Assembly (NCBI GenBank): GCA_947479755.1
Contig: CANKAM010000005.1
Span: 52,187-116,186 of the forward strand
Length of the DNA stretch: 64,000 nucleotides
Reading direction: 5' to 3'
Source of the DNA: Bacteroidota bacterium
GTDB lineage: Bacteria > Bacteroidota > Bacteroidia > SXHM01
Shown: piece after piece, positions 1-64,000 of the stretch
How positions within the stretch are numbered: the first letter of the stretch is position 1
Layout of the letters: every line of letters starts with the position of its first letter
Position numbers and translations under genes: made by a program
Notes under the pieces: generated by a model
Databases searched by the model: none
The model's input: only the letters and a program-made list of their open reading frames with translations
What the model was told of the DNA's origin: nothing

Positions 1-42
1 ATTGATGGAAAGGTGAGTGTGAAGAAGGTGGTGGTGAGGTAA
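1..42 (+). CDS. 3' end of an upstream CDS. The C-terminus reads ...IDGKVSVKKVVVR*, which resembles the last beta-strand of a T9SS C-terminal sorting domain.
   Basis: Open frame from position 1 to a TAA at 40-42. Terminator hairpins follow immediately downstream. Confidence 0.3.
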   Translation: MDGKVSVKKVVVR

Positions 43-52
43 CCACCCCCTG

Positions 53-77
53 CCCCCTCCTTGAAAAAAGGAGGGGG
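53..77. terminator. GC-rich hairpin CCCCCTCC-N9-GGAGGGGG
   Basis: Perfect 8-bp inverted repeat at 53-60 and 70-77, directly after the partial upstream CDS. There is no clear T-run. Confidence 0.3.
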
Positions 78-83
78 TGCATA

Positions 84-124
84 AAAAAGCCCCGTCTCGG
101 TTCAGTAAGACGGGGCTTTTTTGT
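84..124. terminator. Bidirectional rho-independent terminator
   Basis: Hairpin AGCCCCGTC(88-96) / GACGGGGCT(109-117) flanked by A-run 83-88 and T-run 117-122. Read on the minus strand it follows the stop of CDS 172..1131. Confidence 0.7.
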
Positions 125-171
125 GCAAGAAAAACTATGAGATAAAACTTGCACGGGCTGCAGAGCGACAG

Positions 172-1131
172 CTATTCTTCAACTAATGTTATTTTTATTT
201 TCACCATTGCACCGGTTTGGTTGTGTACGTTCAGGAACTCTTTCATGCCACCTAACTCAGGAACAGTAAACTTTTGTGAAGGTCCTGTGTTTCTGAAAAC
301 GCCTGAACCGGTATAGGTTTGTGTTTTAGAATCGGCAGTGTAAAAATAAGCACCACCGCCTTGCAACACTTCAATTTCAAATTCCTGATCTGCTGCAAAA
401 CCTTCGGTGATGTTATCAACCGAGTTGGCAGGTATTTCGCGCTCAAAAATGGTGGGCACATCATCACTGCCTTTTGCGTTGAGCAATGAGAAATCAATGA
501 AATCGGTAACCCGTGTTATTTCAGCGCGGAACTTATACATCAGAAAACCCAACACACCATAGAACATAACAGCTAACAACACGCGCTGACTTTCAAGATT
601 AGAAGAAGCAGTATCGGCAAGCTGCTCTTTCTGCTGATGCACCAAGCGGATGTTGCGCAGGTCGGTGGCAAAAACATCAACGACAGTTTTCAGCACTAAC
701 AGCGCTGGGTAAGCGGCAAGCCTTATACCCAGTCCTTCAACAGCAGCTACGCGCTGCTCGTAGGTTCCGTTTTGAAAAGGGGCGCGTCCGTTGGGAAGCA
801 GTATCAGGTAATCTTCTGTGTTTTCAAGAAACACTACCTGTATGGCTGCATCCCATTCTTTTATTTTCTGTTTGCTTAGTTCTTTCATCTTGTTTTTAAG
901 GCGCAGCGTTTCGCCTTTGTAAACACCCAATGCTGCTAACCATAAGGCATACAGTTGCGCAAAAAGCGCAAACACAGGGTGAAACAATCCGAACAGCATG
1001 GTGATATCGGCATCGCTCATTTGCTGTGCGCTTAACTTGGCATCGGTATCGGTTGATGCGGTTAACATTCTTTTGCGGTTTCCTTTGGTAGCCGTTTCAA
1101 AGCGGTTTCCCAGATATTGTGAATTTGACAT
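172..1131 (-). CDS. Hypothetical membrane-associated protein with one predicted transmembrane helix; no family recognised.
   Basis: 319-aa ORF with a hydrophobic segment RVLLAVMFYGVLGFLMY. A terminator lies immediately 3'. Confidence 0.45.
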   Translation of the reverse strand: MSNSQYLGNRFETATKGNRKRMLTASTDTDAKLSAQQMSDADITMLFGLFHPVFALFAQLYALWLAALGVYKGETLRLKNKMKELSKQKIKEWDAAIQVVFLENTEDYLILLPNGRAPFQNGTYEQRVAAVEGLGIRLAAYPALLVLKTVVDVFATDLRNIRLVHQQKEQLADTASSNLESQRVLLAVMFYGVLGFLMYKFRAEITRVTDFIDFSLLNAKGSDDVPTIFEREIPANSVDNITEGFAADQEFEIEVLQGGGAYFYTADSKTQTYTGSGVFRNTGPSQKFTVPELGGMKEFLNVHNQTGAMVKIKITLVEE

Positions 1132-1309
1132 TTTTATGGGGCGTTTTAATTGGTTTGGAGTTGCCCTTTGATATGATAACGGTTACATAATTTACTTTAT
1201 TGTATGCGAAAAGTATATTTCTATCAAAAACTATTATAACATACTGATTAACAGCAAGAATAAATTTTTATTATTGCACACCAATTTAGCCTCAGGAACT
1301 AAAAATAAG

Positions 1310-1680
1310 GCAGTATGCAAGTGCATACAACACTAATAGCCGAAAATAAGGCTGTAAACAAGTGCATACACAGGTAGTAGCCGCAAATAAAGCTGTTTGC
1401 AAGTGCAACTTGTAATAATGGCGGCAAATAGTGCTGTTTGTAAGTGCAGATACTGTTATTTGCTGCAAATACTGTTGTTTGCAACTGCAATTTGTTATAA
1501 TAGCGGGAAATATTACTGTTTGCAACTGCAAACCGTAAAAAAAATGGCTATTAGCATGAAAAGTAGTTGCAGATAGCTCTATAAATCAGCACTACACCTG
1601 TTTGCAAGTGCAAATGATAGTATTTGCAAATAATATAACTGTTTGCACTTGCAAACTGCCATATTACTGCGCAATAAAGG
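1310..1680. repeat. About 9 copies of a 41-bp tandem repeat with near-palindromic core CTGTTTGCAAGTGCA (TTGCA-N3-TGCAA)
   Basis: Core motif recurs at 1311, 1351, 1392, 1433, 1474, 1515, a degenerate copy near 1560, then 1599 and 1640. Spacing is 41 bp, with one 84-bp step across the degenerate copy near 1560. The inter-core segments are partly conserved (..TAATAGCCG.AAATA..). The last copy carries the reverse-complement core TTTGCACTTGCAAA. Confidence 0.8.
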
Positions 1681-1725
1681 TGTTTGGATTTATTTTGCTT
1701 AACTTGCGTGGAAAATTTGGAAACC

Positions 1726-4308
1726 ATGAGAAATTATTATCTATTACTATTTGTATTCTTTCTGTCTATTTCAGAAAGCTATTCATTAGGGCATACTGTT
1801 TCAATAAGCGCTACTACCACAACGTGCCCGGGGCAATGTTATGGCAGTGCAACAGCAGTTGTAAGTGGTGGTGGTGGACCTTTCTCATTTCGATGGACCT
1901 ACCCTAACGGATATGTTGGTTATAATGATGAATATGTGCTGGGACTATGCGCTGGAACATACAGTGTAGTGGCTATTGATAGTCTTGACATGTCAGAATC
2001 AGACGCGTTTTTTTTTACCATAACAGAAAGCCTACCTATTACTGCCACTTTTAACAATACGAATACATCAGGATGCGGGCAATGTGATGGTATACTTAGC
2101 GCAATGGCAAGCGGAGGAACGCCACCCTACCAATATATTTGGTATACCTCCAATTATAATTCTGTGCCTTCGCCTTCTAATGTCTGCGCAGGAGCCTATC
2201 GTTTAATTGTTAATGACAATAACTATTGTCAGTTGAATAATGCAATTACATCATTGAGTGATAATGGGGGAATTACCTCATCAGATATTTCCATAGTTGA
2301 ACCAACCATGTGTAACAGCTGTAACGGGACACTTACTGTTAATGGTTTTACAGGTGGAGCCCAACCAATCAGTTATATCTGGACAGGTAATCAGACTAGT
2401 CAAACAATAAATGCCTGTACCGAATCAACCTACTTTATTAATGCCACCGATGCCAACGGTTGTCTTTATTCTGAAACCACTTATATAGGCACACTACCAT
2501 CACCTCATATAGTTTTGGACACACTTATAAATTTAGATTGCAACGGTAATTCATATGGCACAATCAGCGTGCATGCCGAAGGTACAACAGGAAATTATCA
2601 ATACTGGTGGCAGCCAACAGATGATAGCACTTCAACTATTACCAATGTTCAGTCGGGAGTTTATGAAGTATTCGCGTGGGATGAAAACTACTGTGTAGAC
2701 TCAATGGAAATACAAGTCATAAACAGTTATAATATTTATGCAGCAGTAATAACTATTGATGCCAATTGCGGAGATAATGGAACTGCAACAGTTACAGCAC
2801 AAGGTGTAAACCCACCGTTTACCTATTTATGGAACGATGATTTACAGCAAACCGGAGAAACAGCAACAAATTTGTCTGAAGGCAATTACAATGTGCTTGT
2901 AACAGATGCACAAGGATGTTCTGTAATGGGCTACGCTTACATTCCATCGGGTTGCGTAAATATCATTCAAGGAAGAGTTTATCATGATGCTAATCAAAAC
3001 TGCATTCAAGATATTGGTGAAAATGGTTTTGCAGGCAGAATAGTAATAGCAAACCCAAGTGGCGATTTCGGATATACAGATGCAAATGGCGATTATTCTA
3101 TTGAAACACTCAATATGTATAATACAGTACAAGTATCAGATTTTTCATTTCCTTACTATACTATTACTTGCCCGTCAAACGGCTATCTTACTGTAACCTT
3201 TGCTCAATCAGGTGATACTTCTTCGAACAACAATTTCGGGAATTACGCAAGCAATACATCTTTTGATTTAGGGGTTGGAGCATGGTGGACAGGCAGTAGT
3301 CCGGGCTTTCCAATCAGCTATGAAATACAACCTTATAATAACAGCTATTCACCTGAGAACGCATTGGTGCGGTTTATTTACGATAGCGTGCTGCAATATA
3401 CAGGATCTACAATGGGAGGAGTGCATTTTCCAAATGAACATAAAATAGAATGGACGCTTAGTAATATTCCCGGATTTTATGGCAATTGGTATCAACCCTT
3501 AAATGCTACTTTCAACGTTCCTACATGGGTAACAATCAATGATACAATTTCAAACTACTTTGAAATCGAACCTATAACAGGAGATGAGTTTCCTTACGAT
3601 AACACACTCTTTTTACAAGGAACAATTACAGCACCTTTTGACCCGAATGCAAAATCGGTTATTCCAAAAGGCAAATGGGATGAAGGCTATATTTTACCCA
3701 CCGATTCAATATTATTTTACACCGTACACTTTCAAAATACAGGAAACGACACAGCCTTTACGGTTGTGGTAAAAGACACCCTTTCTTCATTTCTTGACCC
3801 TGCTACCATAATGCCGGGAGCAGCAAGCCATCCTTACACATTTGATCTATCAGGACAAGGAATAATGACATTTAGGTTTGACCAAATTATGTTACCTGAC
3901 AGCAATGTAAATGAACCCGCAAGTCATGGTTATTTCAACTATAGAGTAAAAGTTAAAGACAATACACCACTTGGCTCTGTAATCGAAAACACCGCCTATA
4001 TTTATTTTGATTTCAATGCCCCAATTGTTACAAATACAACAGTAAATACAATTGTAAGTTCTCTCTCTATACCTGATGAAGCAACTGTTAACATGCTAAT
4101 CTACCCCAACCCCGCCACCACCGAACTAACCATAGTTGGCTACAACCCTGCCTGCCTTAAACTCTGCAACACCTTAGGACAAACCGTAGCCGAAGCATAC
4201 AACACCAACAAGCTGCAAATAGCTGAACTGCAAAAAGGTTTATACCTTTTGCAGGTGTTTGATAAAAAGGGTGGGCTGGTTAGGGTGGAGAAAGTGTTGA
4301 AGGAATAA
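1726..4308 (+). CDS. Large secreted cell-surface protein with N-terminal SprB-type Cys repeats and a T9SS (Por) C-terminal sorting domain
   Basis: ATG at 1726 (MRNYYLLLFVFFLSISESYS signal peptide). At least five repeats of C..C.G......GG..P..Y.W (e.g. CPGQCYGSATAVVSGGGGPFSFRW, CGQCDGILSAMASGGTPPYQYIW). C-terminus is LIYPNPATTELTIVG...LYLLQV..., typical of a T9SS CTD. Confidence 0.8.
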   Translation: MRNYYLLLFVFFLSISESYSLGHTVSISATTTTCPGQCYGSATAVVSGGGGPFSFRWTYPNGYVGYNDEYVLGLCAGTYSVVAIDSLDMSESDAFFFTITESLPITATFNNTNTSGCGQCDGILSAMASGGTPPYQYIWYTSNYNSVPSPSNVCAGAYRLIVNDNNYCQLNNAITSLSDNGGITSSDISIVEPTMCNSCNGTLTVNGFTGGAQPISYIWTGNQTSQTINACTESTYFINATDANGCLYSETTYIGTLPSPHIVLDTLINLDCNGNSYGTISVHAEGTTGNYQYWWQPTDDSTSTITNVQSGVYEVFAWDENYCVDSMEIQVINSYNIYAAVITIDANCGDNGTATVTAQGVNPPFTYLWNDDLQQTGETATNLSEGNYNVLVTDAQGCSVMGYAYIPSGCVNIIQGRVYHDANQNCIQDIGENGFAGRIVIANPSGDFGYTDANGDYSIETLNMYNTVQVSDFSFPYYTITCPSNGYLTVTFAQSGDTSSNNNFGNYASNTSFDLGVGAWWTGSSPGFPISYEIQPYNNSYSPENALVRFIYDSVLQYTGSTMGGVHFPNEHKIEWTLSNIPGFYGNWYQPLNATFNVPTWVTINDTISNYFEIEPITGDEFPYDNTLFLQGTITAPFDPNAKSVIPKGKWDEGYILPTDSILFYTVHFQNTGNDTAFTVVVKDTLSSFLDPATIMPGAASHPYTFDLSGQGIMTFRFDQIMLPDSNVNEPASHGYFNYRVKVKDNTPLGSVIENTAYIYFDFNAPIVTNTTVNTIVSSLSIPDEATVNMLIYPNPATTELTIVGYNPACLKLCNTLGQTVAEAYNTNKLQIAELQKGLYLLQVFDKKGGLVRVEKVLKE

Positions 4309-6477
4309 CTACTCTGCAATATACCCTGCCTCGCGCCAGATGTAGTTGCCGGTCTTTAAATTAAAGTAGGCCATCTTTCGGTTTTTCTTCAGCAATACCA
4401 CATCGCCTTCCATCATGCTACCTGCTTCATCAATTTCGCAGGGAATAACGTACGCATTGCTTTTATTGATAAAGCCCAGTTTGCCGGCTTCGCTTACTTT
4501 GGCAATGCCGTTAGTAAAATCTCCTGCTTCTTCAAATACGCTGGGTGTTTGCGTTAATCCTTTCGTGTCGATGTAACCGAATTTATCGCTGCGTTTTACA
4601 CGCGCCAGTCCTTCCGAAAAATTACCGGCAACCTCAAACTCAAACTTTATGATGGTCTTTTGCGTGGAGTCAATGTATCCCCATTTACCTTTCTTCTTTG
4701 CTGCAAGCAAGCCTTCCGAAAACCTGCCGATGTCGTCAAACTGTGGTGGAATTAGTTCCTTGCCTGTTATGTCAATCACCCCCATTTTACCTTTCAGTGT
4801 TACGGGAGCTTTGCCGTTTTTAAATGCCAGTTCAGGCAATGCCTGATCAAAAGCAAAATCATACATCACGGGAATAACAACCTGTCCGTTTTTATCAACA
4901 TATCCGTATTTTTCGGCTTTAACTACTACAGCTAGTCCTTCGCTGAACGAGCCTATCTCATCGTATTCGCACTGCACAATGGGCTCACCAACTTTTGAAA
5001 TCAGTCCGTAAAAACCATCCTTTTCTACCCGCGCCAATCCGTCTTTAAACGATTCTGCATCATCAAAATCGTAAGGAATAACAATGTTACCTGACTTATC
5101 AATGAATCCCTTTTTATTATTGAACTCAACCACTGCCCTGCTCTCCGAAAAATCTTCGGCATCATCAAACAGCAAAGGAATAGCAAGCGTTCCTGATTTA
5201 TTTACAAAACCATATTTATCGTTAAGCACTACGCGCGCCAGCCCTTCCGAAAAGTCAAAAACTTCATCGTATTTCAGCGGCACTACCACCTTGCCGGTGT
5301 AATCCACCATGCCATAAAACTCTTCGTTACCCACCACGGCAAAACCATCATGAAAGGGCTCCACTTCCGAATACTGCAGAGCAACAACCGCTTCACCTTT
5401 CTTGTTGATGAAGCCTGCCTTATCGGCCTTGCCCACTTCAGCAATACCTTCGTTAAAAGGTTCACACCAATCGTATTCAAAAGCAATGATCACCTTTCCA
5501 TTGCCGTTTACATAACCCCATTTCTTGTCGCGCACCGCAGGGTAGTAGCGGCTTTTAGCAATCTCCAGATCTTTCAGCACTTCATTTTTATAAGGATAAT
5601 CAGGATACTCTAATCTGAAGTCAGCAAATGATTCAGGATTTGAATCAGCAGTATAAATAGAATAGATTTTGCGCCATGCCTCGGGCACATTATGATTGTC
5701 GGGATACTTCTTTATAAAATCATGGTACTCTTTTATTTTTCCTTTAACAACCGACAATTCGTAAATCTTATTCTCCGCTTCTTTGCGGTAAGTGGTCTTG
5801 GGATACTGTTTCAGAAAATCCAGGTACGACTGGATATTCTTGGGATTGGTAAGTGTTTCGTACAAAGTGGTCTCATACTTTTCCGTTGCAATTACTAAAT
5901 CCTCTGCGGCAGGATATTTATCCATATAAGCCTTGAAAGCCTGATAGGTTCCCTCCTTCTCCGCATTGAGATACGCAAGATGATTGCGAAGTTTAACAAC
6001 CTCATTTAACTGAGGTGCTTCTTTAAAACCTGCAAGAAACCATTCACAACGCTCAACGGTGTTTAAATTGTTTACATCTTCAAATGCGAGAAGAAAAACA
6101 GCCTGCTTCTGCGTTTCAATAGAATTGGAAGTGATGTCAAGCTCAATAAGTTTCTTCTTATCCTTTTCCTCCAGCAAAGCAAAAGCCTGGTCAGATTTCA
6201 CGATTGCTGCCAAAGCAGAATCAAGATTATGAAAAGGGTTTTTATCATTCGCAAAAATCAAACTCAGTCCGTAATAAGCTCCTGCAGGTTCTTTCTTGGT
6301 TGACTTTTCAAATAACTCTTTTGCGGTGAAATAATCGAAACGCTTTAAGGCTTCAAAGGCTTTGTCGAGGGGGCCGCGAAGCCTCATCCCCTGCCCTTCT
6401 CCGAAGGATAAGGGAGCAGAGTACAACACAACTGCAATTAGAATAATAAATACTGATATTTTTTTCACGGCTTTCAA
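4309..6477 (-). CDS. WG-repeat (KWG/WG_beta_rep) protein with signal peptide and an N-terminal TPR-like helical region
   Basis: More than 12 tandem repeats of roughly 37 aa of the form KWGY(V/I)(N/D)..G..VIP..YD....F.EGLA.V. Signal peptide MKAVKKISVFIILIAVVLYSA. Stop codon abuts the convergent SprB-like gene. Confidence 0.8.
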   Translation of the reverse strand: MKAVKKISVFIILIAVVLYSAPLSFGEGQGMRLRGPLDKAFEALKRFDYFTAKELFEKSTKKEPAGAYYGLSLIFANDKNPFHNLDSALAAIVKSDQAFALLEEKDKKKLIELDITSNSIETQKQAVFLLAFEDVNNLNTVERCEWFLAGFKEAPQLNEVVKLRNHLAYLNAEKEGTYQAFKAYMDKYPAAEDLVIATEKYETTLYETLTNPKNIQSYLDFLKQYPKTTYRKEAENKIYELSVVKGKIKEYHDFIKKYPDNHNVPEAWRKIYSIYTADSNPESFADFRLEYPDYPYKNEVLKDLEIAKSRYYPAVRDKKWGYVNGNGKVIIAFEYDWCEPFNEGIAEVGKADKAGFINKKGEAVVALQYSEVEPFHDGFAVVGNEEFYGMVDYTGKVVVPLKYDEVFDFSEGLARVVLNDKYGFVNKSGTLAIPLLFDDAEDFSESRAVVEFNNKKGFIDKSGNIVIPYDFDDAESFKDGLARVEKDGFYGLISKVGEPIVQCEYDEIGSFSEGLAVVVKAEKYGYVDKNGQVVIPVMYDFAFDQALPELAFKNGKAPVTLKGKMGVIDITGKELIPPQFDDIGRFSEGLLAAKKKGKWGYIDSTQKTIIKFEFEVAGNFSEGLARVKRSDKFGYIDTKGLTQTPSVFEEAGDFTNGIAKVSEAGKLGFINKSNAYVIPCEIDEAGSMMEGDVVLLKKNRKMAYFNLKTGNYIWREAGYIAE

Positions 6478-6511
6478 AATCCCCTCTTCTTTGGAGAGTG
6501 TTAGGGTAAGG

Positions 6512-8701
6512 CTACTTGATTATCGTCATTTCATCAATCAGATGCTTTGCGCCCGCAAATTTATCAATGATAAACAGTGTGTAGCGTATATCAACCGAAA
6601 TATTTCTTGCCATAGCGGGGTCATACATCACATCGGCAGCAGTGCCTTCCCAGTTGCGGTCGAAATTGGTGCCGATTAGTTGTCCTTGTGCATTCAGCAC
6701 CGGAGCACCCGAATTGCCTCCCGTTGAATGATTAGAAGCAATAAAGCAAACGGGCACCGTTCCGTTTACGGCATATTCACCATAGTCTTTCTTCTCATAC
6801 AGTTCTTTCAGTTTTGCCGGAACAGAAAACTCTTTATCTCCCGGCTTTTCTTTTGCAATCACTTCGTCAACAGTGGTAAAAGGAGTAAAAACAACACTAT
6901 CGTTAGGAGCATAGCCTTCAATCTTTCCATAACTTAATCTCAGTGTTGAGTTGGCATCGGGATAAAACAATTTATCAGTTTGAAACTCACGTAAGGCCTG
7001 GGTATAAATACGGTTGAGGCTGTCGAGTTTTATATCAAGTTTAACATAGTTGGGGTAGATGCTTTCCTTGAAGTTTTGAGTAACAGTTGATACAAATTGA
7101 AATGCTAAATCATTTGCTCCAAATCCGTTTTCTGATTTTATTGTATCAGGTATGTATTTCTTCCCTTCTCTTTCAATTAAAGCATTAAGATTTGCAATAG
7201 ATTTTAACGAGTCAAGTAAATCACCTGAAAATAATGTTGAGATATATTCATCATTATTTTTCTTGTATTTCTTTCTTTGTTTTTCAGTCAACACTTCGGG
7301 CATGTAATCAATGATAGCCTTAATCTGGTGATTGGCACAATCCAAATCAATAGCTCGATTATAATTTTTAAAGAATGAATGAATGTACTTGGTCTGTTTT
7401 TCTACTTCTATGCTTAATGCTTCACGCTTTACCCCATTCCTCAGCAAATCCGAAAGTTTGGTAAAACTATTTATGTAGCTGACAAAGTCCATTGTAGTAA
7501 ACGCTTCATTATACAACACCAGACCTTTGTTGTAAGGTCCAAATTCATTGTAAGTCGTTTCTAATTCAGGTAACAGATTTCGATACTTCACTTTCCTGTT
7601 CTCATCTGCATTCACCCATTCTGTAAATCGTTTTTCCAACTCCTGTTTTCTCTGTACTGCATCAACTTTCTTCAGACCAATACTTTCACCTATAAACTTC
7701 TTGTAGTAGTTCTTGATGTTTGCATATTTTGAAGTAAGGTTTAATTTCACCTGCGGGTCGGCAGCCATCGCTTTTTCCATCACAGCAAGGCGTTTTTCAC
7801 GAATGGAAATTTTCAGAGGATCTTCCTCTTCCACCAATTGCTTAACAGCAAAGGAAGTCAGGTATTCCTGCGTTCTTCCCGGAAAACCAAACACCATTGT
7901 AAAATCCCCTGTCTTCAATTCCTTCATTGAAATCTCAAAATGCTTCTTCGGTTTATAGGGAACATTGTCGGGCGAATATTCTGCCGGCTTGTTCAAACTA
8001 TCGGCATAAATGCGGAACAACGCAAAATCACCGGTGTGGCGGGGCCACATCCAGTTGTCGGTATCAGCACCAAAGTTGCCTATGGAATAAGGAGGAGCGC
8101 CAACCAATCGCACATCTTTAAATGTTTCGGTGATAAAAATATAGTATTCATTACCACCAAAAAATTCTTTCACCTTGGCTTCATAGTGTGTTCCTTCTAC
8201 CATTTTTTTCTCCAATGCTTTTGAGGCTTTGTCAATTGCAGTGTAACGTTCCACTTCGGTCATTTCGGGAGTAACATTCTTTAACAACTCCGAAGTAACA
8301 TCTTCCATACGCACCAGAAATGTAGCTGTCAGTCCGGGATTGGAAAGTTCTTCGCTTCTGTTCATTGACCAATAGCCCTGATCAATGTAATTATTCGCCA
8401 GCGTGCTGTGCGACTGAACTTTGCTGCGCCCGCAATGATAATTAGTAAGCAACAGACCTTGCGCTGAAATAATTTCGCCAGAGCAGCCGCCACCAAACTG
8501 CACCACCGCATCTTTAAGACTTGTATGATTAACACTGTAAATATCTTCAGCAGACAGTTTTAATCCTTTGCTCTGCATATCGGCCTCGTTATACTTGGCA
8601 AGAAACAGAGGAACCCACATGCCTTCATCAGCATGTGCGTGAAATACGTTTACGTAAAGCGCGCAAAGAAGCAGAAAGCGCAAAGAAAAACTCTTAGCCA
8701 T
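6512..8701 (-). CDS. S46 family dipeptidyl-peptidase (DPP7/DPP11-like serine peptidase)
   Basis: Signal peptide then the hallmark ADEGMWVP N-terminus. NYHCG His region and the C-terminal GGNSGAPV serine motif are present. The ATG at 8699-8701 overlaps the upstream FabZ-like gene by 8 nt. Confidence 0.8.
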   Translation of the reverse strand: MAKSFSLRFLLLCALYVNVFHAHADEGMWVPLFLAKYNEADMQSKGLKLSAEDIYSVNHTSLKDAVVQFGGGCSGEIISAQGLLLTNYHCGRSKVQSHSTLANNYIDQGYWSMNRSEELSNPGLTATFLVRMEDVTSELLKNVTPEMTEVERYTAIDKASKALEKKMVEGTHYEAKVKEFFGGNEYYIFITETFKDVRLVGAPPYSIGNFGADTDNWMWPRHTGDFALFRIYADSLNKPAEYSPDNVPYKPKKHFEISMKELKTGDFTMVFGFPGRTQEYLTSFAVKQLVEEEDPLKISIREKRLAVMEKAMAADPQVKLNLTSKYANIKNYYKKFIGESIGLKKVDAVQRKQELEKRFTEWVNADENRKVKYRNLLPELETTYNEFGPYNKGLVLYNEAFTTMDFVSYINSFTKLSDLLRNGVKREALSIEVEKQTKYIHSFFKNYNRAIDLDCANHQIKAIIDYMPEVLTEKQRKKYKKNNDEYISTLFSGDLLDSLKSIANLNALIEREGKKYIPDTIKSENGFGANDLAFQFVSTVTQNFKESIYPNYVKLDIKLDSLNRIYTQALREFQTDKLFYPDANSTLRLSYGKIEGYAPNDSVVFTPFTTVDEVIAKEKPGDKEFSVPAKLKELYEKKDYGEYAVNGTVPVCFIASNHSTGGNSGAPVLNAQGQLIGTNFDRNWEGTAADVMYDPAMARNISVDIRYTLFIIDKFAGAKHLIDEMTIIK

Positions 8702-9071
8702 TATCTCTTTTGAAAACTCCTTTGAACTTAAAGAATACTTTTTCTCCTGCAGAGATTGCAGCGTTTGCAGAAATCAATCCGTCCTGCTCTTTAGTATCTA
8801 AAGCAATTTGCAAAACAGCATTAACTGTCGGGTCAACAACTGCAAGAAATTTAACCTGCGAAGATTGTACTAACTGTGTGGTAGCGTCTAGTGATTTCTC
8901 AAGTACCTCTTTTGAAATCTGTATCAGACAAACACCCGGCAATACAGGACTATCAGGGAAATGTCCTTTAAAAATAGCATGTGCAGCATTCAGTCCAACT
9001 TCAGCCTGAACCTTTCCTGTTTCAGGGATGATGAAATTATTCAAAGCGTAAAAATCAATCTGATTAAGCAT
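8694..9071 (-). CDS. FabZ/FabA-like hotdog-fold 3-hydroxyacyl-ACP dehydratase
   Basis: 125 aa with HFPDSPVLPGV (dehydratase His motif). Sits within the aryl-polyene/flexirubin-type cluster. Confidence 0.7.
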   Translation of the reverse strand: MLNQIDFYALNNFIIPETGKVQAEVGLNAAHAIFKGHFPDSPVLPGVCLIQISKEVLEKSLDATTQLVQSSQVKFLAVVDPTVNAVLQIALDTKEQDGLISANAAISAGEKVFFKFKGVFKRDNG

Positions 9072-9080
9072 ATTCTGAAA

Positions 9081-9731
9081 TTAATTACCTGTAAATATGC
9101 TACTTTCTAACGAAACGTTAATCTTTTTATTACTGAACTCAACCTCCGTATAATCACCCGACAACTCCGTCATCCTGAATTTTGAAACTGAGAAGTCTTT
9201 CTTGTCAAAATAAATCAGAATATTCTTCACATACTCTTTCATGTTCTTCTGCAAGGGTGAAAGTTCAGCAAGAAACGAATCGCTTCCTTCAAAATAAGTG
9301 ATTTTGTAATCAGCACTTTCAAGAATATCGCCTTTTACTGCTGCCAACATCAAGTCATTTACCTGTTTAAAAATACGGTTACTGTTCATGTCAAACTTCT
9401 TAACCTTCCCGTTGTCTTTGATGAAGGCTTTGCCGCTGTTCAGCACAATCAAATACTGAACAGGCTCTTTGTATTCCCAGCGTAACAGGTTGTCCTTCTT
9501 AAACCAGAATTTTCCTTTACTCACGCTGTTTTCCGTAAGCATGGAAAGATGTTTCACTTGTTTGAAATCACTCTCCAAAGAGTTGGTTTTCTTCGTGTAT
9601 TCCTGTGCCTTTTTCCTTAATTCTGTTGCATCAGCAACAGTCTTGTAGCCGGGATATTGTGCATAAACCTGAGAAGAAAGAAATAAGATGCAAGAAACAA
9701 GAAAACCAATTTTTAAACCAACCTTTTTCAT
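9081..9731 (-). CDS. LolA-like outer-membrane lipoprotein carrier family protein
   Basis: 216 aa with a signal peptide. Size and position match the LolA-like components of aryl-polyene/flexirubin loci. Sequence similarity was judged by eye only. Confidence 0.55.
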   Translation of the reverse strand: MKKVGLKIGFLVSCILFLSSQVYAQYPGYKTVADATELRKKAQEYTKKTNSLESDFKQVKHLSMLTENSVSKGKFWFKKDNLLRWEYKEPVQYLIVLNSGKAFIKDNGKVKKFDMNSNRIFKQVNDLMLAAVKGDILESADYKITYFEGSDSFLAELSPLQKNMKEYVKNILIYFDKKDFSVSKFRMTELSGDYTEVEFSNKKINVSLESSIFTGN

Positions 9732-9732
9732 A

Positions 9733-10506
9733 TTATTTATATGCCTTTACATTAAACAATTCATCAGGCCTTACAACAGTATATCCCTGCGTTTTCGCTT
9801 CTGTTAAAAATTTATCAATCAAAGGTACAACACCCTCCCATGTATCGTGAAACAAAAACACTGCTCCCGGTTTTAATTGCTTCGTTAATTTATTCATCAG
9901 TTTTTGCTCGTTTCTCTGCATTGAATCCATAGAGCGAACACTCCATCCGATGGTTTCATATTGCTTTTCCTTCACTGCTTTCTTCATTGCTGGAGTAGTA
10001 ATTCCGTAAGGCGGACGATAAAAATTCATTTGCTTACCCGTTGAATCAAAAACAAGTTTGTTTGATTGTTCAAATTCACGTTTCATTTTTCCGGAAGTAA
10101 AAAAATCAAAAAAATTAGAATGCGAGAAACTATGATTGCCGATAATGTGTCCTTCAAAATCTATTTTATTTAAGACCTCTTCGTTGCCGTCAATTTTCCT
10201 GCCAATACAGAAAAACGCTGCTTTTGCATTGTGCTTATTCAGCACTTCCAGCAGAGCAGGAGTAACATTTTTATCAGGCCCATCATCAAATGTAATGGCT
10301 ATTTCCCTTTTATCAGTCTTAACCTCACACCGTGTTTTTATATGATAGTTGGAGTTAATGAAATATGAACCCCAGAACATTATTGCAAGTTTTAAAACAA
10401 CCAGCATGGGATAAAACCAATTGCTTATGCCTATCCTGAAATCAAGGGTAAGCAACAAAACAAATAATAATGGGAAAATTAAGTTAACGCTTCGGTGATT
10501 CAACAT
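9733..10506 (-). CDS. Polysaccharide deacetylase (NodB homology domain) with N-terminal transmembrane segments
   Basis: ITFDDGPD motif plus H..H.SH and LFHD motifs typical of the CE4 family. Confidence 0.75.
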   Translation of the reverse strand: MLNHRSVNLIFPLLFVLLLTLDFRIGISNWFYPMLVVLKLAIMFWGSYFINSNYHIKTRCEVKTDKREIAITFDDGPDKNVTPALLEVLNKHNAKAAFFCIGRKIDGNEEVLNKIDFEGHIIGNHSFSHSNFFDFFTSGKMKREFEQSNKLVFDSTGKQMNFYRPPYGITTPAMKKAVKEKQYETIGWSVRSMDSMQRNEQKLMNKLTKQLKPGAVFLFHDTWEGVVPLIDKFLTEAKTQGYTVVRPDELFNVKAYK

Positions 10507-11564
10507 TGCGAAACCAGCATGAACGAATAATTAATATCGCGGTAGTGATTAACGATAAGAATATTTTTCACTGCACCTAATGGTGCTTTACCAAGTCTTA
10601 CCACTTCGGGAACATCTTGTTTTTTTATCACATTTGCCGAAAGCCAGAGCGCAAAAGCTGAAGATGTATAATAATCACCACAGAGATGTTTAAAATATGC
10701 TCCTGCTGTTTGATTGAACATAGTATCGCGCAAATGATAGTAAACACCATCTGTTCTTACATCGCCATTTAAACCGTAAACTACAAGATCAATATCTGCT
10801 ACCGAAAGATTATTGCGCTTCAAAAAATCAATAGTATGTTGCTCAACTTCTTTTTCGTTTTCAGGTTTGTATAGCGTTGACAATCCTTTCAGAAGTGCAT
10901 AGTTATTTGCATCTTCTTTGTCTGTGAGCATGAAAAATGTTGCTCCTTCACCGGAAATGGTTCCTGAAGTTTTGCTTTCCAGTAGTTGAAGACTATTGAT
11001 TTTTTCTTTTTTCCAGTGTCCTAACCTTTCGGTTGTAACATGAAGATTAACTGAGTTTTCATCAAAACCACCCAACAAAATTTTATGCGCATTACCTTCT
11101 GCAATCAACATCAAACTATCCAATAAAGCAGTTTCAAATGAAAAACCACGGTTCACATACGTACTGTTGTATTCTTTGCACTTCAGCATAATGGCAACCT
11201 GTCCGCTGATGGTGTTGTGCGTGCTTTGCATAAAAGCAGTTGGCGTTAATTGCTGCTCATTGTTATTCAACATTGCCAGCAAAAATTTTTCGGTGTCCTC
11301 AATGCAACCGAAACCCGTTCCTGTAATAACTGCATCAGGCATTTCAATTCCTGAATCAGTCAAACAGATTTTTGCTGCTGTAACGCCCATACGGAGTGTT
11401 CGGCTCATTCTTCGCAACTGCAAAGGGTTAATAAATTCCTTGTAAACCGGGTCAATGCAGAAAAGCATATTAGTATTGTATCCAACAACAGTATCAAGGA
11501 AATCATCCTTATCAAATGTTTGCTGAGGCGAAATCTGCCCTATGCCTCGGATATACGCCTTCAT
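10500..11564 (-). CDS. Beta-ketoacyl synthase-like protein lacking the catalytic Cys; probable chain-length-factor-type partner
   Basis: Thiolase/KS fold features (GTGFGC, GGFDE), but the position expected for the TAC(S)S active site reads NSTYVNRG. Overlaps neighbouring genes by 4 and 7 nt. Confidence 0.6.
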   Translation of the reverse strand: MKAYIRGIGQISPQQTFDKDDFLDTVVGYNTNMLFCIDPVYKEFINPLQLRRMSRTLRMGVTAAKICLTDSGIEMPDAVITGTGFGCIEDTEKFLLAMLNNNEQQLTPTAFMQSTHNTISGQVAIMLKCKEYNSTYVNRGFSFETALLDSLMLIAEGNAHKILLGGFDENSVNLHVTTERLGHWKKEKINSLQLLESKTSGTISGEGATFFMLTDKEDANNYALLKGLSTLYKPENEKEVEQHTIDFLKRNNLSVADIDLVVYGLNGDVRTDGVYYHLRDTMFNQTAGAYFKHLCGDYYTSSAFALWLSANVIKKQDVPEVVRLGKAPLGAVKNILIVNHYRDINYSFMLVSQC

Positions 11565-12769
11565 GCTTTTGAAAAAATTAACGATGTGTTGTTACCGCCA
11601 AAACCAAATGAATTGGAAAGCACATTTTTTACTCCTGCATTTTCCAGAACATCAGTAACCGGAACCAAATCAAATTCATCCATTTTATCCTTAAAATTAA
11701 GATTAGGAAAAATGGTGTTATTATGAATTGACAACGCAGAAAAAACAGCTTCAATTCCGCCTGCTGCTCCAAGCGTGTGTCCGGTATATCCTTTTGTAGA
11801 ACTGAATTTAGGAACATTATTTCCGAAGAATTTCATCATTGCATTTCCTTCCGATAAATCATTAATCTGTGTTGCTGTTCCGTGAACATTTACATAATCA
11901 ATGTCTTCTATTTTCAGCCCGCTAAGTGCCAATGCGCTGCTCATGGAAAGAAATGCTCCCGTTCCTTCCGGTGATGATGCAGTCTGGTGATACGCATCGC
12001 AGGTGTTTGCATACCCTTTGAGTTCGCAATAAATCTGTTTTCCTGCTTTCTGCGCTGCTTCTAACGATTCCAAAACAACAAAACCGGATCCTTCTCCAAG
12101 CGTAAGCCCGGTACGATTTTTATCAAAAGGTTTGCAATATTCTTTATCTAAAATCATCAAGGTATTAAATCCGTTGATGGTAAATTTTGTAAGTCCGTCA
12201 ACACCACCCGCCACTACCCTATCTACAATTCCGTGCTTTATCAATCGCGCTCCCAGCATCAGTGCATTTGCCGATGATGAACAGGCTGTATTAATAGAAG
12301 TAATGAAATCTTTTATACCAAGATTGTCTGCTATTTTCTCAGCACTGTCACCGCAATCATGCGAATCTATATACTTTACAAAGTCGCCCGTCTTCTCAGG
12401 ATTAATGTAGTCGAGATAGAATTTTTCGGTGCTTCCCATTCCGCCAACAGTAGTTGCAGAAATTAAAGCTGTTCGTATTCCGTCACCTTTCTTTGCTCCC
12501 GAATTATCAAATGCTTCTTTGGCGGCTATCATTCCCAATAAGGCTGTGCGTGTATAACCTGTATCCTCTGCTAAACCTGCAATCTGCAGCAACTCCTCAT
12601 CCGTATGCTTAACTTCAGCAATGGGAAGATTTCCTTTATGAATTGTTTCCAGATATTTAATCTGTCCTATGCCCGAACGTTTTGCACGCAGCGATGCGAG
12701 ATTCTGCTGCACATTGTCACCAATGGCAGAAATAATTCCCAACCCTGTGATTACAATCCTTTCAGACAT
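11561..12769 (-). CDS. Beta-ketoacyl-ACP synthase II family (FabF-like KS)
   Basis: Active-site Cys in INTACSSS, His in VHGTATQ and GYTGHTLGAAG, and C-terminal FGFGGNN. Confidence 0.85.
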   Translation of the reverse strand: MSERIVITGLGIISAIGDNVQQNLASLRAKRSGIGQIKYLETIHKGNLPIAEVKHTDEELLQIAGLAEDTGYTRTALLGMIAAKEAFDNSGAKKGDGIRTALISATTVGGMGSTEKFYLDYINPEKTGDFVKYIDSHDCGDSAEKIADNLGIKDFITSINTACSSSANALMLGARLIKHGIVDRVVAGGVDGLTKFTINGFNTLMILDKEYCKPFDKNRTGLTLGEGSGFVVLESLEAAQKAGKQIYCELKGYANTCDAYHQTASSPEGTGAFLSMSSALALSGLKIEDIDYVNVHGTATQINDLSEGNAMMKFFGNNVPKFSSTKGYTGHTLGAAGGIEAVFSALSIHNNTIFPNLNFKDKMDEFDLVPVTDVLENAGVKNVLSNSFGFGGNNTSLIFSKA

Positions 12770-12775
12770 TTCGCC

Positions 12776-13033
12776 TTAGGCTTTTCCGTGAGCAGTAATA
12801 TATTCTGCAATAGTGCGGATAGTGGCGAAAATCTTTTTCCCATCGGCAGGATTTTCAATTTTAAGTCCGTAATTTTTCTCAAGCAGAACAATGAGTTCAA
12901 GCGCATCAATAGAATCTAAACCCAAACCTTCGCCAAACAGCGAATCATCTGGGCTGATATCGTCAGGAGAAACACCTTCAAGATTTAATTGTTCAATAAT
13001 CTGTGTCTTAAGTTTAGCTATTAATGCGTCCAT
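12776..13033 (-). CDS. Acyl carrier protein
   Basis: 85 aa with the phosphopantetheine attachment motif LGLDSIDALEL. Confidence 0.85.
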   Translation of the reverse strand: MDALIAKLKTQIIEQLNLEGVSPDDISPDDSLFGEGLGLDSIDALELIVLLEKNYGLKIENPADGKKIFATIRTIAEYITAHGKA

Positions 13034-13043
13034 TGCTTGTTTA

Positions 13044-13652
13044 TTATCCGTTATAATATTTATTTAAATTCTCGTTTGTCAGTTCTGTACCGTCTGGTGT
13101 TTCTTCTGCAAGGCAAAGAAAAGCTTCATAGTTTTCATTCAGTAATTCAACCCAACCAATAACAACTGTTTTTGCTTTTTGTTCCTGTATTAATTGAGTC
13201 GCATAATTACACAAAAAATCTGCTTGAAAATGCTCGAAAACAAAAAAAGCATTTTCGCCCTTAAATTTATTGCGGATACTGATTTCACCCAGCATAATAT
13301 TGGGAAGTGTATAAACAAATAATGACGGGCTTGCGAAGTCTTTCACCGTGTTATAGTAGTTGATATCAGTGTCTAATGAAGATGAAGTATTGGCAAACAG
13401 AAGAGAAACATTTTCAGCACCATATTGTTCTGACAGCTTTCTGTTTTTCAGCAAAAACTCTGAAGTAATAAAAGCAAGTTTACACAAGTCGTCCATCTTA
13501 AAAAACTTGAGATAGGGCGAAGCATTCAAATCATAAGCTGATTTTATAAATTCATTAAAAGGAACTTCGACACCTTTTGTAAGCAAGGCTTCTCCATTCA
13601 GTTTAATCTGATTATTTCGGATTGAACAATATGTTGAAATGCAAATGCTCAT
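13044..13652 (-). CDS. Hypothetical protein translationally coupled to the upstream KS; possibly a small chain-length-factor-like partner
   Basis: 202 aa, with a 4-nt overlap with the KS gene at 13649-13652. No catalytic motifs recognised. Assignment rests on position only. Confidence 0.35.
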   Translation of the reverse strand: MSICISTYCSIRNNQIKLNGEALLTKGVEVPFNEFIKSAYDLNASPYLKFFKMDDLCKLAFITSEFLLKNRKLSEQYGAENVSLLFANTSSSLDTDINYYNTVKDFASPSLFVYTLPNIMLGEISIRNKFKGENAFFVFEHFQADFLCNYATQLIQEQKAKTVVIGWVELLNENYEAFLCLAEETPDGTELTNENLNKYYNG

Positions 13653-14803
13653 ATGCTTTTAAAAATTACCGCAGCATTACAACCTCCAAAACCAGATGCT
13701 GTTTTCAAACTTGTATTAACTTCCCTCTTTTCTCTTTGTGTGATAATATTCAGCTGTTCTGAAACACCTGAATTTTGGAAGCCCTGTGAAGGGAGCAACA
13801 CATTTCGTTTCATCGTTTCTAATGTTACTACAGCTTCAATAACGCCTGCAGCGCCCAATGTATGACCAAAAAAACCTTTCATACTATTAAGCGGAACATT
13901 TTGTAAACCAGCAACCGAAAAAGCTTTCGACTCCATTTCATCATTAAATGCAGTTGCGGTTCCATGAGCTGAAATAAAATCAATTGCGATTCCGCACTGC
14001 GCTTCTTTTGTCGCATTGGTAACAGCTAAAGCAAGTTCTTCCCCTGTGCGTGATGGTCCTGAAATGTGGTTCGCATCGTTGCTTACTGAACCTCCGGCTA
14101 CTATTATTTTCTTATCGTTATTATTCAACAAGTTTTCATCAGAAGTCAGTAATAAAGTTCCGCAGCCTTCTCCAAGCGTAATTCCTTTTCGCGCTGCATC
14201 ATAAGGTTTGCACGGCTCATCACTTAACGCTTTGAAAGAATTAAAACCTGACAACGTAAATTCAGAAACCAAATCACCACCCGAAACAATTACATTTTCA
14301 TATTGTCCTGAACGGATTAAACGCTGCGCGGTGATAATCGCAAGAACACCTGAAATACAGGCATTACTCAGAACTAAAGGAGAATTCTTCATTCCGAAAT
14401 AACGCGCAACTTCGCTTGCCATATCAGAAAGCAACAACCGTTTCTCAGAAAAACCTCCATAATTTTCTTCTTCAAGCAAATTGATATTACCCTTGGTAGT
14501 TGAAATAATCAGAAGTGTATTTCCCGCTTTTATATCTAATCCTGATTCCTCAATCACATCAGCAATGGAGAGAATAAATATTTTTTCAAGTCTTGTGAAG
14601 TTCTGCTTATTGTTTAGAGCAGAAAATTTCTCATTCAACTTTCCGTCATCAACAAGTGAAGCGTAAAATGAAAAAGGCAAAAAATCTTCACGAGTAAATT
14701 TCTGTATTCCGGTTCTGCCCTGCTCCATGGCTGAAAAATTTTCTTCTGCAGTAAATCCCAATGAAGAAATTATGTTTCCCTGAGCAGCGAAAACAGTTTT
14801 CAT
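13649..14803 (-). CDS. Beta-ketoacyl synthase (KS) of the type-II polyketide/fatty-acid-like aryl-polyene pathway
   Basis: Active-site Cys in LSNACISG, His in SAHGTATAF and GFFGHTLGAAG, and C-terminal SGFGGCNAA. Confidence 0.85.
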   Translation of the reverse strand: MKTVFAAQGNIISSLGFTAEENFSAMEQGRTGIQKFTREDFLPFSFYASLVDDGKLNEKFSALNNKQNFTRLEKIFILSIADVIEESGLDIKAGNTLLIISTTKGNINLLEEENYGGFSEKRLLLSDMASEVARYFGMKNSPLVLSNACISGVLAIITAQRLIRSGQYENVIVSGGDLVSEFTLSGFNSFKALSDEPCKPYDAARKGITLGEGCGTLLLTSDENLLNNNDKKIIVAGGSVSNDANHISGPSRTGEELALAVTNATKEAQCGIAIDFISAHGTATAFNDEMESKAFSVAGLQNVPLNSMKGFFGHTLGAAGVIEAVVTLETMKRNVLLPSQGFQNSGVSEQLNIITQREKREVNTSLKTASGFGGCNAAVIFKSI

Positions 14804-15228
14804 TTCAATAAACCGTTTTTCTTTTTCCAGCTTTCAAAATAGGGAGGATGATTGAGGAAAAGATTACTGTTCTTGTCTAAAAAAACCTGAATGGTTTCGC
14901 CCATTGCCGACAAAGCTCCATCGGACTTACAAAAGATTTTATATCGAAAATGAATTTTTGCTGCCGGATTATTCACAAACTCTGTTTCAATAATAGCCAC
15001 ATCACTGTATTTTAAAGGCTTTTTGTGTTCGCAAAGTGTCCTGACAATAGGTGTAGCAAAACCCTCATTATACATGGCAAGGTAATTCAGTCCGTGTTCT
15101 GCCGAAAAAGCCTCACGACCGTCCTCAAAATATTTAATATAGTTGCCGTGCCAGACAATGCCAAGCGCATCCGTATCGCTGAAGCGGATTTGTATTTCGG
15201 AACGGGAAACTAATTGGGCTTTTTTCAA
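14800..15228 (-). CDS. 4HBT-type hotdog acyl-ACP/CoA thioesterase
   Basis: 142 aa with FSDTDALGIVWHGNY (YbgC/4HBT signature D..G.V.H..Y). The start is TTG at 15226-15228; there is no in-frame ATG upstream. Confidence 0.7.
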   Translation of the reverse strand: MKKAQLVSRSEIQIRFSDTDALGIVWHGNYIKYFEDGREAFSAEHGLNYLAMYNEGFATPIVRTLCEHKKPLKYSDVAIIETEFVNNPAAKIHFRYKIFCKSDGALSAMGETIQVFLDKNSNLFLNHPPYFESWKKKNGLLK

Positions 15229-15320
15229 TGTTAAGAAATTGTAAAAATTGCGACTGCAAAGAAAGGAAAAAAAGCCGCCTGTTTGATGCCTGTATTACAA
15301 ACACTGACCAACATCAATCG

Positions 15321-15758
15321 CTACTCCTCAATTTTCAGTTTTTTAATTGCCTTTATCGGGCCGGGACAAACGGATTGGTGGCAGTTAATGCAACGCTGAA
15401 CAAGACTATTGTAATTTGTTTCAAGTTCACTGGGTGAGGATTGATACAATTGTTTTAAACCCTCAACATAGCTGGCAGCAAAGGCTTCAAATTCTTCGGT
15501 TTTCACTGTTGGGTCGGTAGGTTTAGCTGTATGAATTTTTAAAAAAGCTTCCGGAAATTTTTCCGGAAGCTTTCCTTGTTTAACTAATTCTTTTATGGAT
15601 GCTGTTGAATCGTTCATCATGCGCATGAGTAATGCCAGCTCGCTGTCGCCATTTGGATTCAAAGGCTTATCAGAAGTGTTTTTACACTGGAACAAAAATA
15701 AACTGACAAAAGCTGCTAAAAAAAACAAACTGATTTTACCAACAAACGCAGTCTTCAT
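15321..15758 (-). CDS. Small probable lipoprotein with a single CxxCH (c-type haem-binding-like) motif
   Basis: Signal peptide ending LFLFQC, and the motif QRCINCHQSVCPG near the C-terminus. Lies 5 nt downstream of the TonB-dependent receptor gene. Confidence 0.45.
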   Translation of the reverse strand: MKTAFVGKISLFFLAAFVSLFLFQCKNTSDKPLNPNGDSELALLMRMMNDSTASIKELVKQGKLPEKFPEAFLKIHTAKPTDPTVKTEEFEAFAASYVEGLKQLYQSSPSELETNYNSLVQRCINCHQSVCPGPIKAIKKLKIEE

Positions 15759-15763
15759 TTCAA

Positions 15764-18238
15764 TTAAACCTTAAGCGTATATTGCAATGAAATAGTACGG
15801 GGAGCTTCAATTTTAAGCGGGCGCAATGAGTACTCTCTGTTCAGAAAATTGTTGCTGATTAGTGCAATCTTATGACTAGGTGAAATCTGGTAACTCAAGC
15901 GGATGTCCATCACAATGTTACCATGTTTGTTATCACCGATAATAATTTTATCTGATACACCTTGTTGTGAAGGTATATAAATGTCACCACGATATTGAGG
16001 CAAACCGGTTTGTAAAACTGTATTATCCAAAGCATAAAAATTGCGGTCGAGATTTTTCATATAACTATAATAGCGACAACTGTATCCAAGTGTAAATTTT
16101 TTGTAAAAAAACTCTACATCAATTTTTGCAATATGCTTGAAACGATATTTTAATATGTCGTTTGTAGTATCAATACTTGTCTTTTTGAAAGTCAATTCAT
16201 TTCCCTGTATACCACTTATCGAATTATCTGTATCAACACTATCAGTTCCGAATACAAAATCAGGGCTAAGATTTTTAGGAGTTGTATAGGTATAACCAGC
16301 TAATACATTCATGCCAAAATGTTTTGTGAACTGTCCCCTGCCGATAATGGAAATATCGATACCACGAACTTGAATATCTGCTGTATTCATAAATCTAAAA
16401 CCATTACTTGAAACACCAAGAGTCGGTTTCCACTGAGCAAAAACATATTCCATAGCGTTCTGATATTCCTGCCAAAATCCTGCGAGATCAATGTAACCAA
16501 AGAATTTCCCAATTTTAAAACCTTGCTTAATACCCATTTCAAAATTCCAGCTTGTTTCTGGTTTTAAAGTTTGATTTGGAAATACCCCTAACCCTCCGGC
16601 ACTGGTTTGAATGTACTTTTCAGCAATAGTAGGAAAACGATAGCCTTGACCATATGAAGTTCTGAAGTAGGTTTCTTTAGCTGCTTTCAGGCTTAAACCA
16701 CCCCTGAGAACAGGCTTTGTAACAAATTCCTGCTCATTAATCTGAAAAAATTCATAGCGCACACCCCCTGAAAAATTCACTACATCTTTCCAGAATTTTT
16801 TATCAACCTGCATGTAGCCGGCTGCATTTTTTGAATTATTCAACCCATTTGAATCAGCATTTGCAATATATAATTGCGACCATGAATCAACATAACTACC
16901 CGTAAATCCTGCTGTCATTGTCAACCCGTCTAAAGATTGCCACGATCTCTGAAATTGATAGTCGCCAAAGAATACTGTACTTATATTACTCTGGTTATTT
17001 CCGTTATCATTATCAGTGTGATTAATTCGTGTTCTTAAACTGTGGCGGTAGCCTTTAGGACTGTAATAGGTTATAAACGGATCAATGTAAAACAGAAACA
17101 TGTCCTGCACGGTCATTGTTGCAGGAAATGCGGTATATATTCCTGATCCTGCTGTATCCCAAACCAACGAAAAATTAGTGTGTGAAAGCATAAAATTTCC
17201 ATTTACCCCAACAGCCAAACCTTCCACCTTTTTGAAACGGTAACGTAAGTTAAAATTAACTCGGGCTTTTCGGTCCTGAACATCCTTTTCAGAAATTGAA
17301 TAATTCTGAAAGGATGAATCTTTTCCTGTTTCAATAATTGGAGGACCAATATAATTATGGTCATACAAGACATTTCCGCCAAACACAAAATCAAGCTGAC
17401 CAATTTTACGGGAGTGAAAAAAATTCATCCCCGAAAAGTTGGCAATGCCATCCCACCATTTTGCTTCTTTAGTAGCCGGTGTACTGTACATCCCCGTAAA
17501 AACATTCACGTTGGTTAACGGCTCGTTTTTAGGATATGCTGTGCGTATATTGATAATGCCGTTAAGAGCTGATGAGCCATAAAGCACAGATGACGCACCT
17601 TTAATTACTTCAATCTGTTCAAGATTTTCAACCGGAATAAAGCTCCATTCAGGTTTTCCTACATCACCAATTGAAATGGGTAGTTCATCAACATATACAC
17701 CAACGCGAGTTCCAACGCCAAAGTTAAAACCGCTACCTCCTCGTATTTGAGGTTCGCTGTCAAGAATAACAAGTCCCGGAGCCTGTTCCAGTGCAGTCTG
17801 TATACTTTTTGTATTTTTATTTTCAACCAGATTTGGCTTTATCACCTCCATTGAAACAGTTACTTCACCATAGCTCTGTTCAAATTTTCCTGCAGAAACA
17901 ACGGTTATACCAAGTTCCTGAGCAGCATCGTTCATCTCAACGCTAAAGGTGGTTACTTGTCCTTCTGTAAAAGTTAAGGTAAGCGTATCGCTCTGCATCC
18001 CTGTGAAGGTAAAAATTACACTTTGCTTTCCAACAGGAAGTTTCAGTTCATAATTTCCGTTAAAATCGGTGATTGTTCCAATTTTAGGGTCGCTTTTCAA
18101 AACAACACTTGCGCCTATAATTGTATCTTTAGTTTTCCCATTAGTAACTGTTCCTTTTAGTGTTCCCGTTTGTGCATATGAAACGAAATTGAAAGCAAGA
18201 ATCAGAAAGCAAGAGGAAATGAAATGGTTTAGTTTCAT
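15764..18238 (-). CDS. TonB-dependent outer-membrane receptor with N-terminal carboxypeptidase-regulatory-like domain
   Basis: Signal peptide, then a TGTLKGTVTNG...IIGASVVL CarbopepD_reg-like beta-sandwich. Plug domain motifs (YGSSALNGIINIRT) and a long beta-barrel follow. Confidence 0.85.
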   Translation of the reverse strand: MKLNHFISSCFLILAFNFVSYAQTGTLKGTVTNGKTKDTIIGASVVLKSDPKIGTITDFNGNYELKLPVGKQSVIFTFTGMQSDTLTLTFTEGQVTTFSVEMNDAAQELGITVVSAGKFEQSYGEVTVSMEVIKPNLVENKNTKSIQTALEQAPGLVILDSEPQIRGGSGFNFGVGTRVGVYVDELPISIGDVGKPEWSFIPVENLEQIEVIKGASSVLYGSSALNGIINIRTAYPKNEPLTNVNVFTGMYSTPATKEAKWWDGIANFSGMNFFHSRKIGQLDFVFGGNVLYDHNYIGPPIIETGKDSSFQNYSISEKDVQDRKARVNFNLRYRFKKVEGLAVGVNGNFMLSHTNFSLVWDTAGSGIYTAFPATMTVQDMFLFYIDPFITYYSPKGYRHSLRTRINHTDNDNGNNQSNISTVFFGDYQFQRSWQSLDGLTMTAGFTGSYVDSWSQLYIANADSNGLNNSKNAAGYMQVDKKFWKDVVNFSGGVRYEFFQINEQEFVTKPVLRGGLSLKAAKETYFRTSYGQGYRFPTIAEKYIQTSAGGLGVFPNQTLKPETSWNFEMGIKQGFKIGKFFGYIDLAGFWQEYQNAMEYVFAQWKPTLGVSSNGFRFMNTADIQVRGIDISIIGRGQFTKHFGMNVLAGYTYTTPKNLSPDFVFGTDSVDTDNSISGIQGNELTFKKTSIDTTNDILKYRFKHIAKIDVEFFYKKFTLGYSCRYYSYMKNLDRNFYALDNTVLQTGLPQYRGDIYIPSQQGVSDKIIIGDNKHGNIVMDIRLSYQISPSHKIALISNNFLNREYSLRPLKIEAPRTISLQYTLKV

Positions 18239-18257
18239 TTTTTTTCAGATTTTAGTT

Positions 18258-18297
18258 AATAAAAAAGAAACCCGTCTTGCTTGGGGCGAGACGGGTT
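18258..18297 (-). terminator. Rho-independent terminator downstream of the T9SS cargo gene 18312..19190
   Basis: Hairpin AACCCGTCT(18269-77) / AGACGGGTT(18289-97), followed on the minus strand by a T-run (A-run 18261-18267 on plus). Confidence 0.6.
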
Positions 18298-18311
18298 CTC
18301 AGTTAATCCGT

Positions 18312-19190
18312 TTAGCGGGTAACTGCAAATTTACCCGTGTGCAAAATTTCTGAATTGTTATCTGTAAACGTGTAAAGATAAACTCCCGGTGAGTATGTTG
18401 AAATATTGGTTCTTGTTGTGTTAAGCCCAATGTTTAGTTCATTTACTTTTTTACCGGTTACATCGTACACCTGCATTTTTGCGGATTTGTTAAGCGGATT
18501 TTTTACAAATAATTCATCGGTTGCAGGATTTGGATACACATTGAATGCATATTTAGTATTGTTTTCGTTAATACCTGTTGTGAAAACAAATTCCAAATCA
18601 TCAAACTGTACAACACTTCCTACTACAGGAGAATATCCTGAACTTGGCAATAAAATAACTCTTGATAACTCAGGATTTCCTGATGAAAAATATACAAAAG
18701 GCACAGAAAAGCGGAACCATTCTGATGCTGCAACCGGCTGATCAAATCTTGCACGGGCAACTGTATCTGAGGCATTCGCGTTCATCAATAGCACCTCGAT
18801 ATAAGCTGTGTCAGTATTTACAGGTGCGTATTTCATCCAACCTACAACGCTGTCAGGACGTTCAGTATAAGCAATACCACCTTCAATTACCTGAGTAGTT
18901 GTATTAATAGTTCCTGTGGTAACAAGAGCCGGTGCTGCCTGATTAAAAGGTGCTCCTATAAATTTTGTTTCGCCACGCAAAGAATAGGAGCCGCTATGTG
19001 CGTCAGTTGACTTTGTAACGGTAACTATTCCAAGAAAAGAAGTAGAGGAATTTAAGGTGCTCCAGTTGTTAGGATTATCATAACCTGAACCTGCTGTCCA
19101 GTTTTCAAAACCAGGATTTGGTAAAGCTTGTGCATTAACTGAGTAATTAATAACAATACCTGAAAGTATAAGTGTAAATAATTTTTTCAT
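18312..19190 (-). CDS. Secreted protein with T9SS C-terminal sorting domain; N-terminal domain of unknown function
   Basis: Signal peptide MKKLFTLILSGIVINYSVNAQ. C-terminus NVYPNPATDELFV...GVYLYTF... is a T9SS CTD. The N-terminal domain begins NPGFENW. Confidence 0.75.
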   Translation of the reverse strand: MKKLFTLILSGIVINYSVNAQALPNPGFENWTAGSGYDNPNNWSTLNSSTSFLGIVTVTKSTDAHSGSYSLRGETKFIGAPFNQAAPALVTTGTINTTTQVIEGGIAYTERPDSVVGWMKYAPVNTDTAYIEVLLMNANASDTVARARFDQPVAASEWFRFSVPFVYFSSGNPELSRVILLPSSGYSPVVGSVVQFDDLEFVFTTGINENNTKYAFNVYPNPATDELFVKNPLNKSAKMQVYDVTGKKVNELNIGLNTTRTNISTYSPGVYLYTFTDNNSEILHTGKFAVTR

Positions 19191-19311
19191 TTTTATTTTT
19201 TTTGGTTAATAATGTGGTCAAAAGTAGAAATTATTTAATACTACAAACTGAAGTCGCCTTTCATGTTTTCAACAAGAAATGAAAGATGAAATTTATACCT
19301 AATTTGGCGGC

Positions 19312-19902
19312 ATGAACCAACGTATTATTCTTGGCATTGACCCCGGAACAATTGTAATGGGTTACGGAATCATCCGCATCAAAGGCAACGAACCTGAGTT
19401 ACTGGCTATGGGTGTTTTAAAGTTAGACAAGTTTGAAGTGCACCACGACCGTTTGAAAAAGATTTTCGAAAGAACCTCTGCTATTATCAATGAGTACAAA
19501 CCTGAAGAAATGGCAATTGAAGCGCCTTTTTTCGGGAAGAATGTGCAGAGCATGTTAAAACTTGGTCGCGCACAGGGAACAGCAATTGCAGCAGCGCTCA
19601 ACAAAAGTATTGAGGTCGTAGAATATTCACCACGAAAAATAAAACAGAGCATTACCGGAAACGGAAGTTCCAGCAAAGAACAAGTGGCTGCGATGCTTTG
19701 CACTATTCTAAAACAAAAATCTTTTGCCGGTCCGCTGGATGCTACCGATGGATTAGCGGCTGCGGTGTGTCATTTTTTTCAGACACGACTTGGGCTTCCT
19801 AAATCAATTCAAAAGATTGAAGGCACAAAAAAAACAGGAAGAAAAAAAAATTATTCGGGTTGGGAAAGCTTTTTGTCGGAAAATCCTGACAGAAAGTTAT
19901 AG
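19312..19902 (+). CDS. ruvC: Crossover junction endodeoxyribonuclease RuvC
   Basis: ILGIDPGTIVMGYG N-terminus and overall RNase H-like RuvC pattern. Length 196 aa. Confidence 0.9.
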   Translation: MNQRIILGIDPGTIVMGYGIIRIKGNEPELLAMGVLKLDKFEVHHDRLKKIFERTSAIINEYKPEEMAIEAPFFGKNVQSMLKLGRAQGTAIAAALNKSIEVVEYSPRKIKQSITGNGSSSKEQVAAMLCTILKQKSFAGPLDATDGLAAAVCHFFQTRLGLPKSIQKIEGTKKTGRKKNYSGWESFLSENPDRKL

Positions 19903-19905
19903 TTC

Positions 19906-20658
19906 TTAAAGAAAACTATTCAACAACTTGCCTGATTCAAGCAACTTGTGCAGATAGGGCTCATAAAGAACACGTGCACGTATAGCTTCCAAATGTTTAT
20001 CGTGGTGCATATCGGTTCCCAATAAATCAATCATTCCTAGGTTCACTAATTGTTCGGCAGTTTTATTCACCTCTTTTGAATAATACTGCGTTAATGACAA
20101 AATATTGAGTTGCAGCAATGCACCCATATCTTTTATGCGCTCATATTTCTCCATATTCCCATGCCAATATGGATAACGTTCAGGATGTGCAAGAATAGGT
20201 TTATAACCGGCAACAACTAGATTGAAAATTGCTGACTCCAAATTATCGGGTGGATTTAGAAAAGAAACCTCAATCAATATGTATTTACCTGAAAAAGTAA
20301 GCACTTCTCCCCTCTTTAGTCTTTCGCCAAACTCAAAATCAACATAATATTCACTTGCAGCTTCCAACTGAATGTCGATGTTATTTTTCTTCAGTTCCTC
20401 ACGCACCTTTTCCAAACCACCCAAAATAATTTCCGGTGTGTTTTTATAGTAATCACTCATGGTATGAGGAGTGGTTACAATTTTTTTGTAACCCAACTCT
20501 TTCATGCCACGAATAAGACGGATAGAATCTTCCAAAGTCTGAGCACCATCATCAATTCCCGGAATAAAATGCGAGTGCATGTCGGTTTTTAAAACAGATA
20601 GATCTACAGGAGATGAGGTTAACTTTTTCCTATTGAATAACCCTGAAAAGAATGACAT
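19906..20658 (-). CDS. PHP-domain Mn-dependent protein-tyrosine phosphatase (CpsB/YwqE-like, capsule/EPS regulation)
   Basis: DMHSHFIPGIDDG N-terminal motif and HPERY motif characteristic of CpsB-type PHP phosphatases. Confidence 0.8.
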   Translation of the reverse strand: MSFFSGLFNRKKLTSSPVDLSVLKTDMHSHFIPGIDDGAQTLEDSIRLIRGMKELGYKKIVTTPHTMSDYYKNTPEIILGGLEKVREELKKNNIDIQLEAASEYYVDFEFGERLKRGEVLTFSGKYILIEVSFLNPPDNLESAIFNLVVAGYKPILAHPERYPYWHGNMEKYERIKDMGALLQLNILSLTQYYSKEVNKTAEQLVNLGMIDLLGTDMHHDKHLEAIRARVLYEPYLHKLLESGKLLNSFL

Positions 20659-20666
20659 GAGAAGGA

Positions 20667-21665
20667 TTAAACCTGTTCAGGCTTTCTTGTTTTGAACCAG
20701 TTGAGTGTTATTTCCAATCCCTTTTCCACTTTAGTGGCTGGAGCATACTCTAAATATTTTTGTGCCTTGCTAATGTCTGCAAGCGAGTTGCGAATATCAC
20801 CTTCCCGCTCTTCTCTATAAGTAGGATTGATTTCAGACGCTGTTAGCTTTTTTAATGTATTGAAAAGCAGATTAATTGAAATCCTTTCTGCTACTGCCAC
20901 ATTATAAACCTTTCCGGTTGCGTCTTCAACCTTTGTGAAAAGAGCCCTGATATTTGCCTGCACTGCATTTTCCACAAAAGTAAAATCTCGTGTCTGCTCA
21001 CCATCACCATTGATGAAAGGACTTTTATTGTTCAGCAAAGCATCCATAAACAATGGAATAGCTGCAGCATAGGGTCCGTCTGGTTTTTGTCTTGGCCCAA
21101 AAATATTGAAGTAACGCAAACCAATAACTTCCATCTTGTAAGTGCGAGAAAAAACATCTGCATATAACTCATCTACAACTTTTGAAACTGCATAGGGAGA
21201 AAGTGGCTTGCCGATTTTCTCTTCTTTCTTTGGCAAGTCAGGACTATCGCCATAAACAGAAGATGAACTAGCGTATACAAAACGTTTAATTCCTGAATCT
21301 TTTGCAGCAGTCAGCATGTTTAAAAAACCAGTAACATTGGCTTCATTAGTAGCTACCGGATTTTTGATAGAACGCGGAACGGATCCTAAAGCGGCCTGAT
21401 GCAAAACATAATCTATTCCTTCGCAATTTTTCAAACAGGTTGCATAATCGGCAATGCTGCCTCCAACAAATTCGTAGTTGGAATTATTGAGAAACATTTC
21501 AACATTTTCACGCAAACCTTCGCTCAGGTTATCCAACACACGAACTTTTCCGGCACCGGACTTCAGCAAATACTCGACAATATTGGAACCAATAAAACCA
21601 GCTCCTCCTGTTACCAGAAATGAATTGCCTGAAATATCTTCGGAATGAAATTTTTGCTCGTACAT
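20667..21665 (-). CDS. NAD-dependent nucleotide-sugar epimerase (TviC/WbpP-like; UDP-GlcNAc(A) C4-epimerase family)
   Basis: GGAGFIGSN Rossmann motif and YAVSK catalytic YxxxK. Located in a WbpA/WbpB/WbpD-type cluster. Confidence 0.75.
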   Translation of the reverse strand: MYEQKFHSEDISGNSFLVTGGAGFIGSNIVEYLLKSGAGKVRVLDNLSEGLRENVEMFLNNSNYEFVGGSIADYATCLKNCEGIDYVLHQAALGSVPRSIKNPVATNEANVTGFLNMLTAAKDSGIKRFVYASSSSVYGDSPDLPKKEEKIGKPLSPYAVSKVVDELYADVFSRTYKMEVIGLRYFNIFGPRQKPDGPYAAAIPLFMDALLNNKSPFINGDGEQTRDFTFVENAVQANIRALFTKVEDATGKVYNVAVAERISINLLFNTLKKLTASEINPTYREEREGDIRNSLADISKAQKYLEYAPATKVEKGLEITLNWFKTRKPEQV

Positions 21666-22742
21666 CTATCTTATAACGTATTGTTGCTCGTAATATTTCT
21701 GGTAAGCTCCTGAAGTAACATGATTGAGCCATTCTTCATTGGCAAGGTACCAGTCAACAGTTTTTTCCAAACCTTGCTCAGGCTTTACAGAAGGTTTCCA
21801 ACCTAAATCATTTTGCAGTTTAGTTGAGTCAATAGCATAACGCAAATCATGCCCTGCTCTGTCCTTCACATAGGTTATCAGTTTCTCTGAATCACCTTCT
21901 GCACGACCTAACTTGCTGTCCATTATTTTACAGAGCAAACGAATTAAGTCAATATTTTTCCACTCATTGTTTCCGCCCACGTTGTAGGTTTCGCCAACTT
22001 TTCCTGTATGAAAAATAGTATCAATTGCAGAGGCATGATCTTCTACATACAACCAATCACGCACATTCTCACCTTTTCCGTAAACAGGAACAGGCTTGTT
22101 ACTTTTGATATTATTAATAGCTAACGGAATTAATTTTTCAGGAAAATGATGTGAGCCGTAATTGTTTGAACAATTTGAAATCACAATTGGCAAACCAAAT
22201 GTGTCATAATAAGCACGAACAAAATGATCAGAACTTGCTTTAGATGCTGAATACGGACTGTGTGGATCGTATTTGGTTTCTTCTGTAAAATGGCCTTCAG
22301 CGCCAAGGCTTCCATAAACTTCATCTGTACTTACATGATAAAAAAGCTTTCCTTCTGTTTTATTATCTAAGGATGTATTCCAATGATGCTTTGCAGCGTT
22401 TAAGAGTGTTACTGTACCGATTACATTAGTCACAACAAACTCAATCGGGTTTGAAATAGAACGATCAACATGGCTTTCTGCTGCAAGATGAATTACTCCG
22501 TCAAAATTGTATTGCTCAAATATTTTTTGAAGAAAGGCAGAGTCAAGAATATCTCCTCTTTCAAAAACATAATTTTGTTTTTGCTCAATATCTTTTAAGT
22601 TTTCAAGATTACCTGCGTAAGTCAGTTTATCCAGATTTACAATCTTATAATCAGAATATTTATTTACAAACAAACGCACTACATGTGAGCCGATAAAACC
22701 TGCTCCGCCTGTGATTAGAATAGTCTTTTTAAATCCACTCAT
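21666..22742 (-). CDS. rfbB: dTDP-glucose 4,6-dehydratase
   Basis: ILITGGAGFIGSH, and TDEVYG and YSASKASSDHFVRAY motifs. TAATG start/stop overlap with galE. Confidence 0.85.
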   Translation of the reverse strand: MSGFKKTILITGGAGFIGSHVVRLFVNKYSDYKIVNLDKLTYAGNLENLKDIEQKQNYVFERGDILDSAFLQKIFEQYNFDGVIHLAAESHVDRSISNPIEFVVTNVIGTVTLLNAAKHHWNTSLDNKTEGKLFYHVSTDEVYGSLGAEGHFTEETKYDPHSPYSASKASSDHFVRAYYDTFGLPIVISNCSNNYGSHHFPEKLIPLAINNIKSNKPVPVYGKGENVRDWLYVEDHASAIDTIFHTGKVGETYNVGGNNEWKNIDLIRLLCKIMDSKLGRAEGDSEKLITYVKDRAGHDLRYAIDSTKLQNDLGWKPSVKPEQGLEKTVDWYLANEEWLNHVTSGAYQKYYEQQYVIR

Positions 22743-23773
22743 TATTTATTTTTCTCTTTTAAAGCAAGTTCCCATTTCCAGGCCGTATCAAGCATTTGCT
22801 CTAAACCACGTTCTGCTTTCCAACCTAATTCATTGTTTGCAAGATTGGTGTCGGCATACATTTGCATGATGTCTCCATCGCGTCTGCCAACTACTTCATA
22901 ATTCAATTTCACTCCTGATACTTTTTCAAATGCTTTCACCACATCTAAAACTGAATATCCAACTCCTGTTCCAAGGTTAAACACTTCATAAGGTGACTGA
23001 ATTTTTAAATTTATCATTCGCTCCAACGCAATGATGTGGGCTTTTGCCAAATCAACAACATGAATAAAATCACGGATGCACGAACCGTCTTCTGTTTCAT
23101 AATCTCCGCCAAACACTTTTAGTTTATCTCTTTTACCAATTGCCGTTTGAGTAACAAATGGAATCAGATTATTAGGAATTCCTATCGGCAACTCGCCAAT
23201 CAAAGCACTTTCGTGTGCTCCTGTCGGGTTGAAATAGCGCAAAGCAATACCTTCTAACTTTTCATTATTGGCTGAAATAGTTTCTTCCAGTATTTCTTCA
23301 CAAAGCTGCTTGGTGTTGCCATAAGGCGAAGCTGCTTTCTTTATTGGTGCATGCTCATCAACAGGCAAATAATCAGGCTCGCCATAAACCGTGCATGAAG
23401 AACTGAACACAATAAATTTTATTGAGTTCTCCAACATGCACTCTAATAAATTCACAAAAGAAAAAAGGTTGTTTCTGTAATACAACAAAGGATTATCAAC
23501 CGATTCCCCAACTGCTTTTTTTGCTGCAAAATGAATAACAGCTTTTATGTCTTTATGCCGGCTGAAAAATTCTTTCAGTTTGTTTTTATCGCACAAATCA
23601 AACTGCTCAAATTCAGGCTTAACACCTGCAATTTTTTCAATTGAATCCAAAACATCAGCAGATGAGTTAGAAAGGTCATCAATAATTACAACCTCATAAT
23701 TCTTCTGCAGCAATTCAACAACTGTATGAGAGCCGATGAAACCTGTACCGCCTGTTACTAATACTTTTGTCAT
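22742..23773 (-). CDS. galE: UDP-glucose (or UDP-GlcNAc) 4-epimerase
   Basis: VLVTGGTGFIGSH and YGNTK catalytic motif. The ATG is at 23771-23773 (MTKVLVTGG) with TAATG coupling to the upstream dehydrogenase. The longer ORF in the track starts on TTG. Confidence 0.75.
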   Translation of the reverse strand: MTKVLVTGGTGFIGSHTVVELLQKNYEVVIIDDLSNSSADVLDSIEKIAGVKPEFEQFDLCDKNKLKEFFSRHKDIKAVIHFAAKKAVGESVDNPLLYYRNNLFSFVNLLECMLENSIKFIVFSSSCTVYGEPDYLPVDEHAPIKKAASPYGNTKQLCEEILEETISANNEKLEGIALRYFNPTGAHESALIGELPIGIPNNLIPFVTQTAIGKRDKLKVFGGDYETEDGSCIRDFIHVVDLAKAHIIALERMINLKIQSPYEVFNLGTGVGYSVLDVVKAFEKVSGVKLNYEVVGRRDGDIMQMYADTNLANNELGWKAERGLEQMLDTAWKWELALKEKNK

Positions 23774-25062
23774 TACAAGCTCCAATAAGTAAGTTTCTTG
23801 ATTTTGTCTTTGTAGATTCCTTTAATATCAACTACAATTCCTTTGCCTTCAGTTATGGAGTCAAAATAATCTTCAGTTAATGAAAGATAATCTTTATGAT
23901 TTACCGCAACAATCACGGCATCATAATCATTAGCAATGTTGTCGGTCAATTCAAAACCATATTCGTGTTTTAAATCTTTTGATGAAGCATGCGGATCAAC
24001 CACCTCTACTTTCACACCAAAATCATTCAACTCTTTTATAACATCAGCAACTTTAGAATTACGAATGTCGGAAACATTTTCTTTAAAGGTAGCACCCATA
24101 ACCAACACTTTTGCATTACCGGCTTCGCCTGTTTTTGCAATAATTTTCTTTAGCGTTTCACGTGCAATGTATGCACCCATGCCATCGTTTACATCACGAC
24201 CTGAAGTAATCACCTTTGAATGGTAACCCAATTCACGTGCCTTGTGAGTAAGGTAATAGGGATCAACACCAATGCAATGACCTCCAACCAAACCGGGGAA
24301 AAATTTCAGGAAATTCCATTTTGTTCCTGCCGCTTCAAGTACATCGTAAGTGTTAATTCCCATCTTGTTAAAAATGATGGAGAGTTCATTCATCAAGGCA
24401 ATATTTACATCGCGCTGAGTATTTTCAATAATTTTTGCAGCTTCAGCAACTTTGATGGACGGTGCGCGATGAGTTCCTGCCTTTACAACAATCTCATACA
24501 CTTTTGCAATATTGTCCAATGATTCAGCATCGCAACCTGAAACAACTTTAGTGATTTTAGTAATCGTATGCTCCTTATCTCCGGGATTAATTCTCTCAGG
24601 AGAATAACCAACTTTAAAATCAGTTATGAATTTCAATCCTGACATTTCTTCCAATACAGGGATGCAATCTTCTTCTGTGCATCCAGGATAAACAGTAGAT
24701 TCATAAACTACATAATCACCTTTCTTCAGTGCTTTACCAACCGATTTTGAAGCTGACAAAACGGGAATTAAATCCGGCAAATTATGTTCATCAATTGGAG
24801 TAGGAACGGCAACAATAAAAAAGTTTGCTGTTCTTAAAACATCAATGGAAGAAGTAAACGTAATATCACAACCATCAAAAGCAGAAGAAGGTAATTCTTC
24901 ACTCGGGTCTATTTTATTGCGCATTAATTCAAGACGTGCATCATTAATATCAAAACCAATAACAGGAACCGACTTTGCAAACTCAAGTGCAATTGGTAAA
25001 CCTACATAACCAAGTCCGATAAGAGCAACCTTCGCCTCTTTTTTGATTATTTTATCATACAT
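23773..25062 (-). CDS. UDP-sugar 6-dehydrogenase of the UDP-glucose/GDP-mannose dehydrogenase family (WbpA/TviB-like UDP-GlcNAc dehydrogenase)
   Basis: N-terminal Rossmann GLGYVGLP, GGHCI catalytic Cys region, 429 aa. Confidence 0.8.
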   Translation of the reverse strand: MYDKIIKKEAKVALIGLGYVGLPIALEFAKSVPVIGFDINDARLELMRNKIDPSEELPSSAFDGCDITFTSSIDVLRTANFFIVAVPTPIDEHNLPDLIPVLSASKSVGKALKKGDYVVYESTVYPGCTEEDCIPVLEEMSGLKFITDFKVGYSPERINPGDKEHTITKITKVVSGCDAESLDNIAKVYEIVVKAGTHRAPSIKVAEAAKIIENTQRDVNIALMNELSIIFNKMGINTYDVLEAAGTKWNFLKFFPGLVGGHCIGVDPYYLTHKARELGYHSKVITSGRDVNDGMGAYIARETLKKIIAKTGEAGNAKVLVMGATFKENVSDIRNSKVADVIKELNDFGVKVEVVDPHASSKDLKHEYGFELTDNIANDYDAVIVAVNHKDYLSLTEDYFDSITEGKGIVVDIKGIYKDKIKKLTYWSL

Positions 25063-25067
25063 AAATT

Positions 25068-26090
25068 CTATTTCTTTAAAGAGTAAATGCGTTCAATTAT
25101 ATCAACCACTTTCAGGCCTTCAAGAGCATTAGTGGTAATTGTGCTTCTTCCTTTCAGAGTATCCACAACATTCTGAATTAAAAAATGGTGATTGTTTGCT
25201 GAACCTTTGTAATCTCCGTAATCATTGGCTGGAGCAGTTTCTGCTAATTCAGGCAAGGTGTAATCTTTAATGTGGCAATACTCTACTTTATCCATGTATT
25301 GTCCACCAACTTTTACACTTCCTTTGCTGCCTATAACGGTAATACTGCTCTCCATATTTTTATCCCAAACAGAAGTAGAGAAACTGATGCTTCCCATTCC
25401 ACCGTTGATGAAGTTAAAATTCACAAAACCACTGTCTTCAAATTCAGTTAAATCCTTATGGTTGAAGTCTGCAAATTTTGCCTGAATATCAGTGATATCT
25501 CCAAATAGCCAATACAACAAATCAATCCAGTGCGAGAATTGCGTGAAAAGGGTTCCGCCATCTAATTCCTGCGTTCCTTTCCAGCCACCTTTTTTGTAAT
25601 AACGTTCATCACGATTCCAGTAGCAATTCAATTGAACCATGTACACATCACCTATAATTTTGCTGTCTACTATTTCTTTCATCCAAACACTGGGTGGCGA
25701 ATAACGGTTTTGCATTACACAAAAAACTTGTTTATGCATTTGCAGCGCCTTGAAAATAAGTTGCTCGCAATCCTGACGATGAAGTGCCATTGGCTTTTCA
25801 ACCACCACATGCTTATTAGCTTCCAGTGCGAGTAATGATTGGCTTGCATGTAAACCATTAGGAGTGCAAACACTCACCACTTCAACTTCGGGATGAGCAG
25901 CAAATAATTCTTCGGGGGTGCTGTAGAATTTTTCAGTTAAATCATTCAAACCAATTTTGTCTTTAGATTGAAGATCACAAACCGCAATCAGTTCAGTTTC
26001 CGGATTTCTACGAACCATTTCAGCATGACGCTTGCCAATGTGCCCTTGTCCTAAAACTGCAAATTTTATTTTCCTTCCGTCTTTATTCAT
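25068..26090 (-). CDS. Gfo/Idh/MocA-family oxidoreductase (WbpB/WlbA-like UDP-GlcNAcA 3-dehydrogenase)
   Basis: N-terminal FAVLGQGHIGKRH NAD-binding motif. Sits next to WbpA-like and WbpD-like genes. Confidence 0.7.
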   Translation of the reverse strand: MNKDGRKIKFAVLGQGHIGKRHAEMVRRNPETELIAVCDLQSKDKIGLNDLTEKFYSTPEELFAAHPEVEVVSVCTPNGLHASQSLLALEANKHVVVEKPMALHRQDCEQLIFKALQMHKQVFCVMQNRYSPPSVWMKEIVDSKIIGDVYMVQLNCYWNRDERYYKKGGWKGTQELDGGTLFTQFSHWIDLLYWLFGDITDIQAKFADFNHKDLTEFEDSGFVNFNFINGGMGSISFSTSVWDKNMESSITVIGSKGSVKVGGQYMDKVEYCHIKDYTLPELAETAPANDYGDYKGSANNHHFLIQNVVDTLKGRSTITTNALEGLKVVDIIERIYSLKK

Positions 26091-26674
26091 TTCGTTTTAG
26101 AAACTTTTTCGTTTTCTAACTTGTATTTCTCTTTGCTTTCTTCGCAAACTGCTGTTCCACTTTCATCAAAATTCAGGCGGTGACCATATTCACTCATCCA
26201 ACCTACCTGACGAGCAGGATTACCCACTACCAATGCATAATCCGGAACATCTTTAATAACCACCGTTCCTGCTCCTATGAATGCAAATTTTCCGACATCA
26301 TTTCCGCAAACAATAGTTGCGTTTGCACCGATTGAAGCACCTCTGCCAACATGTGTATGAGCATATTGTCCTCGCCTGTTTACTGCGCTGCGCGGGTTAC
26401 GCACATTGGTAAAGACCATTGAAGGACCAAGGAACACATCATCATCGCAGGTTACCCCAGTATAAATAGAAACGTTGTTCTGAACCTTTACATTTTTACC
26501 AAGAATAACTCCCGGAGAAATCACACAATTCTGACCTATGTTACAGTTTTCACCTAACACGCAATCAGGCATAATATGCGTAAAGTGCCATATTTTAGTG
26601 CCCTTACCTATTTTGCAACCATCATCTACATACGATGATTCGTGGCAGAAAAACAATTCCGTATCCTTTGACAT
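26087..26674 (-). CDS. Left-handed beta-helix (hexapeptide-repeat) N-acetyltransferase, WbpD/WlbB-like
   Basis: 195 aa with repeated hexapeptide [LIV]G..... motifs and a typical WbpD-like size. 4-nt overlap with the oxidoreductase gene. Confidence 0.7.
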   Translation of the reverse strand: MSKDTELFFCHESSYVDDGCKIGKGTKIWHFTHIMPDCVLGENCNIGQNCVISPGVILGKNVKVQNNVSIYTGVTCDDDVFLGPSMVFTNVRNPRSAVNRRGQYAHTHVGRGASIGANATIVCGNDVGKFAFIGAGTVVIKDVPDYALVVGNPARQVGWMSEYGHRLNFDESGTAVCEESKEKYKLENEKVSKTK

Positions 26675-26720
26675 TTAATCTCCTTTTTACTTCGGGCGGC
26701 AAATGTAGTAAAATCCTATA

Positions 26721-27881
26721 CTATTCTATTATAGGTGCACGCTCAAAAGGAATGCTTTCGTCCAGCATTTTGCGGCAGGTTATGTAGGTGCGCCATTTAG
26801 TACATTCTAAATTATCAATTACTTTGAGCATTTTAGGGTTAAAATCTCCTATCCAGGTCAGAATTACATGCAAATACTTTTTCTTTGGATAAACCACGGT
26901 TTCAGCATATTTAATCATCAACCCTTCAATTCCTTTTCCCTGATGCTCCTTAGCAACTCCAAACACAATACTATACATGGTTTTACATTCACCGCGCAAC
27001 TTGTGATACATAAACTTTACTTTACCCCACCAGTTAAGATTTCCATTTACATATTTGAATAAAGAATTTAATTCAGGAATACTGATATAAAAACCAACCG
27101 GAGTTTCATGATGATAAGCAAAATAAACAATGTCCGGATCTAATACAGGCTTAAGTTTTTGCATAATATTCTTAGCCTGAGCAGATTCCATTGGCTTGAA
27201 ACCAGCATGTCCTCCCCAGGCATTATTATAGATTATTCGAAAATCTTCAGCAAACTTATTCAATTGTTTAGGGTCAAGACAACGAACTGAGTACCCTTGT
27301 TCATTAAGGCTTTTTGACTTACGTATAAAAATCTCTTGTGCCGGAAGATAAACCGGACGGTAATAGCAATATTGTTCATAATAAGTCTTAAAACCATAAT
27401 CATCAAAGAACTTACGGTAATAAGGTGGATTGTAATTCATCCCGTAGGTGGCCGGACTTTCAAAATTGGTAATCATCAAGCCCCAGAACTGGTCTTTTTC
27501 GCCAAAGTTGATGGGGCCATCCATTGCCTTCATGCCTCGCTCTGCATTCCATTCAGCGCATTTATCAAACAACATTTTTGCAGCAGCGGCATCATCTATA
27601 CATTCAAAAAATCCAAAACCGCCTGTAGGTTGCTTAAATGTATCGGAAAGTCTGCGGTTGATAAAAGTAGCTACGCGACCAATTGTTTTCCCGCTGTCAT
27701 CTTTCAGGATAAAGCGAGTTGCTTCGCCATAGCGGAAAAATTTATTCTTTTTCGGGTCAAATATCTTTTGAATATCCTGACGGATATGAGGTATCCAGTT
27801 CGGGTCGTTCTTATAGATAAGGCGAGGCATTTCAAGGAAATCTTCCTCGTGATGGTTGGTCTTTACTTCAATTATTTGCAT
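26721..27881 (-). CDS. GNAT-like acyl/acetyltransferase-fold protein (about 387 aa)
   Basis: Probable start MQIIEV at 27879-27881. Carries a QGKGIEG acyl-CoA-binding-type motif. Exact family is uncertain. Confidence 0.45.
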   Translation of the reverse strand: MQIIEVKTNHHEEDFLEMPRLIYKNDPNWIPHIRQDIQKIFDPKKNKFFRYGEATRFILKDDSGKTIGRVATFINRRLSDTFKQPTGGFGFFECIDDAAAAKMLFDKCAEWNAERGMKAMDGPINFGEKDQFWGLMITNFESPATYGMNYNPPYYRKFFDDYGFKTYYEQYCYYRPVYLPAQEIFIRKSKSLNEQGYSVRCLDPKQLNKFAEDFRIIYNNAWGGHAGFKPMESAQAKNIMQKLKPVLDPDIVYFAYHHETPVGFYISIPELNSLFKYVNGNLNWWGKVKFMYHKLRGECKTMYSIVFGVAKEHQGKGIEGLMIKYAETVVYPKKKYLHVILTWIGDFNPKMLKVIDNLECTKWRTYITCRKMLDESIPFERAPIIE

Positions 27882-27898
27882 GGCCGAAAAGTAGGAAA

Positions 27899-27930
27899 TT
27901 GTTTGTAATTGAGAATAAATACTACATTTG
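27899..27930 (+). promoter_or_regulatory. Bacteroidota sigma-A-type promoter for rpsP (-33 TTG, -7 TACATTTG)
   Basis: TTG at 27899-27901, a 21-nt spacer, then TACATTTG at 27923-27930, matching the TAnnTTTG -7 consensus. Start codon is 30 nt downstream. Confidence 0.35.
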
Positions 27931-27959
27931 CACCCCTTAATCAAAAAAAACATAAACAA

Positions 27960-28529
27960 ATGCCTGCAAAAATCAGATTACAGAGACATGGGAAAAAAGG
28001 TTTAGGCCTGTTCCACATTGTCGTTGCGGATGGTCGTGCACCACGAGACGGAAAGCTCATCGAGCGCATAGGCACCTACAATCCCAACACCAATCCAGCT
28101 ACCATTGACATCAACTCCGACAAGGCGTTGACCTGGTTGCAAAACGGGGCGCAGCCTACGGATACCTGCCGCGCCATTCTTTCTTACAAAGGAGTTCTTT
28201 ATCGCCAGCACCTGCAAGGTGGGGTTGCTAAAGGAGCCTTCACACAAGAAGAAGCCGATAAACGCTTTGAAAAATGGACGAACGAAAAACAAGGTAAAAT
28301 TGACGCTAAACGCGGAACCCTTGCTTCTTCATATGTTGCAGAAGCAAAGAAACGCATGGAAGCTGAACAAGCCCGCAAAGAAGCTGTATCTCAAAAAGTA
28401 GCTGAAAAAACTTCTGCGCTTGCTGCCGAAGCTGAGGCTGCTGTTGCCGCTGCTCCTGTAGCAGAAGTAACTGAAGAAGCTGCTGCTGCTGAGGCTACTG
28501 CTGAAAACGAAGCTCCTGCTGCCGAGTAA
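27960..28529 (+). CDS. rpsP: 30S ribosomal protein S16 with an Ala/Glu-rich C-terminal extension
   Basis: MPAKIRLQRHGKKGLGLFHIVVADGRAPRDGKLIERIGTYNP is canonical S16. ATG at 27960. Confidence 0.9.
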   Translation: MPAKIRLQRHGKKGLGLFHIVVADGRAPRDGKLIERIGTYNPNTNPATIDINSDKALTWLQNGAQPTDTCRAILSYKGVLYRQHLQGGVAKGAFTQEEADKRFEKWTNEKQGKIDAKRGTLASSYVAEAKKRMEAEQARKEAVSQKVAEKTSALAAEAEAAVAAAPVAEVTEEAAAAEATAENEAPAAE

Positions 28530-28535
28530 TATCGT

Positions 28536-29054
28536 GTGAGCGTGGAACGGACGCTGTTTGGCAAGATTGTAAGAACGTACGGTAACAGCGGTGCACTTGT
28601 AATCAAACAAGACAGTTTCAGTAAAGCAAAACTAAAAAATGCGGAACCGGTATTTGTGGATATATCCCCAACACCGGTTCCGTTTTTTATTGAACAGTTG
28701 CTGCACCAAAGCAACGATTTAATTACCCTCAAATTTGAGTTTGTAAACACGCCTGAACAGGCTGCGCGCCTTTGCGGACTGAACGTTCTTATTGACCGCA
28801 AGAAAGTAGTTGCCTCTAAAGAATTTCAGCCGAATGATATAATCGGATACAGCGTTATAGATGCTGAACATGGCGATATCGGCACCATTAGCGGGCTTCT
28901 TGAAATGCCTCAGCAAATTCTTTTCCAGATTGATAATAAGGGCAAGGAAATTCTTATTCCCGCCAACGAGAATTTCGTGAAAAAGATTGACCACAAAAAT
29001 AAAAAAGTGGAGATTGCGGCTCCTGACGGATTAATAGATTTATATTTGTCTTGA
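28536..29054 (+). CDS. rimM: 16S rRNA processing protein RimM
   Basis: Conserved rpsP-rimM synteny. N-terminal domain VIDAEHGDIGTISGLLEMPQQILFQI plus a PRC barrel. GTG start. Confidence 0.85.
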   Translation: MSVERTLFGKIVRTYGNSGALVIKQDSFSKAKLKNAEPVFVDISPTPVPFFIEQLLHQSNDLITLKFEFVNTPEQAARLCGLNVLIDRKKVVASKEFQPNDIIGYSVIDAEHGDIGTISGLLEMPQQILFQIDNKGKEILIPANENFVKKIDHKNKKVEIAAPDGLIDLYLS

Positions 29055-29075
29055 AACCAACTCAACGGTACGCTT

Positions 29076-29789
29076 ATGGCAAATCCGTATTTCAAATTTA
29101 AACAGTTCGCTATTCATCACGACCGCTCGTCACTAAAGGTGGGTACCGATGCCGTGTTGCTGGGTGCCTGGGCCGATGTTGCGGATGCTAAACGTATTTT
29201 AGACATTGGAACAGGTTCGGGCGTTATTGCCCTGATGCTGGCACAGCGCAGCACGGCACAGATTGATGCCATTGATATTGACGAAGAATCAACCAAACAG
29301 GCGCAGGAAAACTTTGATGCTTCACCATGGTCTGAACGATTAAGCGTGCATAACATTTCGCTGAATGATTTTACGGCTACTGCAACGGCAAAGTATGATT
29401 TGGTGGTAAGCAACCCACCCTACTTCACCGATTCGTTTAAACCCACCGACCCGCAGCGTTTCAGCGCGCGGCATAACGACCAGCTTCCTATAAACGAGTT
29501 GGCCGAAAACACCGCAAAGCTGATTAGCGCCAATGGCAGGTTCTGCGTTATTCTTCCGGTAAAAGAAGCAGGCCTGCTGACTGCCGCCTTGCGCAACTTC
29601 GGACTTTTTCCCGAAAAGGAGTTTTGGGTGTATTCGTTTACGGGCAAAGAGGTTTTTCGCAAACTTATCTTATTTGGCAAAAACGAAACCAACTGCGTTC
29701 GCGAAGAACTAACTATAGAAACCGGCCCTGGGCAAGGTTATTCAAAAGAGTATATTGAACTGACAAAGGAGTATTATTTAAATTTTTGA
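29076..29789 (+). CDS. tRNA1(Val) (adenine37-N6)-methyltransferase (TrmN6/YfiC-like)
   Basis: FKFKQFAIHHDRSSLKVGTDAVLLGAW N-terminus, SAM motif ILDIGTGSG and DLVVSNPPYF. Confidence 0.75.
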   Translation: MANPYFKFKQFAIHHDRSSLKVGTDAVLLGAWADVADAKRILDIGTGSGVIALMLAQRSTAQIDAIDIDEESTKQAQENFDASPWSERLSVHNISLNDFTATATAKYDLVVSNPPYFTDSFKPTDPQRFSARHNDQLPINELAENTAKLISANGRFCVILPVKEAGLLTAALRNFGLFPEKEFWVYSFTGKEVFRKLILFGKNETNCVREELTIETGPGQGYSKEYIELTKEYYLNF

Positions 29790-29792
29790 AGA

Positions 29793-30404
29793 CTATTTCA
29801 CTTCAAAATCCAGCATTTTTTTATCACCAATAAAGGCTTGCAGGCGGTCGCCTGCTTTCACGGCTGCCACTCCTTCAGGCGTTCCGGTAAAGATTAAATC
29901 GCCCTGATTGAGGGTGAAGTATTTAGAAAGTTCAGAAATTATTTTGCTGAAGTTATGCAGCATCAATGAGGTGTTGCCCTTCTGCACGGGAGTGCCGTTT
30001 ACCTGCAAACTAAAGTCAAGGCTATTCAAATCTGCAAACTCTGTTTTTGAAACAAAATTGCTTACAGGTGCTGAGCCATCAAAGGCTTTTGCTTTTTCCC
30101 AGGGAAGACCTTTTTCTTTCAGCTTGCTTTGCAGGTCACGGGCGGTAAAGTCAATACCTATGCCTATTTCATTAAAATAATCGTCAGCAAATTTTTCGGT
30201 AATGTGTTTTCCGCGTTTAGAGATTTTCAAAACCACTTCCACTTCGTGGTGCACATCTTTTGAAAAGTCAGGGATATAAAAAGCCTCATTATTGCGCAGC
30301 AAAGCTGTATCGGGCTTCAGAAAAAAAACAGGTTCGGCAGGTACTTCGTTTTTAAGCTCCTGAATGTGTGCAGCGTAGTTGCGTCCGATGCAGAGAATTT
30401 TCAT
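29793..30404 (-). CDS. Fumarylacetoacetate hydrolase (FAH) family protein
   Basis: KILCIGRNYAAH, and FFLKP and EVELV motifs of the FAH/HpcE-like fold. Confidence 0.8.
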   Translation of the reverse strand: MKILCIGRNYAAHIQELKNEVPAEPVFFLKPDTALLRNNEAFYIPDFSKDVHHEVEVVLKISKRGKHITEKFADDYFNEIGIGIDFTARDLQSKLKEKGLPWEKAKAFDGSAPVSNFVSKTEFADLNSLDFSLQVNGTPVQKGNTSLMLHNFSKIISELSKYFTLNQGDLIFTGTPEGVAAVKAGDRLQAFIGDKKMLDFEVK

Positions 30405-30479
30405 AATTATAGTTATTTACCGCTAAGGCGCTAAGAACGTAAAGAAATATAAAAACTTCGCGTCTTTGCGGTGAAAAAA

Positions 30480-31244
30480 TTATTTATTGAAAGAGCGCAA
30501 ACGTATTTCGGTCAGCACTTTTTTAGTGTATTGGGGAAAATCGGCAGTCATCATCCAATTGTAGTAACTGGGCTCGGCACTTAAAATGGCTGTAACAACT
30601 TTGCCTTTGTGCTTCCCGAAATTAATTACCTCTTCGTTTTTTTCGTTAAAAATAATGTGTCCTGCAAAGTCAACATTGCGGTTACGGATAGAGAAGTCAT
30701 GCAGGAATTTCACATCGTTTTGCAACTCAGGATAACGCTCTAACTGCGCTTCTAAAACTTCATATGTTGCCAGTGTATCAGCTTCTGCGCTGTGTGCATT
30801 TTCTAAATCTTTCTGGCAATAAAACTTGTAAGCAGCAGAAAGAGTGCGTTGTTCCATTTTATGAAAGATGTTCTGTACATCAACAATTCTGCGGCTTTTC
30901 ACATCAAAGTCAACACCCACTCTTAAAAATTCTTCCACCAGCAGTGGCACATCAAAGTTCAGGCAGTTGTAACCGGCAAGATCGCAATCTGCAAGATAGT
31001 TTTTCAGTTCATGGGCAAAATCCGCAAACAAAGGTTTGTCCTTTACATCAGCATCGTAAATTCCATGCACGACTGAGGCATCGGCAGGAATAGGAATTCC
31101 GGGATTTATTCTTCGCGTAATACTTTCTTTATCTCCACCGGGAAGAACCTTAACAACTGAAATTTCTACTATTTTGTCGGTGGCAACTTTTACACCTGTA
31201 GTTTCAAGGTCAAAAACGGCTAAAGCCTTATTGAGTTTAATCAT
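30480..31244 (-). CDS. DEDDh-type 3'-5' exonuclease domain protein (DnaQ-like)
   Basis: VFDLETTG (Exo I), and NFDVPLL and HSAEADT (Exo III) motifs. The start overlaps the stop of 31241..33169 by 4 nt. Confidence 0.75.
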   Translation of the reverse strand: MIKLNKALAVFDLETTGVKVATDKIVEISVVKVLPGGDKESITRRINPGIPIPADASVVHGIYDADVKDKPLFADFAHELKNYLADCDLAGYNCLNFDVPLLVEEFLRVGVDFDVKSRRIVDVQNIFHKMEQRTLSAAYKFYCQKDLENAHSAEADTLATYEVLEAQLERYPELQNDVKFLHDFSIRNRNVDFAGHIIFNEKNEEVINFGKHKGKVVTAILSAEPSYYNWMMTADFPQYTKKVLTEIRLRSFNK

Positions 31245-33169
31245 GGTTTGGTTGGGGTCGTCTGCACAAGTCCTTTCTGCATCAGGGTAATGTCTTTTAG
31301 TATGGTAGGCAGATAACTGCTCTTGTCGAAGATATTCAGGTCTTCTGATATTTTGTCGTAGCCATCAACTTCCACTTCCAGTTTATAGTTTCCGGGCTTA
31401 AGAATAATCACATACGTTCCTTTTTTGCCTGGCTTGTATGAGCCAATAATATCTCCTGATGCAGGGTCAAGCACATTAATAGATACCTCTACTCCGGGTT
31501 TATTAAGAATAGATTTTGTTTCGGCAGCAACAGGTTTATAATTTGGAATTGGAAGTTTTTTAGAGCGGGTTTCCATCCATTCAAAACCAGATGCATCTTT
31601 CGGAAAAGTTTCGGGTGTATATTTTTTTACTTCTCCATTCATCTTCCCGATGATAGAAATTTCCATCACCTGCCCTTCGGGAATTTCCATTTTCTTATCT
31701 TCTTTAAATGTCCAACCCGGTTTATCTTTCGGATACCATTCATCTGTAAAATAAACATCGCGAGTGCCATCAGTATAAATATGAAAATTGACAACTTTCT
31801 TCTCAGGCTTTTCCATCACCTGAATTTTTCCGGTAACGGCAGATTCCTGCTCTTCCACTTCATTGTAAATAACACGGTAAATATCCAGTTCGCCTATACC
31901 GCCCGGACGAAGAGCGGAAACGTAACCATAACGTGAGTTATCAGAACGAGAAAAAGTAAAATTATCCTGTGTGTTATTAATAGGGTAACCCAGGTTTTGC
32001 GGTCGCGACCAACGTTTCATTTTAGCATCCCATTCGCTGCGGAACACATCGTAACCGCCCATGCTGTTATGTCCCTTAGAAGCAAAATACAACAGCTTGC
32101 CATCTCCTGAAATGTAGGGGAACTCCTCGTCATACTGCGTATTGATGGTTGGTCCAAGGTTTACGGGTTCGCACCATGTTCCGTTTGGTAATTTATGTGC
32201 AACATAAATATCTGTTCCACCAAAACCGGGGTTCTCTAAAGGTGTACGAGAGAAATAAATGGTATTTCCGTCAAGCGTTAAACTTGCAGCTGTTTCGGTT
32301 TCAACCGTATTAATATACTCTCCAAGGGAAACCGATTTCTGAAATGAAATTTTTGAACCGCGTGTTTTGCTTTCGCTCATCCAGATATCGTCATAGCCTT
32401 CAATGTTATCAATACCAATCAGAATGTATCCACCATCTGCCGAAAGACCTACTACCTCTTCCACCCAATCAGTATTAATGGTTGGTCCCAGGTTTTTTGA
32501 TTTTTGAAATTCTCCGTCTTTTTCAAATGAAACAAAAACGTCAGCGCATTTTGCTCCATCAAAATCAAGATTGCCGCCTGTTACTTCTTTTCTTTTGGTT
32601 GAAAAAACTACAAATGATTCATCTGAAGGTACAAATGGATTGTAATCAGATTCAAGAGAGTTTACTTTTTTGCCAAGATTTTCAAATGTTACATTTACAG
32701 GCTTTTTCATCAGTTCCTTTGCGTTGGTGCATATTTCAATCTGACGAATGGCTTCTACAACTTTACCTCCCTGAGAAATGGATGTTTTGTATTTAGTAAA
32801 CGCCTCAATAGCCTGATCAAGACTATCATTAACCAAATAGGCACGACCTAAATCGTAATAAATATCATCATCAGTTTTGCCAAGTGCAATTGCCTTTTTC
32901 AGGTACTGAATGGCATAAGATTTATCAATATTGGTATTCAGATAAGATATTCCTATACGATAGTTGTAAAGCACATTATCCTGCTCTTTGGTAATAAGAG
33001 CAAGGTATTCTCCTAATGCAGCTCTGTAGTTTCCAAATTCAAAATTATCTCTGGCAACTTTTTTTTCCACTTCACCAACTTTGGGAACAACTAATTGGGC
33101 AATAGAAAATTTAGAAAGAAAAAAGAAAGAAAAAAAAAGAAGAGCGAATAATAAACTTCTTTTACTCAT
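31241..33169 (-). CDS. Secreted TPR - PD40 (TolB-like beta-propeller) - carboxypeptidase-regulatory-like beta-sandwich protein. PorE-like but lacking the OmpA_C domain.
   Basis: Signal peptide and N-terminal TPR helices. Repeated PD40 blades (F.S.R....GG.D.(Y/F)...., LGP.INT....E). C-terminal segment GTYVIILKPGNYKLEVEVDGY. No OmpA motif. Confidence 0.7.
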   Translation of the reverse strand: MSKRSLLFALLFFSFFFLSKFSIAQLVVPKVGEVEKKVARDNFEFGNYRAALGEYLALITKEQDNVLYNYRIGISYLNTNIDKSYAIQYLKKAIALGKTDDDIYYDLGRAYLVNDSLDQAIEAFTKYKTSISQGGKVVEAIRQIEICTNAKELMKKPVNVTFENLGKKVNSLESDYNPFVPSDESFVVFSTKRKEVTGGNLDFDGAKCADVFVSFEKDGEFQKSKNLGPTINTDWVEEVVGLSADGGYILIGIDNIEGYDDIWMSESKTRGSKISFQKSVSLGEYINTVETETAASLTLDGNTIYFSRTPLENPGFGGTDIYVAHKLPNGTWCEPVNLGPTINTQYDEEFPYISGDGKLLYFASKGHNSMGGYDVFRSEWDAKMKRWSRPQNLGYPINNTQDNFTFSRSDNSRYGYVSALRPGGIGELDIYRVIYNEVEEQESAVTGKIQVMEKPEKKVVNFHIYTDGTRDVYFTDEWYPKDKPGWTFKEDKKMEIPEGQVMEISIIGKMNGEVKKYTPETFPKDASGFEWMETRSKKLPIPNYKPVAAETKSILNKPGVEVSINVLDPASGDIIGSYKPGKKGTYVIILKPGNYKLEVEVDGYDKISEDLNIFDKSSYLPTILKDITLMQKGLVQTTPTKP

Positions 33170-33215
33170 TATATTATTTGCTTTGGAAATAAATACTGCA
33201 AAACACCTTCAAAAA

Positions 33216-36200
33216 TTAAGGAGTTTTATATTTTTTAACTTCCATTTCAAGCAAAGACTCGGTAATAGCTATGTCTGTATTTTTAAAGCAGAAGATACCA
33301 CCCCAGTTCCATGTCTTTTTGTCGTAAACTGTAACCGTTCCCTTGTCGTTAATGATATATCTTTTCAGCTTAAAATCTTTACCATCAATATTCTCTTCAG
33401 TAAGACCCTCCGGGTAAATCAAAGCGATATCAGAAAGAAATTGTACTCTTCTGTCTTTTTCACTAAGTTGATTATTTTTAGCCCTTTCCTGTGCTTCTTC
33501 AAAACGTTTCTTCCTCTCACTTTCACTTAAACGCTTGGCGTCTTCCTGCGCTATTTTGTATTGCTCAGCACGTAATTTTTCTTCTTCCAGACGTTTTACT
33601 TCAGCAGCAGCTTTTGCTTTTGCTTCAGCTTCATCACGCACACGTTTTTCTTCTGCTAAACGTACAGCCTCTTCACGTGCTTTCTTTTCAGCTTCTGCTC
33701 TTGCTTTAGCATCTGTTTCATCTTTTATGCGCTTTGCTTCGGCTAAGCGAGCAGCTTCTTCACGTGCTTTTTGCTCTGCCTCGGCTTTAGATTTTGCAAC
33801 AGCCGCTTCCTGTACACGTTTTTCTTCTTCTTTTCGCGCAAACTCTGCTTCTGCCTTAGCCTCTGCTTCTGCCTGCAAGCGCTTAGCTTCTGCCACTCGA
33901 GCAGCTTCTTCAGCAGCTTTTTTGTCAGCTTCGGCTTTTGCTTTTGAATCAGCTTCTTCTTTCAAACGCTTAGCTTCTGCCACTCGAGCAGCTTCTTCAG
34001 CAGCTTTTTTGTCAGCTTCTGCTTTAGCTTTGGCATCAGCCTCTTCCTTCAATCGTTTTGCTTCGGCTAAACGAGCTGCTTCCTCATCCTTACGTTTCTG
34101 CTCTGCTTCTGCTTTTGCTTTAGCATCTGCAATTTCGCTTATGCGCTTTTCCTCTGCCAGTCGTGCAAGTTCATCAGCTTTTGCTTTGACTGCAGCTTCC
34201 TCTGCCAATCGTTTTTCTTCTGCTGCTTTTTGTTTTGCTTCTTCAGCAATTTTCTTGATATCTGCTGCTAAACGGGCTTCTTCCCCTGCTTTAGCTTTTG
34301 CCGCTTCCTCTTTCTGACGTTTTTCTTCTGTTAAGCGGACAACTTCATCAGCTTTAGCTTTAGCTGCGGCTTCATCAGCTAATCGTTTTTCTTCTGCTGC
34401 TTTTTGTTTTGCTTCTTCACCGGCTTTCTTGGTCTCTGCTGCAAGACGTGCTTCTTCCTCTGCTTTAGCTTTTGCAGCTTCCTCTTTCTGACGTTTTTCT
34501 TCTGTTAAGCGAGTTGCTTCATCAGCTTTAGCTTTTGCTGCGGCTTCATCTGCCAATCGTTTTTCTTCTGCTGCTTTTTGTTTTGCTTCTTCACCGGCCT
34601 TCTTGGTCTCTGCTGCAAGACGTGCTTCTTCCTCTGCTTTAGCTTTTGTAGTTTCCTCTTTTTGGCGTTTTTCTTCTGCTAAACCGTTAGCTTCTTCTTT
34701 AGCCTTTCTCTCTTCCTCAATCTTAGCTTCAGCTTTTGCTTTTGCATCAGCTTCTTCTTTTATGCGGTTTTTCTCAGCCAATTTTGCTTCTTCTTCTTTT
34801 CTTTTTTCTTCGGCTTCAGCCTTTGCTTTTGCATCAGCTACTTCTTTCAAACGCTTTTCTTCTGCAGCCTTAGCTAATTCTTCTTTTACACGCTTCTCCT
34901 GTTCTGCTTTTGCTTGAGCTTCTTCTTTTTGCTTTCCGGCATCTGCAAATAGTACTTGCGCAGCATCTGATTTTGAGGCAAGAATTTCTTTTGATTTTTG
35001 CTCAATTTCTACCCTGCGCTTCTCCTGCTCAGCAACTTCAGTTGCTTTCTTCTGTTCAAATGATTTTTGCAGTTGTTGAACTTCAACTAAATCTGCAGCC
35101 GATTGAAGTGATCTGAAATCAATACCTATAGCAGGCTGACCACTTTCTTCCGCTTTTTTTACATCTCGTTCATATTGCTCATACATGGCAACCGCTTTTT
35201 CTTCACGATAAGGAGCATTAGCTGGTAACGCATTTTTTAATGCGTTGATTGTTGTCTCTCGATTTCCAGCACCTGTAGTAATTGCGTCCTGAATTTTCTT
35301 TCCCTGTTCAGACTTTGTCTGTTGCAGTTTTTCTTCACGAACTTTTTCAACTCCAACTTCTGCTTTTTTAGATTCAGCCTGACGCTCTTTGCGTTTCTCT
35401 TCCATGGCCATGTAAAGCGCAACTTCGCTATTTTTCATAGCATCTTCTTTCTTTTTGTGCTCAGCATCAACCGCTGTTAATTCTGCTTGTTTACCTGCAT
35501 TGAAAATTGATTTGTAATCAACTGCAGCATAATTTTTACCTTGCTCCTGCATGATTTTTCTATCTGCTTCGTATTTCTCATACATTGCAGTAGCTTTATG
35601 TTCAGCAAAAGGATCATCTTTACCGAATGTTTGTTTAAAGGCTTCTATCATTTTCACTTTATCTCCTGCAGCAGATTTAACAGCTTCTTCAATTTTAGCA
35701 ACAGCTGCAGCTTCTTCTTTCGCGCTTTTCTCATTTACCTTTTGCATGTACTCATCTACTCTTGCTTTCTGCTCCTGAGATTGTTTTTGCTCTGCTTCAT
35801 CCTGAGCTTTAATTTCTGCAAAATTAGCAGCAGCAAACAATGCAGAATAATCTACATTTGAAAAGGTTGATCCTGATAGTTTTTGTTTTTCATAAGCCTC
35901 ATATAGCGCAGTAGCTTTTGCTTCTTTATAAGGGTCTTCTTTCGCGTAAATAGTTTCAAGTTGCTTAATTGTTTCTTCTTTATTGCCTGCACCTGTTTTA
36001 ATAGCCTGCTCAATTTTTTGTTTTTGCTCGGTTTCTGCTTTTTCGCGCAGTACTTGTTGTACACGTTCTGCCTCCTCTAGTTTTCCTTTCATCTCAACAG
36101 CAGCAGCTTCTTTTTGCTTTTCAAGTGCCTGTTTCTCAGTTTTTGCTATTTCTTCTTTTGCAATACGTATTTGTTCCTGAACTTTTTTAACTTCTTCTTC

Positions 36201-37040
36201 TTTTGCTTTTACTATTTGTTGTTCAGTCTTTTTTCCTTCCTGAAATAATATGCCATAATCAACTGTTCCGTTTGTTCCCTTTTGTTTTTCATACGCCTGA
36301 TATATTGCTTCTGCCTTTTTTTGGGCAAGAGTATCGGTATCTAGAAATGTTTTCTTTAAAGCATTTATTGTTGTTTGTTTGTCTCCATTTCCTGATTTTA
36401 TTGCATCTTCAACTTTTTCTTGTCCTAATGTTTTTTCATCTGCTATAAGAGTTTTTGCCTGCATTTCGAGCAACGCCTTGTCTTCTGCAGCCTTTCTCTG
36501 AAACTCTAATTTTTCAAGCCTTTCGCGCTCTAACTTTGCTTCCTCTTCCAGTTCTTCTTTTGAGTAATCTAACTGATAGTCAAATTCTTTTTTCCTCGCG
36601 TAATAGAAAACATTTGCAACAGGGTTAATATAACCGAGACCATCACGGTCAGGTACAAGGTCAACTATAAAACCAAAAGGTTCAGGCTGATTTGTAAGTG
36701 CATATACCTCTGTATCAAAGGTTACTTTTTTTGTGGTATAGCCTCCTACAGCAACTTCAATCATATACTTTCCTTCAAGGTCTAATTTGAAAGAAAATTT
36801 TCCATCACCTTTTGTTAATTGTTTTTCAATTTCAACCCATTTGCCGGTTTTATCAATATCCTGATAAAGAATAACAATAACGTTCTTTAGTTTATCCTGA
36901 AGTTCCTGCGCAGAGCCATTTATAACTAGTTTCCCGGGAATACTGCCGGCAGGCGGCTTCTCCTGCTCAAGCAAAACCTGTGCAGAAACAGAAAGCGATA
37001 ATTGAGAAAGAAGGAATAAAGAAAGTAGTATTTTTTTCAT
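33216..37040 (-). CDS. Giant secreted protein (1274 aa): an N-terminal carboxypeptidase-regulatory-like beta-sandwich, then four roughly 60-aa helical modules, then a Lys/Ala/Glu-rich coiled coil of more than 800 aa (TolA domain II-like) and a small C-terminal domain
   Basis: Signal peptide MKKILLSLFLLSQLSLSVSAQ. Beta-sandwich motif GKYMIEVAVGGYTTKKVTF. Long runs of EEKRLKEEADAKAKAEA. Contains internal in-frame DNA tandem repeats. Confidence 0.7.
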   Translation of the reverse strand: MKKILLSLFLLSQLSLSVSAQVLLEQEKPPAGSIPGKLVINGSAQELQDKLKNVIVILYQDIDKTGKWVEIEKQLTKGDGKFSFKLDLEGKYMIEVAVGGYTTKKVTFDTEVYALTNQPEPFGFIVDLVPDRDGLGYINPVANVFYYARKKEFDYQLDYSKEELEEEAKLERERLEKLEFQRKAAEDKALLEMQAKTLIADEKTLGQEKVEDAIKSGNGDKQTTINALKKTFLDTDTLAQKKAEAIYQAYEKQKGTNGTVDYGILFQEGKKTEQQIVKAKEEEVKKVQEQIRIAKEEIAKTEKQALEKQKEAAAVEMKGKLEEAERVQQVLREKAETEQKQKIEQAIKTGAGNKEETIKQLETIYAKEDPYKEAKATALYEAYEKQKLSGSTFSNVDYSALFAAANFAEIKAQDEAEQKQSQEQKARVDEYMQKVNEKSAKEEAAAVAKIEEAVKSAAGDKVKMIEAFKQTFGKDDPFAEHKATAMYEKYEADRKIMQEQGKNYAAVDYKSIFNAGKQAELTAVDAEHKKKEDAMKNSEVALYMAMEEKRKERQAESKKAEVGVEKVREEKLQQTKSEQGKKIQDAITTGAGNRETTINALKNALPANAPYREEKAVAMYEQYERDVKKAEESGQPAIGIDFRSLQSAADLVEVQQLQKSFEQKKATEVAEQEKRRVEIEQKSKEILASKSDAAQVLFADAGKQKEEAQAKAEQEKRVKEELAKAAEEKRLKEVADAKAKAEAEEKRKEEEAKLAEKNRIKEEADAKAKAEAKIEEERKAKEEANGLAEEKRQKEETTKAKAEEEARLAAETKKAGEEAKQKAAEEKRLADEAAAKAKADEATRLTEEKRQKEEAAKAKAEEEARLAAETKKAGEEAKQKAAEEKRLADEAAAKAKADEVVRLTEEKRQKEEAAKAKAGEEARLAADIKKIAEEAKQKAAEEKRLAEEAAVKAKADELARLAEEKRISEIADAKAKAEAEQKRKDEEAARLAEAKRLKEEADAKAKAEADKKAAEEAARVAEAKRLKEEADSKAKAEADKKAAEEAARVAEAKRLQAEAEAKAEAEFARKEEEKRVQEAAVAKSKAEAEQKAREEAARLAEAKRIKDETDAKARAEAEKKAREEAVRLAEEKRVRDEAEAKAKAAAEVKRLEEEKLRAEQYKIAQEDAKRLSESERKKRFEEAQERAKNNQLSEKDRRVQFLSDIALIYPEGLTEENIDGKDFKLKRYIINDKGTVTVYDKKTWNWGGIFCFKNTDIAITESLLEMEVKKYKTP
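33883..34056. repeat. Two near-identical in-frame 87-bp tandem repeats (29-aa unit AEAKRLKEEADAKAKAEADKKAAEEAARV) inside CDS 33216..37040
   Basis: TAGCTTCTGCCACTCGAGCAGCTTCTTCAGCAGCTTTTTTGTCAGCTTC occurs at 33883 and again at 33970. Confidence 0.7.
34310..34830. repeat. Three in-frame tandem copies of a 174-bp (58-aa) unit inside CDS 33216..37040; the first two are near-identical
   Basis: CTTTCTGACGTTTTTCTTCTGTTAAGCG... restarts at 34310 and 34484, with a diverged third copy near 34656. The protein unit is AEEKRLADEAAAKAKADEATRLTEEKRQKEEAAKAKAEEEARLAAETKKAGEEAKQKA. Confidence 0.8.
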
Positions 37041-37107
37041 CTCAACTCTTAAATTTTTTAAACAACTAATTTACGAACTTTCAGATTACTATAGTTGTCC
37101 CCGAAAA

Positions 37108-39345
37108 TTATTTCCCTGCTGTGGTAATAATTTTTTTACCGTCAACACTTAAAATAGTAAGTTCAATTCTTCTGTTCATCTGGCGACCTTCCAGATCATC
37201 ATCACCATTAGGTTTTAGATTATCAGCAATAGGCTTAGCTTCCCCATAACCTTTGGTAACAACTCTTTTGGCTTTTATACCTCGTTCATCCAACCATTTT
37301 TGAACGGATTTTGCCCTTCTTCTTGATAAATCAATATTGTATTCGTCAGTTCCTCTGGAGTCAGTATGACCTGCAACCTCAACAATCATTTCAGGATTTG
37401 AGGTCATAAAGTAATATAGTTTTGAAAGTTCAATAACTGACTCATCACGTATATTATCTTTGTCAAAATCGAAATAAATTCTTTCCAAAATAATTTTATC
37501 GCCCGGTTTAAATTTTTTGGTATTTGAAATATCTACGTCCATTAGTGATGGATCATAGCCAAGTTTTTTAATCACTTCAAGTTTTGCAAGTTCCTTTTCA
37601 AGTTCTACAATTTCATCTGCAAGTGTGAGATTCTGTTGTTCAACTTTAGGTATCTCCATAGTATATGTTTGATCCATTCTATATTTTGCATTTGGATCCG
37701 GACGCATGGTGTAATCTTGTATAATCTCTGAAATGAAAGAACTTTGACCTAACACTTCTACAACACCCATAGTATCAAAGTAAAGTGGGTTTTGAATATA
37801 AACACAATACTCGCCCGGCTGAAGTATTTGAACATAATTACTATTCCGGGAATTTGGTTTGTAGTAACCTATCAGTTCATTGGTTTCCATATTTGTAACT
37901 GACATTATAAATTCAGGCAGTTTCATGTCGGGATTTTTCTTCAACGAGTCTGCTATGTTTGTTATTGATCCTCTGACTAAACTCCTCTCCGGATCTACTT
38001 CGTTAAATGTTACTTTATAAATATCCTTTTCTCCAAATCCTTCCGGTCTGAATTGAGCAACATATCCATACCTTCCTGTAGTTGACATTGAAATATTATA
38101 ATCTTCATCTACCGTATTTATTGGGTAACCAAGATTTCTAGGTGTTGACCAGGTTTGGGTAAGTTCGTCCCAAACGGAAGTAAAAATATCAAAACCTCCC
38201 ATACTTACATGGCCTTCTGAAGCAAAATAGAGTGTTTTCCCATCTGCTGCGAGGTGCGGGAACGTTTCGTTGTATTTGGTATTAATAATCGGACCAAGGC
38301 TTACAGGATTTCCCCAGTTACCATTTGGCATTCGATACGACATAAAAATATCAGTGCCTCCATTAGTCGTCTTATCTTCACGTGAGAAGAATAGTTTACT
38401 AGCATCTGTAGATAGTCCTGCAGATGTTTCAATACCCTCTGAATTAATATTTGTTCCGAAAGTTTTATATTCTTCATAATACCTGCCTTTTCTTTGTGAG
38501 ACATAAACATCATCGTATCCGTCAAAGTTGTCAATAAAAACAAGCATTTCTTCACCATCAGCAGAAACTCCAACTACTTCCTCATACCACTCAGTATTTA
38601 CTGCTGAACCTATATTTCTTGCTTCTCCAAATTTCCCTCTTCGTTCATTTGCCCTGTAAATATCTGATGTTTTATATCCGTCATAGTCAATTTGTATACC
38701 TAAGCAATCTGGTCTTTTTGAAGTAAAAACAATGAATTCTTCATTTTCCGGAATAAACGGGTTATACTCAGGATAAGGTGTGTTGATGCGGCTACCAAGA
38801 TTTTCAAAAGTAACATCTAACGGATATTTAACAAGTTCCTTAGCATTAAAACACATTTCAATAACGCGGTCTCCGGCAATAATATTATCATTTGCGGAGC
38901 GCAGAATGTCCTTATATTTATTCAAAGTAATAATAGCCTCATCAAAACGGCCTACAAACTGATATGCACGTCCTAATTGATAAAGTGCTTCTTTATCAAA
39001 TTTTGGTTGCTGTGTAACAAATTCCAAATAGCTGATGGCTTTAGACTTATCAATATATGTTTCAAGATAGCAACAACCCACGTAAAAATTATAATCTACA
39101 TTCTGAGGATCATTTGCAAGAAGTAATAAGAATTCATCCAAAGCTGCTCTGAAATTTCCATTCCAATAATGTTCTAATCCCTTCTGTTTAGTTGGCTTAT
39201 ATATTTTATCTTCTTTTTCTTTTTTAATTTTATCCTCAACTTCCTGAGTAGTAGTAATGTCTCTTGACTGCGAAAACACAGCAAGAGGCAATGCTAATAG
39301 CGTAAAAACAAAAAATAAGAATGAAAAAGTATAGGTCTTTAACAT
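37108..39345 (-). CDS. PorE-like envelope protein: signal peptide - TPR - PD40 beta-propeller - carboxypeptidase-regulatory-like domain - short coiled coil - OmpA_C peptidoglycan-binding domain
   Basis: Four-domain order matches P. gingivalis PorE (PG1058). The OmpA_C motif is ...VEVAGHTDSRGTDEYNIDLSRRRAKSV..NRRIEL. Confidence 0.75.
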   Translation of the reverse strand: MLKTYTFSFLFFVFTLLALPLAVFSQSRDITTTQEVEDKIKKEKEDKIYKPTKQKGLEHYWNGNFRAALDEFLLLLANDPQNVDYNFYVGCCYLETYIDKSKAISYLEFVTQQPKFDKEALYQLGRAYQFVGRFDEAIITLNKYKDILRSANDNIIAGDRVIEMCFNAKELVKYPLDVTFENLGSRINTPYPEYNPFIPENEEFIVFTSKRPDCLGIQIDYDGYKTSDIYRANERRGKFGEARNIGSAVNTEWYEEVVGVSADGEEMLVFIDNFDGYDDVYVSQRKGRYYEEYKTFGTNINSEGIETSAGLSTDASKLFFSREDKTTNGGTDIFMSYRMPNGNWGNPVSLGPIINTKYNETFPHLAADGKTLYFASEGHVSMGGFDIFTSVWDELTQTWSTPRNLGYPINTVDEDYNISMSTTGRYGYVAQFRPEGFGEKDIYKVTFNEVDPERSLVRGSITNIADSLKKNPDMKLPEFIMSVTNMETNELIGYYKPNSRNSNYVQILQPGEYCVYIQNPLYFDTMGVVEVLGQSSFISEIIQDYTMRPDPNAKYRMDQTYTMEIPKVEQQNLTLADEIVELEKELAKLEVIKKLGYDPSLMDVDISNTKKFKPGDKIILERIYFDFDKDNIRDESVIELSKLYYFMTSNPEMIVEVAGHTDSRGTDEYNIDLSRRRAKSVQKWLDERGIKAKRVVTKGYGEAKPIADNLKPNGDDDLEGRQMNRRIELTILSVDGKKIITTAGK

Positions 39346-39456
39346 CTAGTTATTTCACATATTTATCAGCCTGTGAAGCCTTTTTAATTTCGGGTTAATA
39401 ATACCAAATATTTTAAAACACGCAAAAAATTTAAATCTTCGTTATTAACAATTTTA

Positions 39457-42400
39457 TTAAGATTTAGGTTTTAAATCCTTTGGAACATCAAAATTTTCAA
39501 TCTTAACATTCTTTGCATCAAGGTTCAAAATCCTGATTTCAATTCTTCTGTTTAACTGTCTTCCTTCAGGATTATCTGATCCATCAGGATTCTCATTTAT
39601 AGCAATTGGTTGACCTTCTCCCATTCCAACAGCTTTAAAGCGATTAGCATCAATACCTTTTCTTGTAAGATACCTTACCACTGCATTTGCTCTGTCTTTT
39701 GAAAGCTCTACATTATAATCATCATTCCCATGAGAATCGGTATGACCACTAACTTCAACTTTTATGTCCTTATTATCTGACATATAGTTATATAATTTCT
39801 GTAGTTCTTCCTCCGACTCTTTCCTGATTATTGATAAATTATAATCAAATAAAATATTTTTAAGTACAACAGACCCACCCTTTTTAAATGATTCGAAATC
39901 AGTTTTCATAACTGCTGCCTGATATTTTTGCTGCTTCTGAATTTCTTCAAATTTAGCTAACAACTCTTCGTACTTTTTATTTTGGTCCGTAACCTGCTGT
40001 GTCAACTGATTAATTTTATTACCCGATTCAGCTATTTGCTTTTTAAGTTGTTCGTTTTCTAAAATCAGTGCTTGATTCATTTTCTTCAGTTCCTCAATAC
40101 TCTTTGAATTGTCAAGTGCATCTGCTTGATTTTTTGCTTCCTCCTCAGCTTTAGCTTTGGCGACTACCTCTTCTGCTTTCCGTTTTTCCTCAGCAATCTT
40201 CTGTTGCGCTTTAACAAATTCTTCTTGTTTCTCTTTTTTAGCGGTTTCTTCTAATTTAAGTTTCTCGTCAGCAAGTTTCTCGTCAGCAATCCTTTGCTCT
40301 TCCGCTTTCCTTTTCACTTCTTCTTCTTTTTGAGCAGCAAGACGAATTTCTTCCATTTTAGCTTTATTAGCTGCCTCAAGAGACGCTTTATCTTCAGCAT
40401 CTTTTCTCTCAGTTTCCTCCTTAGCCTGTAACTTCCTTTTTTCTTCAACTATCTGTTGGTCTTCTTGTTTCTTCTTCTCTTCATAAGACTCCTTAGCGAA
40501 ACCTGATGCCAGTTCTTCTTTCTCTTTAGTTATTTTTTGAGTTTGTAATTTCTTAAGTTCCTCTAAGCGCTTGACAATTTCATTTTTTCTAGCAACTAAT
40601 GAATCTTCAAATGCTTTTTTCGTTTGGTCGGCAATTAGCTTTTGCTGCTCTTCCTGTTTTTTCTTTTCTGCTGCAAACTTTGCTGCTTCATCAGCCTTAC
40701 GTTTCTCTTCTGCTAAACGTGCGGCTTCCTCGGCAAGTTTCTTTTCCTGTGCTGCTTTATTAGCTGCAAGTTCTTCCGCTTTTTTCTTTTCCTCAGCTGC
40801 TATACGAAGTGATTCCTCAGCTTTGGCTTTTGCTGCAACTTCTTCTGCAAGCTTTTTCTCTTCAACTGATTTTGCTGCGGCAACTTCTTCTGCCTTTTTC
40901 TTTTCTTCTACTGCCAAACGGGCTGTTTCTTCTGCTTTAGCCTTTGCTGCTAATTCCTCAGACAGTTTTTTCTCATCAGCAGATTTAGCTTTAGCAAGTC
41001 CTTCTTCCTTTTTCTTTTCTTCTGCTGCTAAACGGGCTATTTCCTCAACTTTGGTTTTTGCTGCGGCTTCCTCAGCCAATTTCTTCTCTTCTGCTGATTT
41101 AGTTGATGCAAGTTCTTCTGCTTTTTTCTTCTCAGCTGCAAGGCGTTTTTCTTCTTCCGCTTTCTGCTTCTCTTCTGCCAGCCTACCTCTCAGAACAGCT
41201 TCTTCAGAAAGTCGTTTTTCTTCAGCCGCTTTTGCTGCTTGTTCTGTTTTGCGTTTCTCTTCTGCTAATAAAGTTTCCTGCTCTTTAGCAGATTTCTCCA
41301 TCGCAACAAGTTGCTCTTCCAATGCCTTCAGCTCTGATAGTTTTTCGTTTTCAGGTTCTTTATTATCTGCTATCTGATTCACTTCTTCAACTTTCTTTTC
41401 TTCTTGTTGCGCAACTTGTTTTCCGCAAATTACAGGATCAAGCATTATTGCTTTTGTTATCTCTGCATAGCTTGAATTTTCAGGAACTACTATTTTATCG
41501 ATTTTAGACTGATAACCATCACACTCATAGGTAACATTATACGTTGCTCCAGGTTGAAGAATAAAAATATAGCTTCCGGTAGATTTATTAGGTTTATAAA
41601 TTCCTGTAACAGCATTGGTTCTGGCATCAGCTACAATAATATTTGCAAGAATTTCCGGACTATTTTCAAGAATAACAACACCTTTCATAACGGTAAGGCT
41701 TTCTTTCTTTTTTTCGGTAAGCTCAATCAGATAAATATCTTTTTCACCCATCCCACCTTCCATGCGTGAAGAGTAATAAGCATAGTGTCCATCCGGAGTA
41801 GTAACAAAAAACACATCGTCTTCAGGAGAATTGATCGGATAACCAATATTAACAGGTGTTGACCAAACTCCATCGATATTTTCAGAAGTGAATATATCAA
41901 AACCGCCCATACTATTGTGACCCTGAGAACTGAAGATAAGTGTTTTCCCATCAGCTGCAAAAAATGGTGCTTCTTCATCAAAGGCGGTATTTATAGTTGC
42001 TCCGAGATTTTCCGCTTTACCCCAAGTGCCATCAGGAAGAAGTGAGATTTTGTAAATATCTCTTCCGCCTAAACTTCCGCTTCTGTTACTGACTATGAAT
42101 AAATTTTGTCCGTCTGCCGAAACTGTTGCATGGGTTTCCCAAGAACCGGTGTTTATTTCACCGCCTAACTTTTCAGGTTTTGACCATTCTGCACCATTTA
42201 ATTTACTCATGTAGATATTACCATCTCCATTGTCATCTTTGTAAATAAACAATTGCTGTCCGTCAGGAGAAAGGCCTATTGTGGCTTCATGTCCTTCCGT
42301 ATTAATATTAACCCCTATACTTCGTGGTGTTGTCCATTTACCTTTTTCTTTTTTTGCAATGTATATGTCCTCATAGTACTTTCCGTCAAGAAAAAGTTTC

Positions 42401-43050
42401 CCGCCAGTCCCTTCTCTGCGTGAAGTAAAGATGAGTGTATTGCCATCTCCTGAAATTACAGGGCTATATTCTTCATATTTTGAATTGATAACCGAACCCA
42501 ATGATTGAACCTTAATATTTACAGGTTCTTCTATAAGTAATTTTGCATTTTCAGAATATTCAATCTGATGTTTTACTTCAGAATACGTATTTACATCTTC
42601 TAAATCAACAAATGACCGATAATTATAATAATTTGAAATTGCATCATCAAAACGGTAAGAAAAATGGTAGGCTTTTGCAAGATTATAATATGTTATACCT
42701 GGTGCTGTTTTTTCCTTGTAGTCGCTTTCTTTATACATAGGCGATGGGGGTGAAAGCATTATTGCCTGCTCAAGATAATAGATTGCTTTTTTTCTGTCAG
42801 GGCTAGCACCAAGATAGGATGTACCCAACATGTATGCAATATTTGCGTTTGAAGAATCGTAAGCATATAATTCCTTTGAAATAGGCAGGGCTTTGTAATA
42901 GTCACCGTCAAACAAATAACCATCAACCAAAGCGAATTTCTTTTTAAAATCCGCTTCGTTGGTAACTTGTGCGCTTACTGTGCTGAAAAGAAATAAACCT
43001 AAAACTACTAAAAGTAAACCTGCTCGCATAAACTGTCCGTAAAAATACAA
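39457..43050 (-). CDS. PorE-like protein with a roughly 450-aa Lys/Ala/Glu coiled-coil insertion: TPR - PD40 - carboxypeptidase-regulatory-like domain - long coiled coil - OmpA_C
   Basis: PD40 blades and beta-sandwich motif SYIFILQPGATYNVTYECDGY. About 40-aa repeats AEEKKKAEE.AAAKS.EEKKLAEEAAAKAKAEE. C-terminal OmpA_C motif VEVSGHTDSHGNDDYNVELSKDRANAV..NRRIEIRIL. The true start may be the internal Met MRAGLLL. Confidence 0.75.
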   Translation of the reverse strand: MYFYGQFMRAGLLLVVLGLFLFSTVSAQVTNEADFKKKFALVDGYLFDGDYYKALPISKELYAYDSSNANIAYMLGTSYLGASPDRKKAIYYLEQAIMLSPPSPMYKESDYKEKTAPGITYYNLAKAYHFSYRFDDAISNYYNYRSFVDLEDVNTYSEVKHQIEYSENAKLLIEEPVNIKVQSLGSVINSKYEEYSPVISGDGNTLIFTSRREGTGGKLFLDGKYYEDIYIAKKEKGKWTTPRSIGVNINTEGHEATIGLSPDGQQLFIYKDDNGDGNIYMSKLNGAEWSKPEKLGGEINTGSWETHATVSADGQNLFIVSNRSGSLGGRDIYKISLLPDGTWGKAENLGATINTAFDEEAPFFAADGKTLIFSSQGHNSMGGFDIFTSENIDGVWSTPVNIGYPINSPEDDVFFVTTPDGHYAYYSSRMEGGMGEKDIYLIELTEKKKESLTVMKGVVILENSPEILANIIVADARTNAVTGIYKPNKSTGSYIFILQPGATYNVTYECDGYQSKIDKIVVPENSSYAEITKAIMLDPVICGKQVAQQEEKKVEEVNQIADNKEPENEKLSELKALEEQLVAMEKSAKEQETLLAEEKRKTEQAAKAAEEKRLSEEAVLRGRLAEEKQKAEEEKRLAAEKKKAEELASTKSAEEKKLAEEAAAKTKVEEIARLAAEEKKKEEGLAKAKSADEKKLSEELAAKAKAEETARLAVEEKKKAEEVAAAKSVEEKKLAEEVAAKAKAEESLRIAAEEKKKAEELAANKAAQEKKLAEEAARLAEEKRKADEAAKFAAEKKKQEEQQKLIADQTKKAFEDSLVARKNEIVKRLEELKKLQTQKITKEKEELASGFAKESYEEKKKQEDQQIVEEKRKLQAKEETERKDAEDKASLEAANKAKMEEIRLAAQKEEEVKRKAEEQRIADEKLADEKLKLEETAKKEKQEEFVKAQQKIAEEKRKAEEVVAKAKAEEEAKNQADALDNSKSIEELKKMNQALILENEQLKKQIAESGNKINQLTQQVTDQNKKYEELLAKFEEIQKQQKYQAAVMKTDFESFKKGGSVVLKNILFDYNLSIIRKESEEELQKLYNYMSDNKDIKVEVSGHTDSHGNDDYNVELSKDRANAVVRYLTRKGIDANRFKAVGMGEGQPIAINENPDGSDNPEGRQLNRRIEIRILNLDAKNVKIENFDVPKDLKPKS

Positions 43051-43179
43051 TAATCTATCATTACATCGCAGAAAATAATCACGATATAATATAAAATAAA
43101 TTCAATAAAATTATAACATTCGAGCAATAATAAGCAAAATAACAAGATTAAAGCGTCATTATTTGCAAAAAGAAAGAAA

Positions 43180-44799
43180 TTACTTCTTTTTAACCTTCAT
43201 AGGTTCAAGATTTACCGCCTTATTTATTTCAAAATAAGAGGTTCCGACAGGAACTGTCAAATTCTCGGAATGGAATAAGTAACCATTTGCTTCGTAAGCA
43301 ATATTATAAGTAATTCCTGGCTTTAGAATTAGGGTAAAACTACCATTATCAGCGCGGTTTCTGGAAGTTCCGTAGAGTTCACCTGATTTGTTATCTGTTA
43401 CGTTAATAGTAACTTTGGGAATAGTACCATTTTCATCTTTTTCAATCTTTCCTTTGTAAAGAGTAAGCGGCTCCTGAATTTCAAGTTCAAGGTTAATCAG
43501 GTAAATATCTTTTTCACCAAAACCACTGTCCTTTGATGAGGAATAATAAGCTCTTTTTCCATCGGGTGAAGCAACAAAGAACACCTCATCATCTGCTGTA
43601 TTGGTTGGATAACCAATGTTTCTGGGCTGTGTCCATTTCCCGTCATCCTGAAAGACAGAGAAGAAAATATCAAAACCACCAATACTGGTATGTCCTTTTG
43701 AACTAAAGAAAAGTGTTTTGCCGTCAGGATGCATGAAAGGTGCATCTTCATCGTACTCTGTATTTACGACATCGCCAAGGCTTTGTGCTAATCCCCAGTC
43801 ACCATTAGGTAATTTTTTACAGGAATAAATATCCAATCCACCTTTTCCGCCATTGCGATTACTGGTAAAAAACAAGAGTTGTCCGTCCGGTGAAACAGAA
43901 GCATGCGTTTCCCATGCTTTACTGTTAATGTCAGACCCAAGCAATACAGCTTCGCTCCATACATCATTCTGCAATTTACTAACATAGATGTTTCCATCGC
44001 CCCAGTCATCGCGATAAATATAAAGTTGCTGCCCGTCTGCCGACAAACTGATACAAGCATCATGTCCGTCTGTATTAATTGCAGGGCCAATGTTACTTGG
44101 CGTAGACCATTCACCGTTTTCATTTTTTACTGAAACATAAATATCTTCAAAGTATTTATCATCATCGGCTTTAAGGTTTCCGGTTGTTCCCTGCCTGCGG
44201 GAAGTAAAAATCAGCATGGTTTCACTGGCATCAATAACAGCTGAATAATCATCAAAAGCTGAGTTAATTTTCTTTCCTAAGTTTTGGATTGAAAAACTTA
44301 CTGGTGTCTTAAAAATTTCTCGTGCATTATCGCACATCTTTATCTGGCGTTCAACATCTTTTGTAAGTTCAACTTCGTATTCAGGAATGTATTGTTTGAA
44401 TTGTTTGTATTCTTTGATAGCGCTATCAACCTTAAAGTCAATGTGATACGTTTTCGCCAATTTGTAAATTGCATCGGGAGGAGCTTGTGTTTCCTTATAA
44501 GTTCCTTCGGCAAATTCTTTTGAAATATTTTTAGATGCTGCCTTAAAATAAGGAATTCCAAGCGATTTACGATTAGTAGTACTGAAATAGCACATACCAA
44601 TTTTGTATTTCACATGAGCGTTTTCCGGATACAGTTTTTCCAGCTCAAGAAAATTTTTCAGGGCAAGATCAATCTTACCTGCTGCAAGGTGCTGTTCAGC
44701 AACAGGAAATATTTTTTTCAGATAATCTTCGCCTTGCGCAAACGAATGCAGCGTGCCGAATACAGAACATAAAATGCAAATGAGGAAAACTTTCTTCAT
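43180..44799 (-). CDS. Secreted TPR - PD40 beta-propeller - carboxypeptidase-regulatory-like protein (PorE-like without OmpA_C)
   Basis: Probable start MKKVFLICILCSVFGTLHSFAQ (ATG at 44797-44799). PD40 blades present. C-terminal SFTLILKPGITYNIAYEANGY with no OmpA motif. Confidence 0.7.
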   Translation of the reverse strand: MKKVFLICILCSVFGTLHSFAQGEDYLKKIFPVAEQHLAAGKIDLALKNFLELEKLYPENAHVKYKIGMCYFSTTNRKSLGIPYFKAASKNISKEFAEGTYKETQAPPDAIYKLAKTYHIDFKVDSAIKEYKQFKQYIPEYEVELTKDVERQIKMCDNAREIFKTPVSFSIQNLGKKINSAFDDYSAVIDASETMLIFTSRRQGTTGNLKADDDKYFEDIYVSVKNENGEWSTPSNIGPAINTDGHDACISLSADGQQLYIYRDDWGDGNIYVSKLQNDVWSEAVLLGSDINSKAWETHASVSPDGQLLFFTSNRNGGKGGLDIYSCKKLPNGDWGLAQSLGDVVNTEYDEDAPFMHPDGKTLFFSSKGHTSIGGFDIFFSVFQDDGKWTQPRNIGYPTNTADDEVFFVASPDGKRAYYSSSKDSGFGEKDIYLINLELEIQEPLTLYKGKIEKDENGTIPKVTINVTDNKSGELYGTSRNRADNGSFTLILKPGITYNIAYEANGYLFHSENLTVPVGTSYFEINKAVNLEPMKVKKK

Positions 44800-44886
44800 A
44801 GAAAAGTTTGTGTTTAGGTTTTTAATACCAATCAGACTTATCATTAGACAAGAACCAATAAATAAGCACTCAATACGCTTATTTTC

Positions 44887-46215
44887 TTAAATAGTTCTGT
44901 TTATATCGAATTGTTCTAAGTAATCAGCCACTCTTCTTACAAAACTTCCACCCAAAGCACCATCTACTACCCTGTGGTCATAGGCATGAGACAGGAACAT
45001 CATGTGGCGAATTCCAATGGTATCGCCAAACTCTGTTTCTATAACTGCAGGCTTTTTGCGGATAGCTCCAACAGCCAAAATTGCTACCTGAGGCTGATTT
45101 ATAATTGGCGTTCCCATTACATTTCCGAAAGTTCCAACGTTAGTTAAGGTATAAGTTCCACCTTGTATTTCGTCAGGCAAAAGTTTGTTATTTCGCGCTC
45201 GGTTAGCCAAATCATTAACTGTTTTTGTAAGTCCGTAAAGGTTCATACGGTCTGCATTTTTTATTACAGGAACTATCAGGTTACCACTTGGCAAAGCTGC
45301 TGCCATGCCTATGTTAATGTTTTTACGGATAATGATTTTTGTTCCATCAACAGAAACATTCACCATCGGAAAGTCTTTAATTGCTTTTGCTACTGCTTCT
45401 ATAAAGATCGGGGTGAAAGTCAGTTTCTCACCTTCCCTCTTTTCAAACTGGTCTTTCATTTTATTGCGCCACAAAACAATATTTGTCACATCTGCTTCAA
45501 CATACGAAGTAACGTGGGGCGAAGTATGTTTACTCATTACCATATGCTCGGCAATGATTTTTCGCATACGATCCATTTCAATTATTTCATCACCTGCATT
45601 TATGCTTACAGCCGGTTTATTTACCATTGGTGCTGACTGCTGTTGCTGACCATTTGAAATAGTTTTTTGTTCTTCAGCAACTTTTGGCATTGACACAGGT
45701 GTAGCTACTTTTCCTCTGTTAGGCAAATAAGCAAGAATATCATTTTTGGTTACACGACCTTCTTTTCCTGTACCCGGAATAGTATCTAATTCTGCCTGAG
45801 CAATGCCTTCTTTTTGCGCAATGTTGCGAACCAATGGAGAATAAAAACGATCTGATTGTATTACAGAAGAAACAGAACGAGAAACCACAGGTTGAGAAAC
45901 ACTTACTGCTTCTTGTTTAACTACAGGAATAACCGAATCAGAAACAACAGTTTGTTGTGAGCTTCCAGCCTCTGCTTCGCTTCCAATAAGGCAAATAACT
46001 TTACCTACCTGCACCACATCGCCTTCTTTAAAAAGTAGTTTAAGAATTTTTCCAGATGCTGGTGAAGGCACTTCGCTGTCCACTTTATCGGTGGCTATTT
46101 CCAATACGCTTTCATCGGCTTCAACGTTATCGCCTTCTTTTTTCAGCCATTTAATAATGGTTGCTTCAGCTACACTCTCGCCCATTTTGGGCATTATCAT
46201 TTCAGTATTCGACAT
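44887..46215 (-). CDS. 2-oxoacid dehydrogenase complex E2 component (dihydrolipoamide acyltransferase; succinyl- or branched-chain type)
   Basis: N-terminal lipoyl domain (MPKMGESVAEATIIKW...ATDKV with the lipoyl-Lys), a peripheral subunit-binding region, and a catalytic domain with DHRVVDGA. Confidence 0.85.
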   Translation of the reverse strand: MSNTEMIMPKMGESVAEATIIKWLKKEGDNVEADESVLEIATDKVDSEVPSPASGKILKLLFKEGDVVQVGKVICLIGSEAEAGSSQQTVVSDSVIPVVKQEAVSVSQPVVSRSVSSVIQSDRFYSPLVRNIAQKEGIAQAELDTIPGTGKEGRVTKNDILAYLPNRGKVATPVSMPKVAEEQKTISNGQQQQSAPMVNKPAVSINAGDEIIEMDRMRKIIAEHMVMSKHTSPHVTSYVEADVTNIVLWRNKMKDQFEKREGEKLTFTPIFIEAVAKAIKDFPMVNVSVDGTKIIIRKNINIGMAAALPSGNLIVPVIKNADRMNLYGLTKTVNDLANRARNNKLLPDEIQGGTYTLTNVGTFGNVMGTPIINQPQVAILAVGAIRKKPAVIETEFGDTIGIRHMMFLSHAYDHRVVDGALGGSFVRRVADYLEQFDINRTI

Positions 46216-46266
46216 TTTATAAAATCAAAATATGTTCACGGACAAAAGTATAGATTATTGTGAATT

Positions 46267-48255
46267 TCAAACGTTGCCCGTTCTCCCCGTCTCCCTTAAG
46301 CCTTTCCACAAAATATTTATATCATTCCACAAGCGGTAGTCTTTAGCATAAAGCATATTCAATTTTTGAATTGTTGCTGTATCTACCAACTGCTTATCAA
46401 GTGCGTCCAAAGGGTTTAAAATCCCCGCTTTTATTTTCGGAAGATTCCATAATTGTTTGTCTTCTTCACGAGGAAAATAATATCCAATCCAAGATAATGT
46501 TCCAAACAAAACTTTGAAACAATTTTTAATTAAACCGAATGGCTTATCAACTATAAAAAGAAGAATTGGGAATAATGTCAATATTATCAAAGCAGCTGCT
46601 AAATCAAGCATGCGTTTGTTTCGCATATTCACTGTTTTGGTGATTGAATTAATATCAATTACATATAACTCACCAGACGAATTGATAGAGTTACTACCTA
46701 TAATATAAAGGCTTTCGGGTGGTGCAATTTTGTAATCAACCTGCGAATTTGATGAAACAGACATTTTATCTATTATCACATTTGAAGGCAAATCTTTTGC
46801 ACAAAAAATCACTTCGTTAATTTTATAAATATTTATGATTTCTGAAAGTTGATTAAGTGTTCCGATATAATCTGAATTCTTGCTTTCTCCTGTTTCTGAT
46901 GGATGAATAAATCCCGAAAAAGCTGGCTGCACTTTCGCCTGATTCAACAATGCTCCTACCCTTTTTGCTTCATCTTCTTTGCCTACAATAACGATACGCT
47001 TATTTGTTCCGGAGCTTAAATCAAATCCCTTTATTTTCAAAAAGTGGAAAAGCAACCGTAGGGCAAGCATCGAAAAAATTGCCCACAATGTTCCGAGCAA
47101 AATCAGTGCGCGTGAAAAGCGATACGTTTCGGGAAGCAGTGCATAAATAACCAATATAACTGCGGTTCCTGCAAAAATACCGCGAACAATTTTTGATGCT
47201 TTTACTGGCTTATCATAACCGGCACTCAGGAATATACTCAACAACCAAACAGCTATGTAAAGCGGCAAAACACCAAACAAGAACTCTGGTGGATAATGCA
47301 CACCTTCACCTGCTTTCACCGTTTCTTCCCAATAATTGGCAATAAAATAAAGTCCCGAAAAAAGCAATAACGAATCAATTGCAGGGACAAAGATTTGCTC
47401 AACAAATCTTCTCAGAATTGCAGCACCTGCGCGGATGTAAATAGCAATATTAATAAGGAAAGAAAATGTCTTTGCATTCTGTTTAGAAAAATGTTTGCGC
47501 GCAAAAATTATCATTGCATTGTAGAACACGAATACAAAATTTACGCTGCTTTTTTTAGTGCTCTCGCCTTTGTAATGGATGATTCGTGCTTCAGGGAAGT
47601 AATAATTTTTCCAGCCACCTTTAATGATGCGGTAACTCAAATCAATGTCTTCGCCATACATAAAAAAGTCCTCGTCCAGCAAACCCACTTTATCTAAGGC
47701 ATCTTTGCGCATAAGCATAAATGCACCTGAAAGAATCTCAACTTCGTTCGTTTGTTCTTTGTCCAAAAAACCAAGATGATATTTACCAAAGCGTTTTGAT
47801 TTCGGGAACAATGCTGAAAGCCCGAATATCTTGTAAAAAGCCACCATTGGTGTTGGCAAGCCTCGTTTTGATTCAGGAAGAAAGTTGCCTTTCCCGTCCA
47901 ACATTTTTATTCCCAAACCACCTGCATCAGCATGCGAATCCATAAAGGAACCACACTTACTGAAGGTATCGGCTTCCACAACTGTATCAGGGTTTAGCAG
48001 CAGAACATATTTTCCGGAGGATTGACGAATCGCCTGATTATTTGCTTTTGAAAAGCCAAGATTTTCTTTATTGGCAATCAGCTTTACTTCCGGAAATTTT
48101 TTGCGAACCATTTCCACAGAACCATCCACCGAATTATTGTCAACAACAAAAACTTCAGCCTCCAGATTAGTTAATGCGGCACGAACAGAATGGAGACATT
48201 GTTCGAGAAAATACTCAACATTATAATTGACAATTATTATGGATAGCTGCATCAC
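46267..48255 (-). CDS. Family 2 glycosyltransferase fused to a multi-transmembrane region and a C-terminal sugar-transferase-like segment
   Basis: N-terminal IIIVNYNVEYFLEQCL...VVDNNSVDGS (GT2 DxD region), hydrophobic helices in the middle, and C-terminal KVLFGTLSWIGYY resembling the bacterial sugar-transferase VLxGxMSxVG motif. Confidence 0.65.
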   Translation of the reverse strand: MMQLSIIIVNYNVEYFLEQCLHSVRAALTNLEAEVFVVDNNSVDGSVEMVRKKFPEVKLIANKENLGFSKANNQAIRQSSGKYVLLLNPDTVVEADTFSKCGSFMDSHADAGGLGIKMLDGKGNFLPESKRGLPTPMVAFYKIFGLSALFPKSKRFGKYHLGFLDKEQTNEVEILSGAFMLMRKDALDKVGLLDEDFFMYGEDIDLSYRIIKGGWKNYYFPEARIIHYKGESTKKSSVNFVFVFYNAMIIFARKHFSKQNAKTFSFLINIAIYIRAGAAILRRFVEQIFVPAIDSLLLFSGLYFIANYWEETVKAGEGVHYPPEFLFGVLPLYIAVWLLSIFLSAGYDKPVKASKIVRGIFAGTAVILVIYALLPETYRFSRALILLGTLWAIFSMLALRLLFHFLKIKGFDLSSGTNKRIVIVGKEDEAKRVGALLNQAKVQPAFSGFIHPSETGESKNSDYIGTLNQLSEIINIYKINEVIFCAKDLPSNVIIDKMSVSSNSQVDYKIAPPESLYIIGSNSINSSGELYVIDINSITKTVNMRNKRMLDLAAALIILTLFPILLFIVDKPFGLIKNCFKVLFGTLSWIGYYFPREEDKQLWNLPKIKAGILNPLDALDKQLVDTATIQKLNMLYAKDYRLWNDINILWKGLRETGRTGNV

Positions 48256-48873
48256 TTAACGAACAAGAGAATTTTCGTAAGGAACACGATTAACAATACT
48301 TCTACCTAAAGTGATTTCATCGGTATATTCCAGTTCACTACCAACTGCAACTCCGCGCGCGATAGTGGATATTTTTACATCAAAACCATTCAGTTTTTTG
48401 AAAATATAAAAGTTGGTAGTATCGCCTTCCATGTTAGCACTCAGCGCCATTACAATTTCTTTTATACCACCACGCTTCACACGATTAACAAGGCTTTCCA
48501 CATTCAGTTCTGCCGGACCAATTCCATCCATTGGAGAAATAATTCCGCCCAAAACATGATAGTGACCTTTGAATTGTGCTGTGTTCTCAATAGCAATTAC
48601 ATCACGAATATCTTCTACCACACAAACCAACGAACCATCGCGTGAATGACTCGAACAAATACCGCAAAACTGCATTTCTGAAATATTATGACAATTCTCA
48701 CAATACTTGATCTGCTCACGCAAGCGAATAAAAGTATTTCCGAATTTCCGCACTTCAACTTCATCTTTCTTCAACAGATAAAGAACGAAACGATATGCTG
48801 TTTTCCTGCCGATACCAGGCAAAGCAGCAAACTCGTCAACGGCTTGATCAATCAGTTTTGAGGAAAAATTCAT
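48256..48873 (-). CDS. recR: Recombination protein RecR
   Basis: [13 protein letters not shown] helix-hairpin-helix, C4 zinc finger [16 protein letters not shown], and a Toprim domain. ATG at 48871-48873 ([10 protein letters not shown]). Confidence 0.9.
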
Positions 48874-48930
48874 TGGCCAAAAATAAGAATAAACCATCAG
48901 CAAGAAAGCAGATTTTAGTAGTTTCGCACC

Positions 48931-50373
48931 ATGTCGCCTACCCTCATCATTTCCTGCATAGCTGGCTATTTCTCTATACTGCTGCTGATAGCATGGTGGA
49001 CCAGCCGCAATGCCGACAGCAAAGGTTATTTTCTTGGCAATAAATCCTCACCCTGGTATGCTGTTGCATTTGGCATGATAAGCGATTCGCTTTCGGGCGT
49101 TACATTTATTTCAGTTCCAGGCGCAGTTGGCGCTTCCAACTTCTCTTATTTACAATTAGTGCTTGGCTACGTTGTTGGTTATTACGTTATCGGAAGTGTG
49201 TTACTCCCGTTATATTACAGGTTAAACCTCACTTCAATTTACACGTATTTATTACAACGTTTCGGAGCTTATTCACAGAAAACAGGTTCTTTCTTTTTTC
49301 TTTTATCGCGCACATTAGGTGCTGCCGGAAGACTATTTCTTGCAGCTGGAGTAATACAACTATTTGTTTTCGACCATTTCGGAGTTCCTTTCTGGCTTTC
49401 GGTTTCGGTGATTATTATTCTGATGCTGGTTTACACCTACAAGGGTGGAATTAAAACACTGGTATGGACCGATACTTTTCAATCTGCATTTTTATTACTT
49501 GGTGTTGTTTTGTCAATAGCCGCAATCAGTTCTGAGCTTAATCTCAGTTTTGCCGGAATGACCGAAACAGTTGCTAACAGCGCCTACTCAAAAGTATTTT
49601 TCTGGGACTGGCAGGCAAAATCATTTTTCCCTAAACAATTCTTTGGTGGAATGTTCATTGCTATTGTTATGACTGGCCTTGACCAGAATATGATGCAGAA
49701 AAATCTAAGCTGTAAATCATTGGGCGATGCGCAGAAAAACATTTACTGGTTCAGCATTGTGATGGCAATTGTGAATGTATTTTTTCTTTCATTAGGTGCT
49801 TTGCTTTATGCATATTCCGAAAGCAAAGGCATCGCAATTCCTGCAAAAACAGACAATCTCTTTCCGATGCTGGCACTGCAACATCTGGGAACTTTTGCGG
49901 GTTTAGTTTTTATTATCGGTTTAACGGCAGCTACTTTTTCAAGTGCAGATTCTGTTCTTACAACACTCACCACATCTTTTTACATTGACTTTTTAGATGC
50001 GGAAAACAAAGACTATACAGAAAAGAAAAAGACAACCATTCGACACATTATTCACATCAGTTTTGCCGTGATTTTATTATTAGTGATTTTAGTTTTCAAA
50101 GCCATGAATAATTCGGCAATCATTGACACTGTGTTAATGCTTGCTGGCTATACGTATGGACCGTTGTTGGGTATGTTTGCTTTTGGACTGTTTTCAAAAC
50201 AAAAAGTGAATGACAAATTAGTGCCGCTTGTTTGCGTTTTATCACCATTGCTTTGTTACTACTTCAATCTTAATTCAGTTGAGTGGCTGGGCGGTTATAA
50301 GTTCGGCAACGAACTATTGCTGCTTAACGGAACATTGACTTATCTGGGGTTATGGGTAATCAGAAAAAAGTAA
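48931..50373 (+). CDS. Sodium:solute symporter family (SSF) transporter
   Basis: 480 aa with about 13 hydrophobic helices, typical SSF topology and Gly-rich helices. Confidence 0.75.
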
Positions 50374-50385
50374 AATCGCAGTGAT

Positions 50386-50946
50386 CTATTTTTTCTGCAG
50401 TTCGTGACCGAACTTAGCACCGTTATTCTTAAACAGATTATAAAATTTCATGCTGTTATTCAGAGTTTGCATGAGGAATTTCTTGTCCTGTTCGTTTTCT
50501 GTTTCAAAGGCTTCCTCAAACGTTTTTTCGGTATCGTCCTGAACCCAATCCAAAAGTGTACGACCATCATCTTCAACAAAGTTCATGTTCACTTTCATAT
50601 CGTAAACAAGAAAGAAAGCAACATTTAATGCATTTTCCAGCACACATTTACGCAACATACTTCCACCTGAAAAACCAGGCTGTGGTTTGCAACGAATGCA
50701 GGCATAATTTGCCTGTGTCCAGATTTTAACTTTTTCTAATGAATTCTCTGCGCTGCGCTTCTGCAACTGAAATTTAACAAGCGATGCCTGATTATTTTCA
50801 ATATTGCTGCAAATATTTTTTTCAAAAATAGAACCAAGGTTACAGGGCACTGCCTGCTTTGCAGCAGCGGGTGTAGTAACAGCAGTTTGTGCCAACAGAG
50901 TTGAGGCACAAAAGAAAAATAATAAAAAATTAATTTGAAACGATTT
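50386..50946 (-). CDS. Secreted hypothetical protein with six Cys
   Basis: Probable start MKSFQINFLLFFFCASTLLAQ. No recognised domain. Confidence 0.45.
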   Translation of the reverse strand, partial: KSFQINFLLFFFCASTLLAQTAVTTPAAAKQAVPCNLGSIFEKNICSNIENNQASLVKFQLQKRSAENSLEKVKIWTQANYACIRCKPQPGFSGGSMLRKCVLENALNVAFFLVYDMKVNMNFVEDDGRTLLDWVQDDTEKTFEEAFETENEQDKKFLMQTLNNSMKFYNLFKNNGAKFGHELQKK

Positions 50947-50960
50947 CATTCGGGTTGCAA

Positions 50961-51974
50961 TCATACAATATTTACTTCACGCTCCAACGAAACGCCAAAT
51001 TTTTTCTGCACCGAATCCATCACTTCCTGAGAAAGATTGTAGAGCTCATCTCCGCTTGCTCCGCCATAATTAACCAAAACCAGAGCCTGATTTATATGCA
51101 CACCAAAATCATTTTTTCGATAACCCTTCCAGCCGCATTGTTCAATGAGCCAGCCGGCAGCCAGCTTCACTTCATTACCCGAAGTATAACCTACTACATT
51201 GGGAAATTCCTTTTTTATTTTCTCATACAGTTCTTGAGACACAACAGGATTTTTAAAAAAACTGCCGGCATTTCCTATTTGTTTCGGGTCTGGCAATTTG
51301 CTGCTGCGAATGTTGCACACAGCTTTGCTGATAGCAGCAATACTTAATTCCTTAACACCCATTTTCTCCAGTTCCTGCTCAATTGCTCCGTAACTGATGT
51401 TGAATTTTGGAATTTTATTAAGTCTGAAAGTAACAGAAGTAATGATAAATTGATTGCGGTGTTTATTTTTAAAAACACTTTCGCGGTAGCCGAAATTACA
51501 ATCTGCAGCAGAAAACTTCATCATTTCACCTGTAGTAATTTCCAACGCTTCCAATTCGTGAAAAACATCTTTTATTTCCAGTCCATAAGCACCGATATTC
51601 TGCATGGGACTTGCTCCCACATTTCCGGGAATAAGTGAAAGATTTTCAACTCCTGCATAATTATTTTCGATACAATGCAAGACAAAGCTGTGCCAGTTCT
51701 CACCCGCTCCAACCTTTACAAAAATATGTTCGGCATTTTCTGATGAAGCATCCATTCCTCTGAAATTATTTTTGATAACAATGCCATCAAAATCTTTGGT
51801 GAAAAGAATGTTGCTGCCTCCACCGAGAATCAGTTTGTCAGCCTTGACAAACTGATCGTCAGTGCATAACTCGCGCACGTCTTCTGCAGAATTAATTTCA
51901 GCAAAAAACCTGGCTATTGCTTCAATTCCGAAGGTGTTGTATTTTTTCAGAGAGAACTTTTCGCGGACTATCAT
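50961..51974 (-). CDS. murB: UDP-N-acetylenolpyruvoylglucosamine reductase
   Basis: FAD-binding N-terminal domain motifs (LKKYNTFGIEA, GGGSNILF) and the MurB C-terminal domain. Confidence 0.85.
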   Translation of the reverse strand: MIVREKFSLKKYNTFGIEAIARFFAEINSAEDVRELCTDDQFVKADKLILGGGSNILFTKDFDGIVIKNNFRGMDASSENAEHIFVKVGAGENWHSFVLHCIENNYAGVENLSLIPGNVGASPMQNIGAYGLEIKDVFHELEALEITTGEMMKFSAADCNFGYRESVFKNKHRNQFIITSVTFRLNKIPKFNISYGAIEQELEKMGVKELSIAAISKAVCNIRSSKLPDPKQIGNAGSFFKNPVVSQELYEKIKKEFPNVVGYTSGNEVKLAAGWLIEQCGWKGYRKNDFGVHINQALVLVNYGGASGDELYNLSQEVMDSVQKKFGVSLEREVNIV

Positions 51975-51998
51975 TCAGTAAAAATCTTGCGGACGAAA

Positions 51999-53252
51999 TT
52001 AACTATTAATGGAAGTTTTAAGTAATTTTTCAATCCCTTTAACTACTTGCTGAGTGGCGCCTTTCTTTGTATTCATGTATTCAGCAATTCGGGCTTTGAC
52101 AGCTCTATCACTACCTTTTACAAAAAAGAAGTCTGTAATTTTATTATTCATCTGTCGGAATTTTTCAATTGTAAAAGCCATGCTCAGATTTACCATTTCC
52201 ACTGCCTCATTAAACTTTTTGTAGTTAGGGCCAATAATTATTGGCACAGAAAAAGCTGCAGGCTCAAGAATATTGTGAATTCCTTTTCCAAAGCCACCGC
52301 CAACATATGCCACATCACCGTAGCGATAGAGCTGCGACAAAATTCCAATACTGTCAATGATCAGCACATCGACATCTGAAATATTGTTTTCATTCGCTTG
52401 TGAAAAACGCAATGATGAGACAGGGATATTTTCAATCAATTCAGCAATTCTATTGTCATCTGTTTCGTGTGGAGCAATAATATATTTCATTGTTTGCTTC
52501 CGTTTTTTAATCAGTTCAATTATAATCCGTTCATCCTCTTTCCAGGTGCTGCCTGCAACTATTGTAGTTGTAGTATTCTTAAATTTTTCAATCAATGGAA
52601 AATCAATCAGGTTTTCAGCTATTTGCATAACACGGTCAAAACGAGTGTCACCGCAAACTATTACATTGTTAAACTTAGCTTTACTCAGCAGTTTGCGTGA
52701 CGCTTCATCCTGAACATAAATGAGATTAATCTTAGATAAAATCCTGAGAAACCACTCGCCATATTCCTGAAAAAAGTATTGGTCTTTTCTGAAAACAGCA
52801 GAGAATACTACAACCGGAATATTATTTTTTTGCAACTCCTGAAGGTAATTAAACCAGAAATCGTACTTGGCAAAAACAGCAAGTACAGGCTTAATCAATT
52901 GAATGAATTCTTTTGCATTGGTAACAGTATCTGCAGGCAGGTAAAAAACATAATCTGCGCCAGAATAGGTTTTGCGAACCTCATAGCCTGAAGGAGAGAA
53001 AAATGTGAGCAGAATTTTAAAAGAAGGATTACGTTTCTTAAATAATTCAATCACCGGCAAAGCCTGCTCAAACTCGCCAAGTGACGCACAATGGAACCAG
53101 GCATTACTTTCTTCGGCATTTACCTTGCATTTTATTTCATCAAAAACAGATTTTCTGCCATCAACCCATTTGCGGGCTTTGCTGTTCCATAACGCTGCAA
53201 TGCGAATGGAAAGAGTGTAGAAGAAAATTGCAAGGTTGTATAGGATATTCAA
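51999..53252 (-). CDS. kdtA: 3-deoxy-D-manno-octulosonic acid (Kdo) transferase
   Basis: N-terminal WFHCASLGEFEQALP motif of Glycos_transf_N, followed by a GT-B C-terminal half. Confidence 0.8.
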   Translation of the reverse strand: MNILYNLAIFFYTLSIRIAALWNSKARKWVDGRKSVFDEIKCKVNAEESNAWFHCASLGEFEQALPVIELFKKRNPSFKILLTFFSPSGYEVRKTYSGADYVFYLPADTVTNAKEFIQLIKPVLAVFAKYDFWFNYLQELQKNNIPVVVFSAVFRKDQYFFQEYGEWFLRILSKINLIYVQDEASRKLLSKAKFNNVIVCGDTRFDRVMQIAENLIDFPLIEKFKNTTTTIVAGSTWKEDERIIIELIKKRKQTMKYIIAPHETDDNRIAELIENIPVSSLRFSQANENNISDVDVLIIDSIGILSQLYRYGDVAYVGGGFGKGIHNILEPAAFSVPIIIGPNYKKFNEAVEMVNLSMAFTIEKFRQMNNKITDFFFVKGSDRAVKARIAEYMNTKKGATQQVVKGIEKLLKTSINS

Positions 53253-53284
53253 TTGTTTCTCACAAAGGCGCAGAGGCGCAAAGT

Positions 53285-54040
53285 TTAGTAATAATAAGTT
53301 TTTCCGGCCCGTTTATAAAACGGAATTATAAACCCGATACGAATTCCGCAAAGAACATCGTAACGACTTTTGGTATCGCGCTGCATGGTATCCCAGTTAT
53401 AGCTTCTGCGGTTTTGAGTAAACGCTTGTGTGAACTCAAAGCCGCCATAAAAATTCATCAGTCGCTTATTCCCGAGAAACATATATCCGAGAAAATGATC
53501 CAGCAGAAATCCGTTGGTCAGTCGGTCATATCCTTTCTTGGTTTCTTTTGTTAGTTGTGGTGCGGTGTTATTGGCAATATCAAAGCGAATTTTGTGCTGC
53601 ATAAAACCTGCTCCCGTTGTAAAAATTATTCCTGAATTTTTGTTTGGTTTTCCAAGCGGGAATATTTTTCCGATTTTAGCACAAGTGGTATACCCTCTTT
53701 CTGAAATAGCAATGTCGGCATATTGTCCATCCTGACCAATAATTTCACCTTGATTGGTTTTCATTCCGTCAAGAATACTGCTCTCCTTTATATCTGATCC
53801 GAAGATAAAATGAAAGTCGGCACCAAAAACCCAGTTCTTTTTGTTCTTGACCATAAAATCAGCTCCAACACTTGAGCTAACTCCGAAACGATCTTTCATA
53901 TCACCGGCTGGAATTTGAAACGCATAAGAAAAACAAAACATGGGAGCTGTTACAATGCTGTCCTTTAGGTTCAGTTGCGCAAGCGAAGTAAAAGAGTGGG
54001 AAAGTGAGAAGGTGAGAAAGAGTAAAACTGCTTTTTTCAT
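53285..54040 (-). CDS. Putative outer-membrane beta-barrel protein of unknown function
   Basis: Signal peptide, alternating hydrophobic beta-strand pattern, and an aromatic-rich C-terminus (KTYYY). Confidence 0.4.
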   Translation of the reverse strand: MKKAVLLFLTFSLSHSFTSLAQLNLKDSIVTAPMFCFSYAFQIPAGDMKDRFGVSSSVGADFMVKNKKNWVFGADFHFIFGSDIKESSILDGMKTNQGEIIGQDGQYADIAISERGYTTCAKIGKIFPLGKPNKNSGIIFTTGAGFMQHKIRFDIANNTAPQLTKETKKGYDRLTNGFLLDHFLGYMFLGNKRLMNFYGGFEFTQAFTQNRRSYNWDTMQRDTKSRYDVLCGIRIGFIIPFYKRAGKTYYY

Positions 54041-54090
54041 TGCAGCGCAAAGCTAATAGAAATCTATGTTCACGAAAAGAGAAAGAATTA

Positions 54091-54098
54091 TACTTTTG
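54091..54098 (+). promoter_or_regulatory. Putative -7 element TACTTTTG for the GH13 gene
   Basis: Matches the TAnnTTTG consensus, 18 nt upstream of the ATG at 54117. Confidence 0.3.
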
Positions 54099-54116
54099 AA
54101 AACCTTACTTCGATAA

Positions 54117-55802
54117 ATGAGCCTCATTAAAATAAGATTTTCAATCGCCATAATTTTTCTGTTCTTCCTGGTTAGCATCAGTTCCGCTCAACCCTGGTAT
54201 CAACAGACTACCATTTACCAAATTTATCCCCGCTCCTACTACGATACCAATGGTGATGGCATTGGCGATATAAAAGGCATTATTCAAAAACTAGACTACA
54301 TCCAATCACTGGGCTTTGAAACCATCTGGTGCTCACCGTTCTTTGGTTCACCACAGAAAGATTTCGGGTACGATATTTCTAACTACACCGACATAGCGCC
54401 TGAATACGGAACATTGGAAGATGCACAAACATTAGTAAATGAAGTACACAAACGCGGAATGAAAATCGTGTTTGATATGGTGATGAATCACACCTCGGAT
54501 GAAAATCCATGGTTCAAAGAATCGGCTGCTTCTAAAAATAATTCGAAGGCAGACTGGTATATCTGGCGGGATAAACCTAACAGATGGAAATCGGCTTTGA
54601 AACAAAAAGGCTGGCACTATTCCAAAGAGCGCGACCAATATTACTGGGCTAGTTTTCTGCCTTTTCAGCCTGATTTGAATTACCGCAACCCGGAAGTGAA
54701 AGAAGCCATGTTTGGAGTCGTGAAATTCTGGCTTGGCAAAGGTGTTGATGGTTTCCGGTTGGATATGTTCAACTCTATTTACAAGGATTCTATTTTCCGC
54801 AACAACGCTGCATCACGCAAGGCAGTAATGAAAAAACACGATGCAAAAGAATACCGCAAAACCATCAAAGGTATTACCAATCAACCCGAAAGTTTCGGCT
54901 TTGCAAAAGAGTTGCGTGCCGTTTGTGATTCATTCGGAGATAAAGTATTGCTGGGCGAAGTATTCGGAAACCACCAGATGATAAGGCGTTTTCTGGGCGA
55001 AGAAAAGAATGACGGAATTGGACTTGCTTTTGAATTTGAAATGCTGCGCTTCAAATTCAAGGCAAACTATTTTCACGAATTAATTGAAAGCATGGAAAAA
55101 GATTTCCCTGCGCCCTTCAATCCCGTTTACGTGTTCAGCAACCATGACCGCAGACGCATGGCAAGGCGACTGAAAGGTAACCTGGATAAAGCAAAACTTA
55201 TCCATCTTTTACAATTCAGTGCAAGAGGAACACCCTGCTTTTATTATGGTGAAGAAATAGGTATGACCGATGTGCGCATGCCCTACCGCAAAGCGCTAGA
55301 CCCTGTGGCACATTTATATCCCGGGCTGCCTCGTTTTCTGGTTGACATGGCAGGAGAAACCATGAACCGCGATGAAATGCGGACACCAATGCAATGGGAT
55401 AGCACAAAAAACGCAGGCTTCTCAACTGCGGATAAAACCTGGCTTCCGGTTGGAGAAAATTACAAAATCGTAAATACTGAAACAGAAAAAGCTGATGAAA
55501 ACTCCATGCTTAATTTCATCAGCAAATTGGTTGAACTGCGCAACAACCACCCTGCCCTGCAAAGCGGAAAGATGGAACTTATTCCTGCGAAAGAACTTCC
55601 TCAAAATGTGTTGGGTTATTACAGAACAGATGCAAAGGAAAAACTAGCAGTTCTGATAAATTTCAGCAAACAGGAGAAACAATTTCAATTAAAGGAAGAG
55701 CCTACGCGCAAATTACTTTCAACAGAACCAAACATATCTGAACAGCCTGATAAATCAATTATCCTAAAACCTTTTTCAGGTATACTTGTTTTAATGAAAT
55801 AA
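54117..55802 (+). CDS. GH13 alpha-amylase-family glycoside hydrolase (alpha-glucosidase/oligo-1,6-glucosidase-like) with signal peptide
   Basis: QTTIYQIYPRSYYDTNGDGIGDIKGI N-terminal GH13 signature, then GVDGFRLDM (catalytic Asp) and FSNHD motifs. Confidence 0.85.
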   Translation: MSLIKIRFSIAIIFLFFLVSISSAQPWYQQTTIYQIYPRSYYDTNGDGIGDIKGIIQKLDYIQSLGFETIWCSPFFGSPQKDFGYDISNYTDIAPEYGTLEDAQTLVNEVHKRGMKIVFDMVMNHTSDENPWFKESAASKNNSKADWYIWRDKPNRWKSALKQKGWHYSKERDQYYWASFLPFQPDLNYRNPEVKEAMFGVVKFWLGKGVDGFRLDMFNSIYKDSIFRNNAASRKAVMKKHDAKEYRKTIKGITNQPESFGFAKELRAVCDSFGDKVLLGEVFGNHQMIRRFLGEEKNDGIGLAFEFEMLRFKFKANYFHELIESMEKDFPAPFNPVYVFSNHDRRRMARRLKGNLDKAKLIHLLQFSARGTPCFYYGEEIGMTDVRMPYRKALDPVAHLYPGLPRFLVDMAGETMNRDEMRTPMQWDSTKNAGFSTADKTWLPVGENYKIVNTETEKADENSMLNFISKLVELRNNHPALQSGKMELIPAKELPQNVLGYYRTDAKEKLAVLINFSKQEKQFQLKEEPTRKLLSTEPNISEQPDKSIILKPFSGILVLMK

Positions 55803-55852
55803 GCCTGATTTTATTCATCAAAAAAATCCGCTTTTTTACTTTCATAAATTAT

Positions 55853-55860
55853 TAGCTTTG
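55853..55860 (+). promoter_or_regulatory. Putative -7 element TAGCTTTG for etfB-etfA
   Basis: Matches TAnnTTTG, 37 nt upstream of the ATG at 55898. Confidence 0.3.
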
Positions 55861-55897
55861 CACCCGTTTTAAAAAAATCTTTAACAAAATTCAAGCA

Positions 55898-56638
55898 ATG
55901 AAAATATTAGTCTGCATCAGCAAAGTGCCTGACACCACCACAAAAATTTCCTTCGTTGATAACGATACAAAATTCAATGAAGATAAAGTTCAGTTTATCG
56001 TAAATCCTTATGATGAGTGGTATGCGCTTGTGCGTGCACTTGAGCTCACCGAAAAACAAGGTGGAACTATTACTATCATCAATGTTGGTCCAGCTGACAA
56101 CGACCAGATTATCCGCAAAGCATTGGCAATTGGCGCTAACGATTCAGTTAGAATTGACGGCAATAGCAACGAATCATTTTATGTGGCTTCGCAAATTGCA
56201 GAATATGCAAAAACACAGGGCTACGACATCGTTATGACCGGAAAAGAAACCATTGATTACAATGGCGCAGAAGTAGGCGGTATGATTGCCGAACTGATGG
56301 GAGTTCCTTACGTTTCTCATGCAAGCACACTGGATGTTGATGGCGGAAAAGCAACTATGAAACGAAACATTGAAGGCGGTTACGAAACCGTAGAAGTTAC
56401 CGGAACATTTGTAGTAAGCTGCCAGAAAGGAATGGCTGAAGCACGTATCCCCAACATGCGCGGAATTATGGCGGCACGCACAAAACCATTGACAATAGTA
56501 GCTCCTGTAAACGTTGCTCAACTAACTTCTATAAAAGTATTCACCTTGCCGCCTGCAAAAGCTGCGGTTAAATTGATCAGCCCTGATAATGTTGCTGAAC
56601 TGGTGAATTTGTTGCACACGGAAGCAAAAGTGATATAA
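55898..56638 (+). CDS. etfB: Electron transfer flavoprotein beta subunit
   Basis: MKILVCISKVPDTT N-terminus, 246 aa, followed by etfA. Confidence 0.9.
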   Translation: MKILVCISKVPDTTTKISFVDNDTKFNEDKVQFIVNPYDEWYALVRALELTEKQGGTITIINVGPADNDQIIRKALAIGANDSVRIDGNSNESFYVASQIAEYAKTQGYDIVMTGKETIDYNGAEVGGMIAELMGVPYVSHASTLDVDGGKATMKRNIEGGYETVEVTGTFVVSCQKGMAEARIPNMRGIMAARTKPLTIVAPVNVAQLTSIKVFTLPPAKAAVKLISPDNVAELVNLLHTEAKVI

Positions 56639-56651
56639 GAAGCCCCACCAA

Positions 56652-56668
56652 CCTCCCCAAAGGGGAGG
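56652..56668 (+). other. Short GC-rich hairpin CCTCCCC-AAA-GGGGAGG between etfB and etfA
   Basis: Perfect 7-bp inverted repeat at 56652-58 and 56662-68, similar to the hairpin at 53-77. Possible intercistronic stem-loop. Confidence 0.4.
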
Positions 56669-56731
56669 CTTGCAAAACCGCCTAAATAACAGACTTTAAA
56701 CATTAAACTTTACAACTTTAAACTAAATAAA

Positions 56732-57709
56732 ATGTCAGTTTTAATATACGCAGACACCATCAACGGAAAAGTAAAAAAATCATCACTGGAAGCAATTCAC
56801 TATGGAAGCAAAGTGGCTTCATTGTTAGGAACCAACGCAGTTGCTTTGGTGGTTAACTCTTCTGATAACCTTGCTGAACTTGGAAAATACGGAGCAGCAA
56901 AAGTTCTGAAAATAACCAACGATAAACTTAACGCATTCGACCCGCAACTGTTGACTGCTGCCATTGCACAGGCTGCAAATTCAGCAGGAGCAAAAGTGGT
57001 GGTGTTCGCACACGACTCAACCGGAAAATCATTGGCATCACGCCTTTCGGCTCGCTCAAAAGCAGGACTGGTAAGCGGTGCAACTTCATTGCCCAACCTT
57101 GATGGCGGAAATTTTATCCTCCGTAAAAATGTTTTCTCGGGTAAAGCATATGCAGATATAAACATCCTTACCGATGAGAAAGTAATCTCTTTAATGCCTA
57201 ACTCATTCCCTGTAGTAGCAACCGATGCAAGCGCAGAAGTAGCTGATTTCAGTGCCGACCTGAGTGCAATAAATTCAACATTAGTGGTAAAAGAAGTAAA
57301 CCGTGCTTCAGCAGCCGGAGTAGCTCCGCTGCCCGAAGCAGAACTGGTAGTAAGCGCAGGGCGCGGAATGAAAGGTCCTGAGAATTGGGGAATGATTGAA
57401 GAACTTGCCACTTTATTAGGTGCAACCACTGCCTGCTCACGCCCTGTAGCCGATATCGGTTGGAGACCACACCACGAGCACGTAGGACAAACCGGTATCG
57501 CTATCCGTCCTAACTTATACATTGCTATCGGAATTTCGGGAGCTATACAACACCTTGCGGGTGTAAACCAAAGCAAAGTGATTGTAGTCATCAACAAAGA
57601 TCCTGAAGCGCCTTTCTTTAAAGCAGCAGACTACGGAATTGTAGGTGATGCTTTTGAAGTAGTTCCTAAACTGATTGAGGCATTCAAGACACTGAAAGCA
57701 AATAATTAA
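56732..57709 (+). CDS. etfA: Electron transfer flavoprotein alpha subunit
   Basis: 325 aa with a C-terminal FAD-binding region (SGAIQHLAG, VINKDPEAP). Confidence 0.9.
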   Translation: MSVLIYADTINGKVKKSSLEAIHYGSKVASLLGTNAVALVVNSSDNLAELGKYGAAKVLKITNDKLNAFDPQLLTAAIAQAANSAGAKVVVFAHDSTGKSLASRLSARSKAGLVSGATSLPNLDGGNFILRKNVFSGKAYADINILTDEKVISLMPNSFPVVATDASAEVADFSADLSAINSTLVVKEVNRASAAGVAPLPEAELVVSAGRGMKGPENWGMIEELATLLGATTACSRPVADIGWRPHHEHVGQTGIAIRPNLYIAIGISGAIQHLAGVNQSKVIVVINKDPEAPFFKAADYGIVGDAFEVVPKLIEAFKTLKANN

Positions 57710-57718
57710 ACTTATTCA

Positions 57719-57765
57719 CCACAGATTACACAGATTAGCGCAGATTTAATTTGTGTAATCTGTGG
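57719..57765 (+). other. Perfect 14-bp inverted repeat CCACAGATTACACA / TGTGTAATCTGTGG with a 19-nt loop
   Basis: Arms at 57719-57732 and 57752-57765. The loop and left arm contain three direct CAGATT repeats. Lies between etfA and the downstream nuclease gene. Confidence 0.5.
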
Positions 57766-57805
57766 CAAAAACACTACTTTAGATTCTGCTTTCTGCAACT
57801 GCCGA

Positions 57806-58417
57806 ATGGAAAAGACAAAAATAAAATTAGACATCATCGGTTTATCCTACAGCCAGACACAATCCGGTGCTTATGCGCTTGTATTGGGTGAAGCAGAAGG
57901 CAAAAGACGATTACCTATTATTATTGGCGGACCCGAGGCACAATCCATTGCCATTGAACTGGAGAAGATGCAGCCCACCCGTCCGCTTACACACGACCTT
58001 TTTAAATCTTTTTCTGAAGCCTTTAATATCAAAGTGATTGAAGTGGTGATTTACAACTTAGTGGAAGGGATTTTTTATGCCAATCTTGTTTGTCAGAATG
58101 AATTGGGCGAAGTGCAGGAAATTGATTCACGCACATCCGATGCTATTGCACTGGCAACACGTTTTAACTGTCCGGTTTACACGTATGAGTTTATTCTTTC
58201 TTCGGCAGGAATAATTATGGAAAACGATGGTGCTTTTGCCGAAACCGAAAAAGCAGAAAAGAAAACACCCAAAGCCGGCAAAGGCGATAAGGGTGATAAA
58301 TACTCAGAGATAACTACCAGTGAGTTGGAGACGATGCTGAAAGAAGCCATTGAAGACGAGGCTTACGAAAAGGCAGGACGCATAAAGCAGGAGTTGGATA
58401 AACGCCAGCAATCGTAA
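57806..58417 (+). CDS. Bifunctional nuclease family protein (BFN/DUF151) with a C-terminal UVR motif
   Basis: Conserved etfBA-BFN arrangement. C-terminal helical UvrB/UvrC-type region ELETMLKEAIEDEAYEKAGRIKQEL. Confidence 0.7.
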   Translation: MEKTKIKLDIIGLSYSQTQSGAYALVLGEAEGKRRLPIIIGGPEAQSIAIELEKMQPTRPLTHDLFKSFSEAFNIKVIEVVIYNLVEGIFYANLVCQNELGEVQEIDSRTSDAIALATRFNCPVYTYEFILSSAGIIMENDGAFAETEKAEKKTPKAGKGDKGDKYSEITTSELETMLKEAIEDEAYEKAGRIKQELDKRQQS

Positions 58418-58418
58418 T

Positions 58419-58535
58419 CCGTCATTGCGATCCGCCTGAGGCGGAGAAGCAATCTCCTGATTGAAATACTACATTTATTATGAGATTGCTTCTGGCGCGA
58501 AAAGCGCCCTCGCAATGACGAGAAGCCGCAATGAC
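58419..58535. repeat. Roughly 100-nt composite palindromic element (CGTCATTGCGA ... TCGCAATGACG with an inner GAGAAGCAATCTC / GAGATTGCTTCT stem), then a further CGCAATGACG direct copy
   Basis: Sits in the convergent intergenic region between the nuclease gene and the NupC-like gene. Likely a bidirectional terminator or repetitive-extragenic-palindrome-like element. Confidence 0.5.
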
Positions 58536-58536
58536 G

Positions 58537-59769
58537 TTAACTGATTATCCCCGCAATAGTAGCAGACAGATACGAAGCCAGCGTTCCGCAGAACAAGGCC
58601 CTCATGCCCAGTTTGGCAAGGTCGGCCCTGCGCTCAGGGGCTAAGGCACCGATGCCGCCAATCTGCATACCCACGCTGCTGAAATTGGCGAAACCGCAAA
58701 TAGCAATACTGATAATGAGCAATCCTTTTTCGCTGACAACCGGAACGGCATTGCTTGTTAAATTCTTGAAGGCCACAAATTCATTCACGGTAAGTTTTTG
58801 TCCCAACAGGGTTGCGGCATTGTTTACATCTTCCATAGGAATACCCATGCTCCAGGCAAAAGGGAAAAACAGTTTCCCGAAAATATAATCCAGTGTAAGT
58901 CCGTCCCAAAGGTGGCCGAGCGACCAGTTAATCATTGCAATCAGTGCAATAAAACCAATGAGCATGGCTATCACATTCATGGAGATTTTAAAACCTTCGG
59001 CAGCACCGTGACTGATGGCATCAATCAGGTTGCTGTATTCGCTTTTCACTTCCAGCTTTACGTTGCCCATGGTTTGTGATTCCTCTGTTTCGGGGAACAC
59101 AATTTTGGAGATAACCAAGGCACCGGGTGCTGCCATCAAGCTGGCAGCAATCAGGTATTCGGCCTTCGCGCCCATGTTGGCATACACAATCAGGATACCA
59201 CCGGCAATGCAGGCAAGACTTCCGCTCATGGAAGCAAGCAACTCGCTCTTGGTCATTCCTGAAAGATAAGGGCGTATCATTACCTGCGCTTCCACCTGCC
59301 CCACAAAGGCACTGGCTACATTGCTCAGCGCCTCGGCACCGCTAACGCGCATAATGAAGTTCATGGCTTTGGCAATCACCGAAACCACGCGCTGCATAAA
59401 ACCGATATGGTAAAGTATGGCAACAAGAATACAAACCAGAATAATGGTGGCGGTGATATTAAACGCAAAAACAAAAATGCCGGGACTGCCGTAATTCTGC
59501 ACCTCACCAGTATATTTTACTGCAGCAATGCCTCCATAGGCAAAGTTGGCGCCCTCTTTGGCAAACTGTTCTATCTTTTCCATGCCCTTGCCAAGCATCT
59601 GGAAAAAGCGGGTAACGGGTGGTATCTTAAGCACCAGCACCGCAATCAGCACTTGCAGCGCAACACCGCTCAACACCAGGCGGTAGTTGATGGCCTTACG
59701 GTTGTTGGAAAACAAAAACGCGAGTAGAAAAATTAAAGCTATGCCGACTAAACCTTGAAAACGTTCCAT
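58537..59769 (-). CDS. Concentrative nucleoside transporter (NupC/CNT family)
   Basis: 410 aa polytopic membrane protein with the characteristic N-terminus MERFQGLVGIALIFLLAFLFSNNRKAINYRLV and C-terminal CNT motifs. Confidence 0.75.
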   Translation of the reverse strand: MERFQGLVGIALIFLLAFLFSNNRKAINYRLVLSGVALQVLIAVLVLKIPPVTRFFQMLGKGMEKIEQFAKEGANFAYGGIAAVKYTGEVQNYGSPGIFVFAFNITATIILVCILVAILYHIGFMQRVVSVIAKAMNFIMRVSGAEALSNVASAFVGQVEAQVMIRPYLSGMTKSELLASMSGSLACIAGGILIVYANMGAKAEYLIAASLMAAPGALVISKIVFPETEESQTMGNVKLEVKSEYSNLIDAISHGAAEGFKISMNVIAMLIGFIALIAMINWSLGHLWDGLTLDYIFGKLFFPFAWSMGIPMEDVNNAATLLGQKLTVNEFVAFKNLTSNAVPVVSEKGLLIISIAICGFANFSSVGMQIGGIGALAPERRADLAKLGMRALFCGTLASYLSATIAGIIS

Positions 59770-59908
59770 ATATATTGATTGGGGTTGGGAGAGCCAAAGA
59801 TATATTTTTCTTTAGTTTGTCACCCTGAGCATAGTCGAAGGGTTTTAACACAGAGGGCACGGAGAAGGCACAGAGGTGCACAGAGGAAATAAATTAGTTT
59901 AATTTTGG

Positions 59909-60280
59909 GTGGGATTAACGAAATGGAGTGAACAGAAAACTTCGGAAAGCCTTCCAGAATTTGCGGTAGATGTAAATGACACGACAATGACATTAAAAGA
60001 ATTTATAAAACAGTTTGACAAAGACAATTCAATTATTCTTCTTGAAGGCAAAAGAATTGTATTAGAGGCAGACAAAGAGAAGCTAACTGCATTAGGAAAA
60101 TTGTTAGCGTCAAAAACATCAAGAATTACTTTCAGAAGTGGTAATGCAGAAGGCTCAGATCAATTATTTTCTGACGGTGTAACTTCTGTCGACAATAAAA
60201 AATTACAAGTTATTACACCATATTCCGGACATAGACAAAAAACTAATCAAGCGTACCCGGCTGAGCATAAGCAGTTGTAA
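59909..60280 (+). CDS. Hypothetical protein; weak SLOG/DprA-like GxAxGxD motif; possibly truncated
   Basis: 123-aa ORF with ILLEGKRIVL....FRSGNAEGSDQLF. No confident family assignment. Confidence 0.3.
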   Translation: MGLTKWSEQKTSESLPEFAVDVNDTTMTLKEFIKQFDKDNSIILLEGKRIVLEADKEKLTALGKLLASKTSRITFRSGNAEGSDQLFSDGVTSVDNKKLQVITPYSGHRQKTNQAYPAEHKQL

Positions 60281-60477
60281 AAGCAAATAATAAAACAAAA
60301 GGAAGTAGTAGTTTTTTCATAAAAAGGGTTTTGATTTTAAGAGTTCAAAGCTACAATTATTTCAAATGTGGGGGGATTGCAAGGCAAGCCAAACAAGAAA
60401 AGTTGCGTTGGTGCGGTGGAGTAAAAGCGTGCGGCCTTCCCTTTGCGCACTTTGCGGTAAAAAAATTACACTAAAAA

Positions 60478-62112
60478 TTACTCCGCAATACACAACCTCA
60501 CGGTAGCTGTTTTTCCGTTGCTCATCTCCACACGGGCAAGATAAGTTCCGGCAGCAAGTCCGCTCAGTTGCAGTTCAATTTTATTGCCTTCTGTTGCTTT
60601 TGCATTCAGTGTTTTATACAACACCTGTTTGCCTTGCAGTGTAAGCAATTGAATTGCTTTTGGTGTTAGTGTAACATCGTTCACACTGATTACAAAACTT
60701 CCGCTAGCACTTGGATTAGGATAAACGGTTGTCGTGCTGAGCGTAGTCGAAGCATCATCAATACCCACCGCACCAATTTTAAACGGTGTAGTAGTTTCGT
60801 ATTTGCCCGTAAGCGTATGGTCAATAGAATACGCTGTTATACGCAGCCATACTTCGGTTCCGTAACTCACCCCTGCGGCATCCCATGCAGCTTCAGTTTC
60901 TGTAATACCTGTGGCAATAGAACTCCAGCTTTGTTTGTTATCAGTACTGTATTCCACATCGTACCAGATGTCGCGTCCGCCTTCAGGATTAGCCAGTTCC
61001 CAGTCAACAAGACCCGGTGCCCAGCTTATTCCGTCAGCAGGCACAATAGCATTTACAATTGGTTTTGAATACGAGTGCAGCAACTCTGCAAAACCCACAC
61101 CGGTAACCGGTGTGTTGCCCACCATACCGGTAACGGAAGTGGTGCCTTCATAAAAACGGAACGGCAGTGACACCTCGCTGTTAGGATAAAGGGTAGTAAT
61201 CATAATGTCAATGCTGTCATAAACAAAATGCCATTGCTGCGGGTACACCTTTGCGCTGTCGGGTGTGTAAACAAAAGTCTGGCGGTCAAACTCAAAGTCA
61301 TGCGTATTGATATCATGCGTTTCGTCTACATAAATACTGGTAAGCTGGTAGGTAGGCAGGTCAGGAATTTGGTTGTTGCTATCAAAAATGTTCCAGATGT
61401 TCATATCCATTCCATTATCCAGCTGCACACAAAACCACTCGTATTTCTCACCGTTGTTAGGGTTAAATTGTCCCCACTGGCGGTCAATCCAGGCCGTTCC
61501 TGAAACATCTTCAGTAACACCGTCAATGGTCATGCTGCCGCTTACGTTCAGCATCGTTTGAGAATAGTAATACGTATAGCCTGTTGCTCCCTGATAAAAG
61601 AAACCGGTAGTATCCAATATCAACGGACGTTTTACCGGCTCATAATCCAGATTGATAGAACCGTTTGCCTGAGCAGCTTCAACATGGTAGCTGAACGGAA
61701 CAAGGTCAAGACCTTCAGTTCGTGTTACCCATTGTTCAGTTCCTGCTGTAACAACATTGGCCACAATTTCAAGATGGTCTTGCGCCATAGTGCCATAATT
61801 TACAGGTAGTGTTTCGGCAAAAAATGTTTCTGTAACATCGTCACTTAAATTGAAAATACGGAAACCGTCAAACCCGAATTGCGGATAATAAAAATAGGTG
61901 AGCATATAGCTGTAATCCTTGCCGGAAGTGGCTCCCACAACATGTCCTATCGTGTACCACCACTCTACAGGTTCACCCGGGTGATACCCTTCATCAGCAG
62001 GAAAAGTGAGATTAGTTCCGGCAGGTGCATACGGATATTGATTCCATGTTTGCGCTAAAGAAGTAAGAACATAGAAGAGTGAGAACGTAATAAGGAGTAA
62101 AGATTTTTTCAT
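60478..62112 (-). CDS. Secreted AttH/CrtC-like (lipocalin-like hydratase fold) protein fused to a T9SS C-terminal sorting domain
   Basis: ATG at 62110-62112 with signal peptide MKKSLLLITFSLFYVLTSLAQ. Near the N-terminus, FPADEGYHPGEPVEWWYTIGH resembles the AttH motif FPxDHGxHP...EWWY. The C-terminus VYPNPSASGSFVISV...GTYLARV is a T9SS CTD. Confidence 0.7.
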   Translation of the reverse strand: MKKSLLLITFSLFYVLTSLAQTWNQYPYAPAGTNLTFPADEGYHPGEPVEWWYTIGHVVGATSGKDYSYMLTYFYYPQFGFDGFRIFNLSDDVTETFFAETLPVNYGTMAQDHLEIVANVVTAGTEQWVTRTEGLDLVPFSYHVEAAQANGSINLDYEPVKRPLILDTTGFFYQGATGYTYYYSQTMLNVSGSMTIDGVTEDVSGTAWIDRQWGQFNPNNGEKYEWFCVQLDNGMDMNIWNIFDSNNQIPDLPTYQLTSIYVDETHDINTHDFEFDRQTFVYTPDSAKVYPQQWHFVYDSIDIMITTLYPNSEVSLPFRFYEGTTSVTGMVGNTPVTGVGFAELLHSYSKPIVNAIVPADGISWAPGLVDWELANPEGGRDIWYDVEYSTDNKQSWSSIATGITETEAAWDAAGVSYGTEVWLRITAYSIDHTLTGKYETTTPFKIGAVGIDDASTTLSTTTVYPNPSASGSFVISVNDVTLTPKAIQLLTLQGKQVLYKTLNAKATEGNKIELQLSGLAAGTYLARVEMSNGKTATVRLCIAE

Positions 62113-62196
62113 GGTATTGGTTTTGGATGAAACAAATGTAGAAACAAAATCGGAACACAACTTTTTTCCGATATTGCACTGATTTTACAAAAAGCC

Positions 62197-64000
62197 GTGT
62201 TCAACAAACTCGCCACCTACTTCCGCAACAGTCACGAAACGCTGCAACGTATTTTACTGTTTGCAATAAGCGCATTTATCATTGTGCTGCTGCTGCCTGC
62301 CGAAGGAAAATTTAAATACGAGTACCAGAAAGGCAAACCCTGGAAACATGATAATCTGGTTGCGCCTTACAGTTTCCCCATCAACAAAACTGCCGAAGAA
62401 CTGGATGCTGAAGTGCAAACGGTAAAGACAAACACCAAGTTATACTTCCGCACCGATAGCCTTGTAGCTGCAGCTAAAATTGCGGAGTTCCGCAAAGCAG
62501 CCGAAGAAAAAGGAAAAGAAAAGAAAGACGGAAAAGTTCCTGAAAAAGACATACAACACTGTGCCGAAATACTGGAAACCATCTATGCAAAAGGCATCAT
62601 CCGCCTTGGAGAAGAACTAGAAAATAAAGATGCTGAATTTGTTTTTCAGTTAGTGGATGGCAATGAATCGCGGGATGCAAAATTCGGTGAATTTTACACC
62701 ATACAAGCCGCCTACAACCAGGCACAGGAAAAGTTAAAAGGTATGAGCGAGAGAGAAAAAGATTTCTTTGCAGACCTGCTGGCAAACGCAATTACGCACA
62801 ACATCTTCTACGACCAAGAAACCACTTCCAAAATAATGGAAGACGAAATGAATGCCATCTCCCGCGATCGCGGTATGGTGGAAGAAGGAGTGCGCATTAT
62901 TGACAAAGGCGATATTGTGGATTACGACAAATTCCAGAAACTTGAATCGCTTCGCGCCAACTACGAAACCAAAGGCGGAGTAAACTCAAAGTTCTATCTC
63001 ATCTATCTCGGTCATTCCATTATGATTGGTTTGTCGCTGATGGTGCTTTATCTCTTTCTCGTTCTGTTTCGCAAACAAATTGCTATTGATAACCTGAAAG
63101 TTAGTTTTCTCTTACTCATTGTTTTGCTCATGGTGTTTGCCGCACGCATGATTAACAATGTTTCCACGTTAAGTATTTACATTGTACCATTTGCCTTGCT
63201 GCCCGTTATTGTCCGTACCTTTTTTGATACACGGGTTGCATTGTTTACACACCTTGTTACAACCCTCATCATCGGCTACTTTGTGCCCAACGGATACCAG
63301 TTTGTTTACCTGCAACTGATGGCAGGAATTGTATCTATTTTCAGTTTTGTAAACATGCAGAAACGGGTGCAGTTGTTTCTCAGTGCAGGTCTTATTTTCA
63401 TCACCTATTGCACAGCTTACTTTGCCATGTCGGTAGTGCAGGAAGGCAATATCACCACCATTGACACCATGTATTTTGCTTGGTTCGGCATCAGTGTATT
63501 GCTTACCCTGTTTGCCTATCCGCTCATCTTTATTTTCGAAAAAATATTTGGCTTTGTCTCCGAAGCCACTCTGTTGGAACTAAGTAACACCAACGGAAAA
63601 CTATTGCGCGAACTGGCCACAAAAGCACCGGGAACATTTCAGCATTCATTACAAGTAGCTAATCTTACCGAAAGTGCACTGTTTCAGATTGGCGGTAATG
63701 TATTGTTAGCCCGGACAGGCGCACTCTATCACGACATCGGGAAAATGGATGCTCCCTCCTACTTCATCGAGAATCAGGTAAGCGGTATAAACCCCCATGA
63801 CGAACTTGAGTTTGATGAAAGCGCACACATCATCATCAACCATGTACTCAAAGGCATTGAAAAAGCCAAGAAGGCCAACATCCCCGATTCGGTAATTGAC
63901 TTTATCCGCACGCATCACGGCACTACAATGGTGCAATACTTTTACAGAAATTATCTAAAGAATTATCCCGAAGAAGAAGTAGATAAAAAGCTGTTCACTT
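62197..64000 (+). CDS. 7TM receptor with intracellular HD/HDIG phosphohydrolase domain (7TMR-HD family), truncated at the 3' window edge
   Basis: GTG start at 62197, with an in-frame TGA upstream at 62128-62130 and no ATG. N-terminal extracellular region, a 7-helix hydrophobic block, and LYHDIGKM and FIRTHHGTTMVQYFY HD-domain motifs near 63720-63950. Confidence 0.75.
   Translation, partial: MFNKLATYFRNSHETLQRILLFAISAFIIVLLLPAEGKFKYEYQKGKPWKHDNLVAPYSFPINKTAEELDAEVQTVKTNTKLYFRTDSLVAAAKIAEFRKAAEEKGKEKKDGKVPEKDIQHCAEILETIYAKGIIRLGEELENKDAEFVFQLVDGNESRDAKFGEFYTIQAAYNQAQEKLKGMSEREKDFFADLLANAITHNIFYDQETTSKIMEDEMNAISRDRGMVEEGVRIIDKGDIVDYDKFQKLESLRANYETKGGVNSKFYLIYLGHSIMIGLSLMVLYLFLVLFRKQIAIDNLKVSFLLLIVLLMVFAARMINNVSTLSIYIVPFALLPVIVRTFFDTRVALFTHLVTTLIIGYFVPNGYQFVYLQLMAGIVSIFSFVNMQKRVQLFLSAGLIFITYCTAYFAMSVVQEGNITTIDTMYFAWFGISVLLTLFAYPLIFIFEKIFGFVSEATLLELSNTNGKLLRELATKAPGTFQHSLQVANLTESALFQIGGNVLLARTGALYHDIGKMDAPSYFIENQVSGINPHDELEFDESAHIIINHVLKGIEKAKKANIPDSVIDFIRTHHGTTMVQYFYRNYLKNYPEEEVDKKLFT

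Follow-up and report, generated by a model that had tools for sequence, protein, structure and literature searches.

The window analysed in this study, a 64-kb stretch of DNA, contains a tandem repeat array in a 594-bp intergenic region between two divergently oriented genes (Table 1). On one side lies the gene of a 319-residue protein belonging to an uncharacterised family; on the other lies a T9SS cargo gene encoding an adhesin, which adjoins the array in the window clade only. An earlier note on this DNA had described approximately nine copies of a 41-bp repeat and had assigned them to the adhesin gene. The repeat is borne out by a repeat search, by TRF and by a scan for its core against shuffled windows. 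Its assignment is not: across approximately 21 lineages, the array follows the divergent gene family of the 319-residue protein.

Table 1. Features of the array and of its flanks, with positions in the window
Feature	Positions	Strand	Remarks
Gene of the 319-aa protein, uncharacterised family	172..1131	-	Starts 175 bp from the array
Spacer, array to family gene	1132..1305	-	Holds the promoter-like block
Tandem array, nine registers	1306..1680	.	Repeat search, TRF, core scan, autocorrelation
Core 1, GTATGCAAGTGCATAC	1313..1328	.	Perfect palindrome with a symmetric T/A to A/T change
Core 2, GTAAACAAGTGCATAC	1354..1369	.	Left arm decayed
Core 3, GTTTGCAAGTGCAACT	1395..1410	.	
Core 4, GTTTGTAAGTGCAGAT	1436..1451	.	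Weak
Core 5, GTTTGCAACTGCAATT	1477..1492	.	
Core 6, GTTTGCAACTGCAAAC	1518..1533	.	Perfect palindrome
Seventh register	1547..1587	.	Degenerate, core lost (~1559-1574); unit 36/41 identical to the L135 orthologue
Core 8, GTTTGCAAGTGCAAAT	1600..1615	.	
Core 9, GTTTGCACTTGCAAAC, with its extended palindrome	1631..1666	.	Core (1641-1656) inside a ~36-bp extended palindrome with 17-nt arms; unit nearest the adhesin
Segment between last unit and adhesin ATG	1681..1725	+	45-46 bp, conserved in close relatives
T9SS cargo gene, 860 aa (SprB repeats, DUF7619, Por_Secre_tail)	1726..4308	+	ATG at 1726

Organization of the array

The array consists of nine 41-bp registers, eight of them clear copies and one degenerate. 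The repeat search recovered eight in-register copies with start-to-start distances of 41, 41, 41, 41, 41, 82 and 41 bp (1306 to 1694), the 82-bp step hiding the ninth, degenerate copy, and TRF reported a period of 41 across 1302-1532. With up to three mismatches, the core CTGTTTGCAAGTGCA occurs 12 times in the 64-kb window, ten of these within the array; shuffled windows gave 3.6 +/- 1.9 matches at the same threshold and none gave as many as 12. Autocorrelation at lag 41 reached an identity of 0.64 (z ~5) and, in the 64 kb, peaked at the array locus only. No further copies of the array were found elsewhere in the window or in the ~6 kb beyond it, and the idea of a MITE-like filler, which the earlier note had named as a possible refutation of its own proposal, thus finds no match in this region.

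The clear copies each contain an inverted repeat of 16 bp, GTTTGCA-NN-TGCAAAC, composed of two 7-bp arms around a free 2-bp centre (7+2+7), and the symmetric cores are spaced by four helical turns. The linkers between the cores are partly conserved, as had been noted before, and the 'spacers' of the array are 60-80% homologous among themselves. Also as described previously, one core, TTGCACTTGCAA (1641-1656), is the exact reverse complement of TTGCAAGTGCAA; at the related locus L135, the orthologue of this unit is a perfect 34-bp palindrome. WW dinucleotides in the window array are phased at 10.25 bp, which represents the strongest power of the spectrum.

The array is non-coding, in that the ORF list of the window contains no frame across it, and an Rfam scan of 1000-2000 at E <= 10 returned only sub-threshold miRNA and snoRNA noise, with no gathering-score match. 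By-eye inspection of the units for sigma-54 spacing gave no fit, and a sigma-70 scan found promoter-like sites at chance level (3 vs 3.3). Terminator-like matches numbered 4 against 0.7 expected, three of these being core hairpins with weak tails. In CRISPR loci, unrelated spacers of ~26-72 bp alternate with identical repeats 23-50 bp long. At the present locus the whole unit measures 41 bp, the 'spacers' are related to one another, and the flanks hold a protein without a Pfam family and a T9SS cargo protein, with no cas genes; the earlier judgement that the array is not CRISPR-like therefore stands.

Between the array and the start of the family gene, at 1176-1202, lies the block CAATAA-N12-13-CCGTTAT-N2-TAT, which is common to relatives down to ~30% protein identity; L143 and L151 share it with the window clade. 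No pairs emerged when the conserved spacer was folded as a consensus RNA. Because the block is conserved without a consensus fold, it looks like the family gene's own promoter. Almost none of the upstream regions contains the Bacteroidetes -7 motif TAnnTTTG, and the CAATAA...CCGTTAT block is not of that type. On the opposite side, the last unit is separated from the adhesin ATG by only 45-46 bp and this segment is conserved, so that the promoter of the adhesin gene has to overlap at least the last unit; given this distance, an effect of the array on the adhesin promoter is plausible in the window lineage.

The family protein

The family comprises at least 1259 representatives at 50% identity (E <= 1e-3), with proteins of 240-320 residues that include a short form of 240 residues. 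Close relatives of the window protein carry Bacteroidia and Chitinophagales labels, and a close relative of the short form is labelled Verrucomicrobiales in NCBI. The 319-residue protein falls into no Pfam, NCBIfam, PADLOC or PHROG family, and searches with the family found no sequence relative in the PDB and no viral relatives. Running PADLOC on the homologues produced a single insignificant Cas6 match, in one homologue (E = 0.024).

AlphaFold models of the long and short forms (pLDDT 89 and 91, respectively) predict two helices of ~60 residues in an elongated bundle. In the long form only, the N-terminal bundle of long helices is accompanied by an extra C-terminal beta-sandwich. Fold comparison returned generic helical bundles and a jelly-roll; neither a helix-turn-helix (HTH) or other DNA-binding fold nor a ToxN/AbiQ/CptN fold was detected in the family protein. 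Sixteen residues are invariant in the family alignment; many are polar, and a PNGRxPF loop is among them. Two ideas raised by the window protein were discarded on the basis of the family: its hydrophobic helices had suggested a membrane protein, but these segments are not conserved, and the His of its Rx4-6H (HEPN) motif is likewise not conserved in the alignment.

Association of the array with the gene family

Loci for comparison were fetched solely by similarity to the 319-residue protein, by three routes: close relatives, distant relatives (from a metagenome scan with a family alignment), and further homologues. We counted lineages rather than contigs, and the sample represents approximately 21 lineages of a family with more than 1000 clusters. 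All of the related loci are metagenomic contigs, on which tandem arrays may be mis-assembled in copy number but not in period.

In approximately 20 of the 21 lineages, a lattice lies upstream of the homologue, with a top autocorrelation lag of 40, 41 or 42 (or 81-84); not one of 5802 control windows from unrelated loci showed lag 41. This association extends down to ~25% protein identity and spans Bacteroidota as well as a Verrucomicrobiales-like clade. The lattices range from 5 to 25 units, and in most lineages the family gene is found ~100-450 bp downstream. TRF detected arrays of period 41 or 42 directly upstream of most homologues, with unit sequences that are wholly locus-specific: period 42 with 7.7 copies in L140, and period 41 with 8.8 copies in L141, 6.4 in L143, 7.1 in L144, 7.9 in L145, 6.0 in L147, 7.4 in L148 and 2.2 in L150, where the array is cut by the contig end. 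Lag autocorrelation recovered the lattice period at four loci missed by TRF (L146, L151, L142, L139) and the lattice at five added loci (L152-L156), while the lattice of L157 is weak (z ~3), yet visible by eye. Two lineages depart from the usual layout. At L137, the array was seen only downstream of the gene, at the contig end, and in the P0019 lineage a lattice ~1 kb long is situated ~1 kb upstream of the gene with a small ORF between.

A scan for paired cores by DNA pattern alone returned mostly chance matches and 6-bp coding repeats, but also yielded arrays at two further places. One is L095, a Bacteroidales MAG, with two identical 42-bp arrays 3.5 kb apart, one of them upstream of a distant family member. 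The other is Longitalea arenae, where 42-bp arrays stand at the starts of two scaffolds.

The neighbouring genes differ between lineages. DUF7619 adhesins occur in the window clade and at L145, and elsewhere the module is accompanied by a PKD protein, TonB-dependent receptor-like genes, a sigma-54 activator or glycine dehydrogenase. Because the lattice persists across lineages whatever adjoins its far side, we assign the array to the 319-residue family; judged by this comparison of loci, its partner is the divergent gene family and not the adhesin. A literature search for a 41-bp repeat tied to a gene family found no description of one.

Conservation of period, turnover of sequence

The period is ~40 in two lineages, 41 in about 12 and 42 in seven, and the unit consensuses have no common motif: the mean best circular match is 17.2/41 in the same orientation and 17.3 when reversed. 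The same orientation test gave no support to a polar motif, 'GCAGTTT', that had seemed to be shared among arrays. Within an array, the homogeneity of the units ranges from 98% (L143) down to ~50% (L152, L153), with values of 50-70% in many lineages, and the edges are more diverged than the centres. The palindrome is not present in every array. The 10.25-bp A/T phasing of the window array was considered as a universal constraint and rejected, since at the fourth harmonic it is not general across arrays. No strand composition bias was found in the arrays, and no lineage-specific core occurs in the flanks of the other loci.

Within sub-clades, pieces of the unit are related, such as TTCACGGAG, found in both L145 and L147, or the ACAGC of the window clade, and the core CCGTGGC-N-GCCACGG is shared by L141, L156 and L157, whose proteins are only ~35% identical. 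The correspondence between protein clade and core motif is accordingly mixed: L143, L145 and L147 share unit pieces, whereas the window clade changes its cores at 70-90% protein identity. At L131-L134 (85-89% identity), the units have diverged to a CTGACAAAnCCACAG type, their orientation partly alternates, and their spacing is ~40.5 bp.

Copy number varies between strains in two lineages. L143, L144 and L148 carry 8, 7 and 9 units on identical flanks. In the P0019 lineage, higher-order repeats of 82, 123 and 205 bp correspond to 2, 3 and 5 x 41, and strains with identical proteins differ both in higher-order copy number (2.3 to 3.3) and in type. The comparison of copy number between strains that the earlier note had proposed thus has a divided outcome, in that nine metagenome contigs of the window group, which encode an identical 319-residue protein, are 100% identical in the intergenic region and show no variation in copy number.

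Selection on the cores

To measure constraint, the window was aligned with L135, whose protein is 92% identical, using as a baseline the four-fold sites of both genes, which are 73.3% identical. The 16-bp cores reach 90.3% identity (130/144; p = 4e-7 vs four-fold sites), the whole array 83.2% (p = 5e-6), the linkers 78.7% (p = 0.04) and the proximal spacer 85% (p = 0.001). Core substitutions fall mostly at the central NN, while the A and T beside the centre of the palindrome are invariant. Since core identity lies so far above that of the four-fold sites, the cores are, by this measure, under purifying selection.

Comparison with known repeat systems

Among known systems, sopC comes closest in anatomy and the type III toxin-antitoxins in layout. 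In the sopC centromere of the F plasmid, units of 43-45 bp are present in 3-17 copies, and each has a 16-bp inverted repeat (7+2+7) to which dimeric SopB, a member of the ParB family, binds (PMC3177203). Like sopC, the arrays of the present family consist of direct repeats in tandem, about four helical turns each (40-42 bp), the window array has one 16-bp 7+2+7 inverted repeat per 41-bp unit, copy numbers fall in a similar range (3-17 or more), terminal units are the most variant, and the array is located beside the gene of its partner protein. Unlike sopC, the context is chromosomal, no parA or parB genes are present, the family as a whole has no conserved unit sequence and many arrays are without a clear palindrome. 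We therefore rejected a centromere of the ParB/SopB type, there being no par domains in the neighbours and no HTH detected in the family protein.

The toxins of type III systems are endoribonucleases of the ToxN/AbiQ/CptN fold with ~150-200 residues, unlike the 240-320-residue helical bundle, with or without a beta-sandwich, described here. The resemblance to these systems (ToxIN, CptIN, TenpIN) resides instead in a tandem array immediately upstream of one protein gene, in a characteristic repeat length combined with variable sequence, and in the presence of a terminator in some loci. In type III systems the repeats have length ranges characteristic of each family and number 1.9-5.6 copies (PMC3401426); the lattices described here hold 5-25 copies that are often diverged, and a terminator is usually absent. 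A terminator scan of 17 loci gave convincing results for L150, L147 and L141, in addition to the core hairpin of the last unit in the window and a weak hairpin at L134, and nothing on the gene strand in 12 of the 17.

BrickBuilt of Porphyromonas gingivalis is a MITE minisatellite with a 23-nt unit, dispersed 19 times per genome and bounded by leader and tail inverted-repeat ends (PMC4596501). Both BrickBuilt and the present arrays are intergenic, spacerless tandem repeats of Bacteroidota with variable copy number near promoters. BrickBuilt, though, is dispersed and not bound to one gene family, whereas the present arrays are tied to one; a REP/BIME or MITE element of this sort was rejected, as the unit is not dispersed across the 64 kb and ~6 kb examined. 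Plasmid iterons and ParR-parC centromeres have periods of 11-22 bp and are served by winged-helix or ribbon-helix-helix proteins. They share with the present arrays the arrangement of phased direct repeats upstream of the gene for a binding protein, although cooperative binding and autoregulation belong to those systems and are putative here; unlike them, the window locus has no replicon functions. An iteron replicon in particular comprises 17-22-bp direct repeats, a rep gene and an AT-rich origin. The 41-bp period, the lack of a Rep domain or rep gene and the lack of a plasmid match led us to reject this class, and with it the suggestion of an iteron in the earlier note.

Proposed mechanism and alternatives

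We tentatively propose that the array is a same-face array of DNA sites, spaced by four helical turns and acting in cis with the family gene, a reading that we regard as a serious possibility while stopping short of calling it probable. The window array would represent one lineage's version of a two-part module consisting of a 40-42-bp lattice and the gene of a helical protein. Its units would put identical sites onto one face of the double helix, and these sites would be filled cooperatively by a dimer, perhaps of the family protein itself. The resulting nucleoprotein structure would form just upstream of the promoter-like block of the family gene, thus setting its expression; in the window clade, where the last unit is so near the ATG, the complex would also sit on the adhesin promoter. 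A same-face array for a dimeric protein had been suggested before, and that part fits with the symmetric 7+2+7 cores, the four-turn spacing, the purifying selection and the 10.25-bp WW phasing, the binder being putative.

Action at the level of DNA is favoured, though only moderately, because the invariant bases flanking the palindrome centre fit half-sites rather than the loop bases of a hairpin, because covariation of core pairing between the window and L135 is not above that of shuffles (146/500), because the arrays are free of strand composition bias, and because those of L140, L143 and L137 have no stable fold (z ~0). It is favoured further because a terminator separates array and gene in only some loci, because a conserved promoter-like block follows the array, and because WW phasing at 10.25 bp is the most powerful periodic signal within the window array. 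The match in anatomy to sopC of the F plasmid lends additional support. Against this stand the failure to detect a DNA-binding fold in the family protein and the finding that proteins 70-90% identical have quite different cores, which is awkward for a family protein that reads the core directly. The palindrome is missing from some arrays, and the fourth-harmonic A/T phasing is not general. At L147, 11 bp separate the array from a co-directional gene in front of it, and a terminator comes behind, a layout which indicates that this array is probably transcribed. The distant P0019 lattice, with its intervening ORF, and the downstream position of the only array seen at L137 are also contrary to expectation. 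That the array acts as DNA and not as RNA, which protein binds it and what regulatory outcome follows are points that we infer from these comparisons.

An alternative that we consider unlikely holds that the array is transcribed and that its repeated RNA units bind the protein of the family, acting either like a type III toxin-antitoxin (ToxI/ToxN) or as a protein sponge. The geometry of the complex would fix the 41-nt unit, and co-evolution or an arms race would shape the sequence. Such a system fits with a layout in which the tandem repeats lie upstream of one self-contained gene whose neighbours vary, and with a unit length that is tightly kept while the sequence is free, since the repeats of type III antitoxins also have family length ranges (PMC3401426). 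Many units form hairpins (at the window array and at L141, L145 and L147, the fold z is -6 to -10), and on either strand the arrays whose units are palindromic fold much better than shuffled sequences; several other arrays give no fold signal at all, and in many lineages the units are only 50-70% alike. The clear terminators that separate array and gene at L150, L147 and L141, together with the start of the L147 array so close behind a co-directional gene, speak for this reading, but most loci have no terminator and the conserved promoter-like block intervenes between array and gene. Variants compatible with G-U pairing lie on the sense strand of the gene at L141 and in the first unit of the window array, whereas those of L145 favour the opposite strand. 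The lack of strand bias and of covariation above shuffles weighs against an RNA partner, as do copy numbers above those of type III systems and a protein that has neither the ToxN/AbiQ/CptN fold nor a PADLOC match.

In another explanation, which we judge distinctly unlikely, the array is a minisatellite without sequence-specific function, inherited from an ancestral 41-bp repeat, whose units are homogenised and whose period is kept by unequal crossing-over. Variation in copy number between strains, higher-order repeats in exact multiples of 41, edges more diverged than centres, complete turnover of sequence between lineages and the frequent termination of short contigs at arrays are all in keeping with this process. 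An unselected array would, however, be expected to drift in period and to be lost by deletion, whereas 40-42 bp has been kept in approximately 20 of 21 lineages; the window cores are better conserved than four-fold sites, and L141, L156 and L157 retain the same core despite the distance between their proteins. It is very unlikely, in our estimation, that the array is chiefly a regulator-binding array for the SprB/DUF7619 adhesin gene, providing on/off or graded control. The proximity of the last unit to the adhesin ATG, the overlap this imposes on the adhesin promoter, and the DUF7619/Por_Secre_tail genes that flank the module in the window clade and at L145 speak for such a role. Yet arrays persist without an adjacent adhesin in L153, L154, L155, L143, L147 and the P0019 lineage, the L145 adhesin is downstream of the family gene and does not adjoin the array, and the nine contigs of the strain group show no variation in copy number. 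The parallel that the earlier note drew with H-NS/Lrp-type or phase-variable control received no support either. Least credible, and in our view extremely improbable, is the idea that a dispersed element of the REP/BIME or MITE kind is clustered here, or that an integrated replicon has its centromere or iterons at this site. Palindromic units, the alternating orientation of the L134 units (as in BIMEs), the occurrence of one 42-bp array at two loci in L095, the 42-bp arrays at two scaffold starts in Longitalea arenae and the likeness to sopC would accord with it. To the contrary, the window and the ~6 kb beyond hold no further copies, lineage-specific cores are absent from the flanks of other loci, no gene for ParA, ParB, Rep, a transposase or RAYT adjoins the array, and there is neither a plasmid match nor a viral relative.

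Conclusions

What the analysis establishes is the array itself, its tie to the gene family, a period that stays fixed under a free sequence, the change of copy number between strains and the purifying selection on the cores. Together they point to what appears to be a conserved and hitherto undescribed gene-plus-array module in which the period and not the sequence is maintained. With the same reserve as for the same-face site array, we suggest that it could be a two-component module of Bacteroidota and Verrucomicrobiota in which a helical protein and its own upstream array interact physically, the geometry of the complex fixing a unit of 40-42 bp (or nt) while the sequence turns over fast. 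A nucleoprotein or ribonucleoprotein system of this kind would follow a logic like that of sopC/SopB or ToxI/ToxN with unrelated parts.

For the window itself, the annotation is corrected, in that the array should not be taken as an adhesin-specific switch. If the link is true, a large unannotated family gains its first functional handle in the form of a cis element that constantly accompanies it, and the 40-42-bp lattice offers an easy way to search for members of the family and for their promoters. The element is unusual in conserving its period and not its sequence, which would imply either a structural DNA code, based on same-face phasing, or an RNA partner constrained in length. Either reading would add a new type to the systems that pair a repeat array with a protein, beside CRISPR, the type III toxin-antitoxins, iterons and centromeres.

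Conserved elements of the array and of the promoter-like region of the family gene

A single palindromic core, CCGTGGC-N-GCCACGG, is found within the 41-bp units of three lineages (L141, L156 and L157), of which one is Verrucomicrobiales-like and GC-rich and the other two are AT-rich. Despite this common core, the proteins encoded by their family genes, relatives of the gene that flanks the array in the window, share a mutual identity of only ~35%. At closer range, the unit nearest the adhesin gene forms an extended palindrome, which is a perfect 34-bp palindrome in L135, the locus whose family protein is 92% identical to that of the window. When the window is compared with the L135 species, one pair of this unit has changed at both of its positions, from T-A to C-G; on the family-gene strand, G-C also takes the place of two G-T pairs.

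Conservation extends to a promoter-like block located ~35-85 nt 5' of the family gene. The block is kept across family proteins with only ~30% identity and, in L143, L151, L153 and L154, lies at a distance from the ATG equal to that in the window. The block is not a TAnnTTTG promoter, and no consensus RNA fold was found for it.

Coordinates of the features described in this section
Feature	Location	Strand	Remarks
Units with CCGTGGC-N-GCCACGG core	L141 529-888; L156 ~2510-2730; L157 ~1970-2200
Extended palindrome, adhesin-nearest unit	window 1631-1666; L135 4470-4503
Promoter-like block, CAATAA-N12-13-CCGTTAT-N2-TAT	window 1176-1202	minus
Lattice of ~1 kb	L164 ~500-1450		P0019 lineage (L162-L169)
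Two 42-bp-unit arrays, one unit sequence	L095 1330-1731 and 4819-5273		Bacteroidales MAG
42-bp-unit arrays with TTGCAATTGCAA core	L023 1-170; L106 224-403		Longitalea arenae
Strong hairpin, ATCCCCTCTTCTTTTT...AAAAAGAAGAGGGGAT	L154 ~2380-2430		past the array's distal end
Three very large ORFs (1274, 745 and 1197 aa)	window 33216-43050	minus
Nucleotidyltransferase and NTase substrate-binding genes (PF01909, PF08780)	L135 567-1350

Array organization and contig ends

Higher-order repeats 82, 123 and 205 bp long, each a multiple of 41, make up the lattice of the P0019 lineage, and their type and number vary among strains with an identical protein; a 132-aa ORF belonging to no family separates this lattice from the family gene. 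In L095, the two arrays are 3.5 kb apart, the second lying upstream of a distant family member and the first upstream of a lipoprotein-like 320-aa ORF outside the family.

The two Longitalea arenae arrays are situated at or near the beginnings of two scaffolds, and thus probably disrupt assembly; the side of each array that has been sequenced shows no family gene. Short contigs carrying the family gene (L158-L161 and many in the P0171-P0195 clusters) often end 100-300 bp upstream of it, the stopping point being the array edge, which suggests either population heterogeneity or a failure of assembly at the arrays.

Other genes in the window and in L135

The first and third of the large ORFs, which contain in-frame tandem repeats of 87, 174 and 114 bp and display extreme AT skew, probably encode repeat-rich coiled-coil proteins. 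Inserted beside the adhesin gene in L135 is the toxin-antitoxin-like PF01909/PF08780 pair, which is absent from the matching place in the window.

Possible transcription and predicted DNA conformation

The T-rich tail of the L154 hairpin lies on the strand that does not encode the family protein, a hint that the array in this lineage may be transcribed away from the family gene. In the window, the WW dinucleotides of the array (1306-1680) are phased at 10.25 bp, the maximum of the spectrum (normalised power 22). The same phasing occurs in the L145 and L147 arrays and is absent from most others; in the window array, it predicts DNA that is intrinsically curved or prone to wrapping.

Follow-up and report, generated by a model that had tools for sequence, protein, structure and literature searches.

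The closest described systems are the flexirubin loci of Flavobacterium johnsoniae (Fjoh_1078-1110) and Chitinophaga pinensis (flxA-flxY). Both share a central block consisting of a thioesterase, ketosynthase (KS) genes with Cys-less partners, an acyl carrier protein (ACP), the FlxP deacetylase, a LolA carrier (FlxR) and a dehydratase (FlxS), and the same block was found in the locus described here. Its nine genes corresponded to the central flx regions of Chitinophaga (PMC3992019) and Flavobacterium (PMC11885536). The lolA2 gene has been reported in flexirubin-type loci only (PMC11885536). In the F. johnsoniae flexirubin locus, lolA2 is Fjoh_1085 and lolB2 is Fjoh_1084.

The proteobacterial aryl polyene (ape) clusters of E. 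coli CFT073, Xenorhabdus doucetiae and Acinetobacter baumannii (ApeA-R) were also compared. A KS with a half-size chain-length factor (CLF) of the ApeO:ApeC type, an ApeK-like 4HBT thioesterase, an ApeL-like LolA carrier and a FabZ/ApeI-like dehydratase were common to these clusters and to the locus, and the product class, a type II PKS polyene lipid bound for the outer membrane, was counted as a further likeness. However, only one ACP was present instead of two, the second ketosynthase (KS2) was paired with a full-length CLF, whereas ApeR of the ape clusters is a homodimer, and the CE4 deacetylase was a Bacteroidota-type addition. The counterparts of the ApeH ligase, ApeQ KR, ApeP, ApeM exporter and the acyl/glycosyltransferases were not located near the core.

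The window, that is, the whole 64-kb stretch of DNA analyzed, contained an array of 11 ORFs, all on the minus strand, running from position 15228 to 4309 (Table 1). The original prediction of five start/stop overlaps and of gaps no wider than 34 nt was borne out by the ORF listing and by the measured junctions. The expected tight packing of overlapping or abutting ORFs, with no terminator between the genes, was found as well. Pfam and NCBIfam profiles backed the domain calls made earlier, namely a 4HBT thioesterase, KS, partner (no match), ACP, KS, Cys-less KS-like protein, CE4, LolA, FabA/ApeI-like dehydratase, S46 peptidase and a protein with 11 WG repeats. We propose, with a probability of about three in four, that the array is made up of two modules, distinct in evolution and in function, that adjoin each other in a single clade of uncultured freshwater Bacteroidia and are probably co-transcribed there. 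The first module (8694-15228) would be a flexirubin/aryl-polyene-type core, and the second (4309-8701) would comprise a DPP11-type peptidase and the WG-repeat protein.

Table 1. Features of the minus-strand array and of the region upstream of it; negative distances are overlaps.
Feature	Position	Strand	Support	Distance to the next gene (nt)
Candidate Bacteroidota promoter (TTTG, 20 nt, TACTTTTG)	19219..19250	minus	motif scan, consensus match only	
T9SS C-terminal-sorting-domain (CTD) protein, first gene of the same-strand array	18312..19190	minus	PF18962, 51.8 bits	+73
TonB-dependent receptor	15764..18238	minus	PF13715, PF07715, PF00593	+5
145-aa lipoprotein with CXXCH motif	15321..15758	minus	lipobox LFQC, motif CINCH	+92
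4HBT/YbgC-type acyl thioesterase (ApeK-like), TTG start	14800..15228	minus	PF13279, 59.3 bits	-4
KS1, ApeO-like ketosynthase, Cys-His-His triad	13649..14803	minus	PF00109, PF02801	-4
Half-size Cys-less chain-length-factor-like partner (ApeC-like), 202 aa	13044..13652	minus	family profile	+10
Acyl carrier protein, GLDSID serine	12776..13033	minus	PF00550, 42.3 bits	+6
KS2, FabF-like ketosynthase, triad intact	11561..12769	minus	PF00109, PF02801	-4
Cys-less full-length KS-like protein (second chain-length factor)	10500..11564	minus	PF13723, 48.7 bits	-7
Membrane-anchored CE4 deacetylase (FlxP-like)	9733..10506	minus	PF01522, 108.6 bits	+1
LolA2, flexirubin-locus periplasmic lipid/lipoprotein carrier	9081..9731	minus	NF053544 LolA2_flexi	+9
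FabZ/ApeI-like dehydratase (FlxS-like)	8694..9071	minus	PF07977, 31.2 bits (cutoff 23)	-8
S46 dipeptidyl-peptidase, DPP11-type, periplasmic	6512..8701	minus	PF10459, 727.9 bits	+34 (WG start taken as TTG 6477)
Secreted WG-repeat protein, 11 repeats	4309..6468	minus	PF14903, 362 bits, 11 stretches	

The genes of the first module were characterized one by one. The thioesterase passed the TIGR00051 cutoff (72.1 against 68.7 bits) and showed a dN/dS of 0.04. The best PDB match of KS1 was ApeO (6QSP_A, E 2e-38), and its NACISG, HGTAT and GHTLGAAG motifs were all present. The 202-aa partner had no match in Pfam or NCBIfam as a single sequence; its family profile, however, matched the CLF chain 6KXD_B (E 6.4e-5), and 19 of its 26 homologues matched the N-terminal half of PF00109. 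A Cys-less partner built from the KS N-domain agrees with the architecture of ApeC, a half-size CLF (PMC8358021). Judging by these matches, KS1 and its partner fit a heterodimeric KS in which the CLF retains the first thiolase domain only (ApeO:ApeC). The ACP passed NF006617 (83.9 bits, cutoff 70). KS2 carried TACSSS, HGTAT and GHTLGAAG motifs (dN/dS 0.03-0.06), and the second CLF had no active-site Cys. The TFDD, HSxxH and RPPY motifs of the CE4 deacetylase were seen in its sequence together with N-terminal hydrophobic helices. LolA2 possessed a signal peptide and scored 216.5 bits against the NF053544 equivalog (cutoff 125). The dehydratase contained the HxxxGHFP motif and a C-terminal KFKGxFK motif native to its family, matched 6QSR_A weakly (E 0.024), and reached 21.6 bits with the ApeI-like PF22818, which was under the cutoff of 28.5.

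The gene order of the core was collinear with that of 69 of the 76 species representatives outside the clade that formed the comparison set, and all eight core genes were present in 52 of them. The LolA2_flexi match, the kinship of KS1 with ApeO, the half-size CLF and this shared order supported the predicted aryl-polyene/flexirubin-type identity of genes 1-9, which probably represent the conserved core of such loci. At the level of the family, the product would be a flexirubin-like aryl polyene. The description of the locus as the signature of this pathway stood for the central block; genes for LolB2, initiation, reduction and export were not in the window. LolB2 directly followed LolA2 in 75 of the 76 loci outside the clade, but tblastn detected it neither in the window nor in the clade loci. 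The LolB2 profile NF053540 (cutoff 60) recognized the protein in loci L009 and L011 (85.6 and 120.7 bits, respectively), and in L012 a thioredoxin-like gene occupied the LolB2 slot.

None of the ORFs of the 64-kb window carried the HAL/PAL or AMP-binding domain expected for TAL (FlxA) and 4-coumarate-CoA ligase (FlxY, 4CL). No KS III or DarA-like ORF, KR (ApeQ), aryl-activating ligase (ApeH) or MMPL exporter (ApeM) was found there, nor were the methyltransferase, halogenase, glycosyltransferase and acyltransferase of flexirubin loci. An ApeP-like partner (DH) was present in ~36-39 other loci, and an MMPL-acyltransferase-methyltransferase fusion in 21; neither was found in the clade loci, and the window had no ApeP-like partner. 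Since TAL, 4CL or another adenylating enzyme, KR, DarA/DarB, ApeP-like DH and MMPL exporter genes were lacking from the window and the clade loci alike, since the ApeI-like score fell short, and since compact cores without such accessory genes occurred in other lineages, such as L009, the first module might instead be a reduced type II FAS/PKS-like system. The product of such a system would be a different acyl lipid of the outer membrane, such as one in which a head group derived from an amino sugar or amino acid carries a polyunsaturated or hydroxylated fatty acyl chain. This was considered unlikely, because the LolA2_flexi equivalog cutoff was passed, lolA2 is confined to flexirubin-type loci in the literature, and a KS nearest to ApeO paired with a half-size CLF is a hallmark of the aryl polyene synthase. 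In addition, darA/darB occupy a separate locus in C. pinensis (PMC3992019), therefore their absence from the window was not decisive. TAL, 4CL and the other lacking genes could likewise be located elsewhere in the genome.

The loss of LolB2 and of all accessory genes from the block, together with the deletion of the whole block in a sister lineage, would also agree with a flexirubin locus in decay and on its way to being lost, whose adjacency to S46 would then mean nothing. This explanation was largely refuted and is hardly tenable: all nine ORFs and their catalytic motifs were intact, and dN/dS values of 0.03-0.25 in four clade comparisons indicated that the nine core genes are under purifying selection. 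The neighboring TonB receptor, S46 and WG genes fell in the same dN/dS range.

The S46 protein carried a signal peptide, with DEGMW as the mature N-terminus, and its best PDB match was the DPP11 structure 5JXF (E 8.7e-196). The HCG, GDF and GGNSG motifs of the His/Asp/Ser triad aligned with 5JXF and 4XZY, and the Arg of its NFDR motif aligned with Arg673 of 4XZY (NFDR). We take Arg673 of PgDPP11 to be the residue at the S1 position, where DPP7 has Gly. The score against the DPP7 equivalog NF053519 was 607.3 bits, well under the cutoff of 1200. The protein is predicted to be a standard DPP11-type, periplasmic Asp/Glu-specific exopeptidase. At the sequence level it has the same full-length fold as DPP11 of Porphyromonas gingivalis (4XZY) and Flavobacterium psychrophilum (5JXF), with ~50% identity or less to the characterized enzymes. 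Unlike those, it has a WG-repeat partner gene and, in the clade, overlaps the last gene of the lipid cluster. The WG-repeat protein had a type I signal peptide and, unlike LolB2, no lipobox. An orthologue immediately followed S46 in L092 (70% identity) and in L093/L094 (49%); in L100 the order was reversed, with WG ahead of S46.

The start of the S46 gene lay inside the FabZ-like gene, as had been predicted, and the 8-nt overlap was conserved in every clade locus, where S46 identity dropped to ~72-75%. The physical attachment of S46 and WG to the lipid genes was thus confirmed. By contrast, the two genes were not found to travel with the cluster: neither was located near the core in any of the 76 species loci outside the narrow clade, 59 of which were informative, their sequence continuing for 4 kb or more downstream. 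The pair also persisted without lipid genes. In L093/L094, S46 and WG overlapped by 1 nt and stood between NUDIX and GSH-peroxidase genes, and in L100 they formed an isolated two-gene unit.

The locus L092 retained the same T9SS-CTD, TonB receptor and CXXCH lipoprotein genes upstream, followed by S46-WG, but where the nine lipid genes would be it had 95 nt. Compared with the whole window, these 95 nt matched best to the 13 codons at the 3' end of the FabZ-like gene (E 2e-7). The remnant peptide EKIFFKFKGTFKRTND contained KFKGxFK, a motif that FabZ-like proteins carry natively in distant genomes without S46. The 95 nt are a deletion scar of the FabZ-like 3' end, left when the sister lineage lost the nine genes and kept S46-WG. 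The retained pair was under purifying selection in L092 (dN/dS 0.095).

These data bear on the possibility that the modules are functionally coupled in the clade, the DPP11-type peptidase and WG protein either processing a peptidyl or amino-acid moiety or taking part in co-regulated envelope remodelling, with WG perhaps offsetting the missing LolB2. The invariant overlap, the gain of S46-WG adjacency in the same clade that lacks LolB2, and the lack of a promoter motif or terminator between the modules would fit such coupling. However, it appears quite improbable in view of the missing association outside the clade, the pairs standing without lipid genes, and the loss of the cluster with retention of a constrained pair in L092. 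The triad and S1 Arg of the peptidase are ordinary for DPP11, and a type I signal peptide without a lipobox argues against a LolB2 role for WG. A role for either protein in lipid synthesis, or in processing a peptidyl moiety on the product, was not upheld. The placement of the two separate modules side by side looks like an unremarkable chance of gene order.

The same-strand array may start further upstream than had been assumed, at 19190, as three more tightly spaced genes preceded position 15228. The TonB-dependent receptor was collinear and 82% identical in L092, and the CXXCH lipoprotein was kept upstream both in the clade and in L092; the two possibly belong to the same upstream transcription unit. 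The canonical Bacteroidota promoter motif (TTTG, 20 nt, TAnnTTTG) had its sole intergenic match within 4300-19400 upstream of 19190, which suggests that the transcript starts there rather than at 15228. Folding of the 92 nt ahead of the thioesterase gene was no stronger than that of shuffled sequence (z = +0.56), and neither a terminator-like fold nor an Rfam element was detected in the gaps of the array. We inferred the operon boundaries from these features. The conserved 8-nt overlap makes co-transcription of the lipid genes and S46 within the clade likely, with the peptidase and the lipid genes very probably translated from a shared mRNA. The overlap remained unchanged across clade lineages that were saturated at synonymous sites (dS 0.5-2.8), and given this some selective benefit of co-expression within the clade is conceivable. 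Nevertheless, the co-transcription of the lipid core with S46-WG looks incidental.

The orthology and conservation of the first module were observed directly, and the following roles of its enzymes are assigned from family membership. KS1 with the half-size CLF, KS2 with the full-size CLF, the single ACP, the dehydratase and the thioesterase would assemble an ACP-bound (aryl-)acyl chain that is polyunsaturated, any reductase and starter-activating enzymes being encoded elsewhere. Before acylation, the head group, an amino sugar or the like, would be prepared by the membrane-anchored CE4 deacetylase; the hydrophobic product would cross the periplasm on LolA2 to reach the outer membrane. The second module would serve peptide catabolism, the DPP11-type peptidase releasing Xaa-Asp/Glu dipeptides. 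The 8-nt overlap would then be a juxtaposition without a shared pathway. A more speculative proposal, which we regard as improbable, is that DPP11 and WG form a two-component periplasmic module, the fusion of which to a LolB2-less core was adaptive in the clade, either through co-expression of lipid remodelling and peptide scavenging or with WG as an acceptor of LolA2 cargo. If true, the DPP11-WG module would be the first functional clue for the uncharacterized WG_beta_rep family.

Two start codons deserve attention. The 34-nt spacing between S46 and WG that had been predicted holds for the TTG start at 6477; the GTG at 6468 (MKKISVF..., signal peptide) is the more probable start, and with it the gap becomes 43 nt. 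In some public annotations the CE4 gene begins at a later ATG and encodes 215 aa. However, the 250-259 aa form overlapping the CLF gene was found in the majority of gene calls, and in L007 and L095 the first 42 residues of this long form were conserved at the protein level; therefore, the 10506/10500 overlap was considered real.

The eleven minus-strand open reading frames of the original prediction were reproduced by the ORF list, and their domain assignments were borne out by Pfam and NCBIfam searches. Nine lipid genes (module 1) were followed by a pair of genes encoding an S46 peptidase and a WG-repeat protein (module 2). The distances between consecutive genes, in gene order, were -4, -4, +10, +6, -4, -7, +1, +9, -8 and +34 nt, in agreement with the predicted five start/stop overlaps and a largest gap of 34 nt. 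The long start of the CE4 polysaccharide deacetylase gene, which overlapped the preceding gene, was considered, and its first 42 residues were found to be conserved at the protein level, while a later ATG was chosen for this gene by some public gene calls. The WG gene probably started at the GTG codon at 6468, yielding a protein that begins with MKKISVF and carries a signal peptide.

Coordinates and content of the features in the window and in related loci
Feature	Position	Strand	Content or match
Module 1, nine lipid genes	8694-15228	-	
4HBT thioesterase		-	first gene; Pfam/NCBIfam
KS1 ketosynthase		-	second gene; Pfam/NCBIfam
202-aa ORF, KS1 partner		-	third gene; no Pfam/NCBIfam match
ACP		-	fourth gene; Pfam/NCBIfam
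KS2 ketosynthase		-	fifth gene; Pfam/NCBIfam
Cys-less KS-like protein		-	sixth gene; PF13723
CE4 deacetylase		-	seventh gene; Pfam/NCBIfam
LolA homologue		-	eighth gene; Pfam/NCBIfam
FabA/FabZ-like dehydratase		-	ninth gene; ApeI-like match below threshold
Module 2, S46-WG pair	4309-8701	-	
S46 peptidase, full-length		-	tenth gene; 728 bits
WG protein, 11 repeats		-	eleventh gene; Pfam/NCBIfam
CXXCH lipoprotein (predicted)	15321-15758	-	145 aa; lipobox LFQC; haem-binding-like CINCH; no family match
TonB-dependent receptor	15764-18238	-	
T9SS-CTD protein	18312-19190	-	
SprB-repeat/DUF7619 T9SS-sorted protein	1684-4308	+	874 aa
Expected LolB2 slot	9072-9080		
Best match of the L092 scar	8706-8744		33/39 identical, E 2e-7
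CXXCH gene to S46 in L092	L092:9906-10000		95 nt; compare window 8694-8790
S46-WG pair in L093	L093:5940-10231		
WG-S46 unit in L100	L100:7998-12352		
Thioredoxin/TlpA-like CxxC gene in L012	L012:5178-5792		204 aa
Secreted ORF in L007	L007:8909-9412		ends in collagen-like GPTGATGPTG repeats
Sugar-nucleotide block, capsule/O-antigen type	19906-26674	-	CpsB/CapC phosphatase, UDP-glucose/GDP-mannose dehydrogenase, GFO/IDH/MocA oxidoreductase, hexapeptide acyltransferase, three NAD-dependent epimerase/dehydratase-family genes (one GDP-mannose 4,6-dehydratase type)
Five large genes	31241-44844	-	642, 1274, 745, 1197 and 554 aa
Lipocalin-domain protein	60478-62160	-	560 aa; CrtC-type and Lipocalin_9 domains, T9SS C-terminal sorting domain

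The same-strand array extended upstream of 15228 by three further genes. Sites found by a sigma-70 promoter and intrinsic-terminator scan, in which Bacteroidota promoters were not modelled, were no commoner than in shuffled sequence, and a scan for TAnnTTTG was used in its place. Of the canonical Bacteroidota promoter motif (TTTG, 20 nt, TAnnTTTG), the sole intergenic copy was located upstream of 19190. The 92-nt gap preceding the thioesterase gene contained neither a TAnnTTTG-type motif nor a terminator-like fold (z = +0.56), and no Rfam family matched within 3500-19800 at E <= 0.1. The S46 and WG genes were very probably co-transcribed with the lipid genes, and S46 was very probably translationally coupled to the FabZ-like gene, the last of the lipid set. 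Such tight packing and start/stop overlap indicate co-transcription, not a common pathway. At the far end of the array, the SprB-repeat gene and the WG gene converged, their ORF ends directly abutting (4308/4309), which left no room for a terminator there.

With 216.5 bits (cutoff 125), the LolA homologue was recognised as 'flexirubin biosynthesis/transport protein LolA2', an NCBIfam equivalog. Among solved structures, KS1 came closest to ApeO from the aryl-polyene synthase (6QSP_A, E 2e-38). Its 202-aa partner matched nothing in Pfam, NCBIfam or the PDB when searched as a single sequence; the profile of the partner's family matched 6KXD_B, the chain-length factor (CLF) chain in a highly reducing type II PKS (E 6.4e-5), and did not retrieve ApeC (6QSP_B) itself. 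Nineteen of the 26 family members weakly matched PF00109, in its N-terminal half only.

On inspection of the sequences, both ketosynthases (KS1, KS2) had the Cys-His-His triad, and their two partner proteins had no Cys at the active site. The ACP serine, the TFDD, HSxxH and RPPY motifs of CE4, and the FabZ His motif in the FabZ-like protein were present. In four comparisons within the clade of uncultured freshwater Bacteroidia that shares this gene order, dN/dS was 0.03-0.25 in all nine genes, similar to their neighbours. The reading of the block as a decaying remnant was ruled out by these motif and dN/dS checks, and the nine-gene block is functional. A minimal core under purifying selection helps to define the indispensable part of aryl-polyene-type loci in Bacteroidota.

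A scan with a LolA2 alignment, limited to one genome per species, gave 80 loci, against which the window proteins were compared by tblastn. All eight core genes were found in 52 of the 76 loci outside the clade, and the core order was the same in 69 of them. The exact FabZ-like protein was present on many metagenome contigs, and LolA and S46 homologues showed a similar pattern, namely a tight clade (LolA at least 73% and S46 at least 63% identical) followed by a fall to about 50%. The clade members were uncultured Bacteroidia MAGs, several of them from lakes. In the more divergent locus L007 (LolA2 73% identical), the cluster stood in another upstream context with a Usp gene, and LolA2 was followed by a secreted ORF instead of the FabZ-like gene.

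Several KS genes, dehydratases and thioesterases make up the flx cluster of C. pinensis, which also lists the polysaccharide deacetylase FlxP and the LolA protein FlxR (Schöner et al., PMC3992019), counterparts of the CE4 and LolA classes of the window. In the F. johnsoniae flexirubin operon lolA2 is accompanied by lolB2, and both were reported in flexirubin-type loci only (De Smet et al., PMC11885536). A gene of ~200 aa passing the LolB2_flexi equivalog directly followed LolA2 in 75 of the 76 non-clade loci. In the clade loci and throughout the window it was missing, which contradicts the reported strict lolA2-lolB2 pairing; in the clade locus L012 the slot was occupied by a thioredoxin/TlpA-like gene.

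Companion genes of the other loci were counted by clustering flanking ORFs. They encoded an ApeP-like dehydratase (about 36 loci), a GT2-DUF2062 glycosyltransferase (24), an FAD oxidoreductase (23), a halogenase (22), an MMPL-acyltransferase-methyltransferase fusion (21), a methyltransferase (21), a lipid-A-type acyltransferase (16), ABC transporter components (17 and 14) and KS III (11). None of these was detected in the clade loci by the same clustering. Searches of the rest of the window for LolB2, ApeP, ECH, DUF420 and Cu-monooxygenase homologues produced chance-level matches only, and the rest of the 64 kb coded for sugar-nucleotide, housekeeping and envelope proteins only. The predicted aryl-polyene/flexirubin-type assignment held for the family, as a conserved core. 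The evidence supports 'flexirubin/aryl-polyene-type core', and 'flexirubin' as a name for the product would overreach, because the companion genes are missing from the clade loci and the remaining window is without pathway genes. The find is a lineage-specific gene order built of known kinds.

The nearest solved relative of the S46 protein was DPP11 of F. psychrophilum (5JXF, E 8.7e-196), and the Dpp7 equivalog was not passed (607 vs 1200 bits). As in the DPP11 enzymes of F. psychrophilum and P. gingivalis, the triad was present, and the Arg of NFDR stood at the place of Arg673 in the P. gingivalis enzyme (4XZY), the residue that confers specificity for Asp/Glu. Judging also by its signal peptide and the N-terminal DEGMW, the protein is predicted to be an ordinary periplasmic DPP11-type enzyme.

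In the clade loci S46 and WG followed the core, and the S46 start lay within the FabZ-like gene. The expected co-occurrence of S46 and WG with the lipid cluster in other genomes failed to appear, as neither homologue was found in the flanks of any of the 76 non-clade loci, 59 of which extended at least 4 kb beyond LolA2. The pairing recurred elsewhere. In L093 and L094 (S46 52%, WG 49% identical) the two genes overlapped by 1 nt and were flanked by NUDIX and glutathione-peroxidase genes, and in L100 (WG 38%, S46 44%) WG preceded S46 in an isolated two-gene unit. Neither WG nor lipid genes lay near S46 in other lineages, L147-L150 (S46 ~50% identical), and S46 was absent near more than 30 distant WG homologues. 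Because the pairing recurs without lipid genes, S46-WG is an independent, moderately conserved pair. A literature search on WG-repeat function found essentially no functional work on WG_beta_rep, and the recurrent DPP11-WG adjacency is a rare contextual hint for these proteins.

A sister lineage, L092, shared with the window the genes on both sides of the lipid block (S46 63%, WG 70%, TonB receptor 82%, T9SS-CTD protein 72% and CXXCH protein 53% identical), with only 95 nt between the CXXCH gene and S46, where the window has the nine lipid genes. Compared with the whole window, these 95 nt matched best at the last 13 codons of the FabZ-like gene, just ahead of the S46 start. The scar retained a frameshifted remnant of about the last 17 codons of that gene. 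The remnant encoded EKIFFKFKGTFKRTND and then a stop, the window equivalent being EKVFFKFKGVFKRDNG, likewise with a stop. It derives from a FabZ-like gene, because KFKGxFK also ends the FabZ-like proteins of two relatives, L009 and L011, which have no downstream S46. That the motif is native to FabZ-like proteins of genomes without S46 also ruled out the alternative, in which an inserted cassette had captured an ancestral S46 leader at this junction. The L092 lineage thus formerly had the cluster and deleted the whole block cleanly while retaining S46-WG; the S46 gene there had a dN/dS of 0.095. The left deletion boundary and microhomology were sought at the junction with no convincing result.

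This deletion was the strongest argument for the independence of S46-WG from the lipid pathway, and the comparative context, including such a natural variant, cleanly separates the two modules. The proposal that the peptidase and the WG protein serve the lipid pathway, with the peptidase possibly acting on its product, was therefore not borne out, since the pair recurs alone and survives the loss of the cluster. An adaptive fusion of S46-WG with the core, or a DPP11-WG functional module, was regarded as rather improbable. The CXXCH lipoprotein gene directly followed the TonB-dependent receptor gene in all clade loci and in L092.

It was proposed that KS1 with the half-size CLF and KS2 with the full-size CLF would extend an acyl or aryl starter on the single ACP, with dehydration by the FabZ/ApeI-like enzyme; reductase and starter-activating enzymes would have to be supplied from elsewhere. 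The thioesterase may release or edit the chain. CE4 would plausibly deacetylate an amino-sugar head group, because the mature Xenorhabdus APE lipid carries galactosamine-phosphate-glycerol (bioRxiv 10.1101/2020.12.19.423268). LolA2 would then carry the hydrophobic product over the periplasm, and S46 and WG would act on periplasmic peptides.

Three other regions of the window were recorded. The sugar-nucleotide block lay just past RuvC and was unrelated to the lipid/S46-WG array. Four of the five large genes at 31241-44844 contained PD40 beta-propeller repeats, some with TPR and/or OmpA domains, and the 1274-aa ORF had no Pfam match; the five appear to be paralogous envelope-protein genes arranged in an array. 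The domains of the 560-aa lipocalin-type protein suggest a secreted binder of hydrophobic ligands.

Follow-up and report, generated by a model that had tools for sequence, protein, structure and literature searches.

What five consecutive genes for large exported proteins do together, and whether they form a new system or a variant of a known one, is the question raised by this locus, which lies in the 64-kb stretch of DNA analysed here (hereafter, the window). The original prediction described five PorE-like paralogs, two of them giant coiled-coil proteins, that together recapitulate parts of Tol-Pal. The genes, referred to as g1 to g5, are neighbouring open reading frames that all lie on the minus strand and, as predicted, are separated by 46–129 bp (46, 67, 111 and 129 bp). 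Their features are collected in Table 1. For g4 the shorter product of the gene callers, starting at 43029, is likely the correct one; for g5 the true start is likely the ATG at 44799, which gives 539 aa beginning MKKVFL. The stop of g1 and the start of a downstream DnaQ-like exonuclease gene overlap by 4 bp. The genes flanking the array are housekeeping genes, so no functional hint comes from the neighbours, and domain searches bore out the expectation that none of the five proteins has an enzyme domain.

Table 1. Features of the five-gene array (positions in the window).
Feature	Position	Strand	Extent	Description
g1	31241..33169	(-)	642 aa	Signal peptide, TPR, PD40 propeller, CRD-like sandwich; without OmpA_C
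g2	33216..37040	(-)	1274 aa	Signal peptide, beta-sandwich, long helices bearing four helical 'knot' modules, ~470-aa Ala/Glu/Lys repeats, C-terminal domain
g2 C-terminal domain	33219..33452	(-)	78 aa	Predicted alpha-beta5-alpha, unnamed
g2 Ala/Glu/Lys repeat tract	33531..34940	(-)	residues ~701-1170	87-bp and 174-bp (29/58-aa) tandem repeats
g2 helical region	34941..36563	(-)	residues 160-700	Four ~60-aa modules; AF2 secondary structure
g2 transthyretin/CRD-like beta-sandwich	36570..36932	(-)	residues 37-157	AF2 pLDDT 85-90
g3	37108..39345	(-)	745 aa	Signal peptide, TPR, PD40 propeller, CRD-like region, short linker, OmpA_C
g3 OmpA_C	37141..37488	(-)	residues ~620-735	Peptidoglycan-binding class
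g4	39457..43050	(-)	1197 aa as ORF; 1190 aa per gene callers	Signal peptide, TPR, PD40 propeller, CRD-like sandwich, ~485-aa Ala/Glu/Lys helix, short heptad stretch, OmpA_C
g4 OmpA_C	39511..39864	(-)	residues ~1063-1180	PF00691, 75.4 bits
g4 charged helical spacer	39916..41373	(-)	residues ~560-1045	Between CRD and OmpA_C
g5	43180..44844	(-)	554 aa as ORF; 539 or 554 aa per gene callers	Signal peptide, TPR, PD40 propeller, CRD-like sandwich; without OmpA_C

All five translations open with a signal peptide ending in A/S-Q, the 'Q-rule' of Bacteroidetes signal peptidase I, and no lipobox cysteine is present at any of the cleavage sites. As read from the translations, the proteins would be exported by the Sec pathway and remain non-lipidated. 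Lipoprotein or beta-barrel character is absent from all five, so that we purely infer their attachment to the outer membrane. T9SS sorting-domain models, which match three other proteins of the window (type-A CTD), match none of the array, and periplasmic retention is therefore the default expectation.

Alignment shows g1, g3, g4 and g5 to be, at the level of sequence, true though divergent paralogs within the PorE/CHU_0125 superfamily (TPR, PD40 propeller, CRD), with 33–46% identity among them (BLAST, E 1e-62 to 1e-140). They comprise two duplicated pairs, g1 with g3 (46% identical) and g4 with g5 (45%), and in each pair one member carries OmpA_C and the other is without it. The HMM searches proposed with the prediction returned PD40 above the Pfam threshold in all four proteins (45, 43.7, 109 and 112.7 bits for g1, g3, g4 and g5) and OmpA (PF00691) only in g3 (72 bits) and g4. 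Matches to CarboxypepD_reg all fall below threshold (20.1 bits in g5; E 0.002–0.009 in g1), and support for the CRD-like fold in the array is indirect only; in g1 the sandwich is apparently interrupted by an insert of ~85 aa. The N-terminal regions cover the TPR part: their matches to the PorE and CHU_0125 models start near model position 20. The four paralogs score 149–270 bits with the PorE model (NF052230; g3 215, g4 270, g5 191) versus a cut-off of 600, and 194–287 bits with the CHU_0125 model (NF053607; g1 194, g3 287, g4 275, g5 199) versus 620; the CHU_0125 scores equal or exceed the PorE scores, and both lie far under the cut-offs.

The predicted vocabulary of modules (signal peptide, TPR, PD40 propeller, CRD-like sandwich, optional long charged helix and optional OmpA_C) is thus correct, and the PorE-type order holds for g3, which has the canonical four domains, and for g4 with an insert, but g1 and g5 end without OmpA_C. 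In both g3 and g4 the OmpA_C domain looks intact, with the Asp/Asn/Arg motif that is canonical for DAP binding: the g3 translation contains GHTDSRGTDEYNIDLSRRRA and NRRIEL, and GHTDSHGNDDYNVELSKDRA and NRRIEI appear when g4 is aligned to solved OmpA_C domains. [quoted passage not shown] Peptidoglycan-binding residues of this type (D576/N584/R591) have been defined in PorE (PMC7192894).

The fifth protein, g2, was rejected as a PorE paralog: it is without TPR, PD40 and OmpA_C, is not similar to the other four by BLAST (low-complexity filter on), and has no match above threshold in Pfam or NCBIfam. A word-indexed search, in which scoring was limited to the 8000 candidates with the most words in common with the query, found seven homologs. 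The protein is shown to belong to a different, rarer Bacteroidota family that combines a CRD-like sandwich, a helical or TPR middle and the same C-terminal domain. For the sandwich, the Foldseek matches (E ~3e-4 to 3e-3) include several sandwiches of the transthyretin/prealbumin type among other folds, and CarbopepD_reg_2 matches below threshold (E 0.006); relatives with the g2 C-terminal domain reach 35.6 bits for CarboxypepD_reg, above the cut-off of 32.3. The whole predicted helical part spans residues 160–1190 and includes the Ala/Glu/Lys tract. Its four modules follow the conserved pattern AIxxGxGxKxxTIxxL...DPYxExKAxAMYExYE...(V/I)D(Y/F)xxLF, are connected in the AlphaFold model by helices of 60–90 residues, and find no match in Pfam; amphipathic periodicity is seen in this region at 3.7 residues (13.7 versus a shuffle level of 7.4). 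The C-terminal domain, with motifs FLSxLAxxYPxGxTEE and NWGGxFxFKN, is modelled as a confidently folded, previously unnamed unit for which a structure search found no homolog.

Giant coiled coils had been predicted for g2 and g4. Long Lys/Ala/Glu tracts are present (residues ~560–1045 of g4 and ~700–1170 of g2), but they are not demonstrably coiled coils. The prediction had itself named a lack of heptad periodicity as grounds for abandoning that reading, and power at the 3.5-residue period is ~1 versus a 95% shuffle level of ~7; tropomyosin gave 22–35 in the same test (approximate sequence). The sole exception is a weak 3.5-residue signal at g4 residues 961–1044. Domain II of TolA is likewise without a heptad signal and is similar in composition (approximate sequence). 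The g4 spacer is E23 K20 A18 L9 with 0–2% Gly and Pro, and the g2 tract is A29 E24 K19 R8 with 4–12% large hydrophobics and 0.32 opposite-charge i/i+4 pairs per residue; opposite charges are commoner at i+4 and i+3 than at i+2 and i+5. These properties point to the TolA-domain-II or charged single alpha-helix type, with helicity suggested by composition and by the last ~60 modelled residues.

Tandem repeats underlie both tracts (in g4 a 114-bp, 38-aa unit at 40766–41130), with DNA copies up to 90% identical. The g2 and g4 repeats align with a Smith-Waterman score of 424 versus 243 ± 13 in shuffles (z = 14), a likeness beyond composition, and within the lineage of the array the g2 repeat is shown to be of the same kind as that of g4. 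Together with the CRD-like sandwich that opens g2, this upholds the view that modules are common across the genes. The tract is kept in every measurable g4 ortholog at 247–514 aa (several clipped by the end of the locus) and, at variable length, in all g2 orthologs, which range over 1130–1529 aa overall and 1180–1274 aa among sequences ~99% identical. Contigs and assemblies often break within the g2 repeats.

The comparative genomics proposed with the prediction found the order g4-g3-g2-g1 in ~19 species-level MAGs of uncultured Bacteroidia/Flavobacteriales, at identities down to ~50% or lower, and the cluster is therefore lineage-conserved. In 16 of 17 related loci g1 lies directly downstream of g2, and g5 with an upstream RecR-GT2-E2 flank is seen in three relatives (~47–51% amino-acid identity). 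The conserved flanks of the relatives are housekeeping genes, and no cultured relative occurs among the 80 best related loci. The novelty of a paralog array had been overstated: PorE-type proteins number thousands in the database search, and up to fourteen PorE homologs per genome have been reported (PMC7192894). As far as our searches reached, the undescribed part is the conserved tie to the g2 giant and the two new modules of g2.

Our preferred explanation is that the proteins, by way of long helical spacers, link the outer membrane to peptidoglycan within the periplasm; its probability is roughly 0.5, a joint figure that also takes in an operon-like, lineage-conserved chromosomal cluster and an uncultured aquatic (freshwater) Bacteroidia/Flavobacteriales host. 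TPR/propeller ends would dock onto outer-membrane proteins, as the N-terminal domains of PorE do onto the PorP barrel, and OmpA_C ends would bind, non-covalently, to the stem peptide of peptidoglycan. The long charged helices may serve as spacers that are semi-rigid and vary in length. Extended, they would measure ~70 nm, exceeding the width of the periplasm, and they probably lie oblique, lateral or folded back, giving a mesh or slack tether rather than a straight strut. The proteins that have no wall anchor (g1, g5 and g2) could join through protein-protein contacts. PorE links peptidoglycan to the PorP barrel in the outer membrane; its propeller is required for PorP binding and its Asp576/Asn584 for function (PMC9143113, PMC7192894, PMC12773672), and deletion of CHU_0125 causes a leaky envelope and hypervesiculation (PMC5891637). 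The array is a new form of a known kind of wall-anchoring protein, not a new system.

A T9SS/gliding accessory set, in which one member is the functional PorE and the others tether PorP/SprF-like barrels holding type-B CTD surface proteins, is a tentative possibility. The organism secretes by T9SS, since the window holds three type-A CTD proteins; four array proteins are homologous to PorE across TPR-propeller-CRD, genomes of such organisms are known to hold multiple PorE homologs (PMC7192894), and PorP is bound by PorE (PMC9143113). Against this stand the low PorE scores, which the CHU_0125 model equals or betters, the lipoprotein nature of PorE, shared by none of the four, and the housekeeping flanks in relatives. 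Family searches of window ORFs of at least 150 aa, moreover, recognised no porP or PorP-like gene, sprF, gldKLMN, sprA or type-B CTD gene. The predicted fused Tol-Pal-type kit (CpoB-like TPR, TolB-like propeller, TolA-II-like helix, Pal-like OmpA_C), replacing or duplicating Tol-Pal, is decidedly improbable and best taken as an analogy only. CHU_0125 originally received a Pal annotation and its mutant phenotypes are Pal-like (PMC5891637), and the charged tracts resemble TolA domain II, but the TolB (35.5 and 28.6 versus 343 bits) and Pal (66–80 versus 125 bits) scores are generic domain-class matches and no TolA model matches. Family searches found no tolA, tolQ or tolR in the window; with neither a TolQ/TolR motor nor an inner-membrane anchor the proteins have no means of energy coupling, which is what defines Tol-Pal.

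It is unlikely that the tracts are fast-evolving low-complexity linkers of no set length or structural role, with the cluster then amounting to a hypothetical protein beside ordinary paralogs of the OmpA family. The similar DNA repeats, the length variation of g2, assembly breaks inside the repeats and the missing heptad signal would all suit such linkers, but the tracts persist in every g2 and every measurable g4 ortholog despite ~50% sequence divergence. This retention, the specific motif common to g2 and g4, the i+4/i+3 charge spacing and the near absence of Gly and Pro fit a selected helix and not a random coil. It appears highly improbable that g2, and possibly g4, are exported past the outer membrane to build an S-layer-like coat or fibrils on the surface, a reading in which the g2 C-terminal domain would serve as the signal for sorting or anchoring. 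The helices do exceed the periplasm in length, and this domain is, as a sorting domain would be, the extreme C-terminus in nearly all proteins among the matches listed. However, it is matched by neither the T9SS type-A model nor any other NCBIfam model, and its predicted fold differs from the Ig-like sandwich that T9SS CTDs adopt. A survey of neighbours found no secretion partner beside genes carrying it outside the array's lineage, and g4 ends in a peptidoglycan-binding domain, sensible only in the periplasm.

The periplasmic-link reading can be set against known systems. With PorE (PG1058/PGN_1296, Porphyromonas gingivalis T9SS), g3 has in common the order of TPR, five-bladed-type PD40 propeller, CRD and OmpA_C, and g4 has the same order with a ~485-aa charged helix inserted; the Asp/Asn/Arg peptidoglycan-binding motif is conserved in the OmpA_C members, and the logic of an outer membrane protein-to-peptidoglycan bridge is likely common to both. 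OmpA_C is, however, essential for PorE function and missing from g1 and g5, and the array proteins are low-scoring, non-lipoprotein and without T9SS genes nearby. CHU_0125, the OmpA-like outer-membrane integrity protein of Cytophaga hutchinsonii, likewise has TPR, PD40 and OmpA_C and serves envelope integrity, not secretion, and its model is the best-scoring one for all four paralogs, but it is a single 656-aa protein for which helical-spacer or OmpA-less paralogs and a g2-type partner are not known. TolA domain II and ER/K-type single alpha-helices resemble the tracts in being rich in Ala/Glu/Lys(Arg), scarce in Gly/Pro, devoid of heptads and full of i/i+4 opposite charges; TolA also has the periplasmic setting in common, although its domain II is two to three times shorter and its system brings the inner-membrane anchor and TolQ/TolR. 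Finally, PRK09039-type 'peptidoglycan-binding proteins' and MotB/MotY-type stator anchors are periplasmic proteins with coiled coil and OmpA_C, and the helical part of the former aligns with the weak-heptad last ~80 residues before the g4 OmpA_C. These proteins are short and anchored in the inner membrane, whereas g4 has a PorE-type N-terminal half and a several-fold longer spacer.

The exported five-gene array anticipated by the original prediction proved largely real. Five consecutive minus-strand genes, numbered g1 to g5 from lowest to highest coordinates and listed in the table with the other features of the window, are separated by gaps of 46, 67, 111 and 129 bp and form a conserved cluster of exported proteins. 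The array region is identical to part of a 132-kb ENA metagenome contig. On identical metagenomic contigs, public gene calls place the g4 start seven codons further in (1190 aa); for g5 they use either the same ATG or a start 15 codons downstream (539 aa). Each protein begins with a hydrophobic signal peptide with an Ala/Ser-Gln end (SIAQ, VSAQ, VFSQ, VSAQ and SFAQ, as read from the sequence), a pattern that follows the signal-peptidase-I 'Q-rule' of Bacteroidetes; a lipobox Cys at position +1 of the cleavage site is absent from all five on the same reading.

Coordinates of the array genes and of other features in the window
Feature	Position	Strand	Length	Description
g1	31241-33169	minus	642 aa	array gene
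g2	33216-37040	minus	1274 aa	array gene
g3	37108-39345	minus	745 aa	array gene
g4	39457-43050	minus	1197 aa	array gene
g5	43180-44844	minus	554 aa	array gene
Repeat regions compared with public contigs	33531-34940; 40766-41130			within g2 and g4, respectively
OmpA_C search region of g4	39457-39960			compared with PDB sequences (g3 searched over 37108-39345)
T9SS cargo 1	1684-4308	plus		ends in type-A sorting domain
T9SS cargo 2	18312-19190	minus		ends in type-A sorting domain
T9SS cargo 3	60478-62160	minus		ends in type-A sorting domain
ORF beside Dpp7-like gene	4309-6477		722 aa	no family match
Dpp7-like gene	6512-8701	minus		dipeptidyl-peptidase-like
Ketosynthase run	9081-14803	minus		three or four beta-ketoacyl synthase-like genes in a run, polysaccharide deacetylase, LolA-like gene
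Polysaccharide block	19906-27959	minus		sugar-nucleotide and polysaccharide biosynthesis: CpsB/CapC-like, three epimerase/dehydratases, UDP-glucose/GDP-mannose dehydrogenase, GFO/IDH/MocA oxidoreductase, hexapeptide transferase
S16 ORF	27909-28529	plus	206 aa	ribosomal protein S16

The array is flanked by housekeeping genes, with 2-oxoacid dehydrogenase E2, a GT2 glycosyltransferase and RecR upstream, and a DnaQ-like exonuclease (overlapping g1 by 4 bp), FAA hydrolase, TrmN, RimM and S16 downstream. The match of the S16 ORF to the long PRK14521-type S16 (186 aa) begins near residue 18, which probably puts the true start of the ORF downstream of the listed TTG. Scans for sigma-70 promoters and for the Bacteroidetes -33/-7 motif gave chance-level counts, as did a scan for intrinsic terminators, none of which was intergenic; these scans neither back nor rule out an operon. 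Neither Rfam nor tRNA scans returned a match in the window. Elsewhere in the window, the Dpp7-like protein scores 607 bits, well below the equivalog cut-off of 1200 bits. The polysaccharide block includes a 412-aa ORF with no family match, and its array-proximal part keeps its synteny in a related MAG. The ketosynthase run resembles the flexirubin or aryl-polyene-type lipid clusters of Bacteroidota.

Four of the five proteins (g1, g3, g4 and g5) are clear paralogs within the PorE/CHU_0125 superfamily, two of them with intact-looking OmpA_C peptidoglycan-binding domains. The TolB-type propeller repeat PD40 (PF07676) exceeds its Pfam gathering threshold of 20.9 bits in g1 (45.4), g3 (43.7), g4 (109.3) and g5 (112.7), and OmpA_C (PF00691, threshold 27.2 bits) does so only in g3 (72.2) and g4 (75.4). 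Pfam detects no PD40 in g2 and no OmpA_C in g1, g2 or g5; both predicted domains were recovered in the array, but neither in g2. TPR matches all fall under the Pfam threshold, and matches in the window to the carboxypeptidase regulatory-like domain (CRD; PF13620/PF13715) all lie at 15–20 bits against a gathering threshold of about 32. The four paralogs align to the NCBIfam models of PorE and CHU_0125 across the TPR-propeller-CRD region with 149–287 bits. For g1, g3, g4 and g5 the scores are 148.9, 215, 270.4 and 191.1 bits with the PorE model (NF052230, curated cut-off 600) and 194.1, 287.1, 274.9 and 199.2 bits with the CHU_0125 model (NF053607, curated cut-off 620), all below the cut-offs. 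The order TPR, beta-propeller, CRD, OmpA_C, named in the original prediction as the hallmark of PorE, is present in g3 and, with a 485-aa insert, in g4, but not in g1 and g5, which end without OmpA_C, or in g2. By sequence identity the paralogs fall into two pairs, g1/g3 (46%) and g4/g5 (45%), with 33–36% between pairs.

Both OmpA_C domains retain the TD...YN...LS..RA and NRR(I/V)E motifs and keep the PorE-type Asp, Asn and Arg (g3, GHTDSRGTDEYNIDLSRRRA; g4, GHTDSHGNDDYNVELSKDRA), taking D576, N584 and R591 of PorE as reference (PMC7192894). In the crystal structure of PorE these residues make contact with DAP (PMC7192894), and PorE needs them to function (PMC12773672). Among PDB sequences, both domains match best the C-terminal ~130 residues of 7f4v_aB, an 872-aa chain that the entry names 'Photosystem I P700 apoprotein A2', in which an OmpA_C-like extension or fusion is unexpected.

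The remaining protein, g2, belongs to a new family. It has no match in Pfam or NCBIfam, the PorE model NF052230 included, and no similarity to g1, g3, g4 or g5 once low-complexity segments are filtered out, which reduces the five paralogs first proposed to four. In an AlphaFold model of residues 1–700 (mean pLDDT 75, 11-sequence alignment), a beta-sandwich at residues 37–157 (pLDDT 85–90) is followed by four repeats, each a helix of 60–90 residues and then a small three-helix knot; the knots represent a conserved ~60-aa sequence module covered by no Pfam family. Foldseek matches of the sandwich include several transthyretin/prealbumin-type domains, among other folds, and relatives of g2 score 35.6 bits for CarboxypepD_reg, above threshold, so that describing this domain as CRD-like was reasonable. 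The final 78 residues are confidently predicted as an alpha-beta5-alpha domain (pLDDT 92). Exhaustive searching with this domain yielded 152 cluster representatives; nearly all of those listed carry it at the very C-terminal end. The carriers span 60–2282 aa; a CRD-like domain opens most of those checked, and in several the central part is TPR or helical. This search was far more informative than a word-indexed one with the N-terminal 676 aa of g2, which returned only 7 homologs because low-complexity candidates swamped the index. Against PDB sequences, the C-terminal-domain profile gave nothing below E 0.28. On the basis of its own fold and domain make-up, the carriers of its C-terminal domain and the lack of a match to the other four proteins, g2 is a member of a separate, rare Bacteroidota family. 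In a Salibacteraceae MAG (OZ253948.1; locus L077:9011-11598), neighbouring genes both have the g2-type C-terminal domain at their ends, a sign that this family has undergone tandem duplication elsewhere.

Both g2 and g4 carry long charged repeats that are free of heptads and mutually related, and whose helical state is suggested by composition and an adjoining modelled helix. The tracts occupy residues ~700–1170 of g2 (A29 E24 K19 R8) and ~560–1045 of g4 (E23 K20 A18 L9). Large hydrophobic residues make up 4–12% in g2 and, per 50-residue window, ~8–24% in g4; Gly and Pro together account for ~0–4% and ~0–2%, and opposite charges at i/i+4 occur at 0.32 and 0.24 per residue, respectively. At the DNA level the tandem repeats measure 87/174 bp in g2 and 114 bp in g4. 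The tracts had been described as coiled coils, a description that Fourier analysis contradicts: the 3.5-residue power of hydrophobic positions is 0.0–1.8 in every 84-residue window of g2 beyond residue 697 and at most 4.7 per window in g4, against a shuffle 95% level of ~7 computed over whole tracts. With control sequences entered by hand, tropomyosin gave 22–35 in the same test and E. coli TolA domain II gave no power. A weak heptad signal in g4 is confined to ~80 residues directly before OmpA_C. For the 29-aa repeat, a hendecad register and a 29-residue straight-bundle register were both rejected, as the tracts have no power at 3.6–3.67 residues. Because heptad power is absent, as in the TolA control, the tracts are best described as putative TolA-domain-II-like or single-alpha-helix-like charged helices. 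The two share the repeat motif AEEK(R/K)LAEEAAAKAKAEExARLAxEEKKKxEE, and their similarity lies far above composition (z = 14; z = 12 with block shuffles), which supports real module sharing between neighbouring genes. Many public contigs from the same population (L002-L006) stop inside the g2 repeat tract, and a g2 homolog at 99% identity has 1180 aa versus 1274 aa in the window; the repeat copy number seen here may thus reflect either an estimate made during assembly or true polymorphism.

A near relative ('Bacteroidia bacterium' MAG GCA_022072225.1) shares all five genes and their flanks, its g2 ortholog being 86% identical. When one genome per species was scanned with the C-terminal-domain profile, 257 loci were confirmed, the best 80 of which all derive from uncultured Bacteroidota MAGs; that all carriers found so far are uncultured MAGs is a practical limit. 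The order g4-g3-g2-g1 is kept in about 19 species-level genomes (L009-L027), where identities fall to 39–50% for the g2 N-terminal domain, 49–58% for g1 and 55–70% for g3. The gene order is therefore lineage-conserved. Directly upstream of g2 lies g3 (14/14 loci having that flank), and directly downstream g1 (16 of 17 loci having a downstream flank). In addition, g5 and the RecR-GT2-E2 flank occur in the distant members L089 and L091, the former from the same MAG as L019. Every g2 ortholog has a long charged tract (344–752 aa), as does every measurable g4 ortholog (247–514 aa), several g4 ORFs being cut by the locus end. In more distant genomes (L015, L017, L019-L025, L027; also L008:2-1138) the g3 ortholog reaches ~1053–1092 aa, the length of ~1060 aa arising from a ~320-aa classical WD40 propeller (GH...WD repeats) inserted between the CRD region and OmpA_C, which places two different propellers in one OmpA_C-bearing protein. 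A further Ala/Glu/Lys helix was considered for this insert and rejected on its sequence. Outside the clade, genes with the g2-type C-terminal domain rarely adjoin PorE-like genes (with few exceptions) and have no conserved functional partner beside them, only housekeeping synteny, which from example sequences we take to comprise an aldolase/lyase-like gene, surE, lpxB, an ABC transporter and a comEC-like gene.

Two functional settings were weighed. A PorE/T9SS role for the cluster is possible: three window proteins have a T9SS type-A sorting domain (TIGR04183/PF18962) at their end, so the organism secretes by T9SS. Against this role stand the PorE scores, far from the curated value, and export signals that are not of the lipoprotein type; family searches of the 64-kb window recognised no T9SS core, porP-like or tol genes. 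The other setting is the proposed recapitulation of Tol-Pal parts. TolB-equivalog scores (TIGR02800, cut-off 343 bits) are 35.5 for g4 and 28.6 for g5, Pal-equivalog scores (TIGR02802, cut-off 125 bits) are 80 for g3 and 66 for g4, and Tol, ExbB/D and MotA have no matches among the large (at least 150 aa) non-nested window ORFs (about 45 of 51 listed). The resemblance to Tol-Pal is one of domain classes, by analogy, and does not extend to the motor that defines that system.

We infer that the array proteins are retained in the periplasm, where propeller and TPR ends would bind outer-membrane partners and OmpA_C ends the wall. The charged helices may act as long, semi-rigid spacers of variable length, and members without an anchor may enter the assembly through protein contacts. 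As helices of ~70 nm would exceed the periplasm, an oblique, lateral or folded layout would be more plausible than a perpendicular strut. It is conceivable that g2, g4 and the OmpA-less partners build an undescribed periplasmic lattice or 'ruler' of ~70-nm charged single alpha-helices with tunable repeat number, in which OmpA_C pins some ends to peptidoglycan, propeller/TPR and the new C-terminal domain pin others to outer-membrane or other partners, and the lattice sets envelope spacing or mechanics, unlike in model Gram-negative bacteria. We consider this unlikely, at roughly one chance in eight.

Coupling of outer membrane and wall is poorly understood in Bacteroidota, from which Braun's lipoprotein is not known. 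The cluster presents one-locus diversification of the PorE-type family, with or without wall anchor and with or without spacers; sister lineages add the extra WD40 propeller, and an unrelated giant helical protein, g2, is recruited at the locus. The 78-aa C-terminal domain and the ~60-aa helical knot are two unnamed, well-conserved modules for family databases, and the natural series of spacer lengths offers a means to ask if the length of periplasmic tethers is important.

PorE, a lipoprotein of the outer membrane, connects the PorP barrel with peptidoglycan (PMC9143113), whereas g1–g5 have no lipobox Cys, and its domain order is matched by g3 and, around the insert, g4, g1 and g5 being without OmpA_C. 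CHU_0125 is a Pal-like envelope-integrity factor (PMC5891637). Of a very large family, these two members alone have been studied: among 8000 candidates scored, more than 5300 matched PorE-type proteins at E<=1e-10, most being 655–680 aa with OmpA_C and some ~540 aa without it, as in g5. Several PorE homologs per genome have already been reported, with fourteen in Tannerella forsythia (PMC7192894). Set beside these systems, the cluster is a variation within a known envelope-protein type, to which it adds two conserved modules that are new and a gene order kept within the lineage.
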